64,000 bases of DNA from a virus. Its lineage: Duplodnaviria > Heunggongvirae > Uroviricota > Caudoviricetes. A program made the translations under genes and the position numbers. The stretch lies in the IMG/VR virus record IMGVR_UViG_3300016674_000066. The stretch is one strand, 5' to 3'. How positions within the stretch are numbered: the first letter of the stretch is position 1; every line of letters begins with the position of its first letter. The notes below the pieces were generated by a model. That model had not been told where the DNA came from. It worked only from the letters and a program-made list of their open reading frames with translations, and made no database searches. Below, one piece after another: positions 1 through 64,000 of this stretch.

Positions 1-2
1 GC

Positions 3-3000
3 GAGCAGGCCCTGGCCCGCATCGAGACCGTGGCCGAGTGGATGGGCGTGAACCTGGGCGACATCGCCCAAGGCGTCTCTCAGCAGAGCAACGAGCAGGC
101 AGGCCCTCCGACTCGTCCCCAGCAGGTCGGCCAGATGATCACGTCCACGCCTGGCTTGAGTGGTCAGGAGCGCGACGAGGCGCTGCAGTCGATGATGGCT
201 TGGCGCAACACTCGCCTGCCCGCCCGCACCCGCCAGGCCGCACTGGATCGCGCCCTCGAGATCGTTGGTCGCACCCAGGCACCGCAAGGCAGGGCCAACC
301 CGGATCGCCAGCCCGCCGTGATGCGCGACATCGCGCCGCAAGAGGGCGCGCCGGAGTACTTCCTGCGTGAAGCTGAGCGCCGCGAGGATGGCGCCTACCA
401 GTTCCGCGCTCTTGGCTATGACGATGAGGCTGATGCTCTACTGCTTGAGGCCGACAGCCTGCGTGAAGCCGCCGCCTCCGCGCGCGCTGGCACGCTGAAT
501 GTGGAGGACTCCGCAGAAGCTGACGCAGATATTGCTTCGCAATCAAGAGCACTTTCTGTTGACGAGGCAAGCGGAAGTTTGCCCCGTGTGCAGATCCCGG
601 CATCAACCGATCAAGAAATCGGCGAGGCCAGCACCGCGCTGCGCCGCAAGCGCAAAGCCCAGATTGCTCAGATCGTCGGCAACGGCTTCGACACGGTCGA
701 GCGCTCCGGCGAAGGCTTTGTCCTGCGCAACACCAAGACCGGTCAGAGCGTGATGCTCGACGGCATGGCCGATGCGCAGATCGCCCGCAACGCCATCAAG
801 GCGCGCGTCGACGAGCTCGCCAACACCGCTGCGGCCAGTCCACTGAACGATCGCCTGGAGCCCACCGAGGCCCAGATCAAGGCTGGCAACTACAAGAAGT
901 CCGACGTCATCGAGCTCAACGGCGTCAAGGTGGTCATCGAGAACCCGCGCGGCAGCGTGCGTCGCGGCGTGGGTGCCGATGGCAAGCCGTGGGAGACCAA
1001 GATGGCCCACCACTACGGCGAGATCGTTGGCACCGAGGGTGCTGACGGCGACCGCGTGGATGTGTTCATCGGCGATCGCCCGGCCAGCAACAAGATCTTC
1101 GTCATCGACCAGGTCAACCAGGATGGCACCTTCGATGAGCACAAGCTCGTCTTCGGCGCCGTCAGCGAGGCTGATGCACGCCAGACCTACTTGGCCAACT
1201 ACGACAAGGGCTGGACCGGTCTGGGCGCCATCAAGGAACTCCCGCTTGCCGACCTGAAGACCTGGCTCAAGGATCACGCCAAGAAGCCCGCTGCAGAAAG
1301 CGGCATGGGTGCCATCCAGGTTCGCGTCAAAGGCAAGACCTACACCGTCAGCGCTGTGCCGGTTGAGAGCCTGCCCGCGAGCTCTGGCGACTCTCCGTCG
1401 CGCGGCGTCAAGGGCGCCCAAATCACCAAGCAGCAGGCCATCCTGCTCAAGGGCCTGGCTGGCTTCTTCGGCAAGGACATCGTGTTCTTCTCCGACCCGC
1501 AGTCGAAGGTCGACTCGGACGGCTTCGTCATTCCTGGTGATGATGTCACGATCTACCTCAACGAGCGCTCCGGCATCTCCCCTCTGGCTGTGTTTGGCCA
1601 TGAGCTGATGCACATCCTGCGCAGCGACAACCCGGCTGCCTACGACGCCATCGCCAAGGTGGTTGCCGAGCGCGTGCAAGACCCCAAAGGCTTCCGCGAG
1701 AACTACTACGGCAAGGACTCCGCTGAGGCCAAGAGCGACGCCGCCCTGAGCGACCGCGACCTCGAGGAGCTGATCAGTGACCTCAATGGCGACCTGATGA
1801 GCGACGGCGCCTTCTGGCGTGATGTCTTCGCGAAGATCCAAGATGACAACGGCGCGCAAGCCAAGAGCATCATCGCCAACCTGGCGGCGTTCTTCCAGAA
1901 GATACTGGACGGCGCCATCGCCGCGATCAAGGGTCAGCCCAGCTTCCGTGCCAGCCGCTTCATCAACGATGCCGAGGCTGTGCGCAATGCCTTCCGCGAC
2001 GGCATGGCCATGTACGCCCAGGGCGCTGGCATCAGCAAGGCCGCCATGCAGGCTGAACTGCTCAAGGCTCAGCAGAAGCTTGGCGACATCAAGCGCTCAG
2101 CTCCGCGCCCTGACGACGGCCTGACGGTCGATGGCTACCACTTCAGCAAGCAGGCGCGCCAGATCCTGTCGACAGGCTTCTTCGGCACCGGACTGCAGGG
2201 CAGTGACCGCGAAGAGATCATGTCGAACCCCGACATGCGTCTGCGCCAGCGCCTGTCCTTCTACGTCAACAAGGGCACCGGCATTCGCCCGGAGTCTGGC
2301 GTTGGCCCCATTGCCCACAAGGCAACGCTGACCAACATCTACGACGCTGACGCGGACGTCAAGCGCCTGAAGCAGGGCCGAGACAAGCGCGCCTTCGAGA
2401 CCGCCGTGATCAACGCCGGTTACTCGGGCTACCTCACGCGCCTCGATGGCAGTCAGCCTGGCCAGGTCATCCTGCTGGGTAGCCAGACCGTGAAGACCGA
2501 AGTCCTCGGCATGCGTACGCAGATCGATGACGCCAAGGTTGTGCCGGCCATGGCCAAGCGCGACGCTGACCTGGGCGACAAGTTTTCCGCCCTGAAGATC
2601 CCGCTAAACGGCCAGCTGATTCCGCAGCGCTGGGCCCAGATGGTGATGGCGCGCGACCCTGAGTTGGCCGCGCAGCTGATGGATATCGGCGCCTTCGAGG
2701 GCGACAAGCCGATGTATCAGGACGAGTTTGTCGCCATGGTGCGGCAGAAGGTCGGCGCACCAAAGAGGCCCTCTGGTCTGCAGGCCGCCGGGATCGTCTT
2801 TAAGGCCGCAGACACAGGCCGAATCCTGATGGCAAAGCGCGGATCATCTGTTGCCAACCCCGGCACATGGAGCATCCCGGGTGGCGCCGTCGATGCCGGC
2901 GAGTCGCTCGAGGCCGCCGCATTGCGTGAGGCCAAGGAGGAGATCGGTTTTCAGGGCCAGGTCAAGCTTGCCCGGATCGCCGAAGCCAAGTTCGGCAACG

Positions 3001-6000
3001 CAACGTTCAACACCTTCATCGCAACGGTTCCATCCGAGTTCTCTGTTCGCTTGAACGGGGAAAACTCAGAGGCGAAGTGGGTGGACCCGGACTCACTGCC
3101 GGACGGGCTGCACCCCGGATTTAGAGATGTCAAAGACCTGGTTGTTGGCGCCGCAAAATCCAAGAATCCGGCCGCATTGAGCCTGGATGGAAGCGAGATC
3201 AAGCGAAGCGCGCAGCGCGCCAAGGACGAGTACGCCGAAGTCGAGGCCAAGTACAAGGGCACCGACCAATGGCTCAAGGCGCCCAACGGCGGAAAGACGA
3301 ATCTGACCGAGCGCCAGTGGGTGCAGGTCCGCACTCCGGCCTTCAAGAAGTGGTTCGGTGACTGGGAGGCTGCGATCGCCAAGGGCGGCGTCTGGGCCGA
3401 CGACAGCACCTCCAAGGTTGTCGACGAGAACGGCGAGCCGCTGGTCGTCTATCACGGCACCGACAAGGGCGGCTTCATGGAGTTCGAGCAGCCCGGCGGC
3501 ACTGGCCGTGGCGACTTCGGGATCTTCACGACGCCCAACTGGGATATGGCGCGCAGCTACGTTCGCAAGAACCGCGCAAACGCAGTTGTCGACAGCGATA
3601 CCTCCGAGGCTGGCGACCAGCCCGGCATCTACGCCCTGTTCCTGAACATCCGCAACCCCAACGAGAGCGACTTCGAGGGTGCGACATGGAGCGGCGAGCG
3701 CTTCGGCCAGTACCAGGTTCTCGACGAGGACGGTGAGCCCATCTACGACGAGGCAGGCAACGGCTTCTTCGATTACGAGACGGCAGAAGAGCTGCTTGAG
3801 AAGAATCCCGGCTCCTACATTGAGCAGGCTGGCAGCCACTACGAAACTACCGACTCGGTGGTGAGAGAGGCCTGGCGCTATAAGAACGACGGCGCCATCG
3901 TGCGCAACGTAGTTGACGACGGCGGTGGCCCTGGCGCCTACGACATGACGCCGGCCGACATCTTTGTGGCCCTGTCACCCAACCAGCTCAAGTCCGCCGA
4001 CTTCAATGGTGGCGAGTTCAGCGCTGAGTCTGACGACATCCGCCGCAGCACGTCGCGCGAGTACAAGCTCGCCATCGACCGGGAGAGTCGCGTCAAGGCG
4101 AAGGTGGTTCGTTTGCTACCTGAAGAGATTTCGGCAATCGAGTCGGACGCGAAGAAGTTTGGCCTGTCGACCTCTCAGGTGAAGTCGGTGATGGATAGTG
4201 CCAAGGCAACAAAGCGGCAGTATCCGGCGTCTGAGGGTTGGGCCCAGATCTCAGTCATCGGCATCAACGTCAAGAAGGATGACAATGGCAACATTGTCCC
4301 GAACAGCGAAGAGCCGAAGTTCAAGGAGATCTCTTACGGCTTCAACGTTCCGCCCGGAAAGACCCGTGCGTCGCCAAAGCTGGATGCAGATCTGGCTGGC
4401 AAGGTTGCCAAGAAGTTTGAGCAGCTCATCCTGGACGTCTACGACCGAGCCGAGTCTGGCGACAAGAACGCCCAGATCATCGTTGGGCACCAGACCTGGT
4501 ATCGCAACGTGGCCGAGGTTCTGCGGCGCGAGTATGGCGCGGCCGGTGACATGTTGGCCGACCTGCTTGGTGCAACTTCCCCGAATACGCCAGTAGACAC
4601 CAACTGGAAGTTCTCTATCGACATCATGCGCCGCTTCATGCGGGGCGACTTTGATGAGCAGCTGGAGAAGTTCTCTGCCTTTGTTGAGCGCGGTGGCGAC
4701 CCGTCAAAGTATCCGGCCGCAGACAAGATCCGCCAGATCAGCGGCAAGCTGTATGGCATGAACTCCACCAACGCCATGAAGGCGCTGGTTGATATGTGGC
4801 GGCTGATTGAGCCGGGCCAGGCTCCGAAGGCGCGCAACTTTGCGTTGAACCTGATTGGCCAGTCGAACATGGCAACGATAGACGTGTGGGCTGCGCGGAT
4901 GCTTCGTCGCGCTGCCAACATGGTGAGAGGCGTCAGCCTGCCACGCATCCCTCCTGTTGCTGAGACCGGAGTGACTGGCGCCTGGAACGCGGACAGCACC
5001 AAGGTGACTGGCGAGTTTGGCTTTGGCGCTGAAGTCATGCAGATGGTCTCTGACTCGCTGGCCAAGAAGGGCGTCGTCGTATCCCCTCCAGATCTGCAGG
5101 CGATTGCGTGGTTTGCTGAGAAAGAGTTGTGGGGCCAGAAGGGATGGACCACAAAGACCGGCGAAGGCGGGTCGTTTGAGGAGAACATCGAGGCAACTCC
5201 GGTTGAGCGATACCTGGCCGGATGGAGCATCCAGCAAGGCGAAAAGCGCCCCGAGGATGGCAAGGCCACCGTGGCGCAGGCCCGCGTCATGTCCATGCTG
5301 GTTGGTGATGACACGGTGCTGGCTGCGCGCGTCATGCCGACTTACGGTCTGTACGGCGGCACCATCGAGGCATCGTTCGATACCGAGTGGACGGCGCAAA
5401 AGGGCAAGCATGACCCGACGCTGGTGATGGCCGAGATCGCCAAGCTGGCGCAGGAAAACAATCAGTGGGACATCTTTGTGTCCAGGGTTGTGCAACCGAA
5501 CGAGGAAAACAGAAACGCACGCCCAGGCGTTGAGATCTACTTCCGCGACCGCAAGTCTCTCGACCAGGCCATGCCCATCCTGGAGCGATTCACATCGCGC
5601 GGTCAGGATGGATTTACAATGGCCGTTGACCCACGAGCCAAGAAGAAAGGGCTGGAGGATCAGGAATTTATTGGGGTGAGGCTCCAGTACGTTCCCGAGA
5701 TCTCGATGCGCTGGGATGAGTCCTTGCGCGAAGAGATCATGAAGCCTGGTGCGATTGAGCAGATTCTCGATGAGAAGCGCCAGCTTCTTCACGAGATCGC
5801 TCGCGAGGTTAGGTCCATGGATGGCGTGGCTTTCGCCTCCATGCAGCAGTACGACACGGTTGTCGTCGGAAAGGAAAACTACGATGAGTACATTGATCGA
5901 GCAACTGAGGAAGGACGTCAGGGAGCTCGAACGCAAGCATGGTTCGGACGACCCGTACGTCAAGGACTTGAAAGAGCAGTTGCGCGCCTCAGAGGAGAAC

Positions 6001-7070
6001 GCGAGCAAGCCGGCCGAGGAGGTGTACAAGATGCAGGCGACGCAGTTCAAGCCAAACCTGCCCTCTCGGCCGACGCGCAAGCAATTCTCGACGCAAGCGG
6101 AGTACGAAGAAGCCCTGGCCGGGTGGCAGAGCAGGGTCGGTCGGATCAAAGCTCTGGGCGCGAAAAAGACGGGAGCCTGAATGGCCTGCCGCGCGACTTC
6201 ACTGTCGCCGGCATCGACATCCGCGCCAGCCACTGGGCACCAGCCGAAGCTGTAGCGCGTCAGTACATGGAGCGCGCCGGTCTCGAGTACCGGCCTCCAG
6301 CCAAGTACGCCAAGGTCGACAAGGAGCGTGCCGCGCGCATCGCTGCCGAGTACGACCGCATGAAGCACGATCCGAAGAATCCTGTGGTCAAGGCTGCCTA
6401 TAAGGCCCTGACCAAGGAAACGATCGAGCAGTACCGCGCCGTCGTCGAGTCTGGGCTGCAGGTCGAGTTCATCGACTTCGCCTCCCAGGGCGACCCGTAT
6501 GCCGCCAGCCCGCGCCTCATGACCGAGGACGTGCGCAACAACAACCACATGTGGGTGTTCAGCACGCGCGACGGCTTCGGCACCGACGCATCCTTCGACC
6601 CTGAGGACAACCCGCTCCTGGCGGAAACCGAGTTCGAGATCAGCGGTCAGAAGGCCCTGGTCAACGACCTGTTCCGCGTGGTGCATGACTACTTCGGTCA
6701 CGTCAAGGAGGGCGTCGGCTTCCGCGCTGATGGGGAGGAGAACACCTGGCGCGCCCACAGCTCTATGTTCAGCCCGCTGGCTCAGCGCGCGCTGACCACC
6801 GAGACGCGCGGCCAGAACAGCTGGGTGAACTTCGGGCCCCATGGCGACAAGAACCGCACGGCATCTGCTGGCGAGACGCACTTCGCTGACCAGAAGACTG
6901 GCTTGCTGCCGCTGTGGGTGAGCGAGGACGGGCGCTACGACGAAGATGCCTCGGCTCAGCCTGACGACATGACGATCCGCATTGGCGAAGAGACTCAGAA
7001 ATCAGACGCCGACGAATACAATCAGCGGATCGCGGCACTCGAAGAGTTGATCGCCTGCCTCAACAAGTAA
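3..7070 (+). CDS. Giant multidomain 'polyvalent' virion/effector protein. It is 5'-partial: frame 0 is open from the window edge. Domains: inorganic-pyrophosphatase-like, HExxH zincin, Nudix, PARP-like ART, and a C-terminal module starting at 6181
   Basis: Frame 0 is open from nt 3 with high GC3. Motifs: ENPRGS...HHYGEI...DGDRVDVFIGD (PPase-like, about nt 930-1110); FGHELMHIL (HExxH, about nt 1600); GGAVDAGESLEAAALREAKEEIGF (Nudix box, about nt 2880-2950); VVYHGT...GDFGIFTTP...NPNESDF (H-Y-E ART-like, about nt 3440-3680). Confidence 0.75.
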   Translation, partial: EQALARIETVAEWMGVNLGDIAQGVSQQSNEQAGPPTRPQQVGQMITSTPGLSGQERDEALQSMMAWRNTRLPARTRQAALDRALEIVGRTQAPQGRANPDRQPAVMRDIAPQEGAPEYFLREAERREDGAYQFRALGYDDEADALLLEADSLREAAASARAGTLNVEDSAEADADIASQSRALSVDEASGSLPRVQIPASTDQEIGEASTALRRKRKAQIAQIVGNGFDTVERSGEGFVLRNTKTGQSVMLDGMADAQIARNAIKARVDELANTAAASPLNDRLEPTEAQIKAGNYKKSDVIELNGVKVVIENPRGSVRRGVGADGKPWETKMAHHYGEIVGTEGADGDRVDVFIGDRPASNKIFVIDQVNQDGTFDEHKLVFGAVSEADARQTYLANYDKGWTGLGAIKELPLADLKTWLKDHAKKPAAESGMGAIQVRVKGKTYTVSAVPVESLPASSGDSPSRGVKGAQITKQQAILLKGLAGFFGKDIVFFSDPQSKVDSDGFVIPGDDVTIYLNERSGISPLAVFGHELMHILRSDNPAAYDAIAKVVAERVQDPKGFRENYYGKDSAEAKSDAALSDRDLEELISDLNGDLMSDGAFWRDVFAKIQDDNGAQAKSIIANLAAFFQKILDGAIAAIKGQPSFRASRFINDAEAVRNAFRDGMAMYAQGAGISKAAMQAELLKAQQKLGDIKRSAPRPDDGLTVDGYHFSKQARQILSTGFFGTGLQGSDREEIMSNPDMRLRQRLSFYVNKGTGIRPESGVGPIAHKATLTNIYDADADVKRLKQGRDKRAFETAVINAGYSGYLTRLDGSQPGQVILLGSQTVKTEVLGMRTQIDDAKVVPAMAKRDADLGDKFSALKIPLNGQLIPQRWAQMVMARDPELAAQLMDIGAFEGDKPMYQDEFVAMVRQKVGAPKRPSGLQAAGIVFKAADTGRILMAKRGSSVANPGTWSIPGGAVDAGESLEAAALREAKEEIGFQGQVKLARIAEAKFGNATFNTFIATVPSEFSVRLNGENSEAKWVDPDSLPDGLHPGFRDVKDLVVGAAKSKNPAALSLDGSEIKRSAQRAKDEYAEVEAKYKGTDQWLKAPNGGKTNLTERQWVQVRTPAFKKWFGDWEAAIAKGGVWADDSTSKVVDENGEPLVVYHGTDKGGFMEFEQPGGTGRGDFGIFTTPNWDMARSYVRKNRANAVVDSDTSEAGDQPGIYALFLNIRNPNESDFEGATWSGERFGQYQVLDEDGEPIYDEAGNGFFDYETAEELLEKNPGSYIEQAGSHYETTDSVVREAWRYKNDGAIVRNVVDDGGGPGAYDMTPADIFVALSPNQLKSADFNGGEFSAESDDIRRSTSREYKLAIDRESRVKAKVVRLLPEEISAIESDAKKFGLSTSQVKSVMDSAKATKRQYPASEGWAQISVIGINVKKDDNGNIVPNSEEPKFKEISYGFNVPPGKTRASPKLDADLAGKVAKKFEQLILDVYDRAESGDKNAQIIVGHQTWYRNVAEVLRREYGAAGDMLADLLGATSPNTPVDTNWKFSIDIMRRFMRGDFDEQLEKFSAFVERGGDPSKYPAADKIRQISGKLYGMNSTNAMKALVDMWRLIEPGQAPKARNFALNLIGQSNMATIDVWAARMLRRAANMVRGVSLPRIPPVAETGVTGAWNADSTKVTGEFGFGAEVMQMVSDSLAKKGVVVSPPDLQAIAWFAEKELWGQKGWTTKTGEGGSFEENIEATPVERYLAGWSIQQGEKRPEDGKATVAQARVMSMLVGDDTVLAARVMPTYGLYGGTIEASFDTEWTAQKGKHDPTLVMAEIAKLAQENNQWDIFVSRVVQPNEENRNARPGVEIYFRDRKSLDQAMPILERFTSRGQDGFTMAVDPRAKKKGLEDQEFIGVRLQYVPEISMRWDESLREEIMKPGAIEQILDEKRQLLHEIAREVRSMDGVAFASMQQYDTVVVGKENYDEYIDRATEEGRQGARTQAWFGRPVRQGLERAVARLRGEREQAGRGGVQDAGDAVQAKPALSADAQAILDASGVRRSPGRVAEQGRSDQSSGREKDGSLNGLPRDFTVAGIDIRASHWAPAEAVARQYMERAGLEYRPPAKYAKVDKERAARIAAEYDRMKHDPKNPVVKAAYKALTKETIEQYRAVVESGLQVEFIDFASQGDPYAASPRLMTEDVRNNNHMWVFSTRDGFGTDASFDPEDNPLLAETEFEISGQKALVNDLFRVVHDYFGHVKEGVGFRADGEENTWRAHSSMFSPLAQRALTTETRGQNSWVNFGPHGDKNRTASAGETHFADQKTGLLPLWVSEDGRYDEDASAQPDDMTIRIGEETQKSDADEYNQRIAALEELIACLNK
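5884..6180 (+). CDS. Embedded small ORF in the +1 frame (98 aa, K/E-rich coiled-coil-like protein, MSTLIEQLRKDVRELERK...) lying inside the giant ORF
   Basis: High GC3 and a realistic amino-acid composition in frame +1. Over the same span frame 0 has AT-rich third codon positions and an R/G/A-rich low-complexity translation. RBS: GGAAAGGAAAActacgATG. Confidence 0.4.
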   Translation: MSTLIEQLRKDVRELERKHGSDDPYVKDLKEQLRASEENASKPAEEVYKMQATQFKPNLPSRPTRKQFSTQAEYEEALAGWQSRVGRIKALGAKKTGA

Positions 7071-7082
7071 CGGAGAAGCCAG

Positions 7083-10000
7083 ATGGCGCAATTGATGTCG
7101 ACCTCGTGCCTGAAGTTGGTCGCAAAAATCAACGAGAGAGACCAGGATGCGCTGCTCTCTCGCCTCGACGAGCTCCAGGCCCAGGGCATGCCGGCGCAGC
7201 GCGCCCAGATCCAGGCCGCCATCGATGTGCTCTCTGGCCTTCGCCGCGAGGCTGCAAACGCCTCGTCCATCCCCGAGGACCAGGACATCAACCCGGACCA
7301 GCCCGACATCAAGCGCAGCGCTGCCCGAGTCATCCCTGACTTCGTTGAAGAGAACATCGAGGACACGGAGTACCCGGGCTCGAAGTATGCGGAGTTCGAT
7401 GACGGAGCCGCGTACGTGAAGTTCTTTGCGGACAACAAGGGGGATCTGCGTGTCACGACGCTGAATACCGAGGGCTCAGATAAGGTGCGCGGGCGAGATG
7501 TGTTGCGCTGGCTTGGGCAGACGTACGGTCGCCCGATCCTGGTCAACGAGGTCGACCCTCCTGCGTCTGGCTTCTGGGACAAGATGCAGGATGAAGGCAT
7601 CATCAAGGACTGGTCCAGGGATGCGTATCGAGGCAAGACGTCTAGCTTGCCGGATACCGACATCAAGCGCAGCACCGGCAGAAGCGAGGAAGAGATCGCA
7701 GCCGCCAGGGCTGATGGCTGGACCATCGCCGACAACGACCTGCCGTCGCGAGAGGCTGCAGAGCGCATCGTCAAGCTTCGCACCAAGGGCAACAGCGTCG
7801 TCAAGCCGATGGCCGCCTGGCAAGGCGCTGAGGTGCGCGTTGTCGAGAGCGACAACCCCGGGTTCTGGGCGATCGAGGCTCGCCGACCCGACGCAAAGCG
7901 CAGCGCCGCGCGCGACATCACCCGCAGCCGCAAGCGCCAGCCATCTGAGATTTTCGGCCGAGAGATCGCGCCAGCTGCAATCCGCGCATACAAGTCACTC
8001 TCCGCTGGCGCCAAGTCGATCGTCGACGGCTGGAACGTCAACTGGTCCATGGGCCAGGGCAGGCTGCGCAACAGCAAGGACTTTGATGAGGTGGTCAAGG
8101 CCTATGAGCCGGTGCGCGAGAAGCTGCGCCAGGTGTACGGCAGCACCGTGCCGGCATTCCGAGGCGAGAAGCAGGACGGCACCGAAAGCACGGACGATCG
8201 ATTCCTGTTCTCATGGACGCCGATGCGCGACATTGCAGCCGGCTTCGCCGTCAACCGCCGCTACGGCATGCCGGCCGAGATCCCGCAGTCTAAGGTCGAC
8301 GAGCAGATCGAGGCGTACAGTAAGACGGGCATCGCCCGCCTGAATGGCTACAAGTTCGTCCGCAAAGATCCGGGCGACTACGAGCCCGACGGCCCGGACT
8401 ACTACTACATCTACCAGGGCGGCGAGATGATCACCGACGGTGACGACATCGCCCGGGCTCTGCAGCAGGAGAAGGATGAGCGCGACGCATGGATCGGCGA
8501 GTTGCGTGATGGCGGCAAGCTCTACGCCGGCAACATACCGGTTGACTCAGTGGCATTCATCCCTGTTGGCGCCAACCTGCGCCAGCCCGAGTTCGTTGCC
8601 GAGTACAACCCCCGCAAGGACGCGGCTGGCGAGATCCGCCTAAGCACCAAGCGCAACGAGCTCGGCTTCCATTCTGCTCTCGAGCGTGGCATCGAAGACA
8701 TGCAGACCAAGTCTGCTCTTGCCGGTGCCTGGAAGGCCCAGATCAAAGGCTTGGTCAACAAAGGTGCCGTGAAGCAAGACGAGGTCACCTGGTCCGGCAT
8801 TGAAGACTGGCTCGACATCCAGGATGGCAAGGTCACCAAGGATGCAATCGCCGAGTACCTGAAGCAGGGCGGCGTGCAGGTGGAGGAGGTGACGCTGGGC
8901 GCCGTGGAGACTGGGCCCCAGCTCGATGCCTGGCTCGAGAAGTGGTCAGAGGAAAACGATGGTGAAACCGCCAACGCCATCTACAACGGCCAGGCCTGGA
9001 GCTATATCCAGCGCATTGCAAAGCAAGAAGGCCACCAGGATGTTGTTGACCGCATCGAGGCTAAGGTCAGTGGTGCGGAGCCCAAGTACGGCCAGTACAC
9101 CCTGCCTGGCGGCGAGAACTACCGTGAGGTGCTGCTGACGCTGCCGCCGATTGGCGGTGTGAGGTACACCGAAGAGAACGTCATTGCCATCGACGACTCC
9201 GATGACCCGAAGCGGTCGCAATACTTTTGGCGCTTCAAAGTTCCTGGCAACGAGCTGCAGATCTCCAAGCAGGTCTACCGCACCCAAGAGGAGGCAAAGG
9301 CTTACATCCTGAAGGAGAAGCAGCCAGAACCGCCAGCAGACAAGAACTACCGCTCCAGCCACTGGGATCAGCGCAACATCCTCGCTCACATCCGCGTCAA
9401 CGACCGCGCCGATGCCGACGGCAAGCGCGTTCTGTTCGTCGAGGAGCTGCAGAGTGACTGGGGGCAGGAGGGCAAGAAGAAAGGGTTTGCAGACAAAAGT
9501 GTGAGCATGGCTGAACTGGCCAAGCAGTTCGACGAACTCAACCGAGAGCGCCGCACCCTTGAGCAGCAGATTGCGGAAGGCGACGACGCTGACCAGGCAA
9601 CTCAAGCGGCTGTTGAAAGGTCGGTTGATGTCAACCGCCAGATGGTTGCACTGTCTGACCGCATGGCCGCACTTCGCTCCGGCGTCCCCACCGCACCCTT
9701 TGTGACCAAGACCGAAGGCTGGCTCAACCTCGCCCTCAAGCGCGTCATCGCCATGGCGGTGGATGGCGGCTACGACGCAGTCGCCTTCGTCAATGGCGAC
9801 CAGTCGGCTGATCGGTATGACCTGAGCAAGCACGTCGATGAGTTGATGATAGAAAGGGATGGAGACAGCTTCAAGATTTCCATGAAGCCCATCGGCGGTT
9901 ACTACGGGGACGGCGGGCGCTGGAGCGGAAAGGTGCAAGAGCTACCAGACGTCTTGGGCAAAGAGCTTGCGGACAAGGTCGCAGCGCAGCCGGAAGGTCG

Positions 10001-13000
10001 GTCCTACATAAACGGTGTTGACCTCAAGGTAGGCGGCGAAGGCATGAAGGCCTTCTACGACAAGATCGTACCCAACGCTGTGAAAGCCCTGCTGAAGAAG
10101 GTGGGCGGAGAGCAGCTCGAGAAAGTCGGCATCCCAGACTCCAATGCTGGCCGCGAGGTTGTTGCAGCCAAGGTGCCGGGCGAAAATATGTGGGGCGTCT
10201 ACGATCGCCAGAAGGGTCAGTGGCTCGAGAGCTGGGACCGCGAGACCTACACATCTGACCCCGAGAATGCGGAGCTGACAAGCGAGAAAACGGCAAAGAG
10301 TATCGCTTCCGCGATCATGCGAGATGCCGGCGTTCTTCTGGAGCAACCCGGCTTCACCATCACCGACGCCATGCGCGAGAAGGTGGCAACCGAAGGCCTG
10401 CCGCTGTTCAGCCGCAAGCGCGACGTCACCGAGACGCCGGAGTTCCAGGCGTGGTTCGGTGACTCCAAGGTGGTGGACGCCGATGGCAAGCCGATGGTGG
10501 TGTATCACGGGACCGGCAAAGACTTCAGCGCATTCGGCGGCGGTTTTTCACCGGACCACGGGAGCGACGTTCACTTCTTCACCCCTGACCCGGATGTGGC
10601 GAATGGCTTTACCCCAGCAAGCGGCAATGGATCGGTAATTTATCCGGTCTATCTGTCGCTGCAAAATCCTGCTGAGCTTGATTTCTTTGGTGAGGACTAC
10701 GACGGAGAAGCCGTCAATGACGCGATAGACGAGGCGATCGCTGCTGGAAACGATGGCCTAATCATCACGAACATCAATGACGTGAAGGCATCGGAAATGC
10801 AGTACATCGCCTTCCGCCCAGAGCAGATCAAGAGCGCCATCGGCAACCGTGGCACCTTTGACCCAAGCGACGCAGACATCCGCCGCTCCACTGGCCGCAC
10901 CTTCACTGGTGCCGACTGGGACTCGCCCAGCGCCTCGAAGTTTGACGACCTGGTCTACAAATTCCAGGACAAGCTGATCGACACCAAGCGCGTGGTCGAG
11001 GCTATCAAGGACACGTCAGGCGCCATTGCTGACGACCTCGATGTCTACCTCCAGGAGGAGCTGTACCACGGCCGCGCCGCCAAGCGCACCGAGGACTTCG
11101 TGAACATGGAGCTCAACCCGCTGGTCGAGCAGCTGACCAAGGACGGCCTGAAGTTGGAAGACCTCGAGGAGTTCCTGCACGCCCGCCATGCGCCCGAGGC
11201 CAACAAGGTCATTGCCCAGCGCAACCCGGGCGTGGCAGGCCTCCAGGATGGCGGCTCCGGCATGAAGACGTCGGACGCCCTGGACTACATGACCACGTTG
11301 CCGGCAGACCTGAAAGCCAAGCTCGAGGCGGCAGCAGCCAAGGTCGACGACATCATCGCTCAGACCCGCAAGCTGTACGTCGACTACGAGCTCGAGAGCC
11401 AGGAGACGGTGGACGCCTGGGGCAAGATGTTCCAGCACTACATCCCGCTGCAGCGCGAAGACAAGGATGGCAGCGGCAGCCCGGGCCTGGGTCAAGGCTT
11501 CAGCGTCAAGGGCAAGGAGACCAAGGGCCGCACCGGTTCAACCCGCAAGGTGGTCGACATCCTGGCCAACATCGCCATGCAGCGCGAGAAGGCGATCGTG
11601 CGCGGCGAAAAGAACCGCGTGTCTCAGGCCCTGGTTGGCCTGGCCAGTGCCAATCCCAATGAGGGCTTCTGGACCGTCGACGAGGTGCCCACCGAGCGCG
11701 TGTACGACGAGCGCCTGGGTGTTGTGGTGGATCGCCCTGACCCGATGTGGAAGGCGCGCGAGAACACCATGGTTGCCAAGATCGTGGGGCCTGACGGCAA
11801 GGTCAAGGAGCACGCCGTCGTCTTCAATGAGGAGGACGAGCGAGCCATGCGGATGGCCAAGTCCCTGAAGAACCTGGACGCCACCCAGCTCGAGGGCCTA
11901 CTCGGCGTTAGCGCCAAGATCAGCCGCTACTTCGCCGCCATCAACACCCAGTACAACCCGGTGTTCGGCGTGGTCAACCTAGTGCGCGACGTCCAGGGCG
12001 CCGTGCTCAACCTGTCCTCCACTCCACTCGAGAACGACCGAGCCAAGATCGCCAAGGACACAGCATCCGCGCTGCGTGGCATCTATGGCGACGCCCGCGC
12101 CGCACGCAAGGGCAAGAACCCGTCGTCGGCCTGGGCGCAGCTCTGGGATGAGTTCCAGGAAGTCGGTGGACAGACCGGCTACCGCGACCTGTTCAGGACC
12201 AGTGCCGAGCGCGCGGAAGCCATCAAGAAGACGCTGAACCCGGATGCCTGGGCCGACAGCAAGCTTGGAAAGATCTTCACCGCCAACGGCGCACTGAAGG
12301 TGCCCATGGCCCAGGCCAAGCGCGGTGCCGGCTGGATCTTCGACTGGCTGAGCGACTACAACCTGGCCATGGAAAACGGCGTGCGCCTGGCGGCCTACAA
12401 GGCTGGTCTGGAGCGCGGGATGTCCAAGGAGCAGGCAGCATCGGTCGCCAAGAACCTGACGGTAAACTTCAACCGCAAGGGCCAGGTGAGCCAGCAGGCC
12501 GGCGCCATGTACGCCTTCTTCAACGCCTCGGTGCAGGGCACGGCGCGCATCGCCCAGACCATCTTCACCATGGAGCCTGGCAAGCCCAAGACCATCCGCC
12601 TGAGCCCCTTCGGCAAGAAGGTGGTGTACGGCGGCATGCTGGTTGGCTCCGTCCAGGCTCTGGCCCTGGCGGCTGCCGGCTTCGGCGACGAAGACCCGCC
12701 GCAGTTCGCCCGCGAGCGCAGCCTGATCATCCCGCTGATGAACGGCAAGTACATGACCATCCCGATGCCGCTGGGCTTCCACGTCATCCCCAACATCGGG
12801 CGCATCACCACCGAGTTCGTGTTGAGCGGATTCAGCAAGCCGCACGAGCGCGCACTGCAGCTGTTCGGGCTGTTCGCCGACACGTTCAACCCGATCGGCA
12901 ACGCCGGCATGTCCATGCAGACCCTGGCCCCCACGGCGCTTGACCCGCTGGTGGCGCTGACCGAGAACCGCGACTGGACCGGCAAGCCGATCGCCCGCGA

Positions 13001-13604
13001 GTCGATGAACCCAGCCACCCCTGGCCACGCCACGGCGCGCGACACGGCAACCGCCCTGTCCAAGTTCCTGGCCGAGGCCATCAACACGGCGTCCGGCGGC
13101 AACCAGTACGTGGCAGGCGTCTTCTCGCCCAGCCCGGACCAGATCGACTACCTGATTGGCCAGATCACCGGCGGCGTAGGTCGCGAGCTCTCGAAGGTTG
13201 AACAGTCATCCCTGGCCGCGCTGCGTGGCGAGGAGCTGCCCACCTTCAAGATCCCGCTGGTGGGTCGCTTCGTTGGCGATGCCAAGCAGCAGGCCAGCGA
13301 GGGCTCAGCGTTCTACGCCAACACCGAGCGCATCAACAAGGTGGAGACGGAGATCAAGGGCCTGCAGAAGGACGGCAAGTACGCCGAGGCGGCCGAGCTG
13401 CGCCGCACCAACAGTGACGCCTACCTGATCGCCGTGGCCAACCAGGCCGAGCGCCAGATCCAGAAGCTGCGTTCTGAGAAGCGAGAGCTGATCAAGAACA
13501 ATGCGCCGCGCGAGCAGGTGCGCGCCGTCGAGGAGCGCATCACCGCAGTGATGGCCCGTCTGAACCGTGCCGCCGAGAGACTAAGGGAGCAGCAGGGCAA
13601 CTGA
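7083..13604 (+). CDS. Second giant polyvalent protein (2173 aa) with repeated DIKRS(A/T)xR linkers, a PARP-like ART domain and a C-terminal coiled coil
   Basis: Uninterrupted ORF with high GC3. The motif VVYHGTGKDF...VHFFTPDPD...NPAELDF (about nt 10490-10690) is a paralog of the ART-like domain in the first giant protein. The D-I/A-K/R-R-S motif occurs four times. Confidence 0.75.
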   Translation: MAQLMSTSCLKLVAKINERDQDALLSRLDELQAQGMPAQRAQIQAAIDVLSGLRREAANASSIPEDQDINPDQPDIKRSAARVIPDFVEENIEDTEYPGSKYAEFDDGAAYVKFFADNKGDLRVTTLNTEGSDKVRGRDVLRWLGQTYGRPILVNEVDPPASGFWDKMQDEGIIKDWSRDAYRGKTSSLPDTDIKRSTGRSEEEIAAARADGWTIADNDLPSREAAERIVKLRTKGNSVVKPMAAWQGAEVRVVESDNPGFWAIEARRPDAKRSAARDITRSRKRQPSEIFGREIAPAAIRAYKSLSAGAKSIVDGWNVNWSMGQGRLRNSKDFDEVVKAYEPVREKLRQVYGSTVPAFRGEKQDGTESTDDRFLFSWTPMRDIAAGFAVNRRYGMPAEIPQSKVDEQIEAYSKTGIARLNGYKFVRKDPGDYEPDGPDYYYIYQGGEMITDGDDIARALQQEKDERDAWIGELRDGGKLYAGNIPVDSVAFIPVGANLRQPEFVAEYNPRKDAAGEIRLSTKRNELGFHSALERGIEDMQTKSALAGAWKAQIKGLVNKGAVKQDEVTWSGIEDWLDIQDGKVTKDAIAEYLKQGGVQVEEVTLGAVETGPQLDAWLEKWSEENDGETANAIYNGQAWSYIQRIAKQEGHQDVVDRIEAKVSGAEPKYGQYTLPGGENYREVLLTLPPIGGVRYTEENVIAIDDSDDPKRSQYFWRFKVPGNELQISKQVYRTQEEAKAYILKEKQPEPPADKNYRSSHWDQRNILAHIRVNDRADADGKRVLFVEELQSDWGQEGKKKGFADKSVSMAELAKQFDELNRERRTLEQQIAEGDDADQATQAAVERSVDVNRQMVALSDRMAALRSGVPTAPFVTKTEGWLNLALKRVIAMAVDGGYDAVAFVNGDQSADRYDLSKHVDELMIERDGDSFKISMKPIGGYYGDGGRWSGKVQELPDVLGKELADKVAAQPEGRSYINGVDLKVGGEGMKAFYDKIVPNAVKALLKKVGGEQLEKVGIPDSNAGREVVAAKVPGENMWGVYDRQKGQWLESWDRETYTSDPENAELTSEKTAKSIASAIMRDAGVLLEQPGFTITDAMREKVATEGLPLFSRKRDVTETPEFQAWFGDSKVVDADGKPMVVYHGTGKDFSAFGGGFSPDHGSDVHFFTPDPDVANGFTPASGNGSVIYPVYLSLQNPAELDFFGEDYDGEAVNDAIDEAIAAGNDGLIITNINDVKASEMQYIAFRPEQIKSAIGNRGTFDPSDADIRRSTGRTFTGADWDSPSASKFDDLVYKFQDKLIDTKRVVEAIKDTSGAIADDLDVYLQEELYHGRAAKRTEDFVNMELNPLVEQLTKDGLKLEDLEEFLHARHAPEANKVIAQRNPGVAGLQDGGSGMKTSDALDYMTTLPADLKAKLEAAAAKVDDIIAQTRKLYVDYELESQETVDAWGKMFQHYIPLQREDKDGSGSPGLGQGFSVKGKETKGRTGSTRKVVDILANIAMQREKAIVRGEKNRVSQALVGLASANPNEGFWTVDEVPTERVYDERLGVVVDRPDPMWKARENTMVAKIVGPDGKVKEHAVVFNEEDERAMRMAKSLKNLDATQLEGLLGVSAKISRYFAAINTQYNPVFGVVNLVRDVQGAVLNLSSTPLENDRAKIAKDTASALRGIYGDARAARKGKNPSSAWAQLWDEFQEVGGQTGYRDLFRTSAERAEAIKKTLNPDAWADSKLGKIFTANGALKVPMAQAKRGAGWIFDWLSDYNLAMENGVRLAAYKAGLERGMSKEQAASVAKNLTVNFNRKGQVSQQAGAMYAFFNASVQGTARIAQTIFTMEPGKPKTIRLSPFGKKVVYGGMLVGSVQALALAAAGFGDEDPPQFARERSLIIPLMNGKYMTIPMPLGFHVIPNIGRITTEFVLSGFSKPHERALQLFGLFADTFNPIGNAGMSMQTLAPTALDPLVALTENRDWTGKPIARESMNPATPGHATARDTATALSKFLAEAINTASGGNQYVAGVFSPSPDQIDYLIGQITGGVGRELSKVEQSSLAALRGEELPTFKIPLVGRFVGDAKQQASEGSAFYANTERINKVETEIKGLQKDGKYAEAAELRRTNSDAYLIAVANQAERQIQKLRSEKRELIKNNAPREQVRAVEERITAVMARLNRAAERLREQQGN

Positions 13605-13734
13605 GTAGAGGAATGAGCCCAGGGCCGCAAGGCTCAGGCCACCCCAAACCAGGAACAGCAGCAGCTCCGTCAGCTCTTGGCGCATGAGGCCTATGGCTAC
13701 GCAGATGGCGATGAAGATTATTGCGACAAAAAAC
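13575..13734 (-). CDS. Possible small membrane peptide (MFFVAIIFIAICVAIGLMRQELTELLLFLVWGG...)
   Basis: Manual translation of the minus strand. The peptide is hydrophobic, the RBS is weak, and it overlaps the 3' end of the giant gene. Confidence 0.2.
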
Positions 13735-13904
13735 ATCACCGATTCTATAGGTACTCAACGAATCCGTGATGCCTTTCGGTGTGGCTGTTGCTGTTGCTGT
13801 TCTGCGCTGAATGTGTCTGTATGTGGCTGCCAGAAAGGACAAAGGCCGCCGCCCCATCCAGATCCAGGGAGGCGGCAGCAGGGGTTGCAATCATCGATCG
13901 ATCG

Positions 13905-14216
13905 TCAGGCCTTCTTGGCTTGGCCCAGTTGATGCGGCATCCAGATGCAGTGGCGATACGCCGGGGCCGAGTCTCCCTCCTGCACCAGCGTGACGGAGTT
14001 GAGGGCAAACGTATTGCCGGCGTGGTCAGTGATTCGCAGGTTGACCATTCGATCATCCCAGACGTAAATCACTGTGGCATCCATGGGCTGATGACCATAT
14101 GACACCGGATTGACCAAGCCCCCGTCGGCGGCGATCGTCTGGCAGTTGTCATGGATGTACCAGACCTTGCGGCCGATGGTCGGCGTGATGATGGTCGGAT
14201 TCTTTGCTTCTTCCAC
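13905..14216 (-). CDS. Hypothetical protein (103 aa)
   Basis: ORF-track entry with a GTG start and a composition that looks coding. Confidence 0.45.
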   Translation of the reverse strand: MEEAKNPTIITPTIGRKVWYIHDNCQTIAADGGLVNPVSYGHQPMDATVIYVWDDRMVNLRITDHAGNTFALNSVTLVQEGDSAPAYRHCIWMPHQLGQAKKA

Positions 14217-14259
14217 TTCATTTCCTTGGTGAAGCGCCGGCAGCCGGCCGGCACGGTTG

Positions 14260-14805
14260 TCAGGCGAACGTCAGTATCTGGGCCTGAACCACTTCGCGTT
14301 GATCGCCACGGCGGTATTCGCGCAGGCGGTTGCGCTTGCGGATCTCGGCCAGCTCTGGCTCCTGCAGCTTTCGGATCTGCTCCAACAGCCCAGCCACGGT
14401 CGGTGGATCGACGATGATCTCCTCGGCGTCTGGCGCCCATGGAGAGAACACATCAAACGGGTTGCGCGCCGGCTTATCCGTGAAAGATGGGATCATGTCG
14501 ACGCGGCTGTAGCTAGGCAGTGGTGACTCGGCGTAGACAAGGTGCTTGTCTGTGGCGATGACTTGCACGCCATTCATGACCACCGGCTGCGAGACCTGGC
14601 TGTAGTGCGAGTTCATCAGCTGATTCGTGTCCACCCGGCCGGTCAGGCAGATGCCTGCCTTCCTGTGCTTGGCGATGACGTTGGTGAACATGCCACCCAG
14701 GTAGTCCTCCTCGACGGCGAACTCCCACCCGCCGAGCTGCATCGATCTGGTGTCGCTGCGCATGCCGCACCACCAGACCTCGATCTCAGGAGACCGCAGG
14801 AACAT
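14260..14805 (-). CDS. Hypothetical protein (181 aa)
   Basis: ORF-track entry lying within the co-directional early operon. Confidence 0.5.
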   Translation of the reverse strand: MFLRSPEIEVWWCGMRSDTRSMQLGGWEFAVEEDYLGGMFTNVIAKHRKAGICLTGRVDTNQLMNSHYSQVSQPVVMNGVQVIATDKHLVYAESPLPSYSRVDMIPSFTDKPARNPFDVFSPWAPDAEEIIVDPPTVAGLLEQIRKLQEPELAEIRKRNRLREYRRGDQREVVQAQILTFA

Positions 14806-14997
14806 CAGCGAATCTGCCCGTCCTGGATCTGCTGCTCGATGTCAGCGAGCTTGAGCTCTTCGGCGCGCAGCACAGACTTGGCCGCCTCGACGGCGCGCAT
14901 CTGCTTGAGCAGCGCCTCCTCGGCTTTCTTGAATTGTTCTTCGTTGATCTTTTTGGCGACAGAATTTTTCAGTGCGCCGATGTCGATAAGTGCCATG
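14805..14997 (-). CDS. Small hypothetical protein (about 64 aa, MALIDIGALKNSVAKK...)
   Basis: Internal ATG preceded by an AAGAGG RBS; it abuts the downstream gene. Confidence 0.35.
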
Positions 14998-15042
14998 GTT
15001 CTACCTCTTTGCTTCATTGCCGGCAGCCGGCCGGCGCGGTTT

Positions 15043-15468
15043 TCAAAATCTGTATGCCTGCCAGCGGGCGATCTCTTCTGCGGCACGCTTCGTCTCGCGA
15101 TGCTTTGCGCCATAGCCGGACAGGCCTTCCTGGATGTTGTCAATGTTCCGAGCCAGGCGCTTGATCCCTGCCTCGTAGTACCGCTCAACCCAGGTGTGAT
15201 CCAGAATCGTCCTGCTGTCATCAGGGCTGGTGGATAGCCGGGGAATCCCAATTGGGTCTCCAGGGTTGACGACGATGCACTCGACGTCGATGCCGCGCTC
15301 CTTGATCAGCCTGCGAACACGATCCGCCTCACTGGGTTCCGCGAAGATGATGCGGTCTCCATCTTTTACCGACTCGATCAGTGATGTGGTCCGGCCTGAT
15401 CTGCGGCCGCATGCGAGGTACACATTTACGGCGCCCATCACGCCGGCACCGATCCCAAAATGGTCCAT
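15043..15468 (-). CDS. Hypothetical protein with a Walker-A-like motif (P-loop-like)
   Basis: The motif GRRSGRTT resembles GxxxxGK[ST] but has Arg in place of the conserved Lys. Confidence 0.5.
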   Translation of the reverse strand: MDHFGIGAGVMGAVNVYLACGRRSGRTTSLIESVKDGDRIIFAEPSEADRVRRLIKERGIDVECIVVNPGDPIGIPRLSTSPDDSRTILDHTWVERYYEAGIKRLARNIDNIQEGLSGYGAKHRETKRAAEEIARWQAYRF

Positions 15469-15476
15469 GTCGACTC

Positions 15477-15848
15477 CTATTTTTCAGACGACCATGCGTC
15501 GCTGTATTCCCGATGAATCTCTCGGTTTGCCTGATCAATGATCTCATGCACGCAGCGCAACGCCTTCCGGTAGGTAGGCTGCATACGCATCCAGCCCTCG
15601 TGGCTGATTGCTCTTGTCGAGTAGATGGCCCTACTGCGAACAATCAGACCCCCTCCATTCGGAAGACTTTCGAGCTGGGAGGTTTTAAAAGTAAGCCCAT
15701 CAAAGACCTTGTAGACCAAGGAAAATTTTTCAACCTTGATCGCGAAACATTGGGCGACCCAGGCGACTGCTGGTCTGCCGGTCAGCTTGTCGTACTCGAT
15801 GTAGACGCGCCACCTGGTGTGGCCCTGCCTGATGCGCTTCTTCATTGT
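15477..15848 (-). CDS. Hypothetical protein; the probable start is the internal MKKRIRQ
   Basis: ORF track; the internal start gives an ATGA-type junction with the upstream gene. Confidence 0.45.
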   Translation of the reverse strand, partial: TMKKRIRQGHTRWRVYIEYDKLTGRPAVAWVAQCFAIKVEKFSLVYKVFDGLTFKTSQLESLPNGGGLIVRSRAIYSTRAISHEGWMRMQPTYRKALRCVHEIIDQANREIHREYSDAWSSEK

Positions 15849-16084
15849 GGCCTCCTGAACCAGGCCGCATCCATCTTCCCGCCCAGCATGAGGCCTTGCT
15901 TGGGCACCCTGGGCTCGACGATGTAGCAGACCTTGCTCTGAAAGAACTTCGACCGAAACCTGGCGACCACCCTGTGCCTCGTCCATTCGCCTGAGAAGGG
16001 TGTCTCCACCTCATCCCCGATGTTGAACTCCAGGCACTCCGGCGTGGTCTTGCCAGCCCAGCCGCAGCACTCGGTCGCCTTCAT
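15842..16084 (-). CDS. Hypothetical protein (80 aa)
   Basis: ORF track. Confidence 0.4.
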   Translation of the reverse strand: MKATECCGWAGKTTPECLEFNIGDEVETPFSGEWTRHRVVARFRSKFFQSKVCYIVEPRVPKQGLMLGGKMDAAWFRRPQ

Positions 16085-16087
16085 GGC

Positions 16088-16972
16088 TTACGCCAGCTCG
16101 CCGCCCAGGGCGGCCACCAGATCGGTCACCAGTGCGCGCAGCTCGCCGGTGGCAATCATCACGTCGGCATCGAAACCGCCATCGTCCTGCTGCTTGTCAT
16201 CGAACACGCCGTCCAGGAAGGCAATCTTCTTGATGTGCGTGCCCTCGGTCAGCACAAAGGTCGCGCGGCCATCCCAGTCCAGCGCCAGCTTGGTGGGCAG
16301 CTTGCCCTGACTGATGTGCTTGCGCATCTCCTCGTCGTCGAGGTGGTGGCGATCAAACTTCACCACGGACTTCATCTCGTCACCGCTGTGCAGCTCGACG
16401 TGGCGCCCGGGGGCGAAGTGCTCTGGCCAATCGTCGGCATTCGCCACCAGCCAGGAGGTCATCGCTGCCTGCGGCGCCACCTGGGTGTTGAGGCGCGACA
16501 GCTGCAGCTGATCCATGGTCTTGACCAGAAGCGTGGTGACCTCGTCGAGCACGGCGTTGGACGAGCTGCCGATCACGATGCGGCCGTTCTCGTAGTCGAT
16601 CCACACCTTCACGCGGCGCTGCTTCGAGAATGCGTGCGGCAGCAGCTGATGCACCACCTCATCGCGCAGGTCGCGGGTCTCCTTGCGGCCTGGCTTACGA
16701 CCCTCGTTGCGCTCGATGGCATCGCAGACCTCGGCGAGCTTGCGCTTCACGGCTTCGCCGGGAACCTTCTTGGTTTCGATGGCCACCTCGATGATGGCAT
16801 CTCGACCGAAGCGCTCGACCAGTGGGCTGTGCTTTTCGCCGCGAGGCGGGACAAAGCCGATGGCGAACTCCTGGGTTGGACCGCACGGCTCAAAGGTGGC
16901 CTTTGCGAGATCCTGATCAATGAACACACCAATGTCGCCGGCGAACTTGAAAACAGAGATTTCCTTGAACAT
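16088..16972 (-). CDS. rdgC: Recombination-associated protein of the RdgC family
   Basis: About 294 aa, with the N-terminus MFKEISVFKF... typical of RdgC; lies in a recombination/replication gene neighbourhood. Confidence 0.7.
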   Translation of the reverse strand: MFKEISVFKFAGDIGVFIDQDLAKATFEPCGPTQEFAIGFVPPRGEKHSPLVERFGRDAIIEVAIETKKVPGEAVKRKLAEVCDAIERNEGRKPGRKETRDLRDEVVHQLLPHAFSKQRRVKVWIDYENGRIVIGSSSNAVLDEVTTLLVKTMDQLQLSRLNTQVAPQAAMTSWLVANADDWPEHFAPGRHVELHSGDEMKSVVKFDRHHLDDEEMRKHISQGKLPTKLALDWDGRATFVLTEGTHIKKIAFLDGVFDDKQQDDGGFDADVMIATGELRALVTDLVAALGGELA

Positions 16973-16983
16973 CTTGAACTTCC

Positions 16984-17352
16984 TTACATCAACTTGCTGA
17001 TCTGATCCTGGAGCGCGATCTTGCGGTCGTGGACCTTGCCACCAAACGCGAGCGCCTCGATTGCATCGGCCTTGGTCATGCCGTCAGCCATCTTTATGAC
17101 GATGCTGTACAGAAGGTTTGCAACACTGCCAACCATCGCCTTGACGAACCCACCATCTTCTTCATTGGTTGCGCCGACAATGTGGCCAACCATCTCCATC
17201 ACCTGATTTGACTCGAATGCAGCAATGCTCAGCCGCTTGAACTGCTCGCCCCGAACACCAGCCGACTCGAACATGTCGCTGATACGGCGAAGCTCTTCTT
17301 CGAGCTTGGCCTTGATTTCTTGATCCATGTAGAACTCCTGTTGCGTGATCAA
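16984..17352 (-). CDS. Hypothetical protein
   Basis: ORF track. Confidence 0.45.
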   Translation of the reverse strand: MITQQEFYMDQEIKAKLEEELRRISDMFESAGVRGEQFKRLSIAAFESNQVMEMVGHIVGATNEEDGGFVKAMVGSVANLLYSIVIKMADGMTKADAIEALAFGGKVHDRKIALQDQISKLM

Positions 17353-17408
17353 ACTATAGCAGAAAAGGTTGATGGCGCAACAGGATGTTGCTACAAAAAC
17401 GACGAAAT

Positions 17409-17990
17409 TTATTGGTGCAGTTTGTATTCGGTGACCTGTGCCCAGGAAACATGGTTTGCTGGGATGGCCTCGCGCTCAAACTCGTTGCCGCGAATGTCGA
17501 CAAGTATGTCGGGGCGCTCAAGCCTTGGGCCAAGTTTGGAGCCATGCCACACAGTCCACATCTTGGGTCCGATGGTTGCGCCACCCTCCGACACAGCCAT
17601 CGATCGAGGACTATTCAGAGGGTCATTCAACTGAACAGTGGGGCCGGGGCCGCCAGCACCTCCAGCCGAGATCGATGCGAACCGTGGCGCATCCTTGATG
17701 ATGGAGTCGACGAAGATGCTGCCAATAGGCTGATCCTCGTTGAGCATCTCGATGCGGCGCTGCAGTGTGTCGATCGCCTCCTGGACGTCCTTACGGAAGT
17801 CCTTGCCAGCACCGCGCTGCCCAGCAAGCAACAGCTTCTTGATGGCGTGGCCCAGGGCCTGGTCGGTCACATTGAACAGCTCGAGCACGCGGTACACATC
17901 GATGACCGTCAGCTTCGAGACGTCCTTGAAGTAGTGGCTGTGCTTGCGCTTCTGTTGTGCGTCAAGCTGTCCGCTGGGTGAGATTGTCAT
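17409..17990 (-). CDS. Hypothetical protein (193 aa)
   Basis: ORF track. Confidence 0.5.
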   Translation of the reverse strand: MTISPSGQLDAQQKRKHSHYFKDVSKLTVIDVYRVLELFNVTDQALGHAIKKLLLAGQRGAGKDFRKDVQEAIDTLQRRIEMLNEDQPIGSIFVDSIIKDAPRFASISAGGAGGPGPTVQLNDPLNSPRSMAVSEGGATIGPKMWTVWHGSKLGPRLERPDILVDIRGNEFEREAIPANHVSWAQVTEYKLHQ

Positions 17991-18168
17991 TGGGTCTTCT
18001 TTCTTGCGTTGCGTTTACGCCAGCAGCTGGCGCAGAAGAATTTCGATCCGAGCTCGACACCACCGGATGGGTATTTGGGACCACACCCGGGGGTGGAGCA
18101 CTCCTTGAGCGGCCTGGTGAATTTGTGGCTACCAGGCAGCAGAGGCGGTGCTTGCATTGCGCTCATGG

Positions 18169-18840
18169 TCAGAACGACTTGCCGCCCTCTTTGACGCGGT
18201 TCTCGATCTTGTGGTCCTCGCGCACGGCGTTGAACTGCAGCTTCTCGCGGATGGCGCCGCCCAGGTCCAGGCCGAGGCCACCGGCCAGGTCGCCGATACG
18301 GATCACTGCATCCGCCAGCTCAACCTCGAGCATCGGGCGGTGCGGAAGCTTGTCGTCCTGCAGCCCCTTGCGGTGACCTTCCAGGCCCTCGGAGACCTCG
18401 CTGTGAATCAGTGCCAGCTTGGAACCAACCCACAGATTGAGGAACTTCTCAGGCCAGGAGCGGACGTCTTGTCCGGTCTCAGCGTCGATCCACCAGCCTG
18501 CGGTGTAGGCGCGGCTGTAGCAGATTTCCTGCAGTGCAGAGGCGGCGTCGCCGGCAATCTCGAAGTCGGTGGCAATGCGAGCCTTCTCGCCGTCGAGCTG
18601 GGCAGCCAGACGCTGCAGAGAAACGTATGCATACCGCAGATCCTCGGCCAGGCCGGCGGCTTCGTCGTTGGTTTCTTGATCGGGAACAGTGATGTCCTCG
18701 ATCAGCTTCGTCGCCATGAGCAGGCGCTCGGCGGGCGTCTTCGGGTTGATGACGGATTCGACGCCGGCGCGGAACTGGTCTGCGCCCTGGGTGGCCATGT
18801 CTGCGGCTTCGTAGCCGACGGTGGTTTGCTGTGCTTCCAT
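18169..18840 (-). CDS. MazG-like nucleotide pyrophosphohydrolase
   Basis: Motifs ALIHSEVSEGLE and ELADAVIRIGDLAG...LDLGGAIREKLQFN are typical of MazG/NTP-PPase EExxE helices. Confidence 0.75.
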   Translation of the reverse strand: MEAQQTTVGYEAADMATQGADQFRAGVESVINPKTPAERLLMATKLIEDITVPDQETNDEAAGLAEDLRYAYVSLQRLAAQLDGEKARIATDFEIAGDAASALQEICYSRAYTAGWWIDAETGQDVRSWPEKFLNLWVGSKLALIHSEVSEGLEGHRKGLQDDKLPHRPMLEVELADAVIRIGDLAGGLGLDLGGAIREKLQFNAVREDHKIENRVKEGGKSF

Positions 18841-18873
18841 GATGCTGGTCTTTCGATGAATCTGGTTGATGAA

Positions 18874-19683
18874 TTACTTGCCGACGTTGACAATGCCCTT
18901 GAAGTCCTGGGGCACGACGATGGTGTTCACCTTTCCGGCCTTGATGGCTTCAGCGATCGTCAGCCCGGCCTGAGCCTGCATGTAGGAGATGGCGTTACCG
19001 TTGGCGTTCAGAGCTGCCACGCGCTCGGCTTCCTTGCGTGCCGTCTGCACCTCAATTTCCTTGGTCTTGAGCTCGTTCTGAGCGCGCACCAGCTCGTTGG
19101 CGGAGCGGATGATGTCGTCGGACGGCAGGACGTTGCGCACCTGTACGGCGCCGATCGTGATGGCGTGCGAGAGCTTCTGCTCGTTGAGCTCGGCGGTGAC
19201 GATTGCGCGGATCTCGGCTTCGATCTTGGCTCGGTTGTCGGCTACCTCGAGCGCCTTGTACTGGCGGATCGACTTGTAGGCCGCGTTATTCACCAGGGTC
19301 TCGATGAACCGGAACATCAGGTAGATGTCCTCCTTGCCAACATAGTGAAAGGCCATCGACTTCTGCGTGTACAACTCATTCACCGATGACGGGTTGATGC
19401 TGTAGATCGCGGTGACGTCGAAGTCCTTGAGGGCGGAGTTGTCGGCCGTCAGCGGCGTTTTGTTCTCGATCTCCATCGCGATGTCGCGCACCGGGAATGT
19501 GAGCACCTCGCCGATGATGGTCTGGTTCAGTGAGCCTGGCTGGAGTTCGGATGGGTTGACGGTCTTGTCGTACTGGCGACGCAAGCCGACCTCGCCGGTT
19601 TCAATGCGAGTGCATCCCGCGAAGACAAAGGCGGAGATGATCGCCAGGAAGAGTGTGAGTGAGCGTTTCATGGTGATACTCAA
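18874..19683 (-). CDS. Lipoprotein with an SPFH/band-7 domain (a stomatin/prohibitin/flotillin/HflC-like membrane-scaffold family)
   Basis: Lipobox LAIISAFVFAGC, followed by a band-7-like domain and a C-terminal coiled coil. Confidence 0.75.
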   Translation of the reverse strand: MSITMKRSLTLFLAIISAFVFAGCTRIETGEVGLRRQYDKTVNPSELQPGSLNQTIIGEVLTFPVRDIAMEIENKTPLTADNSALKDFDVTAIYSINPSSVNELYTQKSMAFHYVGKEDIYLMFRFIETLVNNAAYKSIRQYKALEVADNRAKIEAEIRAIVTAELNEQKLSHAITIGAVQVRNVLPSDDIIRSANELVRAQNELKTKEIEVQTARKEAERVAALNANGNAISYMQAQAGLTIAEAIKAGKVNTIVVPQDFKGIVNVGK

Positions 19684-19856
19684 AAGATGGTGACGATGGC
19701 GGCCAGGGCGGCCGTGGCGGCAACTGCCGAAATGAAGCCGAGGCCGATCGCCTTGGCTGCACTGATCGCGCCTGACTTTGTCCAGCGGCGCCAGGTGGAT
19801 AGCCCCAGGGCAATCAAGCCCCAGAGCACCAGAAAGATCGCGACGTATCGGAGCAT
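19680..19856 (-). CDS. Small two-TM membrane protein; possibly an NfeD-like partner of the adjacent SPFH-domain protein
   Basis: MLRYVAIFLVLWGLIALG...; its stop overlaps the start of the SPFH-domain gene by 4 nt. Confidence 0.5.
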   Translation of the reverse strand: MLRYVAIFLVLWGLIALGLSTWRRWTKSGAISAAKAIGLGFISAVAATAALAAIVTIF

Positions 19857-19857
19857 C

Positions 19858-20070
19858 TCAGCGCAAAGTGGCCAAACCAAGGCGGTGCTGAGCAACCTTC
19901 TTGCGCATCTTGTCGCCCGGCTTGCCAGGCTTTCCAGGCTCGCGTGAGCGTCGCTGGAAGGTTGGGTGGCGGTACACCGGCTGCGGCATAGGGGGCGCAC
20001 TGAAGAAGCCGCCGGCGACTGCGCTGAACATGCCACCGAGCGCGGCAAACATCGATGCAATACGAGACAT
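19858..20070 (-). CDS. Small Gly/Pro-rich protein (70 aa)
   Basis: Strong RBS (AAAGGAGAAATCCATG); lies 1 nt from the downstream start codon. Confidence 0.45.
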   Translation of the reverse strand: MSRIASMFAALGGMFSAVAGGFFSAPPMPQPVYRHPTFQRRSREPGKPGKPGDKMRKKVAQHRLGLATLR

Positions 20071-20077
20071 GGATTTC

Positions 20078-20116
20078 TCCTTTGAAAAGTTGAGCCCCCA
20101 GTATACAACAAAATGT
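20078..20116 (-). terminator. Hairpin terminator or attenuator downstream of ssb
   Basis: Perfect 12-bp stem GTTGAGCCCCCA/TGGGGGCTCAAC, followed on the minus strand by TTTTC. Confidence 0.5.
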
Positions 20117-20132
20117 TGGGGGCTCAACAAAA

Positions 20133-20693
20133 TTAGAAGGGAATGTCGTCGTCCATGTCATCAAAGCCGCTGCTGCCGCTGTTGGCCTGCTGCTGCTGAC
20201 GAGGAGCCTGCTGCTGCTGGCGCTGCTGAGGCGCCGAACCGCGAGGAGCCTGGCCGCCTTGGCGCTGCTGGCCGCCGCCTTGACCCTGGCGCTGCTGCTG
20301 CCCGCCACCCTGACCTTGGCGCTGAGGCTGGCGCTGACCGCCACCGTTGCCGCCCTGCCCATCCTCATCATGGCCGCGCGGAGCGCCGGCGAACTCGATG
20401 GTCGCGATGTTGCCCATCAGCTTGTGGCCGGGCCCGTTCTGGCCTTGGTAGGTCTCGATGTGGATGTCGTCGATCACGACGTACACCTTCTGCCCTCGAG
20501 TCATGTACTCGGCCAGGTGCTCGGCGCGCTGACCCCAGAGTGCGCCATCAACCCACTGGGTGGGCCGGTTGCCGGATTCATCCTTGCGGCCGTAGTTGAA
20601 GGCCAGCGCCAGGTTCATGACGGCCTGACCGCTCGGCGTGTAGCGAAGCTCCGCGTCACGACCGAGGTTTGCGATGCCGATGAGTTGTGCCAT
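20133..20693 (-). CDS. ssb: Single-stranded DNA-binding protein
   Basis: OB-fold N-terminus, a Gly/Gln-rich linker, and the acidic tail DDDIPF. Confidence 0.9.
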   Translation of the reverse strand: MAQLIGIANLGRDAELRYTPSGQAVMNLALAFNYGRKDESGNRPTQWVDGALWGQRAEHLAEYMTRGQKVYVVIDDIHIETYQGQNGPGHKLMGNIATIEFAGAPRGHDEDGQGGNGGGQRQPQRQGQGGGQQQRQGQGGGQQRQGGQAPRGSAPQQRQQQQAPRQQQQANSGSSGFDDMDDDIPF

Positions 20694-20705
20694 TTCGTTT
20701 TCCTT

Positions 20706-20918
20706 TCAATAAAAAGTGGCAAGGTTGTTGTGCGCGGCGGACAGTCGGGCGAGACTGTTGGGTGCCTTCAGCGCTTTCTGCGCTTTGTCGACTGCGTCCT
20801 TATAGGAGACGGATCGCTGGTACGACCCGTTCTTGACGCTGTCCGGGATCTGCTTGAGCATGCGCTCGATGCCGTCCCGGTAGATCTTCAGCTGGTCAGC
20901 GTCGGCGCGTGCCATCAC
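20706..20918 (-). CDS. Hypothetical protein (70 aa)
   Basis: ORF track. Confidence 0.4.
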   Translation of the reverse strand: MMARADADQLKIYRDGIERMLKQIPDSVKNGSYQRSVSYKDAVDKAQKALKAPNSLARLSAAHNNLATFY

Positions 20919-21118
20919 TGAGGGCCGCGAGCGCGGGACCGCTTGTACGCAGACTTGAGCTGCAGGTGCATGGCGCGCACGCTGATGGGCTCATTGACCA
21001 CGCGGACGTGGCCATTGACCTTGGCCACCTTCAGCTCGCGATCGACGACGCCACGGTCACCGACCATTTCTTCGCGCGCCATCTTGCGCAGGCGCTTGGC
21101 GAGTTTCCCGTTCATCAC
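20915..21118 (-). CDS. Hypothetical protein (67 aa)
   Basis: ORF track; has ATGA-type overlaps with both neighbouring genes. Confidence 0.4.
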   Translation of the reverse strand: MMNGKLAKRLRKMAREEMVGDRGVVDRELKVAKVNGHVRVVNEPISVRAMHLQLKSAYKRSRARGPQ

Positions 21119-21774
21119 AAACCTTTCTTTGCCTTGACGGCTTTGATGCGATCCTGCAGCGCATCGACTTTCTGCTTCACCTCGGCCAGGAACCGGGTCA
21201 TCTCGACGTGGAGATTGGACAGACGCAACTCATCGCGCTTGACCTCGACGATGTGCAGCTGCAGCTCCGGCGGGAAGTCGGGGTTGTAGCTGACGAAGTA
21301 CCAGCTGTCGTAGCCGGTGACGTACATGCCGCCATGGACCTGCCACTCGTACTCGTCCGGGGGCTGATCGACCAGCTCCAGGTAGCGCAGGTGCGTGTCG
21401 GCGTCGGGGCTCTTGATCTCGAGGCCGGACTTCTTGCCAAGGATCAGGCCATCCGGCGAGGCGCCGCAGCGCAGGAAGGCGTGCTTCATGAAGCCTACCT
21501 CCTGGACGATCATGCCGGTCTCGGCCTCGAACGCCATGCGCGCAAAGGGCTCGCGCTCGTTGCCACGCTCCATGGCCGCCGACTTTCCACTCTTGATCAG
21601 GGGTTTCCCTGTGATGATCTCGGTGGCCAGATGGTCGGCGTACTTCTGGCGAGTGACGGAGGGCGCGCTGCCGCGACCCTTGGTCATGATGTCGCCGTAG
21701 CGTGATGCACTTGCGTACCCTGCGCGCTCGGCAAACCAGGCATCACTGCCCTGGATGATTTCTTCAGCCGGCAT
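21115..21774 (-). CDS. YqaJ/lambda-Exo-like phage exonuclease of the PD-(D/E)XK family
   Basis: QGSDAWFAERAG...SPDGLI...GLEIKSP; paired with RecT. Confidence 0.8.
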   Translation of the reverse strand: MPAEEIIQGSDAWFAERAGYASASRYGDIMTKGRGSAPSVTRQKYADHLATEIITGKPLIKSGKSAAMERGNEREPFARMAFEAETGMIVQEVGFMKHAFLRCGASPDGLILGKKSGLEIKSPDADTHLRYLELVDQPPDEYEWQVHGGMYVTGYDSWYFVSYNPDFPPELQLHIVEVKRDELRLSNLHVEMTRFLAEVKQKVDALQDRIKAVKAKKGL

Positions 21775-22675
21775 TGACAACCCCTTCCAGTACATCCTTG
21801 CGATTGAGCACGGCGCGCTTCAGCACGTCGTAGCCCTTCTTATCCTCAGCCTTCTTGGCGGCATCAACAGCCGCCTTCCAGACCTTCTCCAGCTCCTTCG
21901 TGGTGCGTGCATTGGCCACCTGCTCGAGCCAGTGGACCTGGTCGAACACGGCCTTCTCGGCTCCGGCCTGGTTGATGGGCGCCAGGCCCTCTTCGCCTTC
22001 GGTGTTGACGTGGTGGATGGCCGCGTCCAGGCGGTCGGTCTTGGGCCACATCTTCGAGCTGCGCTTGACGATCGTCTTCTTGATCATCTCGCCCTCGTCG
22101 GTCACCCATGGGCAGGACTTCTGCTTGCCGATCCAGGCCTTCCACGCTTCAGAGCGATCGCGGATGTCGTACACTTCGTCGATCGTCATGGTGTCCGTGA
22201 GGTAGTCGCCATCAGCAGTCTTGGCCACGCAGTACACACCAACGATGTTGCCGCGCTCACGATCGAACGGCTGGAAGTCGTGCGTCGGCAGCTTGTCCAG
22301 ACCATTCAACTGGAACAGATCTTTCTCGCGGACGATCTCGGCCTTGGCCCAACGCACAGAGCCGCTGGAAACAGCAAGCTCAACCAGACCCATGTAGCTG
22401 ATGTCCAGGCACACGCTGTTCTTGCGCGGCACCAGGTAGGCGTGCTTCTTGGCCGGGTTCAGCGACAGGCCGATGGCTGCCAGGTTGGTCACAGCATTGA
22501 CCACAGACTGCCGGTTGTTCAGGGCAACCTTGGTCAGGTAATCGTTGGCCGAGATGATCTGGATAGCGAACTCTGCCTCACGCTCGAACTTGATCGAGCG
22601 GTCGGACAGAACGCTGTTGAAGGTCGGGCCGACAGCGTAGATGTCGGTTTCGATGACCTGCAGAGCGTTGCTCAT
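21764..22675 (-). CDS. recT: RecT-family single-strand annealing recombinase
   Basis: Motifs AIGLSLNPAKKHAYLVP and ISYMGLVEL; lies adjacent to the YqaJ exonuclease gene. Confidence 0.85.
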   Translation of the reverse strand: MSNALQVIETDIYAVGPTFNSVLSDRSIKFEREAEFAIQIISANDYLTKVALNNRQSVVNAVTNLAAIGLSLNPAKKHAYLVPRKNSVCLDISYMGLVELAVSSGSVRWAKAEIVREKDLFQLNGLDKLPTHDFQPFDRERGNIVGVYCVAKTADGDYLTDTMTIDEVYDIRDRSEAWKAWIGKQKSCPWVTDEGEMIKKTIVKRSSKMWPKTDRLDAAIHHVNTEGEEGLAPINQAGAEKAVFDQVHWLEQVANARTTKELEKVWKAAVDAAKKAEDKKGYDVLKRAVLNRKDVLEGVVNAG

Positions 22676-22677
22676 GT

Positions 22678-23766
22678 TCAGATGCCTCCGAAGGAAAGGG
22701 CTTCGCCGGTCTTGACGATGTAGGACTTGGCCGTCTCGTCGTCGACTCCGAAGTGGGTTGCCACGGCATAGACCACGCGGGCGACGTCGGGGATCTGGTC
22801 GTCGAACAGGCGGTCTTCGTGGGTGGCACCCAGGTCAATAGGCGGCTGGCTGCCGACGGGCAGGGCGTCAAACGGCACGTCGTCGTTGAACGACTCCTCG
22901 GCAGACCAGGATTCTGTTGCCGGATTGATGGGCTCGCCTTTATGCAAGCTCTCAACAACACCGGTGACCACGGGCACATCACCTGACGGGTAAACCTTGA
23001 CGGCGCCGACGCCGGTGGTAGCAGCCTGATCGACAGCAGCATGCACGGCAGCAGATTGCGACGCTGTCAGCTTGGCCACCATGGCCTGCATCTCGGCGAG
23101 CTGCTGGCGCAGACGCTCGTTCTCGGCTTGCTGGGCGGCAACGCGGGCAGCCTCTTCTTCGCGCAGCTGGATCTTCGCCTTCAGGGTGTGCAGCTCTGAG
23201 ATCACCTTGGTGCGGGTGTGCTCGGCCTCTGCCAGGAACTCCTGGAAGAACTCGGGATTCAGGATGGCGCCAAGCCCAACGATGATGGCGTCGATGTCAC
23301 CAACGGACAGGCGGTCAGCCTCTGCGCGCGCCGTGGTGCCAGCAATGCGGGTGATCTCATCGCGGATGATGGTGATGCGCTCGGCTTCCTTGCGCTCAGC
23401 CTCTTCCTTCTCGCGCTGCTTGCGCTCTTCCTCGGCTGTAATCTGGGCGTCGATCGGATCTTCGATCGCGCGAACCGCCAGGGTGATGCGCTCGGCCTCA
23501 GAGTTGAGCGCCGTCTGCGCAGCCTTGATGCGGGAGGCTTCCTCCTTGCGGATGCGCTCGACGTTGTAGCGCACCTCGCGGATGGTCATGCGGGCCTTCT
23601 TGGCCTGATCCATGCCCTTGGTGGTGGCCACATCGAACACGACGTTCTTGTAGGTCTCGCTCAGTTTGGCTAGACCCTTGTCGACCTTGCTCAGCTCCTT
23701 GAGCGCCATGACGGCGAAGTTGTTCTTTGCGACGGAGCCCTGTGCTCCTGCAGTCTGCTCTTCCAT
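22678..23766 (-). CDS. Coiled-coil hypothetical protein (362 aa)
   Basis: ORF track; long E/R/K-rich heptad region. Confidence 0.5.
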   Translation of the reverse strand: MEEQTAGAQGSVAKNNFAVMALKELSKVDKGLAKLSETYKNVVFDVATTKGMDQAKKARMTIREVRYNVERIRKEEASRIKAAQTALNSEAERITLAVRAIEDPIDAQITAEEERKQREKEEAERKEAERITIIRDEITRIAGTTARAEADRLSVGDIDAIIVGLGAILNPEFFQEFLAEAEHTRTKVISELHTLKAKIQLREEEAARVAAQQAENERLRQQLAEMQAMVAKLTASQSAAVHAAVDQAATTGVGAVKVYPSGDVPVVTGVVESLHKGEPINPATESWSAEESFNDDVPFDALPVGSQPPIDLGATHEDRLFDDQIPDVARVVYAVATHFGVDDETAKSYIVKTGEALSFGGI

Positions 23767-23842
23767 TTGAACTCCTGTTGGTGGTTGAGTGACTGCAGTC
23801 TAACACAAAATGTTGGCCAGTCAACACAAAGTACCGGCCAAA

Positions 23843-24118
23843 TCAAATTTTTTTTGCGGTCAGTTCAAACATCTCGACGGACCTGCGGCCACGGGTGTCG
23901 CAAGCCTTCTCGTTGCACACGCGCACTGCGCCGGTCTTGGCCATGGATGAGGTCAGCTTGCTGACAGTGGAGGGGTGCAGGCCTGTGACCTGGGCGATGT
24001 CAGACCTGGAGAATGGGCCGCGCACCATCCTGGCCAGCGCGTGGGCAAAGGTGATGTGGGTGACTCGTGCTGGTCTTTGCTTTGACATGGCGTAATTGTA
24101 TGACAAAGCGTTATACAT
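23843..24118 (-). CDS. HTH DNA-binding protein; candidate repressor or regulator (the start may be the internal MSKQRP)
   Basis: Helix-turn-helix SRSDIAQVTGLHPSTVSKL. Confidence 0.55.
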   Translation of the reverse strand: MYNALSYNYAMSKQRPARVTHITFAHALARMVRGPFSRSDIAQVTGLHPSTVSKLTSSMAKTGAVRVCNEKACDTRGRRSVEMFELTAKKI

Positions 24119-24130
24119 GGAACAGAAAGT

Positions 24131-24207
24131 TGGAGCGCCCGGAAGGATTTGAATCCTCGACCTGGTGACTAGAATTCACTTGCTCTATCCAGCTGAGCTA
24201 CGGGCGC
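24131..24207 (-). tRNA. tRNA-Arg (anticodon TCT)
   Basis: Cloverleaf read by hand. Acceptor stem GCGCCCG/CGGGCGC is perfect; D-arm is GCTCAGCTGGATAGAGC; anticodon loop is ATTCTAG; CCA is encoded. The T-stem has one mismatch. Confidence 0.65.
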
Positions 24208-25830
24208 ATGTTGACGGTGGCCGGTGCTGATCTCCGGCTTAGCGAAATCAGATCAAGTCAACCAAGACAACTTGCTTGGCAACCCATCGCCACAGAACTT
24301 TGCGCATCAGCCTGCGCATTCACCATCACATCAGCGGGCCGGGCTTGATACCGACTCAGGAAGTCATCGAGCGTGGCCGCCGATCACAAAGTCACGACGG
24401 TTGGGCCTCCTGCCTCACGGCTTGGCGTGTCCTTCCACGCTGCCGCTGGTGTGATGGTGCCGGTTACGCGATCCGGCGACAACGTGCCGATCAGTCGCCT
24501 GTGTGCGTGGCGACCGCTCGACCGTGACCGTTTTCAGACCCAGCGCTCCTACGCACAGGAGAGGGGCTGGATCGTAGAAAGTTTGCCGGTTACGTATCGT
24601 CCGGCACCGGGGCAAGGACGGCGAACCCCGATCGTTGACACATCTGCGTGCCGTCAAGCTGATGGTGCCAGTCGCACTGCCAGGCCATTGGGCAACTCGA
24701 AAGCCACCCGCACAACCGCATCGGTCCCGCAGCAAATGCTGTACGCGGACTGGAACTCCGTCAGGCTTTCGCCTTCACCATCAAGTGTGACGACTGACTC
24801 AGACCGATGGGCGGCTGTGGCTAAGCACCCATCATGCATAGCATCAATCGTCACGCTTGATGGCCCGTTACTCACGGCACATCAAGGATGTCTTTCCATC
24901 AGTCAGAACCTGTTGGCCGGTGTTCACCGCACTCTAACGATATGGCGTTTTCGCATTGCCCGCCCAGGACCGGTCGCCTGTCGAGTGACACCCTTCGTGG
25001 ACATTTATAGACCGTCTTGAAGGATGAAGTCATCCAGTCTTTTCTGTCTGGCAAGGGCGATAGGACTCGAACCTATGACCCCAGGGATCAAAACCCCGTG
25101 CTCTACCAACTGAGCTACACCCCACCATCAAGTGACGACCGCCCTACTATGCCGAGGGCCCCGGCGGAGCGATCCCAGCGTTTCAACACGATCGTCGCTT
25201 GATGGCCCTATCGAAGCAGGATCACCAAGGAGAGTTTTTCAATCCTCTCTGCCCCAGATGCTTGGGCCTTACCGCCGTGCTCGCCCGCTTTCAGATTCAT
25301 CGTCTTCGGTACTTTGCGCGCCGAGGCGCCGCTTACCTACTGGCTTCACCTTACTTGCTTGACAGTCCGCACTCTTTGATACGCCAGGCCGGAATCGAAC
25401 CGACTCATCGCCACCGGTATGACGACGTGCTCCAACACACTCCAGGCGCGGGCCGCAGCGGTATCCAGCCACTGCGGCTTGATCAGTCATCATGAAGCCT
25501 CACCGGCCCGCTGCATCCCGACTTACCCTCGTCCGTCGAGACCGGGCATTCCCGGTTACTTCGCGTTAGGGGTGCCGGATCGGCTTCATCATGACTGACT
25601 CAAGTCTTCGTGCTCACAGGCCGTGGATACCACTGGCCACCTCAGCTCGCACGGAGAATGACCCGTGCCAATTGCGTTTGCAACCGCAGCCTCGGAGGTG
25701 AACACGAAGGCTTGATGGCCCGATAACGGGGGCCAGTCGGCTAAGTCAGTGTGTTGACCGCTTCAGCTCGCGGCAGGAGTCCGGGCCACTACGCCCCCGC
25801 ACACACCACACGGTATGAACCATGGGTGCG
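24208..25830. ncRNA. Leader of about 1.6 kb with no coding potential, containing repeated structured RNA-like modules and tRNAs
   Basis: No ORF with plausible codon usage. Recurrent motifs include GCTTGATGGCCC (3 copies) and CACCATCAAGTG (2 copies), and there are long-range helices with compensatory changes. Confidence 0.4.
25049..25124 (-). tRNA. tRNA-Gln (anticodon TTG) with a U1·U72 terminal mismatch
   Basis: D-arm GCTCAGTTGGTAGAGC; anticodon loop TTTTGAT; perfect T-arm ATAGG-TTCGAGT-CCTAT; CCA encoded. The acceptor stem forms 6 of 7 pairs, including 2 G·U. Confidence 0.55.
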
Positions 25831-25831
25831 A

Positions 25832-25859
25832 GTATACACACATTTTTTGCTACACCAAC
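25832..25859 (-). promoter_or_regulatory. Leftward sigma70-like promoter (P_L-like): TTGGTG-N16-TATACT
   Basis: Hexamers read on the minus strand; the operator palindrome CCAACATTTTGTTG overlaps the -35 element. Confidence 0.4.
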
Positions 25860-25984
25860 ATTTTGTTGAGTAAATGTTGTGCTGCGGCCACACCAAGAAC
25901 CGGGGTCTGACAGAGAGACCCGGAGCCGGTTGCCAAGCTCGCCTCAATGAGGCGCTCAAGAAAGATTGCCACACAAAAAAAGTG

Positions 25985-26014
25985 TTGGCAAGGCAACAAA
26001 AAGATATGTAGAAT
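25985..26014 (+). promoter_or_regulatory. Rightward sigma70-like promoter (P_R-like): TTGGCA-N18-TAGAAT
   Basis: Hexamers and spacing read directly. The half-sites AAAAAGTGTTGGC and GCAACAAAAAG flank and overlap the -35 element. Confidence 0.45.
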
Positions 26015-26085
26015 CAGCGCAGTGCAGGCGGATACTAGCATGCACGTACGTGGTTCTGTGACCACTATCACCGAAGGAGTAGCAG

Positions 26086-26451
26086 TTGAATACCCATCAA
26101 ACCAGCGCATCGCCCGCGCCGGAAACCATCTTCCGCGTCCGCGCCTCAGACCCAGTGACGAGCGTCATGGCTGCAGAGTCTGCCGAGATGTTCGCCGGCA
26201 AGCACAAGGACCGCATCCGGCTCGCCTTGACAAAGCTCAAGTCCGCAACGGCGCACGACATTGCCAGGGTCACCGGCCTGACTGTCGTGCAGGTTGACCG
26301 ACGCCTGCCAGAGCTCAAGCGCGATGGCGTCGCAGATGTTGTCGAGGCATCGCCTGGCGTTGATCTTCTGAGGGATGGGTTCCGTGTGTGGGCCCTGAAA
26401 AAAATTTCGACCGAAGAGCAACAGGAAGTTGCCGAGGCAACAGGAGTTTGA
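26086..26451 (+). CDS. Winged-HTH protein (TTG start); the first gene of the rightward operon
   Basis: RBS GAAGGAG; HTH HDIARVTGLTVVQVDRRL. Confidence 0.5.
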   Translation: MNTHQTSASPAPETIFRVRASDPVTSVMAAESAEMFAGKHKDRIRLALTKLKSATAHDIARVTGLTVVQVDRRLPELKRDGVADVVEASPGVDLLRDGFRVWALKKISTEEQQEVAEATGV

Positions 26452-26454
26452 CTG

Positions 26455-26916
26455 ATGAGCGCAGCAGAAAAATACAAACCGCTCATCGACGAACTTACCA
26501 AGGTGGTAAACGCAACGGAGCTGGAACTCCGTTCTCTCGCAGCCATTCAGCAGCTGGTGGCAGAGCTGGATGCTGCCTCCAAGAAGAAGGTCAAGAAGCA
26601 GGTGACGCCTGGATTCGAGAAGTTCTGGGCGGCATGGCCAACCAACTCACGCAAGGTCAACAAGCAGGGGTGCCTGACGAAGTGGCTGGCCGCCGGCCTC
26701 GAGTGCCGCGCATCCGAGATCGTCGAGCACGTCGAGGCCTGCAAGATCGGTCGCGACTGGGTCAAGGACTCCGGCGCATTCATTCCTGCGCCGCTGGTCT
26801 ACCTCAATCAGGAGCGGTATCTGGCACCTCCGCCGCCACCCCCGAACCAGGCTGGCAGCCTGGCCAACATCAAGTACAGCAAGGACGCCTTCGACAACCA
26901 TGGCCACCTCTATTGA
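26455..26916 (+). CDS. Hypothetical protein (153 aa); possibly the replication-initiation partner of the DnaC-like protein
   Basis: ORF track; the assignment rests on gene position. Confidence 0.45.
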   Translation: MSAAEKYKPLIDELTKVVNATELELRSLAAIQQLVAELDAASKKKVKKQVTPGFEKFWAAWPTNSRKVNKQGCLTKWLAAGLECRASEIVEHVEACKIGRDWVKDSGAFIPAPLVYLNQERYLAPPPPPPNQAGSLANIKYSKDAFDNHGHLY

Positions 26917-27703
26917 AAGCCTCGTCATGACCGTGGATCTCGGCGAGAGGGAGCGCTCGTGCGAGAAGCATGGCCAGTACATCTCGTCCGGCAAGAAGTT
27001 CACCGTGGGCAAGGGGCGCGAGGTGTGGACTATGTGCCCCGGCTGCAGAGATGAGATGGAGTCTATGGCCGAGACGGCCAAGCAGGAGCTCACCCTGCGC
27101 AGCCGGCAGCAGGAGCTCGAGAAGAAACTGAACCAGACCGCCATACCGAAGCGGTTCCTGGACCGTGGCTTCGACAACTGGGTGGCGGCCAACGACGCCC
27201 AGGTCAACGCGCTTCGCATTGCCCAGGAATACGTGGCCAACTTCGACAGCCACCACGCCAACGGCAAGAGTCTCATCTTCTCCGGCGGCCCAGGCACCGG
27301 CAAGTCGCACCTGGCCACGGCCATTCTGCGCGGCATCCTTCCCAGGCATGTTGGCGTCTACCTGACCTTCATGGGGATGATCCGCCTGATTCGCGAGACC
27401 TGGCACCCGTCCTCCACCAGGAAGGAGTCCGAGGTCATTGCCGACCTTGGCACGCTGCCGCTGCTGGTCATCGACGAGATCGGCGTGCAGTACGGCACCG
27501 ACGCCGAGCACACCCTGTTGTTCGAGGTGATGGACCGCCGCTACCGAGACCAGCTCCCGACCATCCTGTTGACCAACCAGGACACCGCAGGCTTCAAGCG
27601 CTTCGTCGGTGACCGCGTGTACGACCGGCTGCGCGAGACCGCTCGGTGGGTCAGCTTCGACTGGGACAGCTACCGCGCGCGGGCCAGGAGGGAGCAGCAA
27701 TGA
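26900..27703 (+). CDS. DnaC/IstB-like AAA+ helicase-loader ATPase with an N-terminal CxxC...CxxC zinc finger
   Basis: Walker A IFSGGPGTGKSHLATAI; Walker B LLVIDEIG; sensor LLTNQ. Confidence 0.8.
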   Translation: MATSIESLVMTVDLGERERSCEKHGQYISSGKKFTVGKGREVWTMCPGCRDEMESMAETAKQELTLRSRQQELEKKLNQTAIPKRFLDRGFDNWVAANDAQVNALRIAQEYVANFDSHHANGKSLIFSGGPGTGKSHLATAILRGILPRHVGVYLTFMGMIRLIRETWHPSSTRKESEVIADLGTLPLLVIDEIGVQYGTDAEHTLLFEVMDRRYRDQLPTILLTNQDTAGFKRFVGDRVYDRLRETARWVSFDWDSYRARARREQQ

Positions 27704-28077
27704 CTCTCTCGAGAGACCACTGCAACGCTGAAGAGTTGGCGGCGCATGCCGCTCTTGATGCGGTTCGCGCTGGCATCGACGTTCCCTCGGCGACAATCAT
27801 GAGGGCCCTCTGGACAACGGGGGATGCCGTCGGCCTGGACACAAGAATCGAAAGCACAACCAACATGAGACCGCTGCACATCAACGAGCCCCGCTGCGCC
27901 GGGCGCGACAACAAGGACATCACCAAGATCTGCTCTCGCCGCGAGCTTTGCCATCGCCACAAGCAGCTCGACGTCGACCGCGACATTGGCATTGCGGGCA
28001 GCAAGCAGATCAAGGTTCTGAACCTGCCGTACGTGCCTGGCCAGGACTGCCACTACTTCAAGGCCATCGCAGCATGA
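27700..28077 (+). CDS. Hypothetical protein (125 aa)
   Basis: The internal ATG overlaps the stop of the upstream gene. Confidence 0.4.
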   Translation: MTLSRDHCNAEELAAHAALDAVRAGIDVPSATIMRALWTTGDAVGLDTRIESTTNMRPLHINEPRCAGRDNKDITKICSRRELCHRHKQLDVDRDIGIAGSKQIKVLNLPYVPGQDCHYFKAIAA

Positions 28078-28328
28078 TCGACCACGAGCAGCACCGGGAG
28101 ACCATGGTGTCTCACTTCGTGATGATGGTGCAGATCGACGCCGACTATGCGCGCGCTGCCGTTCGCGAGTATGTGGCTCGCCCAGGCTGCCTGTTCCCGC
28201 AGATCGCGAAGGATGTGAAGAGCCGACTCGATCTGCTGGGCATCACACCTGAGCCGCCCCAGGATGAGCCCTGGTTTCTTCAAGCGCCAGATCGCAATGG
28301 CTGGCGATTCAAACCCGCAGCACCATGA
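28074..28328 (+). CDS. Hypothetical protein (84 aa)
   Basis: ATGA-type overlap. Confidence 0.4.
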   Translation: MIDHEQHRETMVSHFVMMVQIDADYARAAVREYVARPGCLFPQIAKDVKSRLDLLGITPEPPQDEPWFLQAPDRNGWRFKPAAP

Positions 28329-28798
28329 GCGAAGTCATCCTCATCAAGACGCCGAATGGCAGCCTTGTCCCAGCCGATGAAGAGAGCCAAGAGAGGGTTA
28401 AGAAGATCAAGACCGGGGCTGCTGTGCGATGCAAGATTGCGCAGATGCGAAACCCCCAGTTCCACAAGAAGTTCTTCGCTTTGATCAAGTATCTGTTCGA
28501 CATCTGGTCGGAGTCCATGCCGAATCAGACGTACCGTGGCGTCGAGGTGCGGCCGTCGTTCGAGAAGTTCCGCGAGAACCTGATCATCATGACGGGAAGG
28601 TTTGACGCCTACTACAACATCTTCGGCGACGTTCGCCTTGAGGCTCACAGCATTAGCTTCGCCAACATGGAGCAGGGCGAGTTTGAGAAGTTGTACTCAG
28701 ACGTCATCGACATTGGCCTCTCCAGGATCATGAATCGCCCAGACCTGACGCCAGAGAAGGTTCGCCGCCTGGTCGACCAGCTCCTCCAGTACGACTGA
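28325..28798 (+). CDS. Hypothetical phage protein (157 aa)
   Basis: ORF track; translationally coupled to the upstream gene. Confidence 0.5.
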   Translation: MSEVILIKTPNGSLVPADEESQERVKKIKTGAAVRCKIAQMRNPQFHKKFFALIKYLFDIWSESMPNQTYRGVEVRPSFEKFRENLIIMTGRFDAYYNIFGDVRLEAHSISFANMEQGEFEKLYSDVIDIGLSRIMNRPDLTPEKVRRLVDQLLQYD

Positions 28799-28891
28799 CA
28801 ATCACGTCGCACGTAAGGATCGTGCCTGTTTAGCTGCAACAAAGTGTTGGCGGCCAATAGAATTGGCCACCACAACTTTGAGGCATTAGGC

Positions 28892-29179
28892 ATGCTCAAG
28901 AATGAACTGATCAAGATCGTCTCCAAGGAGTCCGGCGTGGCCTCCGAGCAGGTTCGCCTGGTGATGGAGCAGATCAACAAGCACACCATCGAGGCTGTGC
29001 AGCGCGGCGAAGAGGTCATGCTGTTGGGCCTTGGCAAGATCTCCGTCACCAACCGTGGCCCCAAGCAGGCCCGCAACATCCACACCGGCGAGTCCGTGAT
29101 TGTGCCGCCACGTCGCGTGCCGATCTTCCGCCCCAGCGTCTCCCTGACCAAGGCCGCCCAAGGCAGCTCCCAGGAATGA
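28892..29179 (+). CDS. HU/IHF-family DNA-binding protein
   Basis: MLKNELIKIVSKESG...GLGKISVTNRGPKQARNIHTGESVIVPPRRVPIFRPS, the bacterial-histone fold. Confidence 0.8.
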   Translation: MLKNELIKIVSKESGVASEQVRLVMEQINKHTIEAVQRGEEVMLLGLGKISVTNRGPKQARNIHTGESVIVPPRRVPIFRPSVSLTKAAQGSSQE

Positions 29180-29529
29180 CGGTGCGCCGTGTCGCCTCGA
29201 AGTACGGGGCAAAAAAGACTCAGGTTGACGGCATCACCTTTGACAGCCGCGCAGAGGCCGCGCGCTTCCTGGAGCTCAAGGCCCTCGAGCGCGCAGGCCA
29301 GATCACCAACCTCGAGCTGCAGCCGAAGTTCGAGCTGGCCCCAGCGGTCAAGCTGGGCGGGCGCACAAAGCCGGCGCTCCGGTACATCGCAGACTTCCGC
29401 TACATCGACCACCTCGGCAACGTCGTTGTCGAGGACGTCAAGGGTGTGCGGACTGACTCGTACCAGATCAAGCGCCACATGATGAAGTTCGTCCACGGCA
29501 TCGAGATCACGGAAGTCAGGAAGCGATGA
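29176..29529 (+). CDS. Hypothetical phage protein (117 aa)
   Basis: ORF track. Confidence 0.5.
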   Translation: MTVRRVASKYGAKKTQVDGITFDSRAEAARFLELKALERAGQITNLELQPKFELAPAVKLGGRTKPALRYIADFRYIDHLGNVVVEDVKGVRTDSYQIKRHMMKFVHGIEITEVRKR

Positions 29530-30038
29530 CCCCAGACGACATCCCATCACGTCTCGAGCGGCTGGCCACAGCCGTCTCAACATCGAACCTCACGTTCGAC
29601 ACCGAGCACCGCACCCCGGTCGACCGCATCATCGCGCTCGGCCTGGCATCGAAGCAGTCGGTGGTCACCAGCAACGTGCTGCGCCTGTACCTGGCGAAGT
29701 CGCCGGAGGCCTGGTATGCAGCCAAGGCCTCGGTGCTTGGCGTGGTGCGTCGTCTGTCGGACAGGCGGAAATGGGATCTGTCGCCGGAGGACGCCGACAA
29801 GGTGGCCACGCAGAGCCTGCTGATGCACATCAACCCGTCGTGCTCTCACTGCAAGGGCCACGGGTTCAAGGTGATCCCGGGCACGCCGACGTTGAGCCAC
29901 AAGCCGTGCGAACACTGCAAGGGCACCGGCCGGCGCCCACCCAACAAGAAGTTGCGCGTCCAGATCGAGGCGACCATCGCCACCCTGGAGCACATCGACT
30001 CAATGACGGAGATGGCCGTCGGAAGGTATTTGAGATGA
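29526..30038 (+). CDS. Zinc-ribbon protein; a candidate late-gene regulator (Q-like)
   Basis: CSHCKGHG...CEHCKGTG; the Q-like role is inferred from gene position only. Confidence 0.45.
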   Translation: MTPDDIPSRLERLATAVSTSNLTFDTEHRTPVDRIIALGLASKQSVVTSNVLRLYLAKSPEAWYAAKASVLGVVRRLSDRRKWDLSPEDADKVATQSLLMHINPSCSHCKGHGFKVIPGTPTLSHKPCEHCKGTGRRPPNKKLRVQIEATIATLEHIDSMTEMAVGRYLR

Positions 30039-30487
30039 CCACCTGTGCCTGGAATGGCGAATTCATTGCGGCCGACACACTGGGGGACCAGCAGTGCCTG
30101 CGCATGTACAACACCAAGATCTACCAGAGCGACACCTTGATCATGGCCGGGGCTGGTGAGCGGGCCTGGATGCTGCGCTACTGGCAGGCCATCAAGAGCA
30201 TGAGCCTCCAGGAGGTTCTGTCGCTTGGATACCCTGACTACAACAGCGAGAACAACCATCCAGGGATGATCCTGGTTGGCAGGCACAACCCGAAGACCGC
30301 ATGGTTCCTGACTGGCAATGCGTGGTCGCCGATCACTCGCCCCTACCACGCCATCGGGTCCGGTCGCGACTTTGCCCTGACTGCCATGCGCCTTGGGCAG
30401 CCCATCGGCAGGGCCATCGAGATCGCCGCTGAGTTCGACGTCTACACCGGCGGCCAGATCGAGGTCGTCAAGATCGCCCTGACTTGA
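30035..30487 (+). CDS. HslV-like Ntn-hydrolase (a proteasome beta-type peptidase homolog, 151 aa)
   Basis: N-terminal MTT (catalytic Thr) and segments alignable to HslV, including AIGSGRDFALTAMRLG and AIEIAAEFDVYTGGQIEV. Confidence 0.65.
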   Translation: MTTCAWNGEFIAADTLGDQQCLRMYNTKIYQSDTLIMAGAGERAWMLRYWQAIKSMSLQEVLSLGYPDYNSENNHPGMILVGRHNPKTAWFLTGNAWSPITRPYHAIGSGRDFALTAMRLGQPIGRAIEIAAEFDVYTGGQIEVVKIALT

Positions 30488-30975
30488 TGAAGCGCTCGGC
30501 ACTGGTTCGCAAGACGCCGATGAAGCGTGGCGGCTGGGCGCGAAATCCGGGCCGCCAGGACGATATCGAGGAGCAGCCAGTACCAGCGCCTCAGCCCAGG
30601 CCGATCGCGCCGCCACGGGCCCGCCTTGCCGTGTTCTCGGACAAGGTCACGAGCATCCCGAAGGAAGACGTCGTCAGGTCAGAGGAGTACCGGCGCCTGG
30701 TGGCCGCACTGCCTTGCATCATCTGCGGCGTTCAGGGGTATAGCCAGGCCGCTCATCCGAACACGGGCAAGGGGCAGGGGATCAAGACGGACGACAGGCT
30801 GTGCTTCCCTCTGTGCTGCGACAGGCCTGGCGTGCAGGGCTGCCACCCGAAGTTCGACCAGCATGCCCTCTACACCAAGGAGGAGAGGAGGGTGCTGGAG
30901 CCAGCCTGGGCCGCACAGACCCAGGCCAGGATCATTGCGGATGGGGCGTGGCCTGCCGGGCTTCCGCTGCCTTGA
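30484..30975 (+). CDS. Cys/His-rich HNH-like (DUF968-like) protein
   Basis: LPCIICGVQGYSQAAHPN...CHPKFDQH. Confidence 0.45.
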   Translation: MMKRSALVRKTPMKRGGWARNPGRQDDIEEQPVPAPQPRPIAPPRARLAVFSDKVTSIPKEDVVRSEEYRRLVAALPCIICGVQGYSQAAHPNTGKGQGIKTDDRLCFPLCCDRPGVQGCHPKFDQHALYTKEERRVLEPAWAAQTQARIIADGAWPAGLPLP

Positions 30976-31276
30976 CGTACCAGATACGACCGTAGCCATC
31001 ACCGCAGTCAGACTTTGAGCGCACGGAGCCGGCCAGGCCTCGCTCCTTGATGAAGTTGCGCATGCGCTTGGCCGCGCGCGGCGCACCCTCCACGCTGCAG
31101 CGAATGGGCAGGCCGTCGTTGATGGCGCGCAGGAACTTCGCCGAGTACTTGGCGGCCCAGCCATTCCACCTTGAGAAGATGGCCTCGTCCTCGAGCACGA
31201 TCTCGTTGTCTGGCTGGTCGTCAACGGGCTTGCCGGTGAAGGGGTTGATGCCCCCTGCGAACTTGGTCTTGATCAT
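30932..31276 (-). CDS. Hypothetical protein (114 aa)
   Basis: ORF track. Confidence 0.45.
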   Translation of the reverse strand: MIKTKFAGGINPFTGKPVDDQPDNEIVLEDEAIFSRWNGWAAKYSAKFLRAINDGLPIRCSVEGAPRAAKRMRNFIKERGLAGSVRSKSDCGDGYGRIWYVKAAEARQATPHPQ

Positions 31277-31548
31277 TTTCTTGCCGTCTCCCAGGACAGC
31301 TTCATTTCGTTGAGGTGGACGTTGGCCTTGTACTCGATCCAGGTCTCGAGCTCTTCCTTGGCCTTGGCCGCCATGACCTCGTACTCCTCACCCCAGGCGT
31401 CGTCGGCGCATTCAAGGTTTCTGGGGTTGCCAGGATGAACGCACGAGCTGCATGGCGGCGAGATGTGACACGAGCAGTTGCCGCGTCCGTGGTCAAGATA
31501 GAACTGGAAGGCCTCTCGCTCGGCCCAGGGCATCAGACGCTTAGGCAT
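31273..31548 (-). CDS. Cys-rich hypothetical protein (91 aa)
   Basis: ORF track. Confidence 0.45.
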   Translation of the reverse strand: MPKRLMPWAEREAFQFYLDHGRGNCSCHISPPCSSCVHPGNPRNLECADDAWGEEYEVMAAKAKEELETWIEYKANVHLNEMKLSWETARK

Positions 31549-31771
31549 GGTAATGCGACCTTTGCTTCAGCTCGTCGATCTGGTTCTGGAGGTTGGCGAC
31601 GGTGTCGATCAGCTCGGCAACAGCGATGGCCAGAGCCATGGATGGAAGGTTAGGGTTGAATGCCTGGTCTATCTCGAACTGCTTCCTTGGAAAGGAGTAC
31701 TGCCGGCCCGTGTCTGAGTAGAGCTCGATGTCTCCATTCGGGCGAAATGTAATATTTTCGATCGTGATCAT
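31541..31771 (-). CDS. Hypothetical protein (76 aa)
   Basis: ORF track. Confidence 0.4.
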   Translation of the reverse strand: MITIENITFRPNGDIELYSDTGRQYSFPRKQFEIDQAFNPNLPSMALAIAVAELIDTVANLQNQIDELKQRSHYHA

Positions 31772-31923
31772 TTCTTGGATTCCTTGAGGGCGACGCAGAC
31801 TGCATCCACGCAGACTGCGACAAAGACGATTGCTGGCGCGACGGCAAGGGTCGGGCTGGATAGCGCTGCAACACCAGCGATGCAGGCCAGGATGCAGCAG
31901 AAGACGAAGTGGCGCGCGCTCAT
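31768..31923 (-). CDS. Small membrane protein (51 aa)
   Basis: MSARHFVFCCILACIAGVAAL...; ATGA-type overlap with the upstream gene. Confidence 0.4.
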   Translation of the reverse strand: MSARHFVFCCILACIAGVAALSSPTLAVAPAIVFVAVCVDAVCVALKESKK

Positions 31924-32318
31924 GCTGCGGACTCCGGCAGGTAAATGGCTCGCGCCTTCGATGCGCTGATTGGCGTCGGCTTGTCTGGGTGAGCGCAGTT
32001 CGCGAGCCGGCCGGACAGCAAGACCTTCCACGCCTTCAGGTCGTTGGGTACAGGGCGGTGCGGCCCGCCGTCGTACATCTTGTTGAGGCTGCCGTCAGCG
32101 CGCCTGTAGTAGGGCGTGGTGCGGGCAAGAGGCTCAGCAACGGCCTTCGGCACGGCGATGCAGGTGCTCGTGCTGCAGATGCTCTTGGCCTTGGCCTCGT
32201 CGTACAGCCCGGCCTTGTCGATGCAGACGGTGTAGCCACGGCTGTCTGGCTTCCACCAAGTGACGTGCTCATCCAGCTTGCCGGTATGGCCAATGTGGGC
32301 GATCAGGTACTGACTCAT
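31920..32318 (-). CDS. Hypothetical protein (about 133 aa)
   Basis: ORF track, using an internal start. Confidence 0.45.
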   Translation of the reverse strand: MSQYLIAHIGHTGKLDEHVTWWKPDSRGYTVCIDKAGLYDEAKAKSICSTSTCIAVPKAVAEPLARTTPYYRRADGSLNKMYDGGPHRPVPNDLKAWKVLLSGRLANCAHPDKPTPISASKARAIYLPESAA

Positions 32319-32812
32319 ACTGCGCCGCCTTTCACTTCCGCGATGGCGGATCGAGCTTTCGGCACAGGGCAATCATCCAAATGCACAATTTGCGTGCAAT
32401 CCAGATGCGTCTTGCTGCAGTACTCGCAAGCAAAAAGAGCGTCTGTCCCTTGAGTTCCTCGCCATCCGTTTTGCGGATTATCTTGTGTGCCAACAAGAGT
32501 CTCCAGCGCCGCCAGCAGCTTGTCGCGCTGGGCGATGGCGTCACGCATTGCGTAAGTGGCGAGCCTCCAGCCGTTCGCCAAATTGCCGTCAAGCCCCAGC
32601 GCTTCGGTGCTGATGCCCTCACAGGCATTCCAGCAGGCCACCAGGCGGCGGGCGAAAGACCTCTGCTCGGCGTTGAAGTCATGCACCGGGGCGTCATCAA
32701 TGCTCAACTTGGCGACCTTGCGATTGCCAAGCATCAGCCAGATGTCCTGATAGGGCTCTGTGTGCTCCGACTCGTCGGTGGTCAGCCGCCCATGTGTGTG
32801 CTGCGCGTTCAT
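32315..32812 (-). CDS. Ead/Ea22-like hypothetical protein (has an inverted paralog at 41165-41575)
   Basis: RRLVACWNACEGISTEAL... and a C-terminal ...EVKGGAV. Confidence 0.5.
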   Translation of the reverse strand: MNAQHTHGRLTTDESEHTEPYQDIWLMLGNRKVAKLSIDDAPVHDFNAEQRSFARRLVACWNACEGISTEALGLDGNLANGWRLATYAMRDAIAQRDKLLAALETLVGTQDNPQNGWRGTQGTDALFACEYCSKTHLDCTQIVHLDDCPVPKARSAIAEVKGGAV

Positions 32813-33018
32813 TGCACATCCCCCTCGGCTCGCGATGGGAAGCATTGGCCGCCGTCACGAGAGCTCAAGTACGCTTTGTGCTGGCCGTTGCGCTTCTCCT
32901 GCTTGATGGCTTTGCAGGACTTGCTACAGAAGCGTGCCCATCCACGGGCGCGGTCTGCGGTGCGGGCCTGAAATGGGTCGCCGCAGTTGGAGCACTTGTA
33001 GGTTTGCTTTGCGCTCAT
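32809..33018 (-). CDS. Small zinc-ribbon protein
   Basis: CSNCGDPF...CSKSCK. Confidence 0.45.
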   Translation of the reverse strand: MSAKQTYKCSNCGDPFQARTADRARGWARFCSKSCKAIKQEKRNGQHKAYLSSRDGGQCFPSRAEGDVQ

Positions 33019-33275
33019 GCTTCGCCGCCTTCCGTGTCATCGGCAGGCAGCCGCTGCACTTTGGGTGCGCCGGCATCGAAGTAACCGGTGATGTTGGGGC
33101 TGACGGAGTGGCGCGCGCGACGCGTGGTCACGACGGTGCGGTAGTTGCCCATGGCCAGAGGCGATCGCGGCTGCTGCTCGATGGTGAGCACCACGCCGGA
33201 TGCCTCAGCCTTGGCCACCAGGTCGCGGGCGAGGAGGTCGATTTCTTGGATGGTGTGCATGGTCGACCTCGACAT
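33015..33275 (-). CDS. Hypothetical protein (about 86 aa)
   Basis: ORF track, internal start MSRSTMHT. Confidence 0.4.
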   Translation of the reverse strand: MSRSTMHTIQEIDLLARDLVAKAEASGVVLTIEQQPRSPLAMGNYRTVVTTRRARHSVSPNITGYFDAGAPKVQRLPADDTEGGEA

Positions 33276-33277
33276 CA

Positions 33278-33401
33278 GTTGGTTGCGCCAGGCAGCCCGT
33301 AGTACAGGGCGATGAAGATGACGGCGGCGGCCCCCAGTAGAGATATCCACACGACGGGGTCGTCGCTGGAGGCGATCAGGCGGACGATTGTTTTCAAGGT
33401 G
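33278..33401 (-). CDS. Possible small hydrophobic peptide (TTG start)
   Basis: AGGAG RBS; the first gene after the promoter/operator at 33410-33460. Confidence 0.25.
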
Positions 33402-33477
33402 CTCTCCTGTAAAGCGTTGAAGAAACACCTCTATTATCAACAAAAAGTTGCGTGGCAACTGTTGTGTTTTTGCGACG

Positions 33478-34188
33478 TCAGTTCAGCAGCCCGGATCTCG
33501 AGAGCTGGTGTTTGGCCCACTCTCCGGCGATCCACTCGACTCCCTTTGGCGTCATCTTCACGTTGGTGTATGCGTGATTGGTGTCTTCGCTGATGCCGGT
33601 GGTGATGCGGAAGCGGCCTGCATCGATGTGGTTCTGGTAGGCCATCATCCGGCCCTGGAGTCGGTACATGATCCGCTCGGCAACAAGGAACTCGCGGAAC
33701 CTGGCTTCATTGGCGCCAAGAATTTTGCATACCTCGCGGAAGCCCTTCTCTCCGGTGGCAGCGTTCACGTACCGATCGACAAACTCGACGGCCGGCTTCT
33801 GCTGCTCGATCAGCTTTTGCTGCTCCTCGATCCTCTCGGCCTGTTCGGCCGCCAGGCGGAGGGCGCCAGAGAGGGTGGTTGGAACCTGGAATGCAGGCGT
33901 CGAGACCGCTGCCTCGAGCTCCTGCCAGCGGTCGATCACCCTGGCTGTGAACTCGGGGGAGAGCCTGGCCACCAGGACGAGGCTGTCTCGCTTGTTCAAG
34001 ACGAACTGCTTGTACGTCTGGCCATTCTGTTCGCTGACGTAGGGGGTCTCCTGAATTTCAGGACACACCCCAGATGCCTGCAATTCCCGGCAAATGACGG
34101 CGACGTTGTCGTGACGACGGCCGGTGATGGAGGCGATCTCGCGGCTGGTCATCGTGATCGATGGTCCGCTGTGGATAAGTTGGTTCAC
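33478..34188 (-). CDS. Phage antirepressor with an Rha N-terminal domain and a KilA-C C-terminal domain
   Basis: ITMTSREIASITGRRHDNVAVICRELQ (Rha) and VKMTPKGVEWIAGEW (KilAC). Confidence 0.8.
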   Translation of the reverse strand: MNQLIHSGPSITMTSREIASITGRRHDNVAVICRELQASGVCPEIQETPYVSEQNGQTYKQFVLNKRDSLVLVARLSPEFTARVIDRWQELEAAVSTPAFQVPTTLSGALRLAAEQAERIEEQQKLIEQQKPAVEFVDRYVNAATGEKGFREVCKILGANEARFREFLVAERIMYRLQGRMMAYQNHIDAGRFRITTGISEDTNHAYTNVKMTPKGVEWIAGEWAKHQLSRSGLLN

Positions 34189-34713
34189 AGGAATCCTTTC
34201 TTACTGACAAGGAGGTTGGTAAACATCTTCCTGAAACCTCATCACCCAAGGGAGCGTTGGAATCCCTGACCGCAGGGAGGCCCAAACCCACGAACGCATC
34301 GCGAGTTCAGGCCTCCCCGCGAAGGTCGACACCCAGTGGTCGGTCGTCACCCCTTCGGTTGTCTAAAGCGCCGGTACGCGCAGAAGCTGTGCCAATCAAC
34401 CCCATGTACCTGGGTCAAGCTCGCGCATTGGCATTCGGCGCGCTGGTGGTTTGAGCTGCATCCTTCCACCTCTCGCACAACCCGGATCGAGACCGCACCC
34501 CTATCTCACAGGGATTGGTGACGCATGAGGCGTGTGCCAGTCGACGTGGAAAGCAAAAGCCCTCTGGTTCCTTCCTCTCCGGTGGAAACCTCGGCACCTT
34601 TCGATGCTTTGGCGGAGAGGAGGAGCCAGAGGGCTCGATGTCTTGCAGGTTTCCACGCCTGACGCTGCGAAGTATAGCAACAAAATGTTGGCGTGGGAAG
34701 TGTCGACAAAGAA

Positions 34714-34760
34714 AAAGCGCCGGAGCTGTTGTGCGTCCGGCGCTTTCGCGTCTCAAACTC
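34714..34760 (-). terminator. Rho-independent terminator-like hairpin, oriented for leftward transcription
   Basis: AAAGCGCCGGA...TCCGGCGCTTT followed on the minus strand by TTCTTTGTC. Confidence 0.4.
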
Positions 34761-34894
34761 ATCAGAGGTAGTGGGGTTACTTCATCTGGGGCTCCTCGGA
34801 TTGGTTGGTGTTGGACTGTTTGTCAATGCATCACAAAGGATGAGCCCCCATTGTGCATGCCGGCCGTAGAAAAAAGCCATACCCGACAAGAGTG

Positions 34895-34963
34895 TGTGGT
34901 TATATGTTGCAATGTTTTTGTTCTGTGTGCAACAATTACTTCAACGCAAACACAGAGGTCGAT
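34895..34963 (+). promoter_or_regulatory. Cassette promoter/operator module, copy 1
   Basis: TTGCAAtgTTTTTGTTCTGTGTGCAACAATTAC...CGCAAACACA..ATG; homologous to the modules at 37.4, 40.7, 44.2 and 47.1 kb. Confidence 0.5.
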
Positions 34964-35290
34964 ATGGACAACACCAGCTTACGCAACGCACGCATCAACT
35001 CCTTTGCCGGCCAGGCCGTCATCGCGAGCCTGAGTACTGCCGGGTCGACCCGAGTACCGAACGGTGCGCGCCGCATCTTCATCGAGTTCCTGGTTCGTGA
35101 TGGCTGGCGCCGCCGCGACGCAGCCCATGAGTTCGACGAGTTCCTGGTCTGCAACGGCGTGGCCCGCACCAAGGATAGCTACCTGGTCGTCCGCCGCACC
35201 GGCGCGCGCACCTGCCTTGCCCGGGCGCAGCGTGAGTCGGTCTACCTGACCTTTGCCAACGCCATCAACCACGCAACCTTCGAGGCATGA
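34964..35290 (+). CDS. Hypothetical protein (108 aa); first gene of cassette 1
   Basis: ORF track, internal ATG. Confidence 0.45.
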   Translation: MDNTSLRNARINSFAGQAVIASLSTAGSTRVPNGARRIFIEFLVRDGWRRRDAAHEFDEFLVCNGVARTKDSYLVVRRTGARTCLARAQRESVYLTFANAINHATFEA

Positions 35291-35291
35291 C

Positions 35292-35483
35292 ATGAGCAAC
35301 ATCCCAGCGCCGCTCAAGTCCGGCCACTTGTGCCAGGACTGTGACGGAACCGGCGCCGATCGCGCCAAGACCCAGGATGCCGCCCGCAAGGGGCTGCTGT
35401 CTGGCGGCGGATACATCCGCTGCTGGACCTGCAACGGCAACGGCCTGGACCCCGCAGCCTATTTCAACTGGAGTTCCAAGTGA
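35292..35483 (+). CDS. Small zinc-ribbon protein
   Basis: CQDCDGTG...CWTCNGNG. Confidence 0.45.
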   Translation: MSNIPAPLKSGHLCQDCDGTGADRAKTQDAARKGLLSGGGYIRCWTCNGNGLDPAAYFNWSSK

Positions 35484-35761
35484 GCGCATTCCAAGCCAAC
35501 ACCGTGATCCTGGCCGCGACGCTCACCGTCAGTGGCAACAAGGCCATCTACGAGATCGATGAGCACAAACTCGCCGGCCGCGCCTACCCAGGGCAAAGCC
35601 AGAACGCTCGGCTCATTGAGCTCGGCAAGCTGCTCGCCGTGAAGAACGGCGGCATATGGTTCAACAAGCGCGACGGCCGCGCCAGCTGGTCTGAGCGCAT
35701 CACCGACCGCAAAACCTTGGCTCTCCTGGAGAGCTATCCGCTCGCATCACTGGAGCAGTAA
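35480..35761 (+). CDS. Hypothetical protein (93 aa, GTG start)
   Basis: ORF track. Confidence 0.4.
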   Translation: MSAFQANTVILAATLTVSGNKAIYEIDEHKLAGRAYPGQSQNARLIELGKLLAVKNGGIWFNKRDGRASWSERITDRKTLALLESYPLASLEQ

Positions 35762-36078
35762 TGCATCGCATCGAAATGACGGAGGTCGACCAGCGCATCG
35801 CCAAGGTGTGCGACCCGGCCACAGCCAACCGCTATGCGGTGGTCTACCACAACCCCAACACCGGCGAGCAGTGGCTGGTAGCTCTCGTACTACCCGGCGA
35901 CATCGGCCGCTTCAGAGAGGCGTTGATCGCCCAGGGCTGCGAGATCGTGGTTGCCAACCTGGAGGGAGGCGAGTGGAACTCCGTCGCCTGGCTGCAGCGC
36001 TACCGCAAGGATGCGCCGCTGCAGGAAATCGCCGACAACCTCCGCGCCCTTGGTGGTCGCGGCTTTTACTTCAACTGA
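35761..36078 (+). CDS. Hypothetical protein (105 aa)
   Basis: ORF track. Confidence 0.45.
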   Translation: MHRIEMTEVDQRIAKVCDPATANRYAVVYHNPNTGEQWLVALVLPGDIGRFREALIAQGCEIVVANLEGGEWNSVAWLQRYRKDAPLQEIADNLRALGGRGFYFN

Positions 36079-36083
36079 CAACC

Positions 36084-36635
36084 ATGAGCTACACAGACAT
36101 CATCAGCGACGGCGGGCTGGACCCTCGTAACGCCGCAGATACCGACGCCGCGCGTCTCGCCGCCCACCGCGACCTGCACCGCACCGTGCACCAGGACATC
36201 ACCGAAGCCGTCCGCCACCGCATCATGGTCGAAGCCGCCAACACCGAGGCAGAGATCCGATGCAAGCTGATCGACATGGGCTGGCGCCCGCCGACCAAGC
36301 CTGTCAACCAGCCGCAGGTGCCCACAAAAGCGTGGCTGCACGCCACCAGCGACGCCTGCGTCACCACGGACCCAACCGCTTACGACAAAGGGCGCCAGCT
36401 GGTCCTCAAGGACGACGTGTGCGACCACGTCGAGTGGCTCGAGGCAGGCATCGACGAGTGGCGTGGCGAAGCGATGACGCAGCGCAAACACGCATCCGCC
36501 GCGCGCGCCACGGCAACAATAGCCATCCGCCACCTGCAAGCCATCCTAAACGAGAGCCGCACGGCAACCGAGTCCTGGCAAGCCGAGCAGGAGGCGCGTC
36601 AGTGGCTCCTCAGTATCGGAAGCGAACCGCGCTGA
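36084..36635 (+). CDS. Hypothetical protein (about 183 aa)
   Basis: Internal ATG lying after the stop of the upstream gene. Confidence 0.45.
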   Translation: MSYTDIISDGGLDPRNAADTDAARLAAHRDLHRTVHQDITEAVRHRIMVEAANTEAEIRCKLIDMGWRPPTKPVNQPQVPTKAWLHATSDACVTTDPTAYDKGRQLVLKDDVCDHVEWLEAGIDEWRGEAMTQRKHASAARATATIAIRHLQAILNESRTATESWQAEQEARQWLLSIGSEPR

Positions 36636-36667
36636 GCCGCACCCATCAACCAACCGGAGATTGATCC

Positions 36668-37006
36668 ATGAAAAAACTCGCCATCGCCATTGCCGCCCTC
36701 GCGCTTTCGGCTGCATCACACGCCCAGTCCTGGACTGGCAACGACCTGCTGACTCGCCTGCAGTCAGACGAGCACGGCTCACGCATGGCCGCCCTTGGCT
36801 ACGTGCGCGGCATCGCTGACGCGCTGCAGGGTGAGATCTTTTGCCCGCCCGACGGCGTGACCTATGGCCAGGCCTACGACGTCGTGGCCAACTGGCTGAC
36901 CGTCAATGCTGCGCAGCGGCACCGTGGAGCTGGGCCACTGACGATCGTTGCCCTGGCATCAACCTGGCCCTGCAAACAGCAGCGGCAGCAGAAAGGTGGC
37001 GCCTGA
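36668..37006 (+). CDS. Secreted hypothetical protein carrying a signal peptide
   Basis: MKKLAIAIAALALSAASHAQ. Confidence 0.5.
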   Translation: MKKLAIAIAALALSAASHAQSWTGNDLLTRLQSDEHGSRMAALGYVRGIADALQGEIFCPPDGVTYGQAYDVVANWLTVNAAQRHRGAGPLTIVALASTWPCKQQRQQKGGA

Positions 37007-37076
37007 TGTGTCGCCGGCCTAACCTCTTTGGGTGGTTCGTCTAGGCCATCATCATCTTGATTTTTTGGATTGCATC

Positions 37077-37406
37077 ATGAACGAAAACGAAGTTATCAAG
37101 GGTCTCGCGAATCGCGTTAGCGCCATCGCCAAGCTGGAGAAAGAACTGGTCGAAGCCGAAACTGTGATGCGCAGGCTCGAGCTGAAGCTCAATGACCAGG
37201 GGGTGACCGTCGTCCTGGGTGGTGTGCATCACTCGGTCACCACCATTCGTTATGGGCAGTACGGCGGGGTCTCTTCCGAGGTCTCGCCCGGGGCCTCCGA
37301 CCTGCACGCGCTCTGCCTGAAGCTTCAGCGCAGCCACATCATTTCACTCAAGAGCAGGATCGAAGGACAGCGCTTCAAGCTCAAGAAGGAGGTTGCGCAA
37401 GTCTGA
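37077..37406 (+). CDS. Hypothetical protein (109 aa)
   Basis: ORF track, internal start. Confidence 0.4.
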   Translation: MNENEVIKGLANRVSAIAKLEKELVEAETVMRRLELKLNDQGVTVVLGGVHHSVTTIRYGQYGGVSSEVSPGASDLHALCLKLQRSHIISLKSRIEGQRFKLKKEVAQV

Positions 37407-37409
37407 CTT

Positions 37410-37477
37410 TTTTTGTCGGCTGTGTGGCAACAATTGCTTGTCTGTGCAATAATATGTTCAGCAAAGGAGTTTGAGAA
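37410..37477 (+). promoter_or_regulatory. Cassette promoter/operator module, copy 2
   Basis: TTTTTTTGTCGG...GCAACAATTGC...GCAATAATATG...GGAG..ATG. Confidence 0.45.
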
Positions 37478-37723
37478 ATGGCAACAAGGACTTTTGTCGT
37501 ACAGGTTGAGGCAAGAAAAGACATCGCCGACCTGGGCGACATCATCGCCAACCGCGCTTACACCATCGACGGCGTCGAGAACGCGACAGCTACCGAGATA
37601 ACGGTAGCAGTGGCCGATGACGCGGAGCTCAGCGTCGACATGGTCGATGACTGGCCCGACACGTTCCTGGAGCGGCTTGGCCGCGCGATCGACGGCTTCG
37701 TCGAGGGCTGGCGTGGACATTGA
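37478..37723 (+). CDS. Hypothetical protein (81 aa)
   Basis: ORF track; RBS AAAGGAG. Confidence 0.45.
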   Translation: MATRTFVVQVEARKDIADLGDIIANRAYTIDGVENATATEITVAVADDAELSVDMVDDWPDTFLERLGRAIDGFVEGWRGH

Positions 37724-37967
37724 GATCCGTGCGTGCGGCATCCCGTGCGTTGCGCGGGTGACCCACTACGTCGTCAAGAAGGGAGACCCGTCCTGCAAGG
37801 ACTCCGACCTGGACTTCTACGGGTACACGGAGCTCGAGTACGACATCCTGGATAGACGACTTCGACCGGCCTCATGGCTGGAGAGGAAGATCAGAGAAAC
37901 AAAAGGCGCCGACGACCTTGTCCGTGAGCAGGTGTTGGCCGGATTGGAAGGTGATGACCATGAGTGA
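37713..37967 (+). CDS. Hypothetical protein (84 aa, GTG start)
   Basis: ORF track. Confidence 0.4.
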   Translation: MDIEIRACGIPCVARVTHYVVKKGDPSCKDSDLDFYGYTELEYDILDRRLRPASWLERKIRETKGADDLVREQVLAGLEGDDHE

Positions 37968-38319
37968 TTGCGACAGCTGCAGCGGGTGCCCGGCATCCGC
38001 AGACCCCGGGACTTGCGAGGATGCATCGAAGCAAGTGCTCTCCCATGGCCTGGTCCAGTACACGATCGAGAGCGATGTTGATACGTGTCGCGGGTGCGTC
38101 GCCCTTGGAGACGGTGACCTGTGTCAGGAGCTCTCAGCCAAGCACAAGTGCGCGACCAACAGCGTCATCTTTGCGCGCGTCCCATCCCGGCTTTCGCCGT
38201 CCGACTTCGATGAGCTGAAGAAGAGGGCCATCGAGCTGCATGCTGGCGAGTGGCTGCATCACTGGGGTCGCCTGGTCGAGGATGAGGTTCTGCGCCGCAA
38301 CGGGGTGATCGTCAAATGA
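37954..38319 (+). CDS. Cys-rich hypothetical protein
   Basis: CDSCSGCPASADPGTCED. Confidence 0.4.
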   Translation: MTMSDCDSCSGCPASADPGTCEDASKQVLSHGLVQYTIESDVDTCRGCVALGDGDLCQELSAKHKCATNSVIFARVPSRLSPSDFDELKKRAIELHAGEWLHHWGRLVEDEVLRRNGVIVK

Positions 38320-38960
38320 AGTTCTCGTTTGACCCGTCCTACGTGCCGCTGCTGTCTCGCTTCATGGCGAAGCACGACATCCGCTACTACCTCAACGGCA
38401 TCCGCGTGGAGCCGTCCGAAAAGGGTGGCGTCTACCTGGTGGCCACCAACGGCCACATCATGCTGGTGATCCACGACGCCTCCGGCACCTTCGAGGGTGA
38501 CGCCAAAAGCTATGCATCCATCAGGCTCACGCCGTGGTTCATTTCGGCCTGCAAGTCTCGCGACGTGAAGTCCTACGTGCTGCGCGCACACCTGGATGGC
38601 AAGCGCTTGTACATCGGGCCGGAGTCCGGCGAGCACCACCACACCCTGGAGAAATTCGTTCAGGGCGGGAGCCCGTTCATCGAAGGCAACTTCCCAAACT
38701 GGCGACGCCTGCTGCCGGACTTCTCAAGTCTGGAATCCGGCGGCTTTGTCAACGGTGGCGTGGCTACCAGTAGCCTGGTCCCGTTCCACACGAGCAGTAA
38801 GTACTCGGCTATCAGGCTTTGGCGCGCAACTGGTGCAACCGATGGGCAGGCCACCTACGTGCAAATGGTCGACATGCCGGAGGCGCTGGGGATCGTGATG
38901 CCGACGCGCTGCGACTACCCGCACCAGTTCATCAAGCACATGCCAGGAGCAGGAAAGTGA
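38316..38960 (+). CDS. Truncated DnaN-like sliding-clamp protein (214 aa; domain II plus part of domain III)
   Basis: DIRYYLNGIRVEPSEKGGVYLVATNGHIMLV matches DnaN RYYLNGMLFE...TVATDGHRLAV; NFPNWRRLLP matches FPDYRRVLP; the C-terminal IVMPTR matches VVMPMRL. Confidence 0.6.
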   Translation: MKFSFDPSYVPLLSRFMAKHDIRYYLNGIRVEPSEKGGVYLVATNGHIMLVIHDASGTFEGDAKSYASIRLTPWFISACKSRDVKSYVLRAHLDGKRLYIGPESGEHHHTLEKFVQGGSPFIEGNFPNWRRLLPDFSSLESGGFVNGGVATSSLVPFHTSSKYSAIRLWRATGATDGQATYVQMVDMPEALGIVMPTRCDYPHQFIKHMPGAGK

Positions 38961-39181
38961 ACAATCGCGAGCGTCAGATCAGGAAGCTGATCTCTGACTC
39001 TGGCCTGGAGTGCTCCGCACTCCGGTTAGCCAAGAGTGGGCACTACAAGGCCACGGTCGTGTCGGAGTCCGGCAGGGCCGCCCAGGCCATGTTCTCAGGG
39101 ACGCCGAGCGATCGGCGTGGCGACCTCAACAAGAAGTCCTCCCTGAGGCATTTTGCAAAGACTGGGGTGATGCGTGGCTGA
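38957..39181 (+). CDS. Hypothetical protein (74 aa, GTG start)
   Basis: ORF track. Confidence 0.35.
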   Translation: MNNRERQIRKLISDSGLECSALRLAKSGHYKATVVSESGRAAQAMFSGTPSDRRGDLNKKSSLRHFAKTGVMRG

Positions 39182-39401
39182 GGCAAAGACTTATGGCTTG
39201 TGGTGTGGGCAGCGTGCCTTCATGTGGCACGGCCACGTCCACCTGATGATCGGTGACCATGGCAGCTGGGTGAAGCTGGTTGGCCAGACCCACGACTTCC
39301 ACCCGTTCACCGAGGCGGATCTCAGAGACCCGAAATACCGCACCGACCTCAAGCGGGTTGGCGGCGAGTACGTCTCGGCCTATGCAACGAGGGTCGCCTG
39401 A
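39174..39401 (+). CDS. Hypothetical protein (75 aa)
   Basis: ORF track. Confidence 0.4.
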   Translation: MAEAKTYGLWCGQRAFMWHGHVHLMIGDHGSWVKLVGQTHDFHPFTEADLRDPKYRTDLKRVGGEYVSAYATRVA

Positions 39402-39670
39402 TGGAGTTGATGGGTTACAGCGTCTGTGCTGGGTTGAACAAGGACGTCGCCAAGAGGCAGCACTACTCCACGGTTGGCCAGTGCATCGAGGCGGTGCGCG
39501 CGGCGAGCAACCCTGGCGGGATCTGGATGGCGCCGGTCACCAGGTTCGGCGTCGGGCGGTGGATTCAGGTCGCCAGGTATGACGGCCGTGGTCGAGTTTT
39601 TGTTGGCATGGATGATGAGGAGGCCACGGAAGAGGCCTTGATCAAGCTTGCCAACTTCATGTTGTTGTGA
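39401..39670 (+). CDS. Hypothetical protein (89 aa)
   Basis: ORF track. Confidence 0.4.
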   Translation: MELMGYSVCAGLNKDVAKRQHYSTVGQCIEAVRAASNPGGIWMAPVTRFGVGRWIQVARYDGRGRVFVGMDDEEATEEALIKLANFMLL

Positions 39671-39677
39671 GGTTCCC

Positions 39678-39977
39678 ATGCGGAGGGAAGAGCGAAACAA
39701 ACTGAGGATAGATACAACAAACGACGCGGTGCGCAAGGCGCTGCGTGACAACCGGGGCGGGCTCACCACAAAGCAGGTGAGTGCCATCACGGGGCTGACC
39801 GGCGCGGCCGTCTACAACGCGCTCTACAGGTTGCCGGAGGTCTGGATAGACAGCTGGCTACTGACTGGCACACAGGGCCGCCCGTCGGCCGTCTGGAAGA
39901 TCGTGCCGGACGACTGCCCATCGCCCAAGGCGTCCGGCAGGAAGAAGTCAACCAAACGCAAGAAGGTGGTCCAATGA
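39678..39977 (+). CDS. HTH protein
   Basis: LTTKQVSAITGLTGAAVYNALYRL. Confidence 0.45.
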   Translation: MRREERNKLRIDTTNDAVRKALRDNRGGLTTKQVSAITGLTGAAVYNALYRLPEVWIDSWLLTGTQGRPSAVWKIVPDDCPSPKASGRKKSTKRKKVVQ

Positions 39978-40288
39978 AGTTCACGGACCTGCAATTGATC
40001 GAGGCTGTTGAGCAGGCCTGCCGCGAGGCGACATTCGCCTTTGCCGGGCTGCTGGAGCACGTCAAGAACGACGACGGCGCAGTCGTCCACCATGGCGGCA
40101 TGACGCCTCGGATTGCCTACATCCTGGGCGCAAACGACCAGATGGTCCGCCGACGCCTGGCGACGATGCACAAGAAGGGCCTGATGAAGCGCCATCAGGG
40201 GCGCGGCAACGGAACCATCCGTTGGTGGCCCGTCGGCCTGTTTGACCGCGTCAGCGCGGGCAAAGAAGTTTCCCAACCCGCCAACTGA
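39974..40288 (+). CDS. Hypothetical winged-helix-like protein
   Basis: ORF track. Confidence 0.4.
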   Translation: MKFTDLQLIEAVEQACREATFAFAGLLEHVKNDDGAVVHHGGMTPRIAYILGANDQMVRRRLATMHKKGLMKRHQGRGNGTIRWWPVGLFDRVSAGKEVSQPAN

Positions 40289-40300
40289 CAGGAGGTCAAC

Positions 40301-40669
40301 ATGGCAAATCTCGAAGATGTGAAAGCTCGTAGGCGCCAAGAGGCGTTCATGTCCGCCCTCAAGACCCTGGATGCCCAGGGTTGCAAGTACAAGGTCATCA
40401 AGGATGATGGTCAACAGTTCGGCGACCTGGTCCTGCAGAGCGATGTTGTTGCGCCGAAGCGGAGAGACTGCAAGCGTTACGGATACATCGAAAAAATCTC
40501 CGGCATGAAGGTGGACGACATTGTCACGATCAAGGCTGACAGTCTGGAGGACATGAAGACGCTCGCTGCCTGCTGTTGCCACTACGGGTCCAGAATTTTT
40601 GGCGTGCGCTCGATCGCATCCAAGACCAACAAAGACACCCTTGAGGTTGAGCTTTATCGAAAATACTGA
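40301..40669 (+). CDS. Hypothetical protein (122 aa)
   Basis: ORF track; RBS GGAGG. Confidence 0.45.
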   Translation: MANLEDVKARRRQEAFMSALKTLDAQGCKYKVIKDDGQQFGDLVLQSDVVAPKRRDCKRYGYIEKISGMKVDDIVTIKADSLEDMKTLAACCCHYGSRIFGVRSIASKTNKDTLEVELYRKY

Positions 40670-40689
40670 CCGTAATTCCTGAGTGTTGC

Positions 40690-40769
40690 GTGTGGGTATT
40701 GCTTGACGCTTTTTGTTCTGTCGTCAACAATTCCTTCACCGCAACACAGTTTGTTTCAGGAGTACCGCA
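40690..40769 (+). promoter_or_regulatory. Cassette promoter/operator module, copy 3
   Basis: CTTGACgcTTTTTGTTCTGTCGTCAACAATTCC..CACCGCAACACAG...AGGAG..GTG. Confidence 0.5.
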
Positions 40770-41168
40770 GTGAAGATCGAACTCAACATCGGCCTCGACG
40801 TCAAGGGCAGCACCAACACCCAGGTGCAGCGCACCGAGCGTGCCCGCAAGGCCTTGGACATCATCCGCGCCGCCGGCCTGCGCTATCAGGTCGAGCGCCT
40901 GGCCAGCCAGTACGAAGACAACGAGGGCGTGGTTCACCTCGAGGACACCCTGGTGGTCGAGGCTGACGTGCCGCCCATCGGTGGCGAGCGCACCATCAAC
41001 GCCCTGGCGTACCAGATCTGCATCGAGATCCAGCAGGAGTGCATCGCCGTCTACAACCATGTCCGCCAGCGCGGCGAGCTGATCGGCCCGAATGCCAGCT
41101 CCTGGGGCTCGTTCGACATCAACTTCTTCCGGTTCTACAGCGAGGCGGCCCTGCCGCGTGCAGCATGA
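40770..41168 (+). CDS. Hypothetical protein (GTG start)
   Basis: ORF track. Confidence 0.45.
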   Translation: MKIELNIGLDVKGSTNTQVQRTERARKALDIIRAAGLRYQVERLASQYEDNEGVVHLEDTLVVEADVPPIGGERTINALAYQICIEIQQECIAVYNHVRQRGELIGPNASSWGSFDINFFRFYSEAALPRAA

Positions 41169-41575
41169 GTGCGCAGCAGATACAGGGGAGGCTGCAAGCC
41201 CATCACGATCACGGATGGCTTGTAATCGAATCAGACTGCGGTGGGCTGTATATCAAGGTCGAGAAAGGCTCTGCCGCATCAAAATCGATGCCGGCCGCCC
41301 GCCGTCTGGTGGCTTGCTGGAATGCGTGCGAAGGCATCAGCACCGAGTCGCTGGAGCGAGGACCGCTGTCTAAGGCATTCGAGCTTGAGCAGGACCGGGC
41401 AGATTCTGCTGGGCGCCAGCGCGACGAACTGCTGGCGGCGCTGAATCAGGTGCGAGGCGAAGTGCAATACATGGCCAGCGGCATGACGCACTCGACGTGG
41501 CGAACCAAGCAAGCGCAAGATGCGATGGCAAATATCGACGCAGCCATCGCCAAGGTGAAAGGCGGTACGGCATGA
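41165..41575 (+). CDS. Ead/Ea22-like hypothetical protein (a paralog of 32315-32812)
   Basis: ARRLVACWNACEGISTESL and ...KVKGGTA. Confidence 0.5.
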   Translation: MSAQQIQGRLQAHHDHGWLVIESDCGGLYIKVEKGSAASKSMPAARRLVACWNACEGISTESLERGPLSKAFELEQDRADSAGRQRDELLAALNQVRGEVQYMASGMTHSTWRTKQAQDAMANIDAAIAKVKGGTA

Positions 41576-41799
41576 CAAAGAACGGCTGCTACAACCGCGC
41601 CCCCTTCCTCCCGGGCATCCACCTCCAGAAGCTGGAGGCCGGGCGGGGTGGGTTCGTGAACATCAAGACAATCTTCATCCCTCACCGGATGACGACCGAG
41701 TGCCAGTACAGCCGAGACCCCATGGGCCTCGGGCAAAAAGACCTCGGCTGTGTCGGGTGCAAGTGGAAAGCAGGAGAGCAGGATGCCGGCCCAACTTAG
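41572..41799 (+). CDS. Hypothetical protein (75 aa)
   Basis: ORF track. Confidence 0.4.
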   Translation: MTKNGCYNRAPFLPGIHLQKLEAGRGGFVNIKTIFIPHRMTTECQYSRDPMGLGQKDLGCVGCKWKAGEQDAGPT

Positions 41800-42037
41800 T
41801 GAAAAGGCGAAGGCGCAGATCATGGATGGGGTTGCTAGCTTCTTGGGTGCAGGAGGTGGGGCGATTAAGTTCAACGGGATCTCTTTTAGTAAGTCAGGCG
41901 ATGTGTTTCGCGTAGGGTTTTGCCACAACGGGGTCGAGATTGCATTCGAGCATGTTTCGGGTGCGAGGCTTGATCTCGGCGACATCATTCATGTCAACGG
42001 TTTTGATGGTTCCATGGGTTTGGAGATTTCAAATTGA
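41783..42037 (+). CDS. Hypothetical protein (84 aa)
   Basis: ORF track, internal start. Confidence 0.35.
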   Translation: MPAQLSEKAKAQIMDGVASFLGAGGGAIKFNGISFSKSGDVFRVGFCHNGVEIAFEHVSGARLDLGDIIHVNGFDGSMGLEISN

Positions 42038-42444
42038 GTACGAAGCAAGAGCGCGTCGAGCACGCCAACCAACTCATCCAGGCGATCGCCAAGTATGGCC
42101 GCCGGTTCTTCTACGACAAGAGGCACGACCGCGTGGCGCACATCGAGCTGCGCCGTGGCCGGGTGTACTTCGTCGACGACTACACCGGCAAAGCCATCTA
42201 CACCCACGAAACCATCTGGACCAACCGGTGGCGTGGCTTCAGCCATGGGGGCACGCTGCGCAGCCTGATCGAGCGCATGCGCGACTACATCATGGCCGGC
42301 GAACAGATACCGATCGGATTCATTGCGCCCTCGTACTACGACGACACCAAGGGCAACATCTGGGGCTACGACAGCCTGGAGGCATACAAGCTGCGCACCG
42401 AGGCCATGGGCATGCCGATCATTGATGGGGTGAGCCGTGTCTGA
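42034..42444 (+). CDS. Hypothetical protein (TTG start)
   Basis: ORF track. Confidence 0.4.
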   Translation: MSTKQERVEHANQLIQAIAKYGRRFFYDKRHDRVAHIELRRGRVYFVDDYTGKAIYTHETIWTNRWRGFSHGGTLRSLIERMRDYIMAGEQIPIGFIAPSYYDDTKGNIWGYDSLEAYKLRTEAMGMPIIDGVSRV

Positions 42445-43045
42445 TCTGAAAGCATACGTGGCCACCGATGGTGGCGATGGCTGGGCCGTTGTGTTCGGCA
42501 AGACCAATGGGCACGCTCGCCGGCTGGCGGCCGACGAGATTGGTTGCGGATTCGAGGACATCGAGATGTGCCGCCGCGACCGTCGCTTCGATGCCTACGC
42601 TGGCAAGAAGATCCCGCTGCAGGCCTACCTGGATTGCGGCTGGAGGTATGAGTGCTCGAACTGCGGCGATGTGTTCGACTCCGAGCCAGACGAGTTCCGG
42701 CTTGATGGCGAAGGTTTTCCGGTGGACACAGAGAGTCTGGCGCCGGTAGAGGACGAGATTGGCATCTACTGCTGTGCGGCCTGCCAGATGGCGGGCTACC
42801 AGGGCTTTCTTCTGCGAGGCCACAGCGACGCCGCGATAATCGAGGCGGTCGAGATCAACTTCCCTGGCGCGAAGGATGTGCAGGCCTTCAGCTCCAGGAG
42901 TGGCAGCACGGCATGGTTTCGGTTTCCGGGCTCCCATGGCCACGCAACATGGAAGGTCGGCGCCAGCGAGGTGAGCCTTGATCAGCGAGACGTACAGGCA
43001 TTTGAGGCCTGGAAGAGTGCCGGCTATCCGGTGGAAATGAATTGA
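42437..43045 (+). CDS. Hypothetical Cys-rich protein (202 aa)
   Basis: ORF track. Confidence 0.45.
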   Translation: MSDLKAYVATDGGDGWAVVFGKTNGHARRLAADEIGCGFEDIEMCRRDRRFDAYAGKKIPLQAYLDCGWRYECSNCGDVFDSEPDEFRLDGEGFPVDTESLAPVEDEIGIYCCAACQMAGYQGFLLRGHSDAAIIEAVEINFPGAKDVQAFSSRSGSTAWFRFPGSHGHATWKVGASEVSLDQRDVQAFEAWKSAGYPVEMN

Positions 43046-43052
43046 ATCTGCA

Positions 43053-43856
43053 ATGAAAAACTACATTGACCTTGTCGACAAAATCATCTGCACCGGAGAG
43101 CGCCGCCAGGACCGCACCGGCGTGGGCACGCTGTCCATCTTCGGTGGCAGCATCGAGTGGGATCTGCGCGACCGCTTCCCGCTGGTGACGGCCAAGGAGA
43201 CCCGCTGGCGCACCGCGTTCCTGGAGATGCTGTGGTTCCTGCGTGGCGAGAGCGCCATCGACTGGCTCAACAAAAACGGGTCGAAGCTCTGGGATGCCTG
43301 GGCCGATGATCGTGGCCGCCTTGGTCCCATCTACGGCGTGCAATGGCGCGGCTGGCCAGACAGCGAGGGCAACTACATCGACCAGGTTGCGGTCATGATC
43401 AACGGGATTGTCAGCAACCCGACTGGCCGCCGCCACATTGTCAGCGCCTGGAACGTAACCGACCTGGATGACATGGCTCTGCCGCCCTGCCATGCCTGGC
43501 ACCAGTGCTACGCCGGGGGCGACGAGTGGCTCGACATGCAGGTCTACCAGCGCAGCTGGGACGTTGCCCTGGGGGCTCCGTTCAACATCGCTCAGTATGC
43601 GCTGCTGTTGCATCTGTACGCCCGCGCCACCGGCCGCAAGGCGCGCCGCCTGGTGTTTGCCTATGGCGATGCCCACCTGTACCTCAATCACGTCGACACG
43701 ATGAAGCGAGTGGTCGCCGCCGGCCCGGTGTGGGGCGACAGTTCGCAGCTGGTGATCAAGACCGACAATACCGACATCGACGGGTACAAGATCGACGACT
43801 TCGACATCGTCGGCTACCACCCGCGCGAGTTCGTCAAGCTCGAGGTTGCCGTATGA
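43053..43856 (+). CDS. thyA: Thymidylate synthase
   Basis: GGSIEWDLRDRFPLVTAKE, VSAWNV, and LPPCHAWHQCY with the catalytic Cys. Confidence 0.85.
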   Translation: MKNYIDLVDKIICTGERRQDRTGVGTLSIFGGSIEWDLRDRFPLVTAKETRWRTAFLEMLWFLRGESAIDWLNKNGSKLWDAWADDRGRLGPIYGVQWRGWPDSEGNYIDQVAVMINGIVSNPTGRRHIVSAWNVTDLDDMALPPCHAWHQCYAGGDEWLDMQVYQRSWDVALGAPFNIAQYALLLHLYARATGRKARRLVFAYGDAHLYLNHVDTMKRVVAAGPVWGDSSQLVIKTDNTDIDGYKIDDFDIVGYHPREFVKLEVAV

Positions 43857-44203
43857 GTGGCTCGATCGGCGTGCGTGGCGGCACGGTGTCTGGCCGCATC
43901 CCCTTGCGCCTGGGCCTGGTGGACCTCCAGTTCCGCAAGAACCCGGAGCCGCTGAGGCGAACGGACATCCCGCCAGCAGCTGGGGCCGGACGGGTTCGCA
44001 GGGTGCAGCATGTCAAACACCCGGACGGCGTGGTACTCGAGGTCAGGCGCCTGAGTGAGCAGGCGAAGCTCTCGCGGTCCAAGATCGTTGCCGAGCTGAA
44101 GACCAAGGGCATCGAGATCGACGAAAAGGATGTCACCAGGTACGCCACCTATGCGACCCGTGGCGCCCTGGTCCCGGACGAGAACGCAGCACCCTACATC
44201 TGA
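43853..44203 (+). CDS. Hypothetical protein (116 aa)
   Basis: ATGA-type overlap with thyA. Confidence 0.45.
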   Translation: MSGSIGVRGGTVSGRIPLRLGLVDLQFRKNPEPLRRTDIPPAAGAGRVRRVQHVKHPDGVVLEVRRLSEQAKLSRSKIVAELKTKGIEIDEKDVTRYATYATRGALVPDENAAPYI

Positions 44204-44207
44204 GGAA

Positions 44208-44234
44208 AGCCCCGCCTGAGTGTGGGGTTTTTCT
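44208..44234 (+). terminator. Rho-independent terminator
   Basis: CCCCGCCTGAGTGTGGGG followed by TTTTT. Confidence 0.6.
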
Positions 44235-44304
44235 TCATTTAACTTGCAACATTTTGTTGTTGCGTCAATAATTTCTACATCGCAACGCAAACAGGAGTTC
44301 ACCA
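44235..44304 (+). promoter_or_regulatory. Cassette promoter/operator module, copy 4
   Basis: TTGCAACATTTTGTTGTTGCGTCAATAATTTC..CGCAACGCAAAcaGGAG..ATG. Confidence 0.55.
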
Positions 44305-44822
44305 TGTATTTAGGTCACCACCCCGACGGCAGCGGCGTCCAGCTTCACAGTGCTGGCGGCCTGTACCCCTACGTCATCGCACTGCGCGAGCGCTACAACA
44401 GCGAGACCGACAGCTTCGTCCGCACCTACGAAGTGACCGGCCCGGCTGCCGAGTACGAGTGCCCGACCTGGGATGAGGCAGTGGCCTTTGCAGAGGCGCG
44501 ACGCGACGAGTGGAAAGGGCGCAACAAGCCGGTCAAGGTTGAGCGACCGGCGCCGCGCCAGCCTGGCGGCATTGGCATCGAGGCCAGCGTCAAGGGCCAG
44601 CATGCCGTGGGCGTCCATCAGACGACGTTCAATGGCATCACCTACGAGACCTACTACATCGTCGGCCCGCGCGCCACGGATGAGGTGTTCTACACCCACC
44701 GCGCGGCCACCAGGGCGATCGACTACCTGGAGAGCGACTTCCACACGATCGAGCTGCAGTTCACTCGGGCACGCCAGCGCGCCTGGAGCCAGTGGGCTGC
44801 AGACCGCAACAAGACTCACTGA
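44305..44822 (+). CDS. Hypothetical protein (172 aa)
   Basis: ORF track. Confidence 0.5.
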
Positions 44823-44902
44823 TGACCCAGCCATCTGCCCGGCGCGCTGCGGCAGATGGGTGTGAATCACCGACCCATCCAAAACCTTGAAAGGAAAATG
44901 AA

Positions 44903-45130
44903 ATGCAAGACCTCGCCCAGATCCGCCGCCAGAATGGCAACCACATCAACAGCGTTGTGCCCGACCTGGTCGCCCAAGGCAAGCACGTTGTCGTCCACTA
45001 CACCGGCCTGAACTACGCGGGCCACCAGGCTTTCGACACCGCCGAGGAGGCCGCAGGCTACGCCGAGAAGAAGGCGACCGAGCGCGGCACCACCGTCAAG
45101 ACCTACAGCCCCGACCCGGTCGCAGCCTGA
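44903..45130 (+). CDS. Hypothetical protein (75 aa)
   Basis: ORF track. Confidence 0.45.
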   Translation: MQDLAQIRRQNGNHINSVVPDLVAQGKHVVVHYTGLNYAGHQAFDTAEEAAGYAEKKATERGTTVKTYSPDPVAA

Positions 45131-45174
45131 TTCATCAAGTCCGGCCCACCCGGGCCGGCACCCAGGAGTTCACG

Positions 45175-45897
45175 ATGAAAGCAGTTGAGCGTCGCATCTA
45201 CATCAACACGCCGGAGTACCACCTTTACATGCGCGCCAGGCTCCCTGGTGGAAGTTGGAACAAGAATTCTTTCGAGTTTGATGGCCACCGCTGGGCCTAC
45301 CGCTACTCATCGTTCGACGATCAAGGCGAGTACCACTTGATCTATCGATGGGTCGATGAGCCGGAAGACGCAAAGCCTGAGTCGATCGAGAACACCGTGA
45401 CGGTGCGCTACGACCTGAGTGCTGTTGAGGTCGATGGCGCCATCCGCGACAAGCTCATCGAGATGGGTTGGAGCCCGCCAGGCGCAGAGGTCGTGTTTGG
45501 TGTTGACTGGGGCGTCCATGGGGACAGGTCGTGCGCCTCCGTTGTCAAGAAGATGCCCGGCGGTGCAATCCATGTCCTGGCTACAGAGTTCGCTCCAGAC
45601 CCTATCCCAAGGACCGACGATTCCAGCGAAAACGCACCCTGGCTAACAGAGGCTCACGCCCTCTGCACAGATGCCGGTATCGAGCAGGGCGACATCACAT
45701 CGAGAATCAGGGCGCTTCGTGAGGTAATCACCGATGCGTTCTCATGGAAAAGCTTGACGCCGGACGAAATCGAGAAGGGTCGTCAGCTGACATTCAGTAC
45801 CGACAATCCGTTCTGCCCTTGCGACAGCAAGACCATGTTGAAAGCCGTGCAGTGGGCAGACCGCGAGCTGAGAAAGAAGAATGGAGTTTTGAAATGA
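45175..45897 (+). CDS. Hypothetical protein (240 aa)
   Basis: ORF track. Confidence 0.5.
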   Translation: MKAVERRIYINTPEYHLYMRARLPGGSWNKNSFEFDGHRWAYRYSSFDDQGEYHLIYRWVDEPEDAKPESIENTVTVRYDLSAVEVDGAIRDKLIEMGWSPPGAEVVFGVDWGVHGDRSCASVVKKMPGGAIHVLATEFAPDPIPRTDDSSENAPWLTEAHALCTDAGIEQGDITSRIRALREVITDAFSWKSLTPDEIEKGRQLTFSTDNPFCPCDSKTMLKAVQWADRELRKKNGVLK

Positions 45898-46529
45898 CGT
45901 TGAATGCATGGACTGGCGGGCTCGACCCAAGCTCGCCGCGAAAGGATCGGTCGACGGGCATCCCGCCCAAGCTCACGCCCGAGCAGATTGACGACATCGA
46001 CCAGGGCATGTGCGGTGAGCGCGAATGCGTGCAACCTTTCGCGCAAGGCGTCGCAGACGCTCGCGACCAGCAATGGCTCGACATGCTGTCAGCAGTGCCG
46101 GGGACTGAGAAGATCATGGACATGCTCGACAACTTTGAATACGCCGTTCTTGGTGTGATGCAAGGCCGACGCAGTCCTGATGAGCCAGCGCAAATGAAGG
46201 CCGACATCCGCGCCGCCATCGAGCAGGCGCTGGAGTCCGAGGGCGTAGCCGCACACCTCAACGGCTACAGGGAAGCGGAGCGGGCGCTGGCGGCCTGCCG
46301 AGATGTGTTCGCACCGCCAGAGCCAGGCACGGAGGCCGAGCGCCAGTGGGCTCAGGCCATGGTCGACCCGGAATCTGTGCCTGCCTACATCAAGCACCGC
46401 AAGGAGGTTTTCGAGTCCGTGCTGCGCCAGGCGCTGGCGGCGCTGGAACAGGTTGCGGCATGGGAAGAGGGAGGCAGACGCATGGCGCAAGAAGCCATCG
46501 CCGCCATCCGCAAGTGCGTGGGAAAATAA
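45894..46529 (+). CDS. Hypothetical protein (about 211 aa)
   Basis: Internal ATG with an ATGA-type overlap. Confidence 0.45.
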   Translation: MTLNAWTGGLDPSSPRKDRSTGIPPKLTPEQIDDIDQGMCGERECVQPFAQGVADARDQQWLDMLSAVPGTEKIMDMLDNFEYAVLGVMQGRRSPDEPAQMKADIRAAIEQALESEGVAAHLNGYREAERALAACRDVFAPPEPGTEAERQWAQAMVDPESVPAYIKHRKEVFESVLRQALAALEQVAAWEEGGRRMAQEAIAAIRKCVGK

Positions 46530-46533
46530 CGGC

Positions 46534-46776
46534 ATGAACATCATCATCTACACCAAGAACGGCTGCCCCAACTGCGACAGCGCGAAGCAATTGTTGGCTG
46601 CAAAGAGCCTGCCCTACACAGCGCACAACGTCGAGACCATGGAGGGCCTGGCTGCATTCGTCCCAGCCCGGGAGAAGTATCCGGCCATTCGCCAGATGCC
46701 TGCCATCATCATCAACGACCAGTACGTCGGTGGCCTGGCTGGGCTGCAGGCGGCGCTGAAGCAGCTCAACCTCTGA
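46534..46776 (+). CDS. Glutaredoxin-like protein
   Basis: IIYTKNGCPNCDSAKQLL with a CxxC active site. Confidence 0.65.
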   Translation: MNIIIYTKNGCPNCDSAKQLLAAKSLPYTAHNVETMEGLAAFVPAREKYPAIRQMPAIIINDQYVGGLAGLQAALKQLNL

Positions 46777-46786
46777 GGCGGGCGGC

Positions 46787-47134
46787 ATGAGCGACTGGAG
46801 CCAGGAGCTGGCCAAGGCGAAGGCGGAGCGCCGCACTCCGGCGCCTGATCGCATGCCGCCCAACATGAAGCCTGCCGCCAAGAAGCGCAAGAAGCCAAAG
46901 GCCAGGTTCCACGTCATGTGGCGGTCCAACCTGGGTGGCATCCTGAAGGGCGGCATGGTCGTCGGCAGGTACAAGACGATGGAAGAGGCGCTGGCCTGCA
47001 TCGAGCGCAAGGTGCGCAGCGCATACGTCAGCGGCATGCACTACCCGTCCGGCACGCCCATCGACGATCGGGTGCTGCTGGATGAGCAGGCCAAGCGCCG
47101 AGCCAGGTACTGGGTCAAAGACACCGGGGAATAG
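46787..47134 (+). CDS. Hypothetical protein (115 aa)
   Basis: ORF track. Confidence 0.45.
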   Translation: MSDWSQELAKAKAERRTPAPDRMPPNMKPAAKKRKKPKARFHVMWRSNLGGILKGGMVVGRYKTMEEALACIERKVRSAYVSGMHYPSGTPIDDRVLLDEQAKRRARYWVKDTGE

Positions 47135-47149
47135 CCCTACTTTTTTGTC

Positions 47150-47217
47150 GGGATATCTTGCAACTTTTTGTTGTGCGGTCAATAATTTCATCACCGCAAC
47201 ACAAAACGGAGAGCAAG
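47150..47217 (+). promoter_or_regulatory. Cassette promoter/operator module, copy 5
   Basis: TTGCAACTTTTTGTTGTGCGGTCAATAATTTC..CACCGCAACACAAAacGGAG..ATG. Confidence 0.55.
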
Positions 47218-47592
47218 ATGGCAAACAAGGTATTCAATCAGTTTCACGCAGGTTCCGACGTTGTCGTCGTCGGCTCGAATTCCGAGCTGGCCGACATCGA
47301 CAACCCTCGCGGCGACATCTTCGGCTTCACCGCTTACGTTGTGGCCTTCAACGAGTATGGCGACACCCGTCTGTCGCCCAGCATCGGCACCTTCCCCTCT
47401 GATCGCGCTGCCGTCGAGGCCGCCGAGAAGCAAGCCGCCGCGCTGCAGTCCCGCTACGACAACCTGGGCAAGCTGCCGGTTGGCTTTGACCGCTGGGCCG
47501 AGGGTCGGGCGATTTACGGCTCTGAGGCCTACGTCGAGTACGGCGCGGATGACGACCTGGCTTGGGAGCGTTCGCAAGAAGAGGTTTTCTAA
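47218..47592 (+). CDS. Hypothetical protein (124 aa)
   Basis: ORF track. Confidence 0.5.
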   Translation: MANKVFNQFHAGSDVVVVGSNSELADIDNPRGDIFGFTAYVVAFNEYGDTRLSPSIGTFPSDRAAVEAAEKQAAALQSRYDNLGKLPVGFDRWAEGRAIYGSEAYVEYGADDDLAWERSQEEVF

Positions 47593-47653
47593 GTCCCCAT
47601 CGCACAGCCTTCGGGCTGTCCAATGGCGATTTGCCAGAACACAGGAGATCGAA

Positions 47654-48091
47654 ATGTCCAAGACCCGCACCATCACCGCCACGTACGATGGCGTGACCTT
47701 CAAGCGCAAGACGCACCGCAACTACAGCCACGTCATCATCGGCCGCCTGGATGTCGAGAAGCTGGTTCGCTGCGAGCGCGAATTCGCCGAGAAAAACTTG
47801 CGCAGCAACTGGGGCTTCTACACCGAGGTCGCGAACGGCACTCACCGCAACATCGAAACCATGTCTCAAGCCCAGCTGGACGAAGCCAACCATGTGGCGT
47901 CGCTGGGCATCGATGGTGCAGCCAAGTATCGCGGCGACCAGGCCGAGACGCGAGCCCGCAATCGGGCTGCCAAGGGCTGGGAGCCGCTGGCCTGGGCTGG
48001 CCGCCCGGACCTGGCAGCCAAGCAGGTGGATGAATGGAAGAAGTCAATCCACTGCTTCGGCCAGGTTCTCGCCATACACGTCGACGCCTGA
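47654..48091 (+). CDS. Hypothetical protein (145 aa)
   Basis: Internal ATG with RBS ACAGGAGATCGAA. Confidence 0.45.
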   Translation: MSKTRTITATYDGVTFKRKTHRNYSHVIIGRLDVEKLVRCEREFAEKNLRSNWGFYTEVANGTHRNIETMSQAQLDEANHVASLGIDGAAKYRGDQAETRARNRAAKGWEPLAWAGRPDLAAKQVDEWKKSIHCFGQVLAIHVDA

Positions 48092-48157
48092 GCCCTCATC
48101 GAGTAGCCCTGCTGGCCAGGGCCTCTCAATGCGGATTCGCAGATCAAGGAGTTCATC

Positions 48158-48457
48158 ATGGCCACATGGCATCAGAGTCAAAACCAGGCGGCGATCAAGG
48201 CGTTATGGACGCCGCACGCCACGAAGTGGAAGTGCATCAGCGACAAGCACGACCGGCCTGCATCCTGCATGACGTTCGACGATCGCAAGAGCGCCAAGGA
48301 GTACGCCGAGCGCACCGGTGACATCCTGATTGCGCCCCGCATCACCAAGCGCGGGTACTTCTTGGCATGGGTGGGGTCTGCTGATGAGGCGCGCCGCGAG
48401 CGCCGGCAGGTCTTCAGCATCAAGAGCCGCGAGCCGGAAGAGTGGGCATTTGCCTGA
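48158..48457 (+). CDS. Hypothetical protein (99 aa)
   Basis: ORF track. Confidence 0.45.
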   Translation: MATWHQSQNQAAIKALWTPHATKWKCISDKHDRPASCMTFDDRKSAKEYAERTGDILIAPRITKRGYFLAWVGSADEARRERRQVFSIKSREPEEWAFA

Positions 48458-48475
48458 CACAGCAAGGAGTTCAAC

Positions 48476-48718
48476 ATGCAACAACAAGTTCACGCAGGCC
48501 ACAAGGCCACGGGCCGCACCGGCGGCGCCCTGCAGCGCAAGATCATCGCGGCCGAGGTCAAGCTGCTGTCCGTTCCCCTGGCAGACCGTGACGAGGACTG
48601 GGCGGCCACCATCGGTGGTGTGCGCCACGCCAACGACCTGCTCTCCCAGGGGCGCCGCGCCAAGGCTGGAAAGGTTCTCGCAAACGCAATCAAGGCAGCA
48701 GAGGGGGCGAAGTCATGA
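48476..48718 (+). CDS. Hypothetical protein (80 aa)
   Basis: ORF track. Confidence 0.4.
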   Translation: MQQQVHAGHKATGRTGGALQRKIIAAEVKLLSVPLADRDEDWAATIGGVRHANDLLSQGRRAKAGKVLANAIKAAEGAKS

Positions 48719-49119
48719 TCGACCTCAGCAACATCAAGGTCGGCGACAAGCTGGCTCTGCGCGAAAAGAGCAGCGGATGGGGCTACTACTCCATCTCTCA
48801 CCGCATCCTCGTCGTTGATCGCATTACCGCCACCCAGGTTTTGTGCGTCAACGAACAAGGCGGCAGTGGTGAGTGGCGCTTCCGCAAGTCCGACGGCAAG
48901 GAGATTGGCGAGAACTACTCGCACGCAGAGCTTGCGACCGACGAGCTGCTTTCATCCGTCAATGAGCAGCGCAGCCGTCTTGCGCGACACCTTGCCGCCC
49001 GCCGGAAGCTCAACGACCTGGAAGGCAAGCACCTGCATCAGCTTGACCTGACCCTGGAGCAGACCGAGGCGCTGGCCAATGCCTGGCTGGAGGTCAAGGC
49101 TATGGGGGCAAAGCTGTGA
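48715..49119 (+). CDS. Hypothetical protein (134 aa)
   Basis: ATGA-type overlap. Confidence 0.45.
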   Translation: MIDLSNIKVGDKLALREKSSGWGYYSISHRILVVDRITATQVLCVNEQGGSGEWRFRKSDGKEIGENYSHAELATDELLSSVNEQRSRLARHLAARRKLNDLEGKHLHQLDLTLEQTEALANAWLEVKAMGAKL

Positions 49120-49230
49120 GGCGCACCAGCAGGCTGGCCCGCGTGTTCGCTGCCGTGGACCTGGAAAACCTCAAGCGCCAACAGGGTCGCCAGCTGGATG
49201 CCAGCGGCCGCCCGGCGCAACAAAAAGTGC

Positions 49231-49256
49231 TTGACACAACAGGCACTGTGTATAAT
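49231..49256 (+). promoter_or_regulatory. Putative late promoter (TTGACA...TATAAT, but with a spacer of only 14 nt)
   Basis: The hexamers are exact; the short spacer suggests the promoter is activator-dependent or that the hexamers are misidentified. Confidence 0.35.
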
Positions 49257-49601
49257 TCGCGCACGCCAGCGCATCGTTCGTGATCGCAGGTGAATTCAAA
49301 ATTGCCGGGCCTGGCGACCAGTGATGGTTGCGCTCGCCCAAAAGATTTCGGTTCGCCAAGACCGGTTGGTGTTGCAAGCACCGCCCGTCCATCCCAGCGA
49401 CGCAAAAGGCTGGGGCCATCACATCAGCGGCAGACAGCCCGGAGTGCGGTTACGGGGCATGAAAGTGCGGTAGCCGTTCTGCTGCTGGTGTGATGGTCAA
49501 GCACAGCGAGCCTCTCTGTCTCGCAATCAGGAGGTGTGCAGGGTTGGGGGCGCCCGGCCGCCATCATCTTATTGGGTTCAGTAGGCAAGCACCAGCCCTT
49601 T

Positions 49602-49633
49602 CCCGCATCGCCTACGGGTGCGGATATTTTGTT
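49602..49633 (+). terminator. Rho-independent terminator ending the 370-nt late leader
   Basis: CCGCATCG..GGGTGCGG hairpin followed by ATATTTTGTT. Confidence 0.5.
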
Positions 49634-49705
49634 CGGTAGCTCAGTTGGTAGAGCGTCGCACTGTTAATGCGATGGTCGCTGGTTCGAGGCCAGCCCGGAC
49701 AGCCA
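49630..49705 (+). tRNA. tRNA-Asn (anticodon GTT)
   Basis: Acceptor stem TGTTCGG/CCGGACA with one G·U; D-arm GCTCAGTTGGTAGAGC; anticodon loop CTGTTAA; T-arm GCTGG-TTCGAGG-CCAGC; CCA encoded. Confidence 0.75.
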
Positions 49706-49796
49706 GATCCCCTTGTGGGGCTTGTCCTGCGTAGCTGATCACTGCGCGGTCGAGGCGGCGACACCGTCCACTCGGGTGAGAAGCCCGTCCATATCA

Positions 49797-49823
49797 CAGC
49801 CACCTCCGGGTGGCTTTTTCGTT
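49797..49823 (+). terminator. Rho-independent terminator
   Basis: GCCACCTCCGGGTGGC followed by TTTTT. Confidence 0.65.
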
Positions 49824-49836
49824 TCTGGAGGCAAGC

Positions 49837-49977
49837 ATGCGCTACGAGGTTCGCTGGAACAACGGTTACCACAAGTTGTTCGACACGGTGGAGTACACCG
49901 ACGTCGGCCTGTTTTTCATCAGGACCGAGGCCGAGAAGGCCTGCCGTGAGGCCAACGCTGGCCGTGGGGCGCGCTGA
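49837..49977 (+). CDS. Small hypothetical protein (46 aa) lying upstream of the holin gene
   Basis: RBS GGAGGcaagcATG; manual translation MRYEVRWNNGYHKLFDTVEYTDVGLFFIRTEAEKACREANAGRGAR. Confidence 0.35.
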   Translation: MRYEVRWNNGYHKLFDTVEYTDVGLFFIRTEAEKACREANAGRGAR

Positions 49978-50201
49978 TGGAGCTGATCCACAACGCAAAG
50001 GTGGTCCTGCTCAAGGCATGGTCCGTCCGGCTGGCTCTGTTGTCGGCGTTCTTCTCTGGCGCTGAGGCGCTGAGCCTGGTGCTGCCCTACCTGGACGGCA
50101 TCTTCCCGGCGCGCACGCTCGCTGGCCTGGGTGCCCTGGCTGCCATCGGCGCCGTTGGTGCTCGCCTGGTGGCTCAGCCCAAGATGGATGAGGCCAAGTG
50201 A
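49977..50201 (+). CDS. Holin or pinholin (two TM segments)
   Basis: Two hydrophobic helices; gene position is immediately upstream of the SAR endolysin gene. Confidence 0.6.
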   Translation: MELIHNAKVVLLKAWSVRLALLSAFFSGAEALSLVLPYLDGIFPARTLAGLGALAAIGAVGARLVAQPKMDEAK

Positions 50202-50791
50202 AGGTGCGTCACCCCAAGGTGGCTGCCAGTGCGTTGTCACTGTCGGCCCTGGCATTCGTTGGCCTGATCACCCACGAAGGGTGGTTCGAGCGCGCGACGG
50301 TGCCGACCAAGGGGGATGTCCCGACGGTGGGCCCGGGTCTGACCCAGCGGCCAGACGGCACGCCGGTGCAGCTGGGCGACACCATCAAGCCGGTCGAAGG
50401 CATCCAGCGCAGCCATGCCCACATCGCCAAGGATGAAGCGGGCCTGAAGGCGTGCGTGACAGGCGAGCTCAGCCAGGTTGAGTACGACCTGCTGATGGAC
50501 TTCTCCTACCAGTACGGCGTGGGGGCTGCCTGCAGCTCGCCCATGGTGAAGTACATCAACGCTGGCAAGTACGTTGAGGCCTGCCAGGCGTATGCCCAGT
50601 ACCGGTTCATGACGGACACCGTGCCGCACCAGGGCTGGGAGGCGTACCGGTTCGACCCTCAGGGCAAGCCTATTCGCTGGCGTTACGACTGCTCAACCAT
50701 CTCGAGCTCCACCGGCAAGCCCAACAAGGTGTGCTGGGGTGTGTGGACGCGGCAGAAGACCCGCATCGACAAATGCATGGCGGCGCAATGA
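50198..50791 (+). CDS. SAR endolysin (GH24 phage lysozyme with an N-terminal signal-anchor-release domain)
   Basis: N-terminal hydrophobic segment VAASALSLSALAFVGLI followed by THEGWFERATVP...TVGPGLT, the lysozyme catalytic E..D..T motif. Confidence 0.8.
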   Translation: MKVRHPKVAASALSLSALAFVGLITHEGWFERATVPTKGDVPTVGPGLTQRPDGTPVQLGDTIKPVEGIQRSHAHIAKDEAGLKACVTGELSQVEYDLLMDFSYQYGVGAACSSPMVKYINAGKYVEACQAYAQYRFMTDTVPHQGWEAYRFDPQGKPIRWRYDCSTISSSTGKPNKVCWGVWTRQKTRIDKCMAAQ

Positions 50792-51327
50792 AGATCCTCG
50801 AGCTCGTTCCGCGCTGGGTGTTGGCAGCGCTGGTTGCCGTCATGGTCGTCATCGGCTTCGTGCAGACACTGACGATCTCCGACCTGCGAGTGAGCCTGGC
50901 TGACAACAAGGTCGTGTCCGAGGCGCTGAGAGCTGACATCGAGAAGCTGCAGGCCGATGCCGCCAAGCAGAGAGCCATTGACGAGGCCGCCGCGCGCAAG
51001 AGAGAGCGCGAGCTGGTGCAGTTCTACGACCAGCAGGAGAAAGCCAAGGATGAACAGATCGATCGCCTGCGCGCTGATGTGCGCAATCTTCGCAGTGGGC
51101 TGCAGCACCTCCCGGCCCGACCCTCAGCCACTGGCCAGGACGTCGGTGCAAGAGACCAGGCTGCCGCCGCTCAAGCGACTGCCCAGCAGTGTGACAAGCC
51201 CGTCCTTTACCGAGAGGATGGGAGCCTTCTTGTCGACGAAGCAGAGCGAGCAGAAACCATCCGGCTCGAGCTCCTCCGAGTCTACGAGCTCTACGACAAA
51301 GCCCGAGAAGTAACCGAGCAGCCGTGA
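50788..51327 (+). CDS. i-spanin (Rz-like)
   Basis: N-terminal TM segment, a coiled coil, and position after the endolysin gene. Confidence 0.65.
   Translation: MKILELVPRWVLAALVAVMVVIGFVQTLTISDLRVSLADNKVVSEALRADIEKLQADAAKQRAIDEAAARKRERELVQFYDQQEKAKDEQIDRLRADVRNLRSGLQHLPARPSATGQDVGARDQAAAAQATAQQCDKPVLYREDGSLLVDEAERAETIRLELLRVYELYDKAREVTEQP
51050..51313 (+). CDS. o-spanin (Rz1-like lipoprotein) embedded in the +1 frame of the i-spanin gene
   Basis: MNRSIACALMCAIFAVGCS lipobox followed by a Pro/Ser-rich sequence. Confidence 0.6.
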   Translation: MNRSIACALMCAIFAVGCSTSRPDPQPLARTSVQETRLPPLKRLPSSVTSPSFTERMGAFLSTKQSEQKPSGSSSSESTSSTTKPEK

Positions 51328-51689
51328 GCAACGAAGCACAAGGCGGATACCCAGGGAGGGAGCGACGCTCCAACGCCCTGTCTGAGGAGCGCGCCACTCA
51401 GATGATCAACGAGGCCGTGGCCCAGGCGATCGACACCCACGACCAGGACATGCGCCAGTTCATCAAGGCCGAGATGGCCGAGCTGAGCAAGCTGATCCGC
51501 TCCGCATTCCCTGATGGTGACCCCGATGGCCACCGCCGCGCACACGAGGAGGAGATCGCATCAGCCAAGCGCTGGACGGCGATCAAGGTCTCGGTGATGG
51601 AGAAGGTGGTCACCGGTGGCGTGTGGGGTCTGATCTCCTTCCTGGCCCTGGCCGCCTGGGAGCACTTCAAGCGCGGGGTCAACACATGA
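51324..51689 (+). CDS. Hypothetical protein with a C-terminal TM segment
   Basis: ORF track. Confidence 0.45.
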   Translation: MSNEAQGGYPGRERRSNALSEERATQMINEAVAQAIDTHDQDMRQFIKAEMAELSKLIRSAFPDGDPDGHRRAHEEEIASAKRWTAIKVSVMEKVVTGGVWGLISFLALAAWEHFKRGVNT

Positions 51690-52189
51690 GCAAAGAGGAG
51701 CGAATCAGGTTCCTGCTCGACCACAGGGCTGGCCGAGTGCTGGTCAAGGTGGCCCAGGTGTTCGCTCCCTTCATCGGCTTTGCTGTATCCCTGTTCTTCG
51801 CCTGGAACATAGAGACCAGGCTTTTCCCTGTCATCACTGGGTGGTCGATCAATCCCATCCAGATTGTGGACGGGCACTTCGTACTCTCGGGAACGATCCG
51901 CAAGGACCGGGCCTGTGACCTGGTGGCCACATCAGTGGTTGCCGTACCAAAGACCAAGGATCTTCCCAGGCAGCTGATCTTCCAGATCAAGCCCGGGGAC
52001 ATCCTTGGCGGGAACGTACCAACCGGCCTCTCAACCTGGGGCCCATGGGTGGTGAAAGTTCCGAAGCAGCTGGCAGAAGGCCGGGACGCAATCGCGTACC
52101 TCGAGGTCGTCGGTCAGCACAACTGTCACGCCCTGTGGCACCAGGAAACGGTGTACGGCAGGATTCCCATGGACCAAGTCCCATCATGA
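51686..52189 (+). CDS. Hypothetical membrane protein (167 aa)
   Basis: Internal ATG with an ATGA-type overlap. Confidence 0.45.
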   Translation: MSKEERIRFLLDHRAGRVLVKVAQVFAPFIGFAVSLFFAWNIETRLFPVITGWSINPIQIVDGHFVLSGTIRKDRACDLVATSVVAVPKTKDLPRQLIFQIKPGDILGGNVPTGLSTWGPWVVKVPKQLAEGRDAIAYLEVVGQHNCHALWHQETVYGRIPMDQVPS

Positions 52190-52407
52190 TTGATCTCAAG
52201 CCGCACGAAGAGCGCGTCGTTCAAGAGAAGGCCGACCTCGACGAGAAGCTGTACAAGCTGCGCACCTTCATGGCTGACGAACAGAAGTTCGCCGCCATCG
52301 CTCGCGAGGACCAGTGGCTACTGCGCATGCAGCTCGATGTCATGGAGTCCTACAGCCGCGTGCTGAGCCTGCGCATCGCCCGCTTCACCATGGCCAAGAG
52401 CCTGTGA
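52186..52407 (+). CDS. Hypothetical protein (73 aa)
   Basis: ATGA-type overlap. Confidence 0.4.
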   Translation: MIDLKPHEERVVQEKADLDEKLYKLRTFMADEQKFAAIAREDQWLLRMQLDVMESYSRVLSLRIARFTMAKSL

Positions 52408-52419
52408 GGGAGGGCTGGG

Positions 52420-52827
52420 ATGACTGACGCCAAGACACCGGTATGGCCTGAGCGCCCAACCTGCCACGACAACGACTACCGAGCCCAGGCCCCGTTCTCG
52501 TACGGAAAGCCTGAGTGGCACACAGCCGCATCGCGAGGCTTTCGCTCCTGCAGCTTCTGTGGGTGCATTCACCCGGAAGACCTGATCCAGGCTGTGAAGG
52601 ATGGCTCCAAGCTGGAGATGGCTGACTGGAAGTACGGATGGCCGCACAAGCTGTACGTGTCCGGCGGCAAGGTGGGTCACGCCAAGTTCTACACCGAGCA
52701 CCTGCTCGAGATGTCTCCTGAAGCTCAGGACACCCTGCTGCCAGTACTGAGCAACGACACCGGCATTGTGTTCTTCAGGGATGAGCGTGGCATCGGATAC
52801 AAGGGTGCGCGACCCTTCGCTGTGTGA
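52420..52827 (+). CDS. Hypothetical protein (135 aa)
   Basis: ORF track. Confidence 0.45.
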   Translation: MTDAKTPVWPERPTCHDNDYRAQAPFSYGKPEWHTAASRGFRSCSFCGCIHPEDLIQAVKDGSKLEMADWKYGWPHKLYVSGGKVGHAKFYTEHLLEMSPEAQDTLLPVLSNDTGIVFFRDERGIGYKGARPFAV

Positions 52828-52968
52828 GGCGGACACTCATGAAGCCAAGGATCAAATGGATCGCAGATCTGGGCTGCTGGGTGTGTTTGCTGATAAGCAG
52901 GTTCGCGGTGAGTGGTACAGGCTCGACGAATCGGACCTCGGCTTTATGGCGTCTCGGGCGCGATTGGT

Positions 52969-53577
52969 ATGACAGAGAAGAAGTTTGTTGACTGGGAGCT
53001 GATCGAGCGCGACTACCGCGCCGGCATCAAGACTCTGCGTCAGATCGCTGATGAGCACGGCGTCTCTCACACCGCGATCCAGAAGAGGGCTAAGAAGGAC
53101 GAGTGGAGCCGCGACCTCACAGAAAGAGTTCAGCAGAAAGCAAAAGAGCTGGTTGCCAAGAAAGAGGTTTCCAAAGAGGTTGCCAAGGAACAGAAACAGA
53201 GCGACCTGGAAACCGTCCGTGTTTACGGCGAGGTTGTAGCCAACATCGACCTGAGTCAGCGCGAGGATGTGAAGCTGGCCATGGCCAACGCTCGCGGCAT
53301 GCTGGTTGAGCTGGTGCAGCTGAGCAACCCGGAGTTCCAGAGCGTGCTCGAGTGGATGGCTGGCGAGTTCGATGAGTCGAACCCGACCTTCAAGGACAAG
53401 GCCAACGAGCTGTACCGCTACATCATCGGGTTGGCTGGCCGCGTGAAGATGGCCAAGGAGCTGGCCGCAGTGCATGGCGTGTACGTGCCGCTGCAGCGCA
53501 AGATCTACAAGCTGGACGACGAGGGCAGCAACAAGACCTCGATCGATGAGCTGCTGGAATCCATCAACGCAGGATGA
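52969..53577 (+). CDS. Terminase small subunit
   Basis: N-terminal HTH IKTLRQIADEHGVSHTAIQKRAKK; lies immediately upstream of TerL with an ATGA-type overlap. Confidence 0.65.
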   Translation: MTEKKFVDWELIERDYRAGIKTLRQIADEHGVSHTAIQKRAKKDEWSRDLTERVQQKAKELVAKKEVSKEVAKEQKQSDLETVRVYGEVVANIDLSQREDVKLAMANARGMLVELVQLSNPEFQSVLEWMAGEFDESNPTFKDKANELYRYIIGLAGRVKMAKELAAVHGVYVPLQRKIYKLDDEGSNKTSIDELLESINAG

Positions 53578-55088
53578 GCAAGTACACCCCCGAGCAGATC
53601 GAGAAGCTCAAGAAGCTGATCCAGGATGACGAGGCTTACTGCGCGCACTGCCTGAAGGTGCTCGACAAGGCGGGCAACCTGGTTCCGTTCCTGTGGAACA
53701 AGGCTCAGAAGTTCATCCATGAGCGCCTGGAGAAGCAGCGCGAGGAGAAGGGCTACGTCAGGGCGCTGATCCTGAAGGGTCGCCAGCAGGGCTGCTCCAC
53801 TTACGTGGCTGCCAGGTACTACAAGCGCACCAGCACGAAGAAGGGTCGCCGGGCGTTCATCGTTTCGCACGAAGAGAAGTCGACGCAGAACCTCTTCGCG
53901 ATGGTGAAGCGCTACGACGACCACAACCCGCTGGCACCGAGCAAGAAGGCATCGAACGCCCAGGAGCTGATCTTTGGCCGCCTGGATGGTGGCTACAAGC
54001 TGGCGACCGCTGGCAGCCAGGACGTGGGCCGAGGCAACACCGCGCAGATGCTGCACGGCTCGGAGTTCGGCTTCTGGCAGAACGCACAGAAGCACCTGGC
54101 CGGTATCGGTAACTCGATCCCGTTGGCCGAGGGCACAGAGATCATCCTCGAGTCGACGGCAAACGGCCTGGGCAACGCCTTCCACGAGATGTGGCAGGAG
54201 GCCGAGGCTGGGCGCGGTGAGTACATCGCCATCTTCGTGCCCTGGTACTGGCAGGAGGAATACCAGCTGCCGGTGCCCGAGAACTTCGAGCTGTCGGAGC
54301 AGGACGAGAAATACATGTCGGCCTACGGGCTGACGCTGCCGCAGATGGCCTGGCGCGCGGCCAAGATCGCCGAGTACGGCAAAGGCTTCGCGTGGCTGTT
54401 TGACCAGGAATACCCGGCGACTGCAGCCATCGCCTTCCAGACGGCGACGCAGAACCCGCTGGTGAACCCGCACGACGTGATGGAGGCTGTGAACAGCACC
54501 TACCGCGAGCGCACGGGCCCGCTGCTGATCGGCTGTGACCCGGCTGAGGAGGGCGCAGACCGCACGGCGATCATCTTCCGCCAGGGTCGAACGGTGTTCC
54601 GCATCGAGTACCACGAGAAGAAGAAGCCCATGGAGGTGGCCGGCCTCCTTGCCAAGTACTGGCAGGAGCACAGGCCCGACGGCATGTTCATCGACAAGGG
54701 CGGCATCGGTGCTGGCATCGTCGATCGACTGAGAGAGCTGAGCATCCCGCACATCCCGGTCAACTTCGGTGAGCGTGCGACGGACACTGAGCTGTACGAA
54801 AACAAGCGCGCTGAGTGCTGGTGGCGAATGAAGGAGTGGATCGAAGACCACCCCAACCGCCTGCCCAGAGACTCGGCGCTGATCTCGGACCTGATCGGCC
54901 CACAGCCGATGGTGACGAGCAAGAGCAAGCGCCTCCTCGAGTCCAAGAAGGACATGAAGAAGCGCGGCATTCGCAGCCCCGACGGCGGTGACGCCCTGGC
55001 TGTGACATTCGCCGAGTTTGTGGCACCGGTGTCGACCGTCCTTGGCGCAGGCCAGGGGGCAGTTGCTCCGACCACGGCAGGCTACTAA
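53574..55088 (+). CDS. Terminase large subunit
   Basis: ATPase and nuclease architecture of about 500 aa; Walker-A-like ILKGRQQGCST; canonical gene position. Confidence 0.75.
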   Translation: MSKYTPEQIEKLKKLIQDDEAYCAHCLKVLDKAGNLVPFLWNKAQKFIHERLEKQREEKGYVRALILKGRQQGCSTYVAARYYKRTSTKKGRRAFIVSHEEKSTQNLFAMVKRYDDHNPLAPSKKASNAQELIFGRLDGGYKLATAGSQDVGRGNTAQMLHGSEFGFWQNAQKHLAGIGNSIPLAEGTEIILESTANGLGNAFHEMWQEAEAGRGEYIAIFVPWYWQEEYQLPVPENFELSEQDEKYMSAYGLTLPQMAWRAAKIAEYGKGFAWLFDQEYPATAAIAFQTATQNPLVNPHDVMEAVNSTYRERTGPLLIGCDPAEEGADRTAIIFRQGRTVFRIEYHEKKKPMEVAGLLAKYWQEHRPDGMFIDKGGIGAGIVDRLRELSIPHIPVNFGERATDTELYENKRAECWWRMKEWIEDHPNRLPRDSALISDLIGPQPMVTSKSKRLLESKKDMKKRGIRSPDGGDALAVTFAEFVAPVSTVLGAGQGAVAPTTAGY

Positions 55089-55103
55089 ACCGAGAGCAAG
55101 ACC

Positions 55104-55313
55104 ATGAAAGACGAGTACATCGAGGCCTGGACCGAGGAAGAGGACGGCAAGCAGGACGACCCCGTTGTGAGCGCCGTCAAGGCCGCGCGCCAGGCTGATG
55201 CCGATGAGTACGCCAACGCCTTCAAGAACGACGCCTTCGACAAGCCTGCGGCCGAAGAGGACGAGGACGAAGAAAAGCGCAAGAAGAAGGCTGAGCAAGG
55301 CGAGGCTGCCTGA
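55104..55313 (+). CDS. Acidic hypothetical protein (69 aa)
   Basis: ORF track. Confidence 0.4.
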   Translation: MKDEYIEAWTEEEDGKQDDPVVSAVKAARQADADEYANAFKNDAFDKPAAEEDEDEEKRKKKAEQGEAA

Positions 55314-55412
55314 TGTGGTGGCCTGTTGCAGTGTGCATCGGCGTGGCGGTTGCCGCGCTGCTCTTCTTCGAGAACTTCGAGTTTTTCATTCCCCAAGACA
55401 AGGACATGAGCG

Positions 55413-55766
55413 ATGAAGAATCCCGGTGACTTCGTGCTGACGATGATGAATGCGCGCACCGCCGCGCACATCGCCCACCTGCAGACCCAGAGCTACGCCG
55501 CCCATGTGGCGCTGGCCGGGTTCTACGAAGGCATCGTGCCGCTGATCGACTCGTTTGCCGAGGCGTACCAGGGCTGCTACGGCCTCATCAAGTTCACGGG
55601 CTCCAACTTCAAGCTGGAGAAAGACCCTGCGGTGATGCTGTCCGGCCTGAAGGACTTCATCAAGCAGGCTCGCATGGACTGCAACGAGCCCGCCCTGCAG
55701 AACATCATCGACGAGATGACCGCCCTGGTGGCCTCCACCATCTACAAGCTCAAACACCTGGCGTAA
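55413..55766 (+). CDS. Hypothetical protein (117 aa)
   Basis: ORF track. Confidence 0.45.
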   Translation: MKNPGDFVLTMMNARTAAHIAHLQTQSYAAHVALAGFYEGIVPLIDSFAEAYQGCYGLIKFTGSNFKLEKDPAVMLSGLKDFIKQARMDCNEPALQNIIDEMTALVASTIYKLKHLA

Positions 55767-55769
55767 AGC

Positions 55770-58055
55770 ATGGACCAAGACATCGAATACCAGCTCGCAG
55801 CAGAGCAAGAGCTAAGTGAACGGCCCGAGCAAACCCAGGAGCTGCACGCCCTTGGCGTCAAGCTGATTGCCGAGTTCGCCCAGGCCGAGGCCGATCGTCT
55901 GCTGACCGAGCAGCGCTGGCTGAAGGACTTGCGCCAGTACAAGGGCCAATACGACCCTGAGGTCGAGGCCGCCATCGGCAAGAACCGCTCGCGAGCCTTC
56001 CTGCGCAAGACCCGGGTGAAGGTCAAGACGGCAGACAGCCGCGTCATGGACCTGCTCTTCCCGGCTGGCACCGAAAAGAACTGGGACATCGATTCCACTC
56101 CGGTGCCATCGCTGCCCGACGAGATCAAGCAGCAGGTGCTCGAGACGCTGATGCGCGTCACCAATGGCCAGCAGCCACCCAAGGAGGTGGTCGACAAGGC
56201 CATGCTGGGTGTGGCCAAGCAGCGCGCCAAGGCCATGGCCAAGGTCGTCGAAGACCAGCTGGCAGAGGTGCGCTACCGCCAGGTTGCCAAGGATGTCGTC
56301 CACAGCGGTCACCTGTACGGCACCGGCGTGCTCAAGGGCCCGCTGATCGAGCGCAAGGTGCGGGTCAAGTTCGTGAAGGAGGGCAACCGCTGGGTGCCGA
56401 AGAATGAAGAGTACGTGGTGCCCTTCATCGACTTTGTGCCGGTGTGGCGCTTCTACCCGGACATGAACGCGGCCAGCCTGGAGCAGTGCCAGTACATCTA
56501 CGAGCGCCACCAGATGACGCGCTTCGAGCTGGCCAACCTTGCCAACCGCAAGAGCTTCGACCGCACCAAGATCATCGACTACCTGAAGGCCAACCCCAAC
56601 GGGTTCCTGAAGCTGCGCTACTTCGACAACGAGCTGAAGGTCATCGGCGACCGCACAGCCAACCAGGGCAAGACCGGCCAGCAATACGAGGTGTTCGAGC
56701 GCTGGGGCTACCTCAACGGCGAGCAGCTCAAGGAGGTGGGCGTCAACATCCCCGATGACCGCATGCACGAGAGCTTCTTCTCGAACGTGTGGCTCCTGCC
56801 TGATGGCACGGTGATCAAGGCCGCCCTGCAGCCCATCAACGGCGTGACCTGGCCGTACCACCTGTACTACTTCGACAAGGACGAGACCTCGATCTTTGGC
56901 GAGGGCCTGCCGATGATCATGCGCGACGACCAGACGATGCTGAACGCTGGCATTCGCATGATGCTGGACAACGCGGCCATGACGGCTGGCGGCATGTATG
57001 AGGTCAACCCGCACCTGCTGCACCCGCTGACCAAGCACGACGAGATCTTCCCGCACAAGATCTGGCTGCGAAACCAGACCAACCCGGGCTCGCCTGCTGT
57101 CAGCGCCATCCAGTTGCCCAACGGCCTGAACACGTTGATGCCTCTGCACAACCTGTTCGAGAACAACGCCGACGAGGTGAGCGCCATCCCGCGCTACATG
57201 ACAGGCGAGAACGCCACCCAGGGCGCTGCGGGCACCAGCTCCGGCCTGTCCATGCTGATGGGTGCGGTGAACATCGTCATCAAGGACTTGATCACCAACT
57301 GGGATGAGGGCATCACCCGCCCGTTCGTGACCGGCCTGTACCGCTGGAACATGCAGTTCAACCGCGACGACAACATCAAGGGCGACTTCGATGTGAAGGC
57401 GCGCGGCACGGCCTCCCTGATCGCCAAGGAAGTGCGGGCACGCCAGCTCAACGAGTTCGGCGCCCTGACGGCCAACCCGCTGGATGCGCCCTTCATCAAC
57501 CGCCACCGCCTCAACCTGCTGCGCGCCGAAGCCAACGAGCTGTCCGACGTGGTCAGGAGCGAGGAGGAGGTGCAGGCCGAGATGCAGAGCGAGCAGGCGA
57601 AGCAGCAGCAAGAGCTGGCCATGCGTACACAGATGGCCCAGCTGGCAGAGCTCGAGGGCAAGGCCCGGGCCGCTGCGGCAGAAGCCAAGCTGCGCGAGGT
57701 CAAGGCGGGCGAGGTGCTGGCCAACATCGACCTCATCGTGGCCAAGGCCGTGAGCACCAAGGTCGAGGGCATCTACGCCGCGCTGCAGGCTGCTGGCGTG
57801 GCTGTCACGCAGCCCATGATTGCTCCGGCTGGAGACGAATTGCTGCGCAGCGCGGGCTTCAAGGATGCCACTCCGACGCCCTCCATAGCACAGATTCTTG
57901 GCCAGGATGTGCAGGTCATGGGCGCACAAGGACAAGAAGTTGCACCACTGCAACAAAATGTGGATAAAATTGCACCGCAACCCCAACAGCTTCAAGCTCA
58001 GACTGGGATGAGCGGTGTTAGATCAGGTATCGAGACGCCGGAGCTTGGAGAATGA
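55770..58055 (+). CDS. Portal protein
   Basis: 761 aa, lying immediately downstream of the terminase genes. Confidence 0.6.
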   Translation: MDQDIEYQLAAEQELSERPEQTQELHALGVKLIAEFAQAEADRLLTEQRWLKDLRQYKGQYDPEVEAAIGKNRSRAFLRKTRVKVKTADSRVMDLLFPAGTEKNWDIDSTPVPSLPDEIKQQVLETLMRVTNGQQPPKEVVDKAMLGVAKQRAKAMAKVVEDQLAEVRYRQVAKDVVHSGHLYGTGVLKGPLIERKVRVKFVKEGNRWVPKNEEYVVPFIDFVPVWRFYPDMNAASLEQCQYIYERHQMTRFELANLANRKSFDRTKIIDYLKANPNGFLKLRYFDNELKVIGDRTANQGKTGQQYEVFERWGYLNGEQLKEVGVNIPDDRMHESFFSNVWLLPDGTVIKAALQPINGVTWPYHLYYFDKDETSIFGEGLPMIMRDDQTMLNAGIRMMLDNAAMTAGGMYEVNPHLLHPLTKHDEIFPHKIWLRNQTNPGSPAVSAIQLPNGLNTLMPLHNLFENNADEVSAIPRYMTGENATQGAAGTSSGLSMLMGAVNIVIKDLITNWDEGITRPFVTGLYRWNMQFNRDDNIKGDFDVKARGTASLIAKEVRARQLNEFGALTANPLDAPFINRHRLNLLRAEANELSDVVRSEEEVQAEMQSEQAKQQQELAMRTQMAQLAELEGKARAAAAEAKLREVKAGEVLANIDLIVAKAVSTKVEGIYAALQAAGVAVTQPMIAPAGDELLRSAGFKDATPTPSIAQILGQDVQVMGAQGQEVAPLQQNVDKIAPQPQQLQAQTGMSGVRSGIETPELGE

Positions 58056-58300
58056 ATCAAGTCCTCGACATCAACGCTGGCAAGGCCGCCGATGCTTTGG
58101 TTGAGTTGAGGGCCTACGCGGGCACCGAGCCTGTGAAGTCACTCATCCGACTGCTCGACGCACTCGAGTCGCAATACAAGACCGACCTCGAGAACGTCAC
58201 CGTAGACCAACTAATCCCGCTTCAGACCGCGCTGCGCCAGGTTTCAGCCTTGCGCCGCTCCGTCATGTCCGAAGCGTTCATCGACTGCAAGATTCTCTGA
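58052..58300 (+). CDS. Hypothetical protein (82 aa)
   Basis: ATGA-type overlap. Confidence 0.4.
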   Translation: MNQVLDINAGKAADALVELRAYAGTEPVKSLIRLLDALESQYKTDLENVTVDQLIPLQTALRQVSALRRSVMSEAFIDCKIL

Positions 58301-58410
58301 CCGAGACCCCCGGGCCTCGAGCTGCAAACCAGGTGTTGGCGGCAGGGGCAAGGGACAGTTCAAGGCCGGTTCGCGCCGGCAACAACGAAGCCGGTGAAAG
58401 GACCGCAAAC

Positions 58411-59415
58411 ATGATCACTGAAGAGCAACGCCGCGAAGACGAAGCTGCATACGCTGCTGCGTTTGGCGAAGAGATGGCGCCCACGACCACTGAGGACGAT
58501 TCTTTCGGCCTCGATCCCAAGGAAGAGATTGCCGCCTCTGCTGATGGCGCAGCTGCAGACAATGCCGCTGACGCCCCGGCTGGTGACTCCGAAACCCTGG
58601 CTGTGGCCGTGGTGGACGAGGGCGAGATCGATCGCGCAGCTGAACAAAAGGTTGCAGACGCAACCACTACCACTGCCGACGAAGAACAAGATCAGCCGAC
58701 TGATCCTAAGGAGATCCAGCGCCAGAAGAGCTGGGAAGGCCGACTGCGTGCCCGCGAGGAAGAGCTGGCCCGCCGCGAAGCTGAGCTCAAGGCTATGATG
58801 GAAGGCAAGGGCAAGACCTCTGCCGAGGCTGGTGATGGTGCCCCCAATGAGGATGCCATGCAGCAGGCTGCAGAGCAGCTCGAGGCTGAAGGCAACACCG
58901 AGGGCGCTGAAGCCGTCGAGGAAGTGGCCGAGCGCGTCGAGAGTGGCGAGCTCACTCCCCAGCAGGCCATGGAAATCCTGGCCGAGGACTTCGGCCCCGA
59001 GTTCGTGAAGATGATCCAGGTCATCGCCGTGTCCCAGGCTGAAGGCGCCGCGAAAAACGCGATCGGCAAGGTGGAGCGGTCGGTGGATGGCTTGATCGCC
59101 TCCATCACCGACGACCGCGCACGCAGTCACTTCGAGACCATCGCCGACGCGCACCCCGACTTCAACGACCTGGCCTCGAGCCCCGAGTTCGCCGAGTTCG
59201 CCAAGAACTACCCTGATGGTGATCGCATCACCCAGGCTGGCACGGCGCGCGAGATCGTGAAGATGCTGAACAAGTACAAGGAAGGCCTCAAGCCTGCGCA
59301 GAACGAGCCCGACCCCGCACTCGATGCGGCTGAAGGCGTGCGCTCCGCTGGCCTGCGTCTGCCCGAGACCCCGGTGAAAGCTGACGGTTACGAGGACGCC
59401 TGGAGTCAGTTCTAA
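58411..59415 (+). CDS. Scaffolding protein (acidic, coiled-coil)
   Basis: E/A/D-rich composition and position between the portal and major capsid genes. Confidence 0.55.
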   Translation: MITEEQRREDEAAYAAAFGEEMAPTTTEDDSFGLDPKEEIAASADGAAADNAADAPAGDSETLAVAVVDEGEIDRAAEQKVADATTTTADEEQDQPTDPKEIQRQKSWEGRLRAREEELARREAELKAMMEGKGKTSAEAGDGAPNEDAMQQAAEQLEAEGNTEGAEAVEEVAERVESGELTPQQAMEILAEDFGPEFVKMIQVIAVSQAEGAAKNAIGKVERSVDGLIASITDDRARSHFETIADAHPDFNDLASSPEFAEFAKNYPDGDRITQAGTAREIVKMLNKYKEGLKPAQNEPDPALDAAEGVRSAGLRLPETPVKADGYEDAWSQF

Positions 59416-59651
59416 CCGAATCTGCTAAGGCAGCCCATCTGCCTCACAGCCGGCGTTGCTAGGTGCGCCGGATACCAATCACCAAGCAACTGGAGCACGA
59501 CTAAGCAGTCGCGCACGACGCGAACCGGGACACCCCTCACGGGCCCCAGCATGGTTCACATGTGTCTGCACACGGCAAAGCGATGTCAGAAGCTTCTTTC
59601 CGATGGCTGTGAAAACAGCAACCAACTGCCATTACGAAAGGAAACATTGAT

Positions 59652-60632
59652 ATGGCAACGACCTACGGCGATATTTCGCCCCGTACCGCCGCGTACGCAG
59701 AAAAAGAACTGCTGAAGCGCGGCCTCCCGTTCCTGGTGCTCGAGAAGTTCGGTCAGGCTAAGCCCCTGCCCGAGAACTCCACCAAGGTGATGAAGTTCCG
59801 TCGCTACAACGCGCTGCCCAACACGCCCCAGGCCCTGACCGAAGGCGTGACCCCTGCTGGCCAGAGCCTGACCGTGACCGACGTTACGGCCACCCTGACC
59901 CAGTACGGCGACAAGGTGACGATCACCGACGTGATCCTGGACACCCACGAAGACCAGACTCTGAACGAGGCTGTGGCTCTGCTGGGTGAACAGGCTGCGC
60001 AGATGATCGAGAAGATGCGCTTCGGCGTGCTGAAGGCTGGCACCAACGTGCTGTACGCCAACGGTGCTGCTCGCAACGCGGTGAACACTCCGATCACCAT
60101 CACCCTGCAGCGTCGTGCTGTGCGCGCCCTGAAGCGCCAGAACGCCCGCTTCATCACCAGCGTGATCCGCTCCACCCCGAGCTTCGGCACCGAGAACGTG
60201 GCCCCTGGCTTCGTGGCGCTGATCCACCCGGACCTGGAAGCCGATGTGCGCGGCCTGACCGGCTTCGTCCCCGCCGAAAAGTACGGCTCGATGACCCCCT
60301 GGGAAAACGAGCTGGGCAAGTGCGAGGACGTGCGTTACGTCAGTTCCACCATCTTCGAGCCCTGGGCCGATGCTGGTGGCGCGAAGGGCACCATGCTGTC
60401 CACGACCGGCACCAACGCCGACGTGTACCCGGTGCTGTTCGTGGCGCGTGACGCCTACGCGATCGTGGCGCTGAAGGGCATGTTTGCTCTGACGCCCATG
60501 GTGGTGAACCCCAAGCCGTCCGACAGCGACCCGCTGGCTCAGCGTGGTCACGTCGGCTGGAAGGCCATGCAGACCTGCGTCATCCTGAACGACGCCTGGA
60601 TGGTTCGCGGCGAGGTGGCTGCAACCGCCTGA
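59652..60632 (+). CDS. Major capsid protein
   Basis: 326 aa; strong RBS; position after the scaffold gene; capsid-like composition. Confidence 0.7.
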   Translation: MATTYGDISPRTAAYAEKELLKRGLPFLVLEKFGQAKPLPENSTKVMKFRRYNALPNTPQALTEGVTPAGQSLTVTDVTATLTQYGDKVTITDVILDTHEDQTLNEAVALLGEQAAQMIEKMRFGVLKAGTNVLYANGAARNAVNTPITITLQRRAVRALKRQNARFITSVIRSTPSFGTENVAPGFVALIHPDLEADVRGLTGFVPAEKYGSMTPWENELGKCEDVRYVSSTIFEPWADAGGAKGTMLSTTGTNADVYPVLFVARDAYAIVALKGMFALTPMVVNPKPSDSDPLAQRGHVGWKAMQTCVILNDAWMVRGEVAATA

Positions 60633-60740
60633 TCGGGCATGACCCAGTAATGGGTCTGTGAGTAAAGGGGCTGCCTTCGGGTGGCCCCTTTCGCATTTCT
60701 TGGGTGCGCAATCCCAAGTGCTTCCTGTGAGGACATAGCA

Positions 60741-61097
60741 ATGAGCGACTCCAAAGTCACGACCCTGGATGACGGCGCCGAAAACACCGGCACCGCACCC
60801 GCAACCACTCAAGCCGCGAAGACGACCGCAGCCAAGGGTGGCAACAAGAGCGCCGCAGCCAAAGAGGCCGGCATCAGCGACACGCGCAAGAGCATCACGA
60901 TTCACCAGGGCGAAGGCGCCGCTGGCCGTGACGACGTCGATGTGTTCGTCAACGGCTACGCATTCCGCATCAAGCGCGGCAAGCCGGTGGACGTGCCCGT
61001 CGAAGTGGTCGAGGTGCTGAAGAACGCCGTGACCACGCAGTACGAAGGTGGCGAAGCCATCGAAGTGCCGCGCTTCGCATTCACCGTTCACAACTGA
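60741..61097 (+). CDS. Hypothetical head-associated protein
   Basis: ORF track, internal ATG. Confidence 0.45.
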   Translation: MSDSKVTTLDDGAENTGTAPATTQAAKTTAAKGGNKSAAAKEAGISDTRKSITIHQGEGAAGRDDVDVFVNGYAFRIKRGKPVDVPVEVVEVLKNAVTTQYEGGEAIEVPRFAFTVHN

Positions 61098-61115
61098 TAG
61101 CCAGGGCGGCCTGAC

Positions 61116-61751
61116 GTGAAACTCAGAGAATTCCATCGGTTCATCATGCCGGAGGTTGTCGGCTGCCCTGAGCCCTTGCTTGACCAGGCCTTGCTGCAGA
61201 CGGCCTACGACTTCTGCGACCAGTCTGGTGTGTGGGACGAGATCCAAGACCCACAGACCATCAAGGCTGGTGTGGCGGACTACGACATCGAGCGCCCGAG
61301 CGAGGGCATCATGCTGCGCGTGCGCGAGGTGTGGGTCGACGATCGTGCCATCACGTTCCAGCCGATCCGCGAAGTCAACCACATGTCGAAGAGTGGCGGC
61401 ACGCCGGTCTACTACAACGCGGCCGCAGACCGTTCGCAAGTCCGGCTGTTCCCGACGCCAAGCACCACTGGCTCCAAGCTGAAGGTCCGTGCCGTCTATG
61501 CCCCGAGCATGGCGGCAACGAACCTGCCTGACTTCCTGTTCCACCGGTACATCGACGGCATCGCCTCCGGCACCAAAGCCAAGCTGATGGCGACGGCGGG
61601 CCCAGGCATAACCTGGTCCAACCCGCAAATGGCTGTGATCTACATGCAGCGGTTCAACGAGGTGCTGGTGAATGCCCGCATCGAGAGCTTGCACGAGAAC
61701 GTGGAGGGCTCCCTTCAGGCTGCCCCGAGACCTTTCCACGTCAGGAGATAA
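61116..61751 (+). CDS. Hypothetical structural protein (GTG start)
   Basis: ORF track. Confidence 0.45.
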   Translation: MKLREFHRFIMPEVVGCPEPLLDQALLQTAYDFCDQSGVWDEIQDPQTIKAGVADYDIERPSEGIMLRVREVWVDDRAITFQPIREVNHMSKSGGTPVYYNAAADRSQVRLFPTPSTTGSKLKVRAVYAPSMAATNLPDFLFHRYIDGIASGTKAKLMATAGPGITWSNPQMAVIYMQRFNEVLVNARIESLHENVEGSLQAAPRPFHVRR

Positions 61752-61754
61752 CCG

Positions 61755-62405
61755 ATGGTCGCAGCCCAGGACATCATCAAGAAGGCGCACACCGCGCTGC
61801 AAGACGAGGATGGCACTCGCTGGCCAGCGCATGAGCTAGTGGCCTACCTCAACATGGGTCAGCGCCAGATCATCATCGATCGGCCCGACCAGAAGTGCGA
61901 GACCACAGAATTCGCGCTGGCCGCAGGCGTCAAGCAGATCATCCCCGCCGCCGCGATGGCGCTGATGGATGTGCCCAACAACTCCACTGGCCGCATGCGT
62001 CGCATCACCAAGATCGACGTCGTCCAGCTGGATGCAGTGCTGCCCGAGTGGCGCAGCAAGGCCCAGGCGAGCGAGATTGTGCATTTCATGCACGACCTGC
62101 GTGAGCCCAAAGTTTTCCGCGTCTACCCGCCCGCCATCGCTGGCACGAAGGTCGACGTCACCTACTCCCTCTATCCGGTCGACGTACCGATCCCCAGCGG
62201 CCAGGCCGCAAGCAGCGTGACGGGGAGCATCGATCTGGATGACATGTGGGAGTCGGCCCTGCTGAACTACGTTCTGCACAAGGCCTACTCAAAGGACGCC
62301 GAGTTCGGCGGAAATTCTCAGTTGGCCGCTGGCTACCTGGGACTCTTCAACGCGGCCGTCGGGTCGCAACTCCAATCCACCGCAACGGTGGCACCTCAGA
62401 CCTGA
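61755..62405 (+). CDS. Hypothetical structural protein
   Basis: ORF track. Confidence 0.5.
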   Translation: MVAAQDIIKKAHTALQDEDGTRWPAHELVAYLNMGQRQIIIDRPDQKCETTEFALAAGVKQIIPAAAMALMDVPNNSTGRMRRITKIDVVQLDAVLPEWRSKAQASEIVHFMHDLREPKVFRVYPPAIAGTKVDVTYSLYPVDVPIPSGQAASSVTGSIDLDDMWESALLNYVLHKAYSKDAEFGGNSQLAAGYLGLFNAAVGSQLQSTATVAPQT

Positions 62406-62417
62406 TAGGAAACTAGC

Positions 62418-62840
62418 ATGGCAGCCTTCAACAAGTTCCAAATCTTTACCCGCGACCTGGCCGCTGGGGTGCATAACTTCACGACGCACACCCTCAAGGC
62501 GGCCTTCACCAACACCGCTCCGGTCGACACCAACCAGACGCTGTCCAACATCACGCAGATCGCGGCCAGTGGTGGCTACGTTGCGGGTGGCGTGACGCTG
62601 GATGGCGTGTCGCTGACCACCACGGGGGGTGTGGCGAAGCTGACCATCAACGACGAGGTGTTCACCGCCACCGGCGCCGTGGGCCCCTTCCGTTACGTCG
62701 TGCTCTACAACGACACGCCGACCTCGCCCGTGGACCCGCTGATCGGCTGGTACGACTACGGCCAGAGCATCACGCTCAACACCGACGAATCGCTGACCAT
62801 CGACTTCGATGGCACCAACGGCGTGCTGACCATCACCTAA
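62418..62840 (+). CDS. Hypothetical structural protein (140 aa)
   Basis: ORF track. Confidence 0.5.
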   Translation: MAAFNKFQIFTRDLAAGVHNFTTHTLKAAFTNTAPVDTNQTLSNITQIAASGGYVAGGVTLDGVSLTTTGGVAKLTINDEVFTATGAVGPFRYVVLYNDTPTSPVDPLIGWYDYGQSITLNTDESLTIDFDGTNGVLTIT

Positions 62841-62850
62841 TAGGTGCTGC

Positions 62851-63480
62851 GTGCCCATCATCAAGTACTCAGATGTAGGCCGCCCCCTCACGATCTCTGA
62901 GGGGGATGAGAACTTCGGCGAGCTCGATGCACGCACACGCCTTGGTTGGCGCGACAACATCGTGCCGTTCGACGTCGAGGCCGGCAACCCGAACTCGCCT
63001 GTGCTGAACGTGTTCCGAGGGAACATCAAGCGGTACACGTTCTTCGCTGGCCAGATGACCGAGGCGAGCGCCGTGTGGCACGTCGACCACGACTATGCGC
63101 TGGGCACCAAGCTGTACCCGCATGTGCATTGGTCTGTCGTCGGCAATGCGCTGGGTACGGTGCGCTGGGGCTTCGAGATCACCGTGGCCCGTGGCCACCA
63201 GCAGGAGGCCTTCGGCGCGCCGTTCACGGTGTACGTCGAGCAGTCCAGCCTGGGCGTGAGCTACATGCACTACGTGGCCGAGGTGAGCGAAGCCAACGCA
63301 ATCGACGGAGCCCTGCTCAACATCGAGCCGGACACCCTGATCATGGCCCGCTGCTTCCGAGACGGAGCACACCCGAATGACACACTGGACGCAGACGTTT
63401 TCGGTCTGTGTCTTGACCTTCACTACCAGGCCGACAAGGCGACCACGCTCAACAAGGCTCCCAACTTCTTTGGGGCCTGA
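62851..63480 (+). CDS. Hypothetical structural protein (GTG start)
   Basis: ORF track. Confidence 0.45.
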   Translation: MPIIKYSDVGRPLTISEGDENFGELDARTRLGWRDNIVPFDVEAGNPNSPVLNVFRGNIKRYTFFAGQMTEASAVWHVDHDYALGTKLYPHVHWSVVGNALGTVRWGFEITVARGHQQEAFGAPFTVYVEQSSLGVSYMHYVAEVSEANAIDGALLNIEPDTLIMARCFRDGAHPNDTLDADVFGLCLDLHYQADKATTLNKAPNFFGA

Positions 63481-63482
63481 TC

Positions 63483-64000
63483 GTGGCAATTCAGTACATC
63501 TCTGGGGGCGCGGCGGCAGCTGGTGCTGCAGCGCTCACAGTCTCCCTGCCGACTACGCGGGCAAACGATGACCTGCTGCTGTTGCTGGTTGAGACCGCCA
63601 ACCAGGCAGTCACCACGCCGACTGGCTGGTCGATCGTTGCTGGAACCCCTCAAGGTGTAGGTACTGCGGCGGCAACGACCGCCACGCGCATCAGCCTGTT
63701 CTACCGCTTCGTGGATGGGTCGGAGACAAACCCATCGATCGCGGACTCGGGCGATCACCAGATTGCGCAGATCATCTGCTATCGAGGCGTTGACCCGGTC
63801 AATCCGTTCAACGCGAGCGCCGGCAGCGTCAAGAGCACGGCCAGCACGACGGCGACGTTCCCTGGCATCACCACGACCAAGGACAACTGCCTGGTGCTGC
63901 TGGCCGAGGCGCACGCGCTGCCCGACAGCAACAGCACGGCGATTGCCGGCACGCGCAGCGGGTCGAACCTGACCGGCCTGGTTGAGCGGCTGGACAACAA
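63483..64000 (+). CDS. Hypothetical structural protein, 3'-partial (runs off the window)
   Basis: Open frame from the GTG at 63483 to the window end, with high GC3. Confidence 0.4.
   Translation, partial: MAIQYISGGAAAAGAAALTVSLPTTRANDDLLLLLVETANQAVTTPTGWSIVAGTPQGVGTAAATTATRISLFYRFVDGSETNPSIADSGDHQIAQIICYRGVDPVNPFNASAGSVKSTASTTATFPGITTTKDNCLVLLAEAHALPDSNSTAIAGTRSGSNLTGLVERLDN

Follow-up and report, generated by a model that had tools for sequence, protein, structure and literature searches.

A candidate array of tRNAs and tRNA-like RNA modules in a phage genome, with two widespread phage RNA families that are absent from Rfam

GOLLD (RF01998) and ROOL (RF03087) are large and highly structured RNAs that are linked to phages and prophages and often adjoin tRNAs. 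The variable regions of GOLLD can hold tRNAs, and we know of no function for either RNA. The rnaC and rnaD RNAs of phage T4 (species 1 and 2 RNAs; 119-139 nt) are encoded directly after the phage tRNA genes, on the same strand, and mature together with the tRNAs; rnaC has a canonical T-arm, and the function of this pair is, to our knowledge, still unknown. The C4 RNAs of P1 and P7 and the CI RNA of P4 are antisense RNAs and phage regulators, cut from longer transcripts by RNase P, which acts on them by way of a tRNA-like fold. HK022 put, two simple stem-loops right after the early promoters, is a structured RNA in a long phage operon leader and has highly conserved unpaired nucleotides.

The locus described here belongs to a 64,000-nucleotide stretch of phage DNA (the window; IMG/VR record IMGVR_UViG_3300016674_000066, Caudoviricetes). 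An earlier note, made from the letters alone, had read a gap of 1.6 kb in the window as a structured non-coding leader, carrying two tRNAs and lying between divergent early promoters upstream of an HTH regulator gene. In its genes the setting is as that note had it. On the left is a leftward operon with a winged-HTH regulator (its ORF follows the last tRNA of the gap), a 362-aa protein and RecT, and on the right is a rightward replication operon. The open reading frames of 24131-25830 are only mechanical and none is credible as a gene (the longest, 215 aa, is on the plus strand); the four longest ORFs of the gap have no Pfam or PHROG match, so that the non-coding assignment stands. The stable helices that had been claimed are also borne out: relative to shuffled sequence, the MFE z-score of the minus strand is -5.07 at 24208-25048 and -5.57 at 25125-25831. 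The controls lie closer to zero, the plus strand of this DNA scoring -2.86 and coding RNA from the neighbourhood -2.09 and -0.20. Every recognisable RNA element of the array is on the minus strand and points leftward. The order is long hairpins, a tRNA-like element at 25380-25449, tRNA-Gln, element A, element B2, element B, tRNA-Arg and the regulator gene, and the individual features are as follows.

25831-25859, minus strand: candidate leftward promoter TTGGTG-N16-TATACT, read from the sequence.
About 25600-25721 (within 25600-25745), minus strand: third long hairpin initiated by GGGCCAUCAAGC, from MFE and centroid folds and the motif.
25483-25598, minus strand: long hairpin I1 of the MFE fold, with 25-nt arms (25483-25507 and 25574-25598) that are 84% complementary.
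25196-25456, minus strand: module D, containing the tRNA-like element and a conserved block; 76% identity over 264 nt with locus L350.
25125-25205, minus strand: long hairpin I4 of the MFE fold, with 17-nt arms (25125-25141 and 25189-25205) that are 88% complementary.
25049-25124, minus strand: tRNA-Gln (anticodon UUG), from ARAGORN and the Rfam tRNA model (60.3 bits).
24885-25046, minus strand: element A, with a 53-nt core at 24990-25042; 24 loci found.
24778-24863, minus strand: long hairpin I2, with 20-nt arms (24778-24797 and 24844-24863) that are 90% complementary.
24660-24783, minus strand: element B2, a second cloverleaf-type module, seen as a conserved block shared with locus L202.
24452-24482, minus strand: hairpin CCGG-AUCGCGUAA-CCGG, then CACCAUCA; direct repeat D7.
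24321-24459, minus strand: helix I3 of 17 bp, an inverted repeat with arms 24443-24459 and 24321-24337 that are 94% complementary.
24212-24328, minus strand: element B, a tRNA-like cloverleaf, with exact family motifs at 24302-24324 and 24216-24243.
24321-24328 paired with 24212-24219: P1 of element B, with junction AAU.
24302-24317: P2 of element B, with the invariant loop GGCUGA.
About 24239-24301: P3 of element B, the hypervariable arm.
24220-24238: P4 of element B, with loop AGAUCAGCA, complementary to the P2 loop.
24131-24207, minus strand: tRNA-Arg (anticodon UCU), last of the array, from ARAGORN and the Rfam tRNA model (51.5 bits).
23843-24118: winged-helix regulator ORF, 12 nt downstream of tRNA-Arg.

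By eye, nothing in the region had resembled GOLLD or ROOL, and covariance models agree. Neither family gives a match at the gathering threshold over the whole window, at E<=1 across 23700-26200, or at E<=10 across 24200-25060 or in the homologous region of Xanthomonas phage RiverRider. When Rfam 15 was run on the window, its sub-regions and eight other loci, tRNA was the sole family matched, the rest being noise; C4, c4-a1b1, YrlA, STnc100, isrK and other phage-linked Rfam families have no match at E<=1 over A or B in the window or in five other loci that carry B. What the locus has in common with GOLLD and ROOL is size, extensive structure, linkage to phages and proximity to tRNAs (moreover, a GOLLD variable region with its tRNA finds a parallel in a B variable arm that encloses a tRNA body, described below). 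It differs in that modules of 50-170 nt are shuffled between phages, in place of one 600-800 nt architecture, and in that the hosts are Proteobacteria.

The earlier note had offered two readings, an undescribed structured RNA family or an array of RNA elements that might act in antitermination or processing or as decoys. A single large ornate RNA is not tenable, since the modules recur in other phages in varied orders and combinations. The second reading, an array of RNA elements (whatever role it may have), describes the region well: A and B are conserved, covarying families outside Rfam, and a related phage (locus L350) retains the array at 76% DNA identity, with a neighbouring protein that is only 46% identical. 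Homologous phages lacking the region or showing no covariation had been named as grounds for abandoning a structured RNA; what is found is a relative that keeps the array, and helices of A and B that covary.

Of the two tRNAs placed in the gap, tRNA-Gln does lie inside 24208-25830, and tRNA-Arg abuts its start and is just outside. Membership of the tRNA family (RF00005) was taken to require a covariance-model score above the gathering threshold of 29 bits together with a 7-nt anticodon loop, and both tRNAs belong to it on these terms. A third, odd 'tRNA' at 25380-25449 is called by ARAGORN alone, and only with a 4-base 'anticodon'. This element has an acceptor stem, a D-arm and a canonical T-arm; alignment with L350 places a 7-bp 'anticodon' stem under a 4-nt loop and reveals compensatory changes in that arm. 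It has no Rfam tRNA match at E<=1 and falls outside RF00005 as just defined. The missing match, the 4-base 'anticodon' and the 7-bp stem with its 4-nt loop thus make it a tRNA-like element, with genuine D and T arms kept, and not a decoding tRNA. A block of roughly 75 nt at about 25200-25275, in the same module D, is near-invariant.

Members of the B family were recognised by a closing stem ending GGUG/CACC, an AAU linker, a hairpin of 5 bp whose loop is GGCUGA, a variable arm, and a GCCGG/CCGGC hairpin that has loop AGAUCAGCA and leads without a gap into the 3' strand of the closing stem. The copy at 24212-24328 has all of these features, with the consensus motifs exact, and a fuzzy search of the window for further canonical copies finds only this one. 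Its topology is a four-way junction with tRNA-like connectivity. A 5-bp 'T-arm' analogue passes without a break into the 8-9 bp closing stem, a linker of 3 nt leads to a 5-bp 'D-arm' analogue, and the 'anticodon arm' is 13-131 nt long and different between phages. An elbow-type contact between side loops is possible: five Watson-Crick pairs (GCUGA:UCAGC) between GGCUGA and AGAUCAGCA could replace the D-loop/T-loop contact. In these respects B resembles tRNA and other tRNA-like structures (the tmRNA domain, YrlA, plant-virus TLS); it departs from tRNA in the nature of the possible loop contact, in its hypervariable 'anticodon arm', and in having neither a 7-nt anticodon loop nor a CCA end, and it gives no match to the tRNA, tmRNA or YrlA covariance models. 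Since inserts of 13-131 nt are tolerated, B can be thought of as a natural analogue of the engineered tRNA scaffolds used for RNA expression. Derivation of B from tRNA-Pro was considered and rejected, the likeness of its 5' half to the D-arm (score 24) barely exceeding the best of the shuffled sequences (22).

Covariation is seen family-wide in P1, P2 and P4 of B (pairs were counted with a custom script over the aligned sequences). At positions 3-5 of P1, GC, AU, UA and CG pairs all occur, with 1-11 non-pairs among 158 sequences. P2 variants include GCGUA/UACGC, GCAAA/UUUGC and GCCCG/CGGGC, P4 variants include CUGG/CCAG, UCGG/CCGA and CAGG/CCUG, and G-U pairs are tolerated in the stems; variation in P2 and P4 is limited because the loci were gathered by exact motif search. 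The loop-loop pair is complementary in 99.7% of cells, and the loops are invariant except for a change of G-C to G-U at one pair; covariation therefore cannot test the contact and gives it no compensatory support. Most variable arms are plain hairpins. Among 168 of them, eight contain T-arm-like hairpins (0.02 expected), the arm at locus L077 nests a tRNA body (34.2 bits with the Rfam tRNA model), and a fragment of SSU rRNA is also displayed in a B variable arm. Within the window, antisense targets of the variable arm do not exceed chance (the longest match is 12 nt).

The core motifs of B turn up in over 120 contigs of IMG/VR, in some 190 phage records of GenBank, in the genomes of 102 proteobacterial species and in 763 of 5426 complete E. 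coli genomes (about 14%). The carriers are of many unrelated types, temperate as well as lytic, and infect Alpha-, Beta- and Gammaproteobacteria; they include P1-like phages, Pseudomonas phage D3, HK lambdoids, Stx2-converting phages and Klebsiella phages of the therapy type. No RNA annotation covers B in the records that were inspected or listed in searches, and a full-text literature search for its motifs as DNA or RNA strings has no hit. Some records carry hypothetical ORF calls on top of B. PMC10690425 lists 10,006 structured RNAs as viral candidates, and B could figure among them as an unnamed entry.

Most B copies are in leaders or are intergenic, one such site being the interval from the Q antiterminator gene to the holin gene, just after tR'. 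A same-strand tRNA is within 1.5 kb of 26 of 197 copies (about 13%), an opposite-strand tRNA of none, and in 11 copies a tRNA begins 8-23 nt past P1; in P1-like phages B adjoins tRNA-Thr. B differs from T4 rnaC and rnaD in lying mostly outside tRNA clusters and in occurring in temperate and lytic phages, and comparison of those RNAs with A and B by eye yields no common sequence motif. P1-like phages provide a link to the C4 and CI RNAs, in that they also carry B, but the locus of B is other than the P1 immunity region and its variable arm has no complementary target in the window. The likeness to put consists in being a structured RNA of a long operon leader with highly conserved unpaired nucleotides; unlike put, B has a four-way junction and occurs after a Q-dependent terminator, in tRNA arrays and elsewhere. 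Two further candidates for identity with B were discarded: the Pas sRNAs and STnc100, which occur only in Escherichia and Shigella, bear terminators and are of the Hfq type, and the M3 RNA of phi80, an RNase P substrate, is the homologue of oop, phi80 itself having no B.

Element A is defined by an invariant CUGGAUGACUUCAUCCUUCAAGACGG inside a covarying 5-bp helix (Pa), followed by UAAAUGUC..GAAGGGU, and 24990-25042 conforms to this definition. Its core consists of Pa, the hairpin GGAUG-ACUU-CAUCC, an 8-nt bulge and then UAAAUGUC..GAAGGGU. In an alignment of 15 distinct sequences, Pa covaries at two positions (AU/GC/CG and AU/UA/GC/CG). An extension of roughly 110 nt, ending in a hairpin with a GAAAGA loop, is 82-86% identical in L227, L228, L229 and L231; the covariation term of the extended consensus fold, from five sequences, is only weak. 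The core is 100% identical in RiverRider, an unrelated N4-like phage, and the order tRNA-Gln, long ncRNA with A core, tRNA-Arg is common to N4-like Pokkenviruses. A always follows the 3' end of a tRNA or tRNA-like element and an A-rich spacer. At two loci (L229 and L231) the order is long hairpin, B, A, where the window has long hairpin, tRNA-Gln, A; B and a tRNA are thus interchangeable at one position of the array. Both A and B are widespread phage RNA families absent from Rfam, and models of them would improve the annotation of phages. In B2, P1 would be formed by UGAUGGUG (24776-24783) and CACCAUCA (24660-24667), and the hairpin GGC-GAAA-GCC stands in place of P2; this structure is drawn by analogy with B.

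The repeated words of the region are arms of long inverted repeats. Three copies of GCTTGATGGCCC had been reported; they are there (0.03 expected by chance, and none of 100 shuffles reaches three), the first at 24855 as given and the others at 25197 and 25710 instead of 25195 and 25709. Two copies had likewise been reported of CACCATCAAGTG, and two are there, at 24776 and 25123 (0.01 expected). I2, which begins with GGGCCAUCAAGC, shares part of its 3' arm with the 5' strand of P1 of B2 and has two homologous copies in L350. I4, a homologue of I2 that L350 also keeps, extends right up to the first nucleotide of tRNA-Gln. The third hairpin of this type is preceded by a small one, GGCCC-CCGUUAUC-GGGCC; this segment (25600-25745) matches L231 over 44 nt and, weakly, a hairpin between genes of Xanthomonas phage f20-Xaj. 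The hairpin at 24452-24482 resembles a T-arm analogue with an acceptor 3' strand and is conserved in Lessievirus phages and at loci L040, L190 and L231. I3 encloses a domain of roughly 105 nt. The 5' strand of P1 of element B is part of the 3' arm of I3, so that I3 and P1 are mutually exclusive. The same either-or layout, with compensating changes, is found in Burkholderia phage CSP3 and in a subset of the B family.

The gap thus holds two tRNAs, one anticodon-less tRNA-like element, the cloverleaves B and B2, element A and four long hairpins. The reading that we prefer, with confidence evenly balanced by doubt, is that tRNA genes and RNA modules derived from tRNA or mimicking it are transcribed leftward here as one array, spaced by long hairpins and processed to stable RNAs. 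Co-transcription and cutting by RNases are our best guess at how such an array works. The primary transcript would be cut by the host's RNase P and RNase Z-type enzymes at the tRNAs and their mimics, and by RNase III at the hairpins (the tRNA-like junctions and the 17-25 bp of helix are what predict these substrates). The products would be separate stable RNAs and, downstream, a regulator mRNA whose 5' end is fixed. A conserved upstream strand offers the 5' strand of P1 an alternative partner, which suggests that each cloverleaf folds in an ordered or switched manner during transcription or processing. Recognition of B by RNase P is not assured, since its coaxial P1+P4 stack is about 13-14 bp long, as against 12 in tRNA.

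The predominance of B in leaders and intergenic sites means that a cis-acting role fits B equally well. That B and its alternative upstream strand act on their own transcript, with the tRNAs as mere passengers, we consider a possible account of the array as a whole, if an unlikely one; B might then be a structural switch, a processive antiterminator that binds RNA polymerase in the manner of HK022 put or the Bacillus EAR element, or a 5' stabiliser that protects long phage operons against RNase E. B is typical of the starts of long operons: it is immediately past the tR' terminator and before holin in lambdoid prophages, it follows the repressor gene in an Stx2 phage and at L231, and ORFs often begin 10-120 nt downstream. 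Competition between the conserved upstream strand and the 3' strand of P1 for a single 5' strand is the layout of a riboswitch or attenuator, and the invariance of the loops across phages of Alpha-, Beta- and Gammaproteobacteria suggests contact with a conserved host machine. However, the lambdoid copies are downstream of a Q-dependent terminator, so that Q already provides antitermination there. Moreover, no conserved helix that would terminate transcription or sequester a ribosome-binding site follows B, at 11 loci the tRNA and not an ORF comes 8-23 nt past it, and about a quarter of its low-GC loci have nearby ORFs mainly on the opposite strand.

Action in trans is a more speculative matter. 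The tRNA-like element, B, B2 and A might serve as decoys that occupy host factors recognising the elbow or acceptor of tRNA (tRNA-cleaving or tRNA-modifying defence toxins, RNase P, tRNA chaperones), with the variable arm tuning specificity and phage or host tRNAs thereby protected; we think this doubtful. Phage tRNA arrays do in some cases counter anticodon nucleases, and these modules co-locate with phage tRNA arrays. The conserved tRNA-like element keeps its D/T elbow intact above an 'anticodon' loop of just 4 nt, B has the topology of tRNA, and its variable arms display T-arm hairpins, a tRNA body and an SSU rRNA fragment. Most of these arms are nevertheless plain hairpins, the arm of the copy described here has no significant antisense target in the window, and no defence or anti-defence gene is consistently adjacent. 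It would be bolder still, and we put it forward as a long shot, to regard A, B, B2 and the anticodon-less element as an unrecognised class of tRNA-mimic RNAs of Proteobacteria phages that act in trans, a rigid, loop-locked scaffold presenting a hypervariable arm with which to capture or divert some conserved factor of the host (a defence nuclease aimed at tRNA, RNase P and a tRNA-modifying enzyme are candidates). If this were true, such arrays would be RNA-based islands of counter-defence or host takeover. If the host partner of B were identified, an additional level of control over phage gene expression, or of conflict between phage and host, might come to light.

That the array is the functionless remains of a larger tRNA cluster is very improbable: tRNA-like fragments, variable module order and the weak tRNA-Pro likeness of B would fit leftover stems, but hundreds of unrelated phages agree in the loops of B and differ in its stems by compensatory changes, the A core is identical in RiverRider, and the array is better conserved in L350 than the adjacent protein. 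A DNA-level element (a single-stranded origin, or a recombination or packaging site) or hidden small genes are likewise very improbable, for, although hairpins with covarying stems can also work in single-stranded DNA and terminase genes adjoin some B copies, the strand bias of 26 to 0 between B and tRNAs, the better folding of the minus strand, the G-U pairs in stems and the spread of B through phages with differing replication and packaging strategies argue against the former, and the failure of the ORFs to match Pfam or PHROG against the latter.

The promoter that the earlier note proposed for the leftward leader, TTGGTG-N16-TATACT, is weak by consensus, which counts against the processed array too. 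Both hexamers are present near 25831-25859, but the -35 element matches consensus at just three of six positions and a consensus promoter scan makes no call on the candidate. The same scan calls a rightward promoter at 25985-26014 and a leftward promoter at 23824-23797.

The elements of the gap (24208-25830) and of its tRNA-bearing margin are as follows:

24131-24207, minus strand: tRNA-Arg(UCU), called by ARAGORN and Rfam in agreement
24212-24328, minus strand: element B, a tRNA-like cloverleaf
24321-24337/24443-24459: arms of helix I3, the window's alternative pairing with the 5′ strand of B's stem P1
24660-24783, minus strand: B2, a second cloverleaf-type module, kept in L202
24990-25042, minus strand: core of element A
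25049-25124, minus strand: tRNA-Gln(UUG), called by ARAGORN and Rfam in agreement
25380-25449, minus strand: odd 'tRNA' with a 4-base anticodon, called by ARAGORN alone

(A third canonical tRNA, tRNA-Asn (GUU), lies far from this array, at 49630-49705 on the plus strand, scoring 66.9 bits.) Leftward of the gap lie genes for a winged-helix regulator of 91 aa, for a phage protein of unknown function (362 aa) and for RecT; rightward lie those for another small HTH-like protein, an initiator of replication and a DnaC-like loader. This layout fits a divergent early region. The repeated words singled out in the earlier note are genuine and non-random (GCTTGATGGCCC three times, 0.03 expected; CACCATCAAGTG twice, 0.01 expected), and make up the arms of inverted repeats that are 17-25 nt long. 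For the leftward promoter proposed there, the -35 hexamer is poor and the promoter scan makes no call; nor does the scan call an intrinsic terminator on the minus strand within the gap. Operator-like inverted repeats (TGTTGGC-N4-(T/G)CAACA and CAACA-N3-TGTTG), probably binding sites for one of the small HTH regulators, sit at 23808-23829, 25853-25872 and 25975-25998, that is, at a leftward promoter (23824-23797), a candidate promoter near 25850 and a rightward promoter (25985-26014).

Element B, as minus-strand RNA, is a four-way junction whose connectivity is that of tRNA; its 5′ half resembles the acceptor and D-arm of phage tRNA-Pro barely above shuffled controls. The parts of B, in order, are:

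P1: closing stem, variable pairs plus GGUG/CACC
linker after P1: AAU
P2: 5 bp, loop GGCUGA
P3: arm of 13-131 nt without conserved sequence
linker after P3: AA or AU
P4: GCCGG/CCGGC, loop AGAUCAGCA, continuing directly into the P1 3′ strand

P1 has three variable pairs beside GGUG/CACC, which occur as GC, AU, UA and CG with just 1-11 non-pairs among 158 distinct B sequences of standard length; shifting the partner by one column lowers pairing from 81% to ~30%. P2 covaries among loci gathered through the P4-side motif (GCGUA/UACGC, GCAAA/UUUGC, GCCCG/CGGGC, GUGCA/UGCAC), as does P4 among loci gathered through the motif spanning the P1 5′ strand and the P2 side (CUGG/CCAG, UCGG/CCGA, CAGG/CCUG). 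The P2 and P4 loops, both invariant, share five complementary bases, and a predicted contact between them is plausible. In the window, phage CSP3, the enterobacterial consensus and a subset of other loci, the P1 5′ strand can pair with a strand upstream of B as well, so that two mutually exclusive pairings are conserved.

The breadth and conservation of B are striking. BLAST against GenBank phages finds two short near-exact matches just 5′ of tRNA-Arg that are common to ~200 records, from phages of Klebsiella, Escherichia, Pseudomonas, Burkholderia, Erwinia, Salmonella and other hosts; exact searches of IMG/VR with either B motif return at least 120 loci each, and 102 species-representative genomes, from Gamma-, Beta- and Alphaproteobacteria, contain the B 23-mer. 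Of 5426 complete E. coli genomes, 763 match a Klebsiella-phage copy, in chromosomes or in phage-plasmids, and none has it annotated. A tRNA lies within 1.5 kb on the same strand for 26 of 197 B copies and on the opposite strand for 0 of 197; in 11 copies a tRNA starts 8-23 nt past P1, an arrangement that the window shows too. B lies between tRNAs in SSU5-like E. coli plasmids, after tRNA-Asn and tRNA-Thr in the P1-like phage RCS47, directly past the tR′ terminator (downstream of Q, ahead of holin) in E. coli lambdoid prophages, after the repressor gene in a Stx2 phage and in L231, and after ssb in Burkholderia Lessievirus phages. The proteins encoded around B are diverse (Q-type antiterminators, CI-type repressors, holins, small terminases and others). 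(In RCS47, L235 2501-2665, with both tRNAs directly upstream, B overlaps an ORF on the other strand that is annotated 'putative lipoprotein Plp'; in P1-like phages, plp may have been annotated in error where an RNA gene lies.) Some contigs carry close pairs of B (L229, ~23-54 and ~321-352; also L005, L038 and L133), so B itself can be arrayed.

The core of element A (53 nt) is 100% identical in the N4-like Xanthomonas phage RiverRider and 88-94% identical in Stenotrophomonas phages Piffle, Paxi and Pokken and Xanthomonas phage PB119. Piffle, Pokken and PB119 have the window's order: tRNA-Gln, 870-1030 nt of unannotated RNA with the A core, tRNA-Arg. In RiverRider the core follows tRNA-Gln in a 790-nt gap (folding z = -8.96) without tRNA-Arg. 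The unannotated RNAs that follow tRNA-Gln and hold the A core are:

L001 (RiverRider), 3493-4282
L224 (Piffle), 677-1602
L225 (Pokken), 743-1614
L226 (PB119), 653-1678

The RNA in these gaps of 790-1030 nt, ~600 nt of which can be aligned across the four phages, may constitute a separate large structured RNA. (The PB119 annotation places a 30-aa 'hypothetical protein' and a 100-nt 'tRNA-His' inside.) Exact-core searches found A at 24 loci; two positions of the 5-bp helix around its invariant hairpin, GGAUG-ACUU-CAUCC, show covariation among 15 distinct sequences. Directly before A there is always a tRNA or tRNA-like 3′ end and an A-rich spacer, the preceding element being B itself in L229 and L231, tRNA-Gln in the window and a T-arm-like hairpin in others. 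The ~110 nt downstream of the core are 82-86% identical in L227, L228, L229 and L231. A small hairpin with conserved loop G-GAAAGA-C, which may be a further module, occurs at 24890-24905 and in the A/B flanks of these same four loci, in several copies per array and with covarying stems (CCCCG/CGGGG, GCUCG/CGAGC, GAUG/CAUC).

Phage contig L350, whose homologue of the 362-aa protein is only 46% identical, retains upstream of that gene a 264-nt part of the gap (25196-25456, 76% identity) and the GGGCCAUCAAGC hairpin in two copies; it lacks tRNAs and canonical A and B. In this alignment the 'tRNA' at 25380-25449 shows up as conserved and tRNA-like, having an acceptor arm, a D arm and a T arm; compensatory changes mark the analogue of the anticodon arm, whose loop is 4 nt, so that the element cannot decode. 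The order of modules differs in L231 and L229, implying a modular array and not one fixed large RNA; of the two possibilities raised in the earlier note, an array of RNA elements is the one that fits. A 75-nt intergenic hairpin of the T7-like Xanthomonas phage f20-Xaj (L352 1471-1545; GGCCC-ACGUUAC-GGGCC, then ACCAAC), found in 12 related phages, resembles the small hairpin and AUCAAG motif at 25712-25745 at a borderline E of 0.8.

What is established is the strand, the conservation and covariation, the tRNA-like topology, and that B and a tRNA can replace each other within arrays. The mechanism that we favor, as a whole about evenly balanced between right and wrong, is that the array would be transcribed leftward as one, with RNase P and RNase Z-type enzymes cutting at the tRNAs and their mimics and RNase III cutting at the hairpins of 17-25 bp; this would release stable RNAs that mimic tRNA and give the regulator mRNA a defined 5′ end. 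That the array is instead purely cis-acting as a leader, by switching, antitermination or stabilization, is rather unlikely. A function in trans, as decoys for tRNA-recognizing host factors, is less probable still. Known RNA pieces occur in some variable arms of B: T-arm-like hairpins occur in 8 of 168 arms (0.02 expected), the L077 arm (3978-4026) is a tRNA body (Rfam tRNA positions 5-66, 34.2 bits), and ARAGORN predicts a whole tRNA-Pro nested within B of L110 (~581-666). The L112 arm (1953-1999) has a ~47-nt piece matching small-subunit rRNA models (36.7 bits, E 2e-7), present also in the related L095, L085 and L115; in these loci the B scaffold displays a host rRNA fragment. Decayed tRNA genes are a very improbable explanation. 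Equally remote is a DNA-level element or hidden genes, the gap's ORFs being mechanical only (longest 215 aa, plus strand; no Pfam/PHROG match for the four longest) and the minus strand folding far better than shuffles do (z -5.07 for 24208-25048, -5.57 for 25125-25831), vs -2.86 for the opposite (plus) strand and -2.09 and -0.20 for neighboring coding RNAs.

The array elements belong with phage tRNA-associated, tRNA-like structured RNAs. No Rfam 15 family besides tRNA matches the window (searched whole at gathering threshold, at E<=1 in 23700-26200 and at E<=10 in 24200-25060). Thus GOLLD and ROOL, which are among the nearest analogues and for which no match had been seen by eye, do not include it by their covariance models either. 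For the other near analogues, T4 rnaC/rnaD (stable RNAs within the T4 tRNA cluster), tRNA-like structures and the RNase P-processed C4/CI RNAs, either membership is not found or homology is not evident. Pas sRNAs and phi80 M3 RNA were checked as identities of B and excluded. Literature searches with the B motif strings and keywords returned no description; B may be among the 10,006 unnamed viral RNA candidates catalogued in 2023. Downstream of B and tRNA-Ser in the SSU5-like E. coli phage-plasmid L126 (2683-2803) is a sub-threshold match to STnc100 (40.4 bits vs a gathering threshold of 47). As to the window itself, its first 13.6 kb (30-13604) are taken up by two giant plus-strand ORFs of 2346 and 2173 aa; these, with weak DNA matches to Burkholderia Lessievirus (Bcep22-like) phages, suggest a Bcep22-like podophage of a high-GC proteobacterium.

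Follow-up and report, generated by a model that had tools for sequence, protein, structure and literature searches.

The window analyzed here, that is, the whole 64,000-nucleotide stretch of the IMG/VR virus record IMGVR_UViG_3300016674_000066 (Caudoviricetes), has a GC content of ~61% and is a phage-like genome. Its open reading frames (ORFs) include two giant polyvalent proteins, RdgC, SSB, YqaJ, RecT, and a DnaC-like loader, as well as Rha/ANT, thymidylate synthase, lysozyme, terminase-like, and portal-like proteins. About 1.9 kb without coding signal lie between an HTH gene (23843-24118, minus strand, leftward) and rightward genes starting at ~26455; no ORF in 24119-26454 passed the GC3 test, which the flanking genes did pass. 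This stretch contains tRNA-Arg, tRNA-Gln, and one dubious tRNA, all on the minus strand, and the two modules A and B, each closed by a long helix, are situated among them. We read the array as a ~1.7-kb phage tRNA/noncoding RNA (ncRNA) operon, which runs on the minus strand from ~25830 to 24131 and precedes the early leftward genes. Its units, in minus-strand order, and a second unit elsewhere in the window are listed below.

25831..25860, minus strand: probable promoter of the array, TGTTGG...TATACT; same arrangement in the related contigs L022 and L268
25599..25721, minus strand: third module, M3, with the same boundary motif and C.A position as A and B
25483..25598, minus strand: long hairpin I1, 25-nt arms, 66 nt enclosed
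25380..25449, minus strand: tRNA-like element whose T arm is canonical (GGUUCGAUUCC); also conserved in L022 and L268
25206..25230, minus strand: hairpin CUUGGUGAUCCU...AUAGGG, immediately ahead of the module B CCA; also conserved in L022 and L268
25122..25208, minus strand: module B, arms 25192-25205 / 25125-25138; the 3' arm stops 3 nt before tRNA-Gln
25049..25124, minus strand: tRNA-Gln(UUG), ARAGORN/Rfam tRNA prediction
24865..24886, minus strand: short hairpin CCGU-gagua-ACGG and a single unpaired G, immediately ahead of the module A CCA
24776..24866, minus strand: module A, arms 24848-24863 / 24778-24793, ~21-bp stem, C.A at helix position 9
24321..24459, minus strand: inverted repeat I3, CACCAUCACACCAGCGG / CCGCUGAUGUGAUGGUG, with the C.A again present
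24212..24327, minus strand: tRNA-like element (TLE), 4 nt before tRNA-Arg, discriminator A
24131..24207, minus strand: tRNA-Arg(UCU), last unit of the array; the HTH gene 23843-24118 is next, with no terminator between
49231..49825, plus strand: second, separate ncRNA/tRNA unit with co-oriented promoter, module, tRNA-Asn, and terminator

Modules A and B within the array

The promoter at 25831..25860 is one that we infer, because the consensus promoter scan did not report it. M3 reads GGGCCAUCAAGC-CUUCGUG...CACGAAG-A-CUUGAG and is 78% identical to L268m (L268 6456-6572), a homolog that is placed after tRNA-Gln in that contig. The tRNA-like element at 25380..25449 was called 'tRNA-???' with a 4-nt anticodon by ARAGORN. 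The 3' arm of I3 shares bases with the 5' acceptor strand of the TLE that comes next (24212-24327), and in the minimum free energy (MFE) structure of the whole transcript the acceptor stem of this TLE forms in place of I3. In the same prediction for the whole 1.7-kb minus-strand RNA, A, B, M3, and I1 are all kept as long hairpins. The second unit starts from a TTGACA-17-TATAAT promoter and comprises a module at 49416-49496 (GGGG-CCAUCACAUCAGCGG.../...GCUGGUGUGAUGG), tRNA-Asn at 49630-49705, and a terminator at ~49800-49825. A ProQ-C-like ORF adjoins this unit.

Both helices described in the earlier note exist; their letters were found in the window, and they were recovered also as inverted repeats. 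One of the four arm coordinates given there (24778-24793) was right and three were off by 2-5 nt. In plus-strand numbering, the arms of copy A are CCATCAAGTGTGACGA at 24778-24793 and TCGTCACGCTTGATGG at 24848-24863 (previously placed at 24850-24865), and those of copy B are CCATCAAGTGACGA at 25125-25138 (previously 25129-25142) and TCGTCGCTTGATGG at 25192-25205 (previously 25187-25200). They enclose 54 nt in A and 53 nt in B instead of the 60-70 nt reported before. As RNA, module A has the form GGG-CCAUCAAG-C-GUGACGAUUGAU...GUCAGUCGUCAC-A-CUUGAUGG-UG.

When the 87-91-nt modules were folded and compared with 200 dinucleotide shuffles each, the minus strand of A reached -49.5 kcal/mol (z -6.8) and that of B -47.6 kcal/mol (z -5.1, 70% of the ensemble), with no shuffle as good in either case (0/200). 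Plus-strand folds gave -43.3 kcal/mol (z -5.7) for A and -35.3 kcal/mol (z -4.0) for B. The closing pairs of both modules were predicted with a probability of 0.995-0.999 in contexts of 131-361 nt, the stems having 21 pairs in A and 21 in B and one mismatch. Alternative pairings, with an upstream CUUGRUG or with a downstream acceptor strand, are possible in many modules, and the equilibrium fold is therefore perhaps not the sole relevant one. The upstream hairpin CUUGRUG/CAUCAAG was rejected as the native fold of A and B (P <0.001) and may form co-transcriptionally; next to module A, the CUUGAUG upstream of 24865..24886 could pair with CAUCAAG instead, again at a predicted probability of <0.001.

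The interiors of the two copies belong to different subfamilies. A is akin to L268 and to L022b (L022 482-568), with which it shares 81% identity, and B is akin to L047. A compensatory 2-bp indel, proposed previously, is a fair description of how A differs from B, but its history is not thereby demonstrated, since an ungapped alignment of the helix ends keeps every pair too. Together with the different subfamilies of the interiors, this makes the indel one possible history.

Covariation, functional strand, and the ninth helix position

Pattern scans, in which regular expressions were combined with pairing filters for the continued helix, yielded ~30 homologous modules in uncultured high-GC phage contigs. 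Two scans of viral contigs found real homologs in ~17 such contigs, among them L022, which is syntenic with the window. A scan of genome contigs added one further relative, L268; all but one of its matches (46 in total, approximately the chance number) were conserved Burkholderiales or Achromobacter coding sequences and were discarded. Likewise, 98 of 107 unique matches in a metagenome scan were coding-type chance hits, leaving nine real modules. The first scan required T..G at helix position 9, the second allowed only Y/R, and the metagenome scan left this position free. Hence, the first two scans favor the motif used to define the family, and the less biased metagenome set is small, with nine modules.

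In 18 aligned homologs, the 20-bp closing helix was 91% paired. The 8 bp at its base, CCAUCAAG/CUUGAUGG, were invariant save for one double change of C-G to U-A, and the ~12 pairs beyond vary freely on both sides, 13 pairs showing changes in both partners. The covariation score was 0.59 versus 0.15 in shuffles, none of which reached it (0/500), and all measures of the helix collapsed once the partners were slid. Selection on structure, as postulated from the two copies alone, is borne out by this larger set. With its free two-sided change and its covariation, the alignment lends good support to a helix under selection in single-stranded nucleic acid.

Each module was oriented by the bases at its flanks, GGG upstream and UG downstream, without reference to the pairs. 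Read in the tRNA sense, the eleven helix positions beyond position 9 comprised 224 Watson-Crick, 33 G.U, and 5 A.C pairs; G.U versus A.C amounted to 27 versus 4 in another count and to 10 versus 2 in the metagenome set. RNA of the tRNA sense was more stable in most copies, and the plus-strand folds of A and B were weaker by 6-12 kcal/mol. The L268 array is a discrete unit in the tRNA sense, extending from a TATACT promoter at ~5570 to a Rho-independent terminator at ~7390, and in L067 a terminator follows the modules in the same sense. A consensus scan found no plus-strand promoter in the array of the window. The earlier note had supposed a functional strand antisense to the tRNAs; the G.U/A.C asymmetry, the fold energies, the bracketing by promoters and terminators, seen also in the second unit of the window, and the 19:1 co-orientation of the TLE with tRNAs indicate instead that it is the tRNA strand.

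The T.G pair at the ninth position of both plus-strand helices is indeed present and, with the tRNA strand as the functional one, is a C.A mismatch in the RNA. Among 26 oriented modules, position 9 was C.A in 11, U-A in 6, C-G in 2, and C.C in 2, with U.G, U.U, G.U, A-U, and A.C occurring once each, counts that are biased because the first scan demanded the T..G combination. It was non-Watson-Crick in 17 of the 26. Thus, the view of this pair as a conserved wobble does not hold across the family: as judged from these modules, the helix is weak at position 9, nine pairs from its base, where mismatches abound and no pair is conserved.

Module boundaries and a widespread tRNA-like element

In 19 of 26 modules, a hairpin with a stem of 4 bp or more closes 0-2 nt ahead of the CCA, versus 137 of 520 control positions (26%), and the spacing is usually exactly one G. 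In L115, a genuine tRNA-Arg(UCU) replaces this upstream hairpin, and its discriminator G and encoded CCA open the module. At the other boundary, 3 nt separate tRNA-Gln from the end of module B, and the L268 counterpart of B keeps the same distance. A module in L004 overlaps the first five bases of tRNA-Ala, which belong to the acceptor strand, and the 3' trailer of that tRNA repeats CCAUCAA. UGAAUGCGCAGGCUGAUGCGC follows several modules, and where a tRNA-like element comes next, its acceptor strand GAUGGUG overlaps CUUGAUGG. A module thus fills exactly the stretch between one tRNA-type 3' end and the tRNA-type 5' end that comes next, and its closing helix is a pairing between the trailer of one unit and the leader of the following one.

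M3 and A are placed differently in the window than in L268 and L022, with breakpoints at the module ends, and the sequence comparison shows that cassettes were rearranged between the window, L022, and L268 at these ends. Module loci sit in unrelated phage backgrounds, and no neighboring protein was common to the 19 loci compared. Since, in addition, no Rsr, RtcB, or RNase gene was found among the scanned ORFs of the window, any partner of the modules is likely a host factor.

The TLE came to light because the conserved 3' flank of modules proved to be its 5' part. In the window, it has a 7-bp acceptor stem (GAUGGUG/CACCGUC) followed by AA, a D-like hairpin (GCGC-AGGCUGAU-GCGC), a variable arm, and a T-like hairpin (GCCGG-AGAUCAGCA-CCGGC), the loop of which is complementary to the D-like loop. 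With hardly any change, its blocks recur in 208 phage records and in 1106 E. coli genomes out of 5426. Klebsiella phage KP591P1 has the TLE ahead of tRNA-Ser/Arg/Met, and P1 has it in the leader of its C1-controlled ban operon, beneath plp and upl, two coding sequences of the opposite strand; HK633 carries it between PR'/qut and the holin gene, and Pseudomonas phage D3 inside its tRNA cluster. Across 87 distinct copies, 28 different acceptor 5' strands were found, each with matching 3' strands, and acceptor position 7 was G-C in 86; the discriminator is usually A. A cloverleaf fold was predicted for all four copies tested, and 19 of 20 (19:1) were co-oriented with nearby tRNAs. The TLE is unnamed in Rfam and in the literature that we searched. 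Enterobacterial phages have the TLE in alternation with long hairpins whose closing helix is CACAAC(A)GG/CCGUUGUG; the base of this helix again resembles the local acceptor 3' strand plus trailer.

Possible roles of the hairpin cassettes

With moderate confidence, we explain A and B as long-hairpin RNA spacer cassettes of a phage tRNA/tRNA-like operon, with the closing stem as a putative processing or stability signal. The helix, its strand and boundaries, the operon context, and the rearrangement of cassettes are borne out by the sequence comparisons above. According to this explanation, tRNAs, TLEs, and long hairpins would be strung along one minus-strand transcript. The 5' arm of a module would begin at a tRNA-type 3' end, consisting of a short hairpin, one unpaired base, and CCA, and its 3' arm would end at, or overlap, the 5' end of the next tRNA or TLE. 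The trailer of one unit would then pair with the leader of the next in an irregular 20-25-bp stem with a weak point at position 9, and these stems probably mark the cut sites of the long transcript. An RNase III-type double-strand cut, together with RNase P and 3' exonucleases, could release the tRNAs, the tRNA-like RNAs, and ~80-nt hairpin RNAs, which may be stable RNAs. The conserved boundary would allow related phages to exchange cassettes.

Several known systems resemble parts of this scheme. Stems of ~20 bp or more formed from flanking sequences are substrates of RNase III in rRNA operons and in T7 early RNA. The closing stems of A and B are likewise predicted as a duplex of about two turns formed from the flanks of a unit in a polycistronic transcript (21 pairs each, P >0.99), and like the stems of 16S/23S rRNA and T7 they are long and irregular, with an internal mismatch or loop, and are repeated along the transcript. 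Unlike the rRNA and T7 stems, which enclose functional RNA, the predicted module stem encloses 50-60 nt of variable RNA, and its ends appear as tRNA-type ends. T4 species I and II (rnaC, rnaD) are structured non-tRNA RNAs of ~120-140 nt that are co-transcribed with tRNAs and cut from the same precursor, species I of the T4 tRNA cluster being cut by RNase III in vitro; to our knowledge, the function of both is still unknown. In contrast to the modules, the T4 cluster RNAs have no repeated boundary helix and no exchangeable cassettes, and no sequence relationship is expected. Recruitment of processing enzymes by tRNA-like neighbors is alike in principle in the tRNA punctuation of mitochondrial transcripts, in the TMERs of MHV68, where hairpins adjoin tRNAs (tRNA-miRNA), and in MALAT1-mascRNA. 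These examples are eukaryotic or organellar, whereas the modules belong to bacterial phages and their processing is proposed, and we know of no description of a bacterial-phage version with hairpin-N-CCA mini-ends. We rate the modules as an uncatalogued hairpin family among the structured RNAs that are co-processed with phage tRNAs.

A plain processing stem would require neither so strongly conserved an 8-nt helix base nor conserved interiors. The invariance of that base, the conserved interiors, and the mismatch-rich position 9 hint at a recognized RNA instead of a purely passive role, which suggests that the hairpins have a function of their own. It is therefore worth considering, though on the whole unlikely, that the modules are stand-alone small RNAs, for instance mimics of double-stranded RNA, decoys, or protein binders akin to Y RNAs or VA RNA, which the tRNA-like ends just excise, the helix base and weak point forming a protein recognition site. 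The interiors conserved between phages (A versus L022b and M3 versus L268, at the identities given above), the covariation of the rest of the helix around its invariant base, the frequency of non-Watson-Crick combinations at position 9, an L268 operon built of such RNAs only, and the location of the ProQ-C-like ORF beside the second unit are in line with this possibility. Against it stand the lack of a conserved protein partner near the 19 loci, of TROVE/Rsr or RtcB among the scanned window ORFs, of any Rfam match, and of convincing antisense targets in the window, where matches to module interiors were of 13 nt at most and near chance. Such RNAs would be compatible with the spacer cassettes favored here and not opposed to them.

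Bacterial Y RNAs (YrlA, RF02553; PMC4201824) share with the modules a long, imperfect terminal stem whose 5' strand bears a conserved motif. Both are linked to tRNA mimicry and occur in phages, and the module counterparts of enterobacterial phages enclose a T-arm-like hairpin. Unlike Y RNAs, modules A and B have no T or D arm, and their 5' strand is CCAUCAAGC. The terminal-stem 5'-strand motif of Y RNAs, GNCGAAN0-1G (PMC4201824), is absent, the 5' strand of the modules being invariably CCAUCAAG(C/U). The lone match to the YrlA model scored 17.7 bits (E 2.2; threshold 69) and was located at 24159-24326 on tRNA-Arg, not on A or B, and Pfam scans of window ORFs of at least 90 amino acids up to 53.6 kb detected no TROVE domain. 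We rejected an assignment to Y RNAs because of the low model score, the differing motif, and the lack of Rsr in the scanned ORFs.

The C4, CI, and CA RNAs of P1, P4, and N15 are ~80-nt structured RNAs cut by RNase P from early-operon leaders of temperate phages. They differ from the modules in copy number and boundary motif, and the modules show no complementary target sites in the window; no Rfam match to C4 antisense RNA was obtained at E <=10 in 24050-26100 or at E <=1 in L140 and L141. A and B are not tRNAs either, as they were not called by ARAGORN or RF00005, whose calls were tRNA-Arg, tRNA-Gln, tRNA-Asn, and the dubious 'tRNA-???'. At gathering and permissive E-values, Rfam searches of the window region and of two annotated phage loci returned tRNAs only. 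The conserved blocks had no literature match by exact sequence, and a keyword search of the literature produced no description, just a general catalogue of viral structured-RNA candidates without accessible sequences.

The overlap between module arms and acceptor strands raises the question of a conformational switch, in which the 3' arm CUUGAUGG has a choice of two partners, its 5' arm and, in the form GAUGGUG, the 3' acceptor strand of the downstream TLE, so that the module gates maturation of the tRNA-like RNA. We consider this quite improbable. Arm and acceptor do overlap in the window (24321-24337) and in L128, L067, L047, L030, and L004, and the same design recurs with other sequences in enterobacterial phages (CACAAC.../...GUUGUGGUG). 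However, A and B overlap no downstream acceptor stem that needs the arm, tRNA-Gln starting 3 nt later, and the equilibrium probability of the closing helix exceeds 0.99; moreover, tandem units that have acceptor sequences in common could give rise to such an overlap incidentally.

A DNA-level element, that is, a site of recombination or transposition with MITE-like repeats or an attC-like single-stranded DNA hairpin of this strand, appears very unlikely. It would account for the conserved terminal 8-mers, for cassettes rearranged at their boundaries, and for the presence of the elements in unrelated phage backgrounds, and because G.T is tolerated in single-stranded DNA hairpins too, the asymmetry alone is no proof of RNA. 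Free covariation of the inner stem is nevertheless unexpected for protein-bound repeats or MITE ends, and the orientation of the modules always agrees with that of the tRNAs, promoters, and terminators. There is no target-site duplication, the flanks being GGG... and ...UG, and neither a transposase nor an integrase was detected nearby among the scanned window ORFs or at the loci of relatives. A MITE was rejected on the unduplicated flanks (GGG... / ...UG(AA)), the fixed orientation relative to tRNAs and terminators, and the covarying inner stem, and an integron attC on the ends CCATCAAG / CTTGATGG, which are not RYYYAAC/GTTRRRY and contain no GTTRRRY-type core, and on the lack of an integrase in the scanned ORFs. 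The binding site for a dimeric protein and the MITE that had been offered as alternatives fail to explain the free covariation and the strand asymmetry; a single-stranded DNA hairpin of the same strand is a remote possibility.

Hardly credible is a plus-strand RNA antisense to the tRNAs with T.G as a conserved G.U wobble, as first read: the ninth pair is T.G on the plus strand in A, B, M3, and I3 and the plus-strand folds are significant too, but these folds are the weaker ones, all three G.U/A.C counts favor the other strand, position 9 is U-A, C-G, C.C, or U.U in other members, the array has no plus-strand promoter, and the terminators of relatives lie on the tRNA strand.

Beyond the spacer cassettes of this array, it is tempting to speculate that modules and TLE are parts of one undescribed, widespread modular RNA system of temperate and other phages, in which mimics of tRNA ends punctuate a transcript into structured-RNA cassettes; we offer this as a tentative idea, possible but somewhat doubtful. 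Variants of the system would be present in the leader of the P1 ban operon, in that of the HK633 late region, in the D3 tRNA cluster, and in many Klebsiella and Pseudomonas phages, and the cassettes, swapped at the boundary helices, may act, e.g., as decoys against host RNA-directed defenses or RNases. The novelty of such a system rests on our having found no prior description, which is weak evidence. If the spacers are conserved, covarying RNA cassettes with tRNA-type ends, phages possess structured RNAs of a class that brings its own processing grammar and is missing from current RNA databases. This would open questions on the partners of the hairpins and the TLE and on the countering of tRNA- or RNA-directed defenses, and it would ask how modularity at the RNA level drives recombination between phages, for which P1, HK633, and the Klebsiella phages are tractable. 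It is customary to treat the tRNA clusters of phages as lists of tRNAs and to ignore the intervening DNA or annotate it as small hypothetical genes. In P1, plp and upl overlie such an array.

tRNA-like elements within the ncRNA operon

Besides the hairpin modules, the minus-strand operon holds two tRNA-like elements:

Features of the window, minus strand:
24212-24327, minus strand, uncatalogued tRNA-like element with a 7-bp acceptor stem plus a D-like and a T-like hairpin
25380-25449, minus strand, "tRNA-???" with a four-base anticodon, called by ARAGORN

Further copies of the first were located in a Klebsiella phage locus (L140 1499-1613), the P1 ban-operon leader (L142 1539-1671 and 1968-2067), a further locus (L143 1800-1890), and Pseudomonas phage D3 (L144 1498-1602). 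The 7-bp acceptor stem of the element covaries, and the loops of its D-like and T-like hairpins are complementary to each other. The element had no match in Rfam. It occurs in 1,106 of 5,426 E. coli genomes and in 208 phage records, among them P1, HK633, D3, and numerous phages of Klebsiella and Pseudomonas. The Klebsiella phage and D3 copies share GAGGAUACGCG..GGCAACGUU in the "variable" arm (1520-1560 in both L140 and L144), and this arm is therefore partly conserved across distant hosts.

The T arm of the "tRNA-???" element is canonical, and the element shows 75-86% conservation in two relatives of the window, the syntenic L022 and L268 from the genome scan; the call is therefore probably not noise but reflects a functional tRNA-like RNA.

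Related arrays in P1 and L268

Long hairpins and tRNA-like elements also form the following units:

L311 3473-4042 (= P1 69472-70041) and L142 1450-2350, conserved P1 array
L268 (reverse complement) about 5570-7400, complete promoter-to-terminator operon of 1.8 kb

In the leader of the ban operon, the P1 array lies downstream of trnA/trnT. The P1 coding sequences plp and upl are annotated on the strand opposite to it, and may not be real genes. Apart from tRNA-Gln, the L268 operon contains only hairpin modules and several tRNA-like elements whose T loops are canonical. Its contig, which carries a relative of the window phage, was binned as a Saccharibacteria MAG, an assignment that is probably wrong.

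Second ncRNA/tRNA unit and giant ORFs

Elsewhere in the window, the plus strand carries:

49231-49825, plus strand, second, self-contained ncRNA/tRNA transcription unit with consensus promoter, module, tRNA-Asn, and terminator
49416-49496, plus strand, CCAUCACA...UGUGAUGG module inside this unit
30-7070, plus strand, giant polyvalent-protein ORF, 2,346 amino acids
7083-13604, plus strand, adjoining giant polyvalent-protein ORF, 2,173 amino acids

The 11-mer CCGCACTCCGG occurs three times on the plus strand of the window (3329, 39015, and 46831), which is more than expected for one 11-mer; its complement lies in the apical part of the 49416-49496 module. Directly upstream of the second unit lies an ORF (48715-49119) that matches PF24203, the phage ProQ C-terminal-like domain, at 30.5 bits. 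Domains found among the two giant ORFs include InPase, NUDIX, ART-PolyVal, DUF7178, and LPD38.

Follow-up and report, generated by a model that had tools for sequence, protein, structure and literature searches.

Phage-specific promoter consensus sequences, repeated many times in a genome, have been found in phage genomes with PHIRE-type tools. The morons of lambdoid phages are reportedly promoter-gene-terminator units (Juhala et al. 2000). In T4-type phages, promoter-early stem-loop cassettes (PeSLs) have been described (Arbiol et al. 2010, PMC2839356; Comeau et al. 2014, PMC4122927) and are proposed to enable the genes that they flank to be shuffled, inserted and excised (PMC2839356). Cluster A mycobacteriophages such as L5 carry stoperators, whose orientation correlates with the direction of transcription (PMC9283540, PMC6550527). 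The modules described here were found in a window (the whole stretch of DNA analyzed) covering ~64 kb of the ~82-kb genome of an uncultured tailed phage of freshwater Burkholderiales, podovirus-like and GC-rich, with an SU10-type portal. The phage belongs to a large clade also found inside large, chromosome-sized contigs of Burkholderiales from freshwater and soil, suggesting a temperate lifestyle. Intergenic sequence makes up only ~12% of the window. The late block spans ~49.8-64 kb and 1-13.6 kb; a rightward block of 14.6 kb (34.9-49.5 kb) contains small accessory and host-takeover genes.

Five intergenic modules, all on the plus strand, recur in the rightward block at 34.9, 37.4, 40.7, 44.2 and 47.2 kb; all of the sites listed in the initial annotation were found, and the gaps that the five occupy are larger than any others between genes of the plus-strand block. 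Each module consists of a sigma-70-type −35 element (TTGCAA, TTGACG or TGGCAA), a T-rich spacer of 17-18 nt, an AAYAAT −10 element, a C/A-rich leader, a ribosome binding site (RBS) and a start codon, the promoter elements lying 27-39 nt upstream of the RBS-preceded start codon in every instance. The geometry is near consensus, and in all five −10 hexamers the second base is A and the last is T. Against the promoter reading, these hexamers begin with A, not T, three of the −35 hexamers match TTGACA at only 4 of 6 positions, and the host is uncultured. A generic promoter scan independently found four of the five modules (8 sites against 3.4±1.8 expected).

Module 1 (34875..34966) contains a weak stem-loop, −35 TTGCAA (34907-34912), an 18-nt spacer with TTTTTGTTC, −10 AACAAT (34931-34936), the leader CAACGCAAACACA, RBS AGAGG and an ATG at 34964. 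Module 2 (37395..37480), the most divergent, has a hairpin with a T-run in its loop (GACTTTTTTTGTC), −35 TGGCAA (37425-37430), a 17-nt spacer, −10 AATAAT (37448-37453), RBS AAGGAG and an ATG at 37478, without the CGCAAC leader. Module 3 (40660..40772), which heads the SAM-lyase gene, begins with a weak stem-loop followed by −35 TTGACG (40703-40708), a spacer including TTTTTGTTC, −10 AACAAT (40726-40731), the leader CACCGCAACACA, RBS CAGGAG and a GTG at 40770. In module 4 (44202..44306), a canonical intrinsic terminator (44202-44235) and its T-tail precede −35 TTGCAA (44244-44249), the core CAACATTTTGTTG (44247-44259), −10 AATAAT (44267-44272), the leader CATCGCAACGCAAA, RBS CAGGAG and an ATG at 44304. 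Module 5 (47135..47220) carries a T-run in the loop of a weak hairpin, −35 TTGCAA (47158-47163), the core CAACTTTTTGTTG (47161-47173), −10 AATAAT (47181-47186), the leader CACCGCAACACAAAA, RBS CGGAG and an ATG at 47218. The "T-run or terminator" ascribed to every module is thus a canonical terminator in module 4 but not in the other four: the stem-loops of modules 1 and 3 have no U-tract, those of modules 2 and 5 enclose the T-run in a weak hairpin loop, and z-scores are about −1.6 to −2.0. Likewise, the CAAC...GTTG palindrome said to be embedded in all five is intact in modules 4 and 5 but broken in module 1 (CAAT...GTTC), module 2 (CAAC...CTTG) and module 3 (ACGC...GTTC), where the T-rich tract, and not the half-sites, is the conserved part. 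Successive modules lie 2518, 3278, 3541 and 2914 nt apart; these distances are operon-sized and not strikingly regular, contrary to the description of the array as evenly spaced.

The kinship of the modules was assessed by leave-one-out nhmmer searches, in which a profile made from any four modules was used to find the fifth. Module 5 was recovered with an E-value of 3e-12, module 4 with 2.5e-8, module 1 with 4e-8 and module 3 with 6e-7, while module 2 was only weakly related to the other four (E 0.22). With four of five recovered, the likeness exceeds that of generic promoter or terminator sequence. Pairwise identity was 47-72% over 61-75 aligned nt, and blastn produced cross-matches between modules 3 and 5 and between modules 4 and 5. 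The latter pair, though related, fall short of the near identity over 60 bp initially reported (81% over 58 nt, 72% over 75 nt). The five repeats are real, related promoter-plus-leader copies, and their mutual relatedness fits the earlier suggestion that the cassettes were built by promoter duplication. They probably represent a duplicated family of host-RNA-polymerase early promoters, and we favor this reading with some assurance. The modules would be paralogous copies of a single promoter-leader-RBS unit, each most likely read by the host sigma-70 holoenzyme, with transcription predicted to start ~7 nt after the −10 element. They would divide the 14.6-kb block into five transcription units of 2.5-3.5 kb each. 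Neither a phage RNA polymerase nor a sigma factor was found to be encoded in the window; the genome extends for another ~18 kb, which could still contain one.

As originally noted, each module heads a cassette, here 5-10 successive genes on the same strand, mostly small and without known function. Supported products are ThyA, glutaredoxin, SAM lyase, Rap1a-like, YuA gp49-like and ProQ-C-like proteins. The claimed gene content was thus borne out for ThyA and glutaredoxin; the "beta-clamp" and HTH matches fell below Pfam thresholds, and no Ea22-like protein was present among the family matches of window proteins. The SAM lyase gene that opens cassette 3 would suit early functions, as would ThyA and glutaredoxin, and the module-headed genes are presumably expressed early. 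Same-strand repeats between blocks of small unknown genes superficially recall an integron-like system, in which the repeats would be sites for a dedicated cassette-capturing recombinase. Such a system is effectively refuted by the full promoter anatomy of the repeats, by blocks of 5-10 genes instead of one, and by the lack of attC-like imperfect inverted repeats or GTTRRRY core sites. In addition, the repeats also occur as ordinary promoters on the other strand, and the Pfam-scanned window proteins, a set that left out several small ORFs, contain no integrase or recombinase domain. We consider this explanation extremely improbable.

The T-rich sequence of the modules is not confined to them. 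With up to two mismatches, the core CAACWTTTTGTTG has 22 matches in the window against 1.28 expected; CAAC-N5-GTTG has 12 against 1.0, and TTTTGTTG is the most over-represented 8-mer of the window (12 against 1.7), 9 of its 12 sites being intergenic. All six exact cores are oriented with the downstream genes. Matches in the late block fall in coding sequence only, and all have mismatches. On the minus strand, the core is found in promoter-like sites at 17.4, 20.1, 23.8, 33.4 and 34.7 kb. The first of these (17329..17401) has two tandem cores (CAACATCCTGTTG, CGCCAT, CAACCTTTTCTGC, TATAGT), −35 TTGCGC and a leader, CACGCAACAGGAG, before the ATG at 17328; it is the top non-self match of the module profiles (E 0.001-0.18). 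At 20100..20127, TTGAGC-N16-TATACT has an exact core (20106-20118) directly before its −10 element. The promoter at 23797..23824, TTGACT-N16-TAGACT with core CAACATTTTGTGT, heads an operon whose genes include those for RecT, a YqaJ-like exonuclease and SSB. At 33400..33457, TTGCCA is followed by an exact core (33438-33450) and ATAATA. Finally, TTCCCA-N17-TATACT (34671..34699; exact core 34678-34690) is divergent from module 1, with a 0.5-kb non-coding leader and the Rha/ANT gene downstream. A further exact copy, on the plus strand (25856..25868), is located in a 2-kb non-coding region bearing a tRNA, upstream of the promoter-like sequence TTGGCA-N18-TAGAAT (25985-26014).

The presence of the same core at no fewer than five opposite-strand promoter-like sites and at one plus-strand site at 25.86 kb does not agree with a discrete, special cassette array and makes the five modules one subclass of a general early-promoter set. 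The modules are the "class A" members of a genome-wide family having in common a T-rich core with a direction, CAAC-(A/T)TTTT-GTTG, which in class A overlaps the −35 element and occupies the first half of the spacer; in class B, comprising the leftward and replication promoters, it immediately precedes a TAtAcT −10 element, often with a second core 19 nt upstream whose final TTG serves as −35. Duplication of the promoter-leader unit is probably how the family expanded. Since repeated-promoter layouts are common in phages, the finding, while sound, is an ordinary one. Like phage-specific promoter consensus sequences, the core is longer than the host consensus, is present in many copies, is oriented with transcription and is common to relatives; there is no difference in kind, only a motif (T-rich CAAC-N5-GTTG core, AAYAAT −10, CGCAAC leader) that is clade-specific and for which, as far as we found, the literature holds no description.

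The 13-nt spacer block keeps its sequence while its register relative to the −10 element differs between classes A and B. Such conservation exceeds the known needs of sigma-70 recognition, which hints at an extra factor; the T-rich core could be a promoter-strength or spacer element or the site of such a factor, and a shared regulator of the modules is possible. As an explanation of the array, the core would be the site for one phage or host DNA-binding protein switching all early promoters on or off together, an arrangement that may coexist with the promoter reading. A separate factor would explain more easily why the block stands at two registers and, in some relatives, within the leader (L003/L048). 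The core is clade-specific and its orientation follows transcription, as for stoperators (PMC9283540), which it also resembles in being a 13-nt motif with many genome-wide copies on both arms; like the stoperator phages, the window clade is probably temperate, a way of life for which a repressor would be expected. In a variant (L042) 91-98% identical to the window, module 3 retains the blocks TTGAC, TTTTGTTCTGTCG, CAACAATT and CCGCAACACA, the spacer block TTTTGTTCTGTCG being invariant while flanking sequences have changed. However, the half-sites are broken in three of five modules, where the T-rich tract is conserved instead, and the motif is maintained across phages of 60-67% TerL identity, which is unusual for an immunity operator. 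Nearly every intergenic copy overlaps −35/−10-like hexamers and there are no clear stand-alone sites, whereas stoperators mostly occupy short intergenic spaces without promoters. The core differs from stoperators in its palindromic ends. A known monomeric repressor binds stoperators, whereas in the window neither a repressor nor a candidate binder scored above family thresholds; the proteins considered for this role are an HU/IHF-like protein (28892-29179), a weak wHTH (26086-26451) and a small HTH-like protein (39678-39977). On balance we find the common-regulator explanation unlikely.

Eight gene-sized differences separate the window from L042. Module 1 is identical over the compared stretch, down to the start codon; the module 2 orthologue retains the spacer and −10 element with an altered −35 region. 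Three of the eight differences touch a module: a deletion ending 28 nt before the −35 element of module 3, a 263-nt gene inserted at the RBS of module 4, and the loss of the first gene after module 5 by a deletion that begins in the module 5 leader. The other five lie inside genes, at plain gene junctions or in a homing-endonuclease replacement. With regard to the cassette gain or loss envisaged at the repeats, some gene indels lie exactly at module edges; no event spans module to module in this one close variant, hence no whole cassette was gained or lost. By hand count, ~3 of 10 junction breakpoints fall at modules, which make up ~5 of 45 junctions; breakpoints at modules are enriched relative to random sequence, but not clearly relative to other gene junctions.

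These indels bear on the possibility that the repeats act mainly as PeSL-like portable homology for gene shuffling, insertion and excision, a role compatible with promoter function. PeSLs and modules are both repeated intergenic composites of ~70-100 nt in plastic regions rich in small unknown genes; both combine an AT-rich tract or stem-loop, a sigma-70-like early promoter, a Shine-Dalgarno sequence and a start codon (PMC2839356), have inverted repeats between or over −35 and −10, and adjoin some of the indels between close relatives. PeSLs, however, number ~50 per genome and flank single ORFans, while here five modules and ~6 related sites in 64 kb were found and each module heads 5-10 genes. 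The stem-loops of PeSLs are stable and G/C-rich and serve as terminators or attenuators, unlike the weak ones of the modules; a real terminator is present in one module only. Host and phage lineages are unrelated, and mini-circles and inter-repeat recombination are part of the PeSL picture and not of the sequence evidence here. We regard a primarily recombinational role as doubtful, although a serious possibility. Under the favored promoter-family reading, conserved modules, RBSs and hairpin elements probably provide short stretches of homology where individual genes enter, leave or change place.

Comparison with other relatives is consistent with such mobility. An intercistronic hairpin element (47590..47656, plus strand; second copy 48089-48160) ends within the following gene's RBS and, together with a module, brackets a "first-slot" gene that is shuffled among relatives. 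Two unrelated genes, c5g1 and "gene69", are found in this slot, behind modules that differ between genomes, and have common flanks: GGAG(T/A)GCAAGATG on the 5′ side and, on the 3′ side, the hairpin element of ~60 nt. The window and L001 are homologous from precisely the left boundary of module 5 until after the hairpin element, and in L001, L048 and L019 the cassette genes have been redistributed; these observations, too, favor a PeSL-like role. With its sharp boundaries relative to L001, the ~0.5-kb mosaic unit formed by module 5, c5g1 and the hairpin element resembles a moron. It differs in that the 3′ element is not an evident terminator, since it has no U-tract, and most modules head long multi-gene runs, not one inserted gene.

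Related Burkholderiales phages and prophages also carry the core, whereas it was absent from 1.42 Mb of unrelated RdgC-bearing phage loci. Double-core promoters are present in a phage with 67% TerL identity (L019/L003/L074), and class-A-like promoters in L001 and at a Polynucleobacter genome locus (L142, E 3e-4). A module 5 orthologue was located at L001:1344-1418 (E 2e-15). The gene that opens cassette 5 has homologues in 52 metagenome loci, often behind textbook TTGAC(A/T/G)-N17-TAnAAT promoters with a similar ..CGCAAC..GGAG leader.

Five plus-strand modules (m1 to m5) recur in the window at 34.9, 37.4, 40.7, 44.2 and 47.2 kb, as the initial annotation had described, each heading a run of genes (cassettes 1 to 5). 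They lie in intergenic gaps of 71 to 811 nt, correctly oriented, 27 to 39 nt upstream of start codons served by GGAG-type ribosome binding sites (RBSs). All five contain promoter elements of the sigma-70 type, with a TTGACA-like −35, a 17-18 nt spacer and a TATAAT-like −10. The −35 reads TTGCAA in m1, m4 and m5, TGGCAA in m2 and TTGACG in m3; the −10 reads AACAAT in m1 and m3 and AATAAT in m2, m4 and m5, with A at position 2 and T at position 6 throughout. The spacer measures 18 nt in m1 and 17 nt in the others. Leaders are A/C-rich and RBS contexts conserved: the sequence CA(C/T)CGCAAC(A/G)CA follows the −10 in m1, m3, m4 and m5, m2 having no leader of that form, and each leader ends in the GGAG-type RBS and the start codon (at 34964, 37478, 40770, 44304 and 47218, the third being a GTG). 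A generic sigma-70 scan, run independently, picked up m2 to m5. The similarity between modules is not circular, since leave-one-out nhmmer profiles recovered m5 (E 3e-12), m4 (2.5e-8), m1 (4e-8) and m3 (6e-7), but m2 at no better than E 0.22. Pairwise identity is 47-72%; m4 and m5, previously called nearly identical, are similar (81% over 58 nt) but not to that degree. The window holds no sixth full-length copy, and the exact 43-position module pattern found no match in JGI metagenome contigs.

A T-run or terminator had been assigned to every module; only m4 carries a canonical intrinsic terminator, and m1, m2, m3 and m5 do not. The T-runs before m2 and m5, which sit in the loops of weak hairpins, resemble upstream tracts rich in A/T (UP-like) more closely than terminators. 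m1, m3, m4 and the orthologue of m5 in L001, a related locus, have in common a weak upstream stem-loop, one arm of which is GTGTGGG (z −1.6 for m1/m3). Generic terminators were rejected as the source of the likeness between modules, given that a terminator occurs in one module of five and the similarity lies in promoter and leader. A sigma-54 reading of m2 (TGGCAAC..TTGC) was rejected by inspection, the GG/GC spacing being 2 nt off. Look-alikes of IHF sites and lambda operators (TCAAnnnnTT; ATCACCGC) are partial matches seen by eye only.

The modules share a directional 13-nt core, CAAC-(A/T)TTTT-GTTG, which extends well beyond them. The version from m4 and m5, CAACWTTTTGTTG, has 22 matches in the window at ≤2 mismatches against 1.28 expected, and CAAC-N5-GTTG occurs 12 times against 1.0. 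In an unbiased count, TTTTGTTG was the top over-represented 8-mer of the window (12 versus 1.7 expected), and nine of the 12 copies are intergenic, the intergenic share of the window being only about 12%. Exact cores outside the modules lie at 20106, 33438 and 34678 on the minus strand and at 25856 on the plus strand, with near-exact ones at 17378 and 23803. All of these face downstream genes and are embedded in −35/−10-like hexamers, the exact cores being co-oriented in 6/6 cases. Two arrangements can be distinguished. In class A (m1 to m5), the first core overlaps the −35 and the position of a second copy reads CAA(C/T)AAT, which is the −10. In class B, made up of leftward and replication promoters, the core stands immediately 5′ of a TAtAcT −10, often with a second, degenerate copy 19 nt upstream whose last TTG provides the −35; at 17.4 kb, for example, the order is CAACATCCTGTTG, CGCCAT, CAACCTTTTCTGC, TATAGT. 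Leaders, too, occur in both classes (e.g., CACGCAACAGGAG at 17.3 kb), and successive leftward promoters stand 2.7-3.7 kb from one another, a spacing similar to that on the rightward side. No such promoters were found in the late block (about 49.8-64 kb and 1-13.6 kb).

This distribution can be set against the layout of the phage, whose genome measures about 82 kb and whose window sequence has a G+C content of 61%. A leftward block at 14-24 kb encodes RecT, a YqaJ-like exonuclease, SSB, RdgC and an SPFH protein; a rightward replication block at 26-31 kb includes a DnaC/IstB-like loader and an HU-like protein, and a Rha/ANT gene occupies 33478-34152. The large terminase subunit (TerL, 53574-55088), an SU10-type portal (55770-58055) and a capsid protein (59652-60632) follow. 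At the left end, two adjacent plus-strand genes (30-7070 and 7083-13604) encode giant "polyvalent" proteins of 2346 and 2173 aa with inorganic pyrophosphatase, NUDIX, ART-PolyVal, DUF7178 and LPD38 domains, presumably virion-borne or injected effectors. The window has three tRNAs, and Rfam returned nothing else over it; relaxed searches of two large non-coding blocks gave nothing credible.

GenBank contained no near-identical phage and no DNA match, the best TerL match being 42%. The same phage is present in at least three other assemblies (L043 to L045, 99.99-100% identical over the overlap, two of them from 82.4-kb contigs). A close variant, L042, is 91-98% identical, sits on a 78.4-kb contig and matches the short contig L017/L046; the L017 contig was also the sole return of an IMG/VR search with the SAM lyase of cassette 3. 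Portal homologues in metagenomes number more than 1,200, many on 78-85 kb contigs, and TerL relatives of 59-64% identity lie within large contigs of Polynucleobacter, Polaromonas, Undibacterium, Cupriavidus, Hydrogenophaga, Janthinobacterium and Massilia. Because of these portal homologues and the TerL relatives inside Burkholderiales contigs, the phage can be placed in a large, uncharacterised, probably temperate clade of Burkholderiales phages.

The promoter architecture recurs in relatives. One 81-kb contig (L003/L019/L074; 67% TerL identity) shows the double core before TATAAT-type −10s and has TTTTTGTT among its most enriched 8-mers; L001 (85% TerL identity) retains the orthologue of m5 (E 2e-15), and a Polynucleobacter genome locus has class-A-like sites, e.g., TTGCAACAATTTGTTTATTGCGCAACAATTAGTTCATCAAC...AGGAG...ATG. 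Queries with Rha/ANT and with an RdgC alignment returned mostly unrelated phages, and the loci from the RdgC query were used again as a negative control for the core search: at ≤1 mismatch, no copy was present in 1.42 Mb of unrelated phage and prophage loci that carry RdgC. Together, these comparisons of sequence support real, conserved promoters, apparently recognised via sigma-70-type elements, with the T-rich core as a clade-specific addition. On the best-supported reading, which we consider likely, the modules are early promoters that multiplied by duplication and are used by the RNA polymerase of the host. Each would drive one accessory-gene unit of 2.5-3.5 kb, and the T-rich core would act either as an intrinsic strength or spacer element or as the site of an additional factor.

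The initial annotation had gone further, placing an operator palindrome in all five modules. Two observations argue against this: CAAC and GTTG, a stem of only 4 bp, are intact in just two modules of the five, and promoter hexamers overlap nearly all copies of the core. The core register does shift between class A and class B under a strictly kept orientation, which would be compatible with a common regulator acting through the core, in addition to the early-promoter function; we regard such a regulator as rather unlikely. There are one to three cores per regulatory region, in variable register, conserved across the clade of Burkholderiales phages and prophages, whose genomes measure roughly 80 kb. 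A still bolder and slightly less probable proposal makes the core the recognition site of a clade-specific factor that switches the whole early set and, with the hairpin elements described below, defines portable gene slots that drive the shuffling of accessory genes outside T4-type phages. Candidates for the factor would be, for example, the HU/IHF-like protein of the phage, or a repressor or activator that has escaped recognition; a search for a cognate repressor of the 13-mer among the scanned window proteins yielded sub-threshold HTH matches and the HU-like protein only. An integron-like cassette array was rejected: the scanned window proteins include no recombinase domain, attC-like features are absent, blocks comprise 5-10 genes and the repeats are promoters.

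Gene exchange at the modules was assessed by comparing the window with L042, one close variant, over 33-53 kb. Eight insertion, deletion or replacement events were found, three of them reaching a module. L042 lacks the gene at 40301-40669, in a deletion that ends 28 nt before the −35 of m3; an extra gene of 263 nt (gene69) is inserted in L042 exactly at the RBS of m4; and c5g1, the first gene after m5, is absent from L042, with a break within the m5 leader. The five other events lie away from modules, one being a homing-endonuclease replacement. At L042 8020-8973, in place of window 41168-42025, three small genes downstream of the SAM lyase have given way to an HNH/AP2 homing-endonuclease gene; a second such gene lies at L042 20263-20775, just before terminase, where L047 also has one.

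The genes gene69 and c5g1 encode unrelated proteins but have common flanks. The 5′ flank is GGAG(T/A)GCAAGATG; the 3′ flank is a hairpin element of about 60 nt, with compensatory stem changes, ending in the RBS of the next gene. This second repeat family, composed of TAAGTCCCCATCG, a UUCG-type hairpin, CCAATGGCGATTTGCCAGA and the RBS, flanks genes shuffled among relatives. Intercistronic copies occur at 47590-47656 and 48089-48160 of the window (plus strand), at 11459-11525 and 15584-15662 of L042 and at 1794-1859 and 2656-2732 of L001. Having no U-tract, the element is perhaps less a terminator than a signal for RNA processing or stability. In L001, where homology to the window starts precisely at the left edge of the m5-like module, the order is module, c5g1, hairpin and a gene69 homologue. 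Elsewhere, L048 has genes of cassettes 1 and 5 together on the other strand, and L019 has ThyA followed by the RecT block on the same strand. A translation-initiation context, CA(A)GGAGTTCAnnATG, is common to many early genes (44294, 45165, 48148 and 48466; minus-strand starts 17328 and 23766), and the 8-mer GGAGTTCC is over-represented (9 versus 1.3 expected); this context provides short homologies at gene starts. Some mosaic joints thus coincide with conserved promoter, leader or hairpin elements, but no whole module-to-module cassette was gained or lost. By hand count, breakpoints are enriched at modules relative to random sequence, not clearly so relative to other gene junctions.

The closest described analogue is the promoter-early stem-loop (PeSL) cassettes of T4-type phages, a family to which the modules do not belong. 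PeSLs are repeated sigma-70 promoter/stem-loop/SD cassettes located in hyperplastic regions, where they mediate modular shuffling (PMC2839356; PMC4122927); between phi1 and RB49, 10 of 14 indels are flanked by or contiguous with PeSL repeats. Anatomy and location are alike: the modules, too, are a repeated sigma-70-like promoter with SD and start codon, with T-runs or T-rich tails upstream of m2, m4 and m5. However, a stable stem-loop belongs to the PeSL, whereas m4 alone has a canonical terminator and the other module stem-loops are weak or absent; the modules head multi-gene units; and in place of a T4-type myovirus there is a phage of about 82 kb with an SU10-type portal and a distinct capsid and TerL. 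As to recombination from repeat to repeat, the three events that abut a module in the one variant compared include none bounded by two. The stoperators of Cluster A mycobacteriophages are many asymmetric 13-mers with orientation tied to transcription (PMC9283540), and the core is likewise an orientation-locked 13-mer in many copies. Stoperators are promoter-free short intergenic sites, whereas intergenic cores nearly all lie over −35/−10-like hexamers, the only junction-type candidate (39652-39664) having two mismatches to the core; nor did the window proteins provide the cognate repressor. The feature noted in the initial annotation is real and was correctly spotted, but it was in part over-interpreted, and it reveals no new kind of genetic system. 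Repeated phage-specific promoter consensus sequences are routine in phage genomes.

Each cassette comprises 5-10 genes, nearly all without known function. Above-threshold matches identify a Rap1a-like protein (36668), a YuA gp49-like protein (37713), the SAM lyase that is first in cassette 3 (40770), ThyA (43053), glutaredoxin (46534) and a ProQ-C-like protein (48715). The ThyA and glutaredoxin assignments made earlier are supported; the clamp-like and HTH matches stay below threshold. PHROGs added almost no function for ten cassette proteins. Such a gene set is consistent with a region of early, accessory or host-takeover functions. The c5g1 product (47218-47592, plus strand; 124 aa) belongs to a widespread family, found at 52 metagenome loci in diverse phages, and matched no Pfam or PHROG family. 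Its homologues frequently take first place behind textbook TTGAC(A/T/G)-N17-TAnAAT promoters, some with the same T-rich spacer and ..CGCAAC..GGAG leader. Because it so often comes first behind a strong consensus promoter, c5g1 is a candidate early host-takeover function. The promoter model can now be applied to a large group of uncultured Burkholderiales phages from freshwater and soil, with at least 1,200 portal homologues and with relatives inside large contigs of Polynucleobacter, Polaromonas, Undibacterium and Cupriavidus. It allows early transcription units to be annotated from sequence alone and singles out genes directly behind strong early promoters, such as the SAM lyase and the c5g1 family, as promising candidates for a part in host takeover or anti-defence. 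The L042 comparison adds a small, concrete case of shuffling at conserved promoter/hairpin boundaries outside T4-type phages.

The cassette block ends in a non-coding stretch with a tRNA-Asn between two terminators (49.6-49.8 kb), followed by lysis and packaging genes. This early/late boundary (49119-49837) has TTGACA-N14-TATAAT at 49231-49256, whose TGTGTATAATTCGC part is kept in L001, and the tRNA-Asn at 49630-49705 with a terminator-like hairpin on either side (49603-49623 and 49798-49815). The region is a candidate for a late or tRNA promoter. At the other end, the 0.8-kb gap between Rha/ANT and m1 (34190-34760) contains a bidirectional terminator-like hairpin (~34704-34746) and a minus-strand promoter (34699-34671), immediately followed by a long imperfect hairpin (~34546-34646) and some 350 nt that show no convincing ORF; Rfam gave no family match here. 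A 2-kb non-coding block (24100-26085) holds two minus-strand tRNAs, tRNA-Arg(TCT) at 24131-24207 and tRNA-Gln(TTG) at 25049-25124; ARAGORN reports an odd tRNA with a 4-base anticodon at 25380-25449, to which Rfam gives no confirmation, and cores face each other at 25856 (plus) and 25978-26006 (minus). The region before the HU/IHF-like gene of 28892-29179 has a perfect palindrome at 28852-28868, GGCCAATAGAATTGGCC, which overlaps a TAGAAT −10 and is preceded by CAACAAAGTGTTG in reverse orientation (region 28837-28895, plus strand); the site may be autoregulatory. Finally, a 62-nt inverted duplicate (41296-41357, plus, versus 32593-32654, minus; 54/62 identical) is present within two small genes that differ in all else, which points to a protein segment in common or to an exchange in the recent past.
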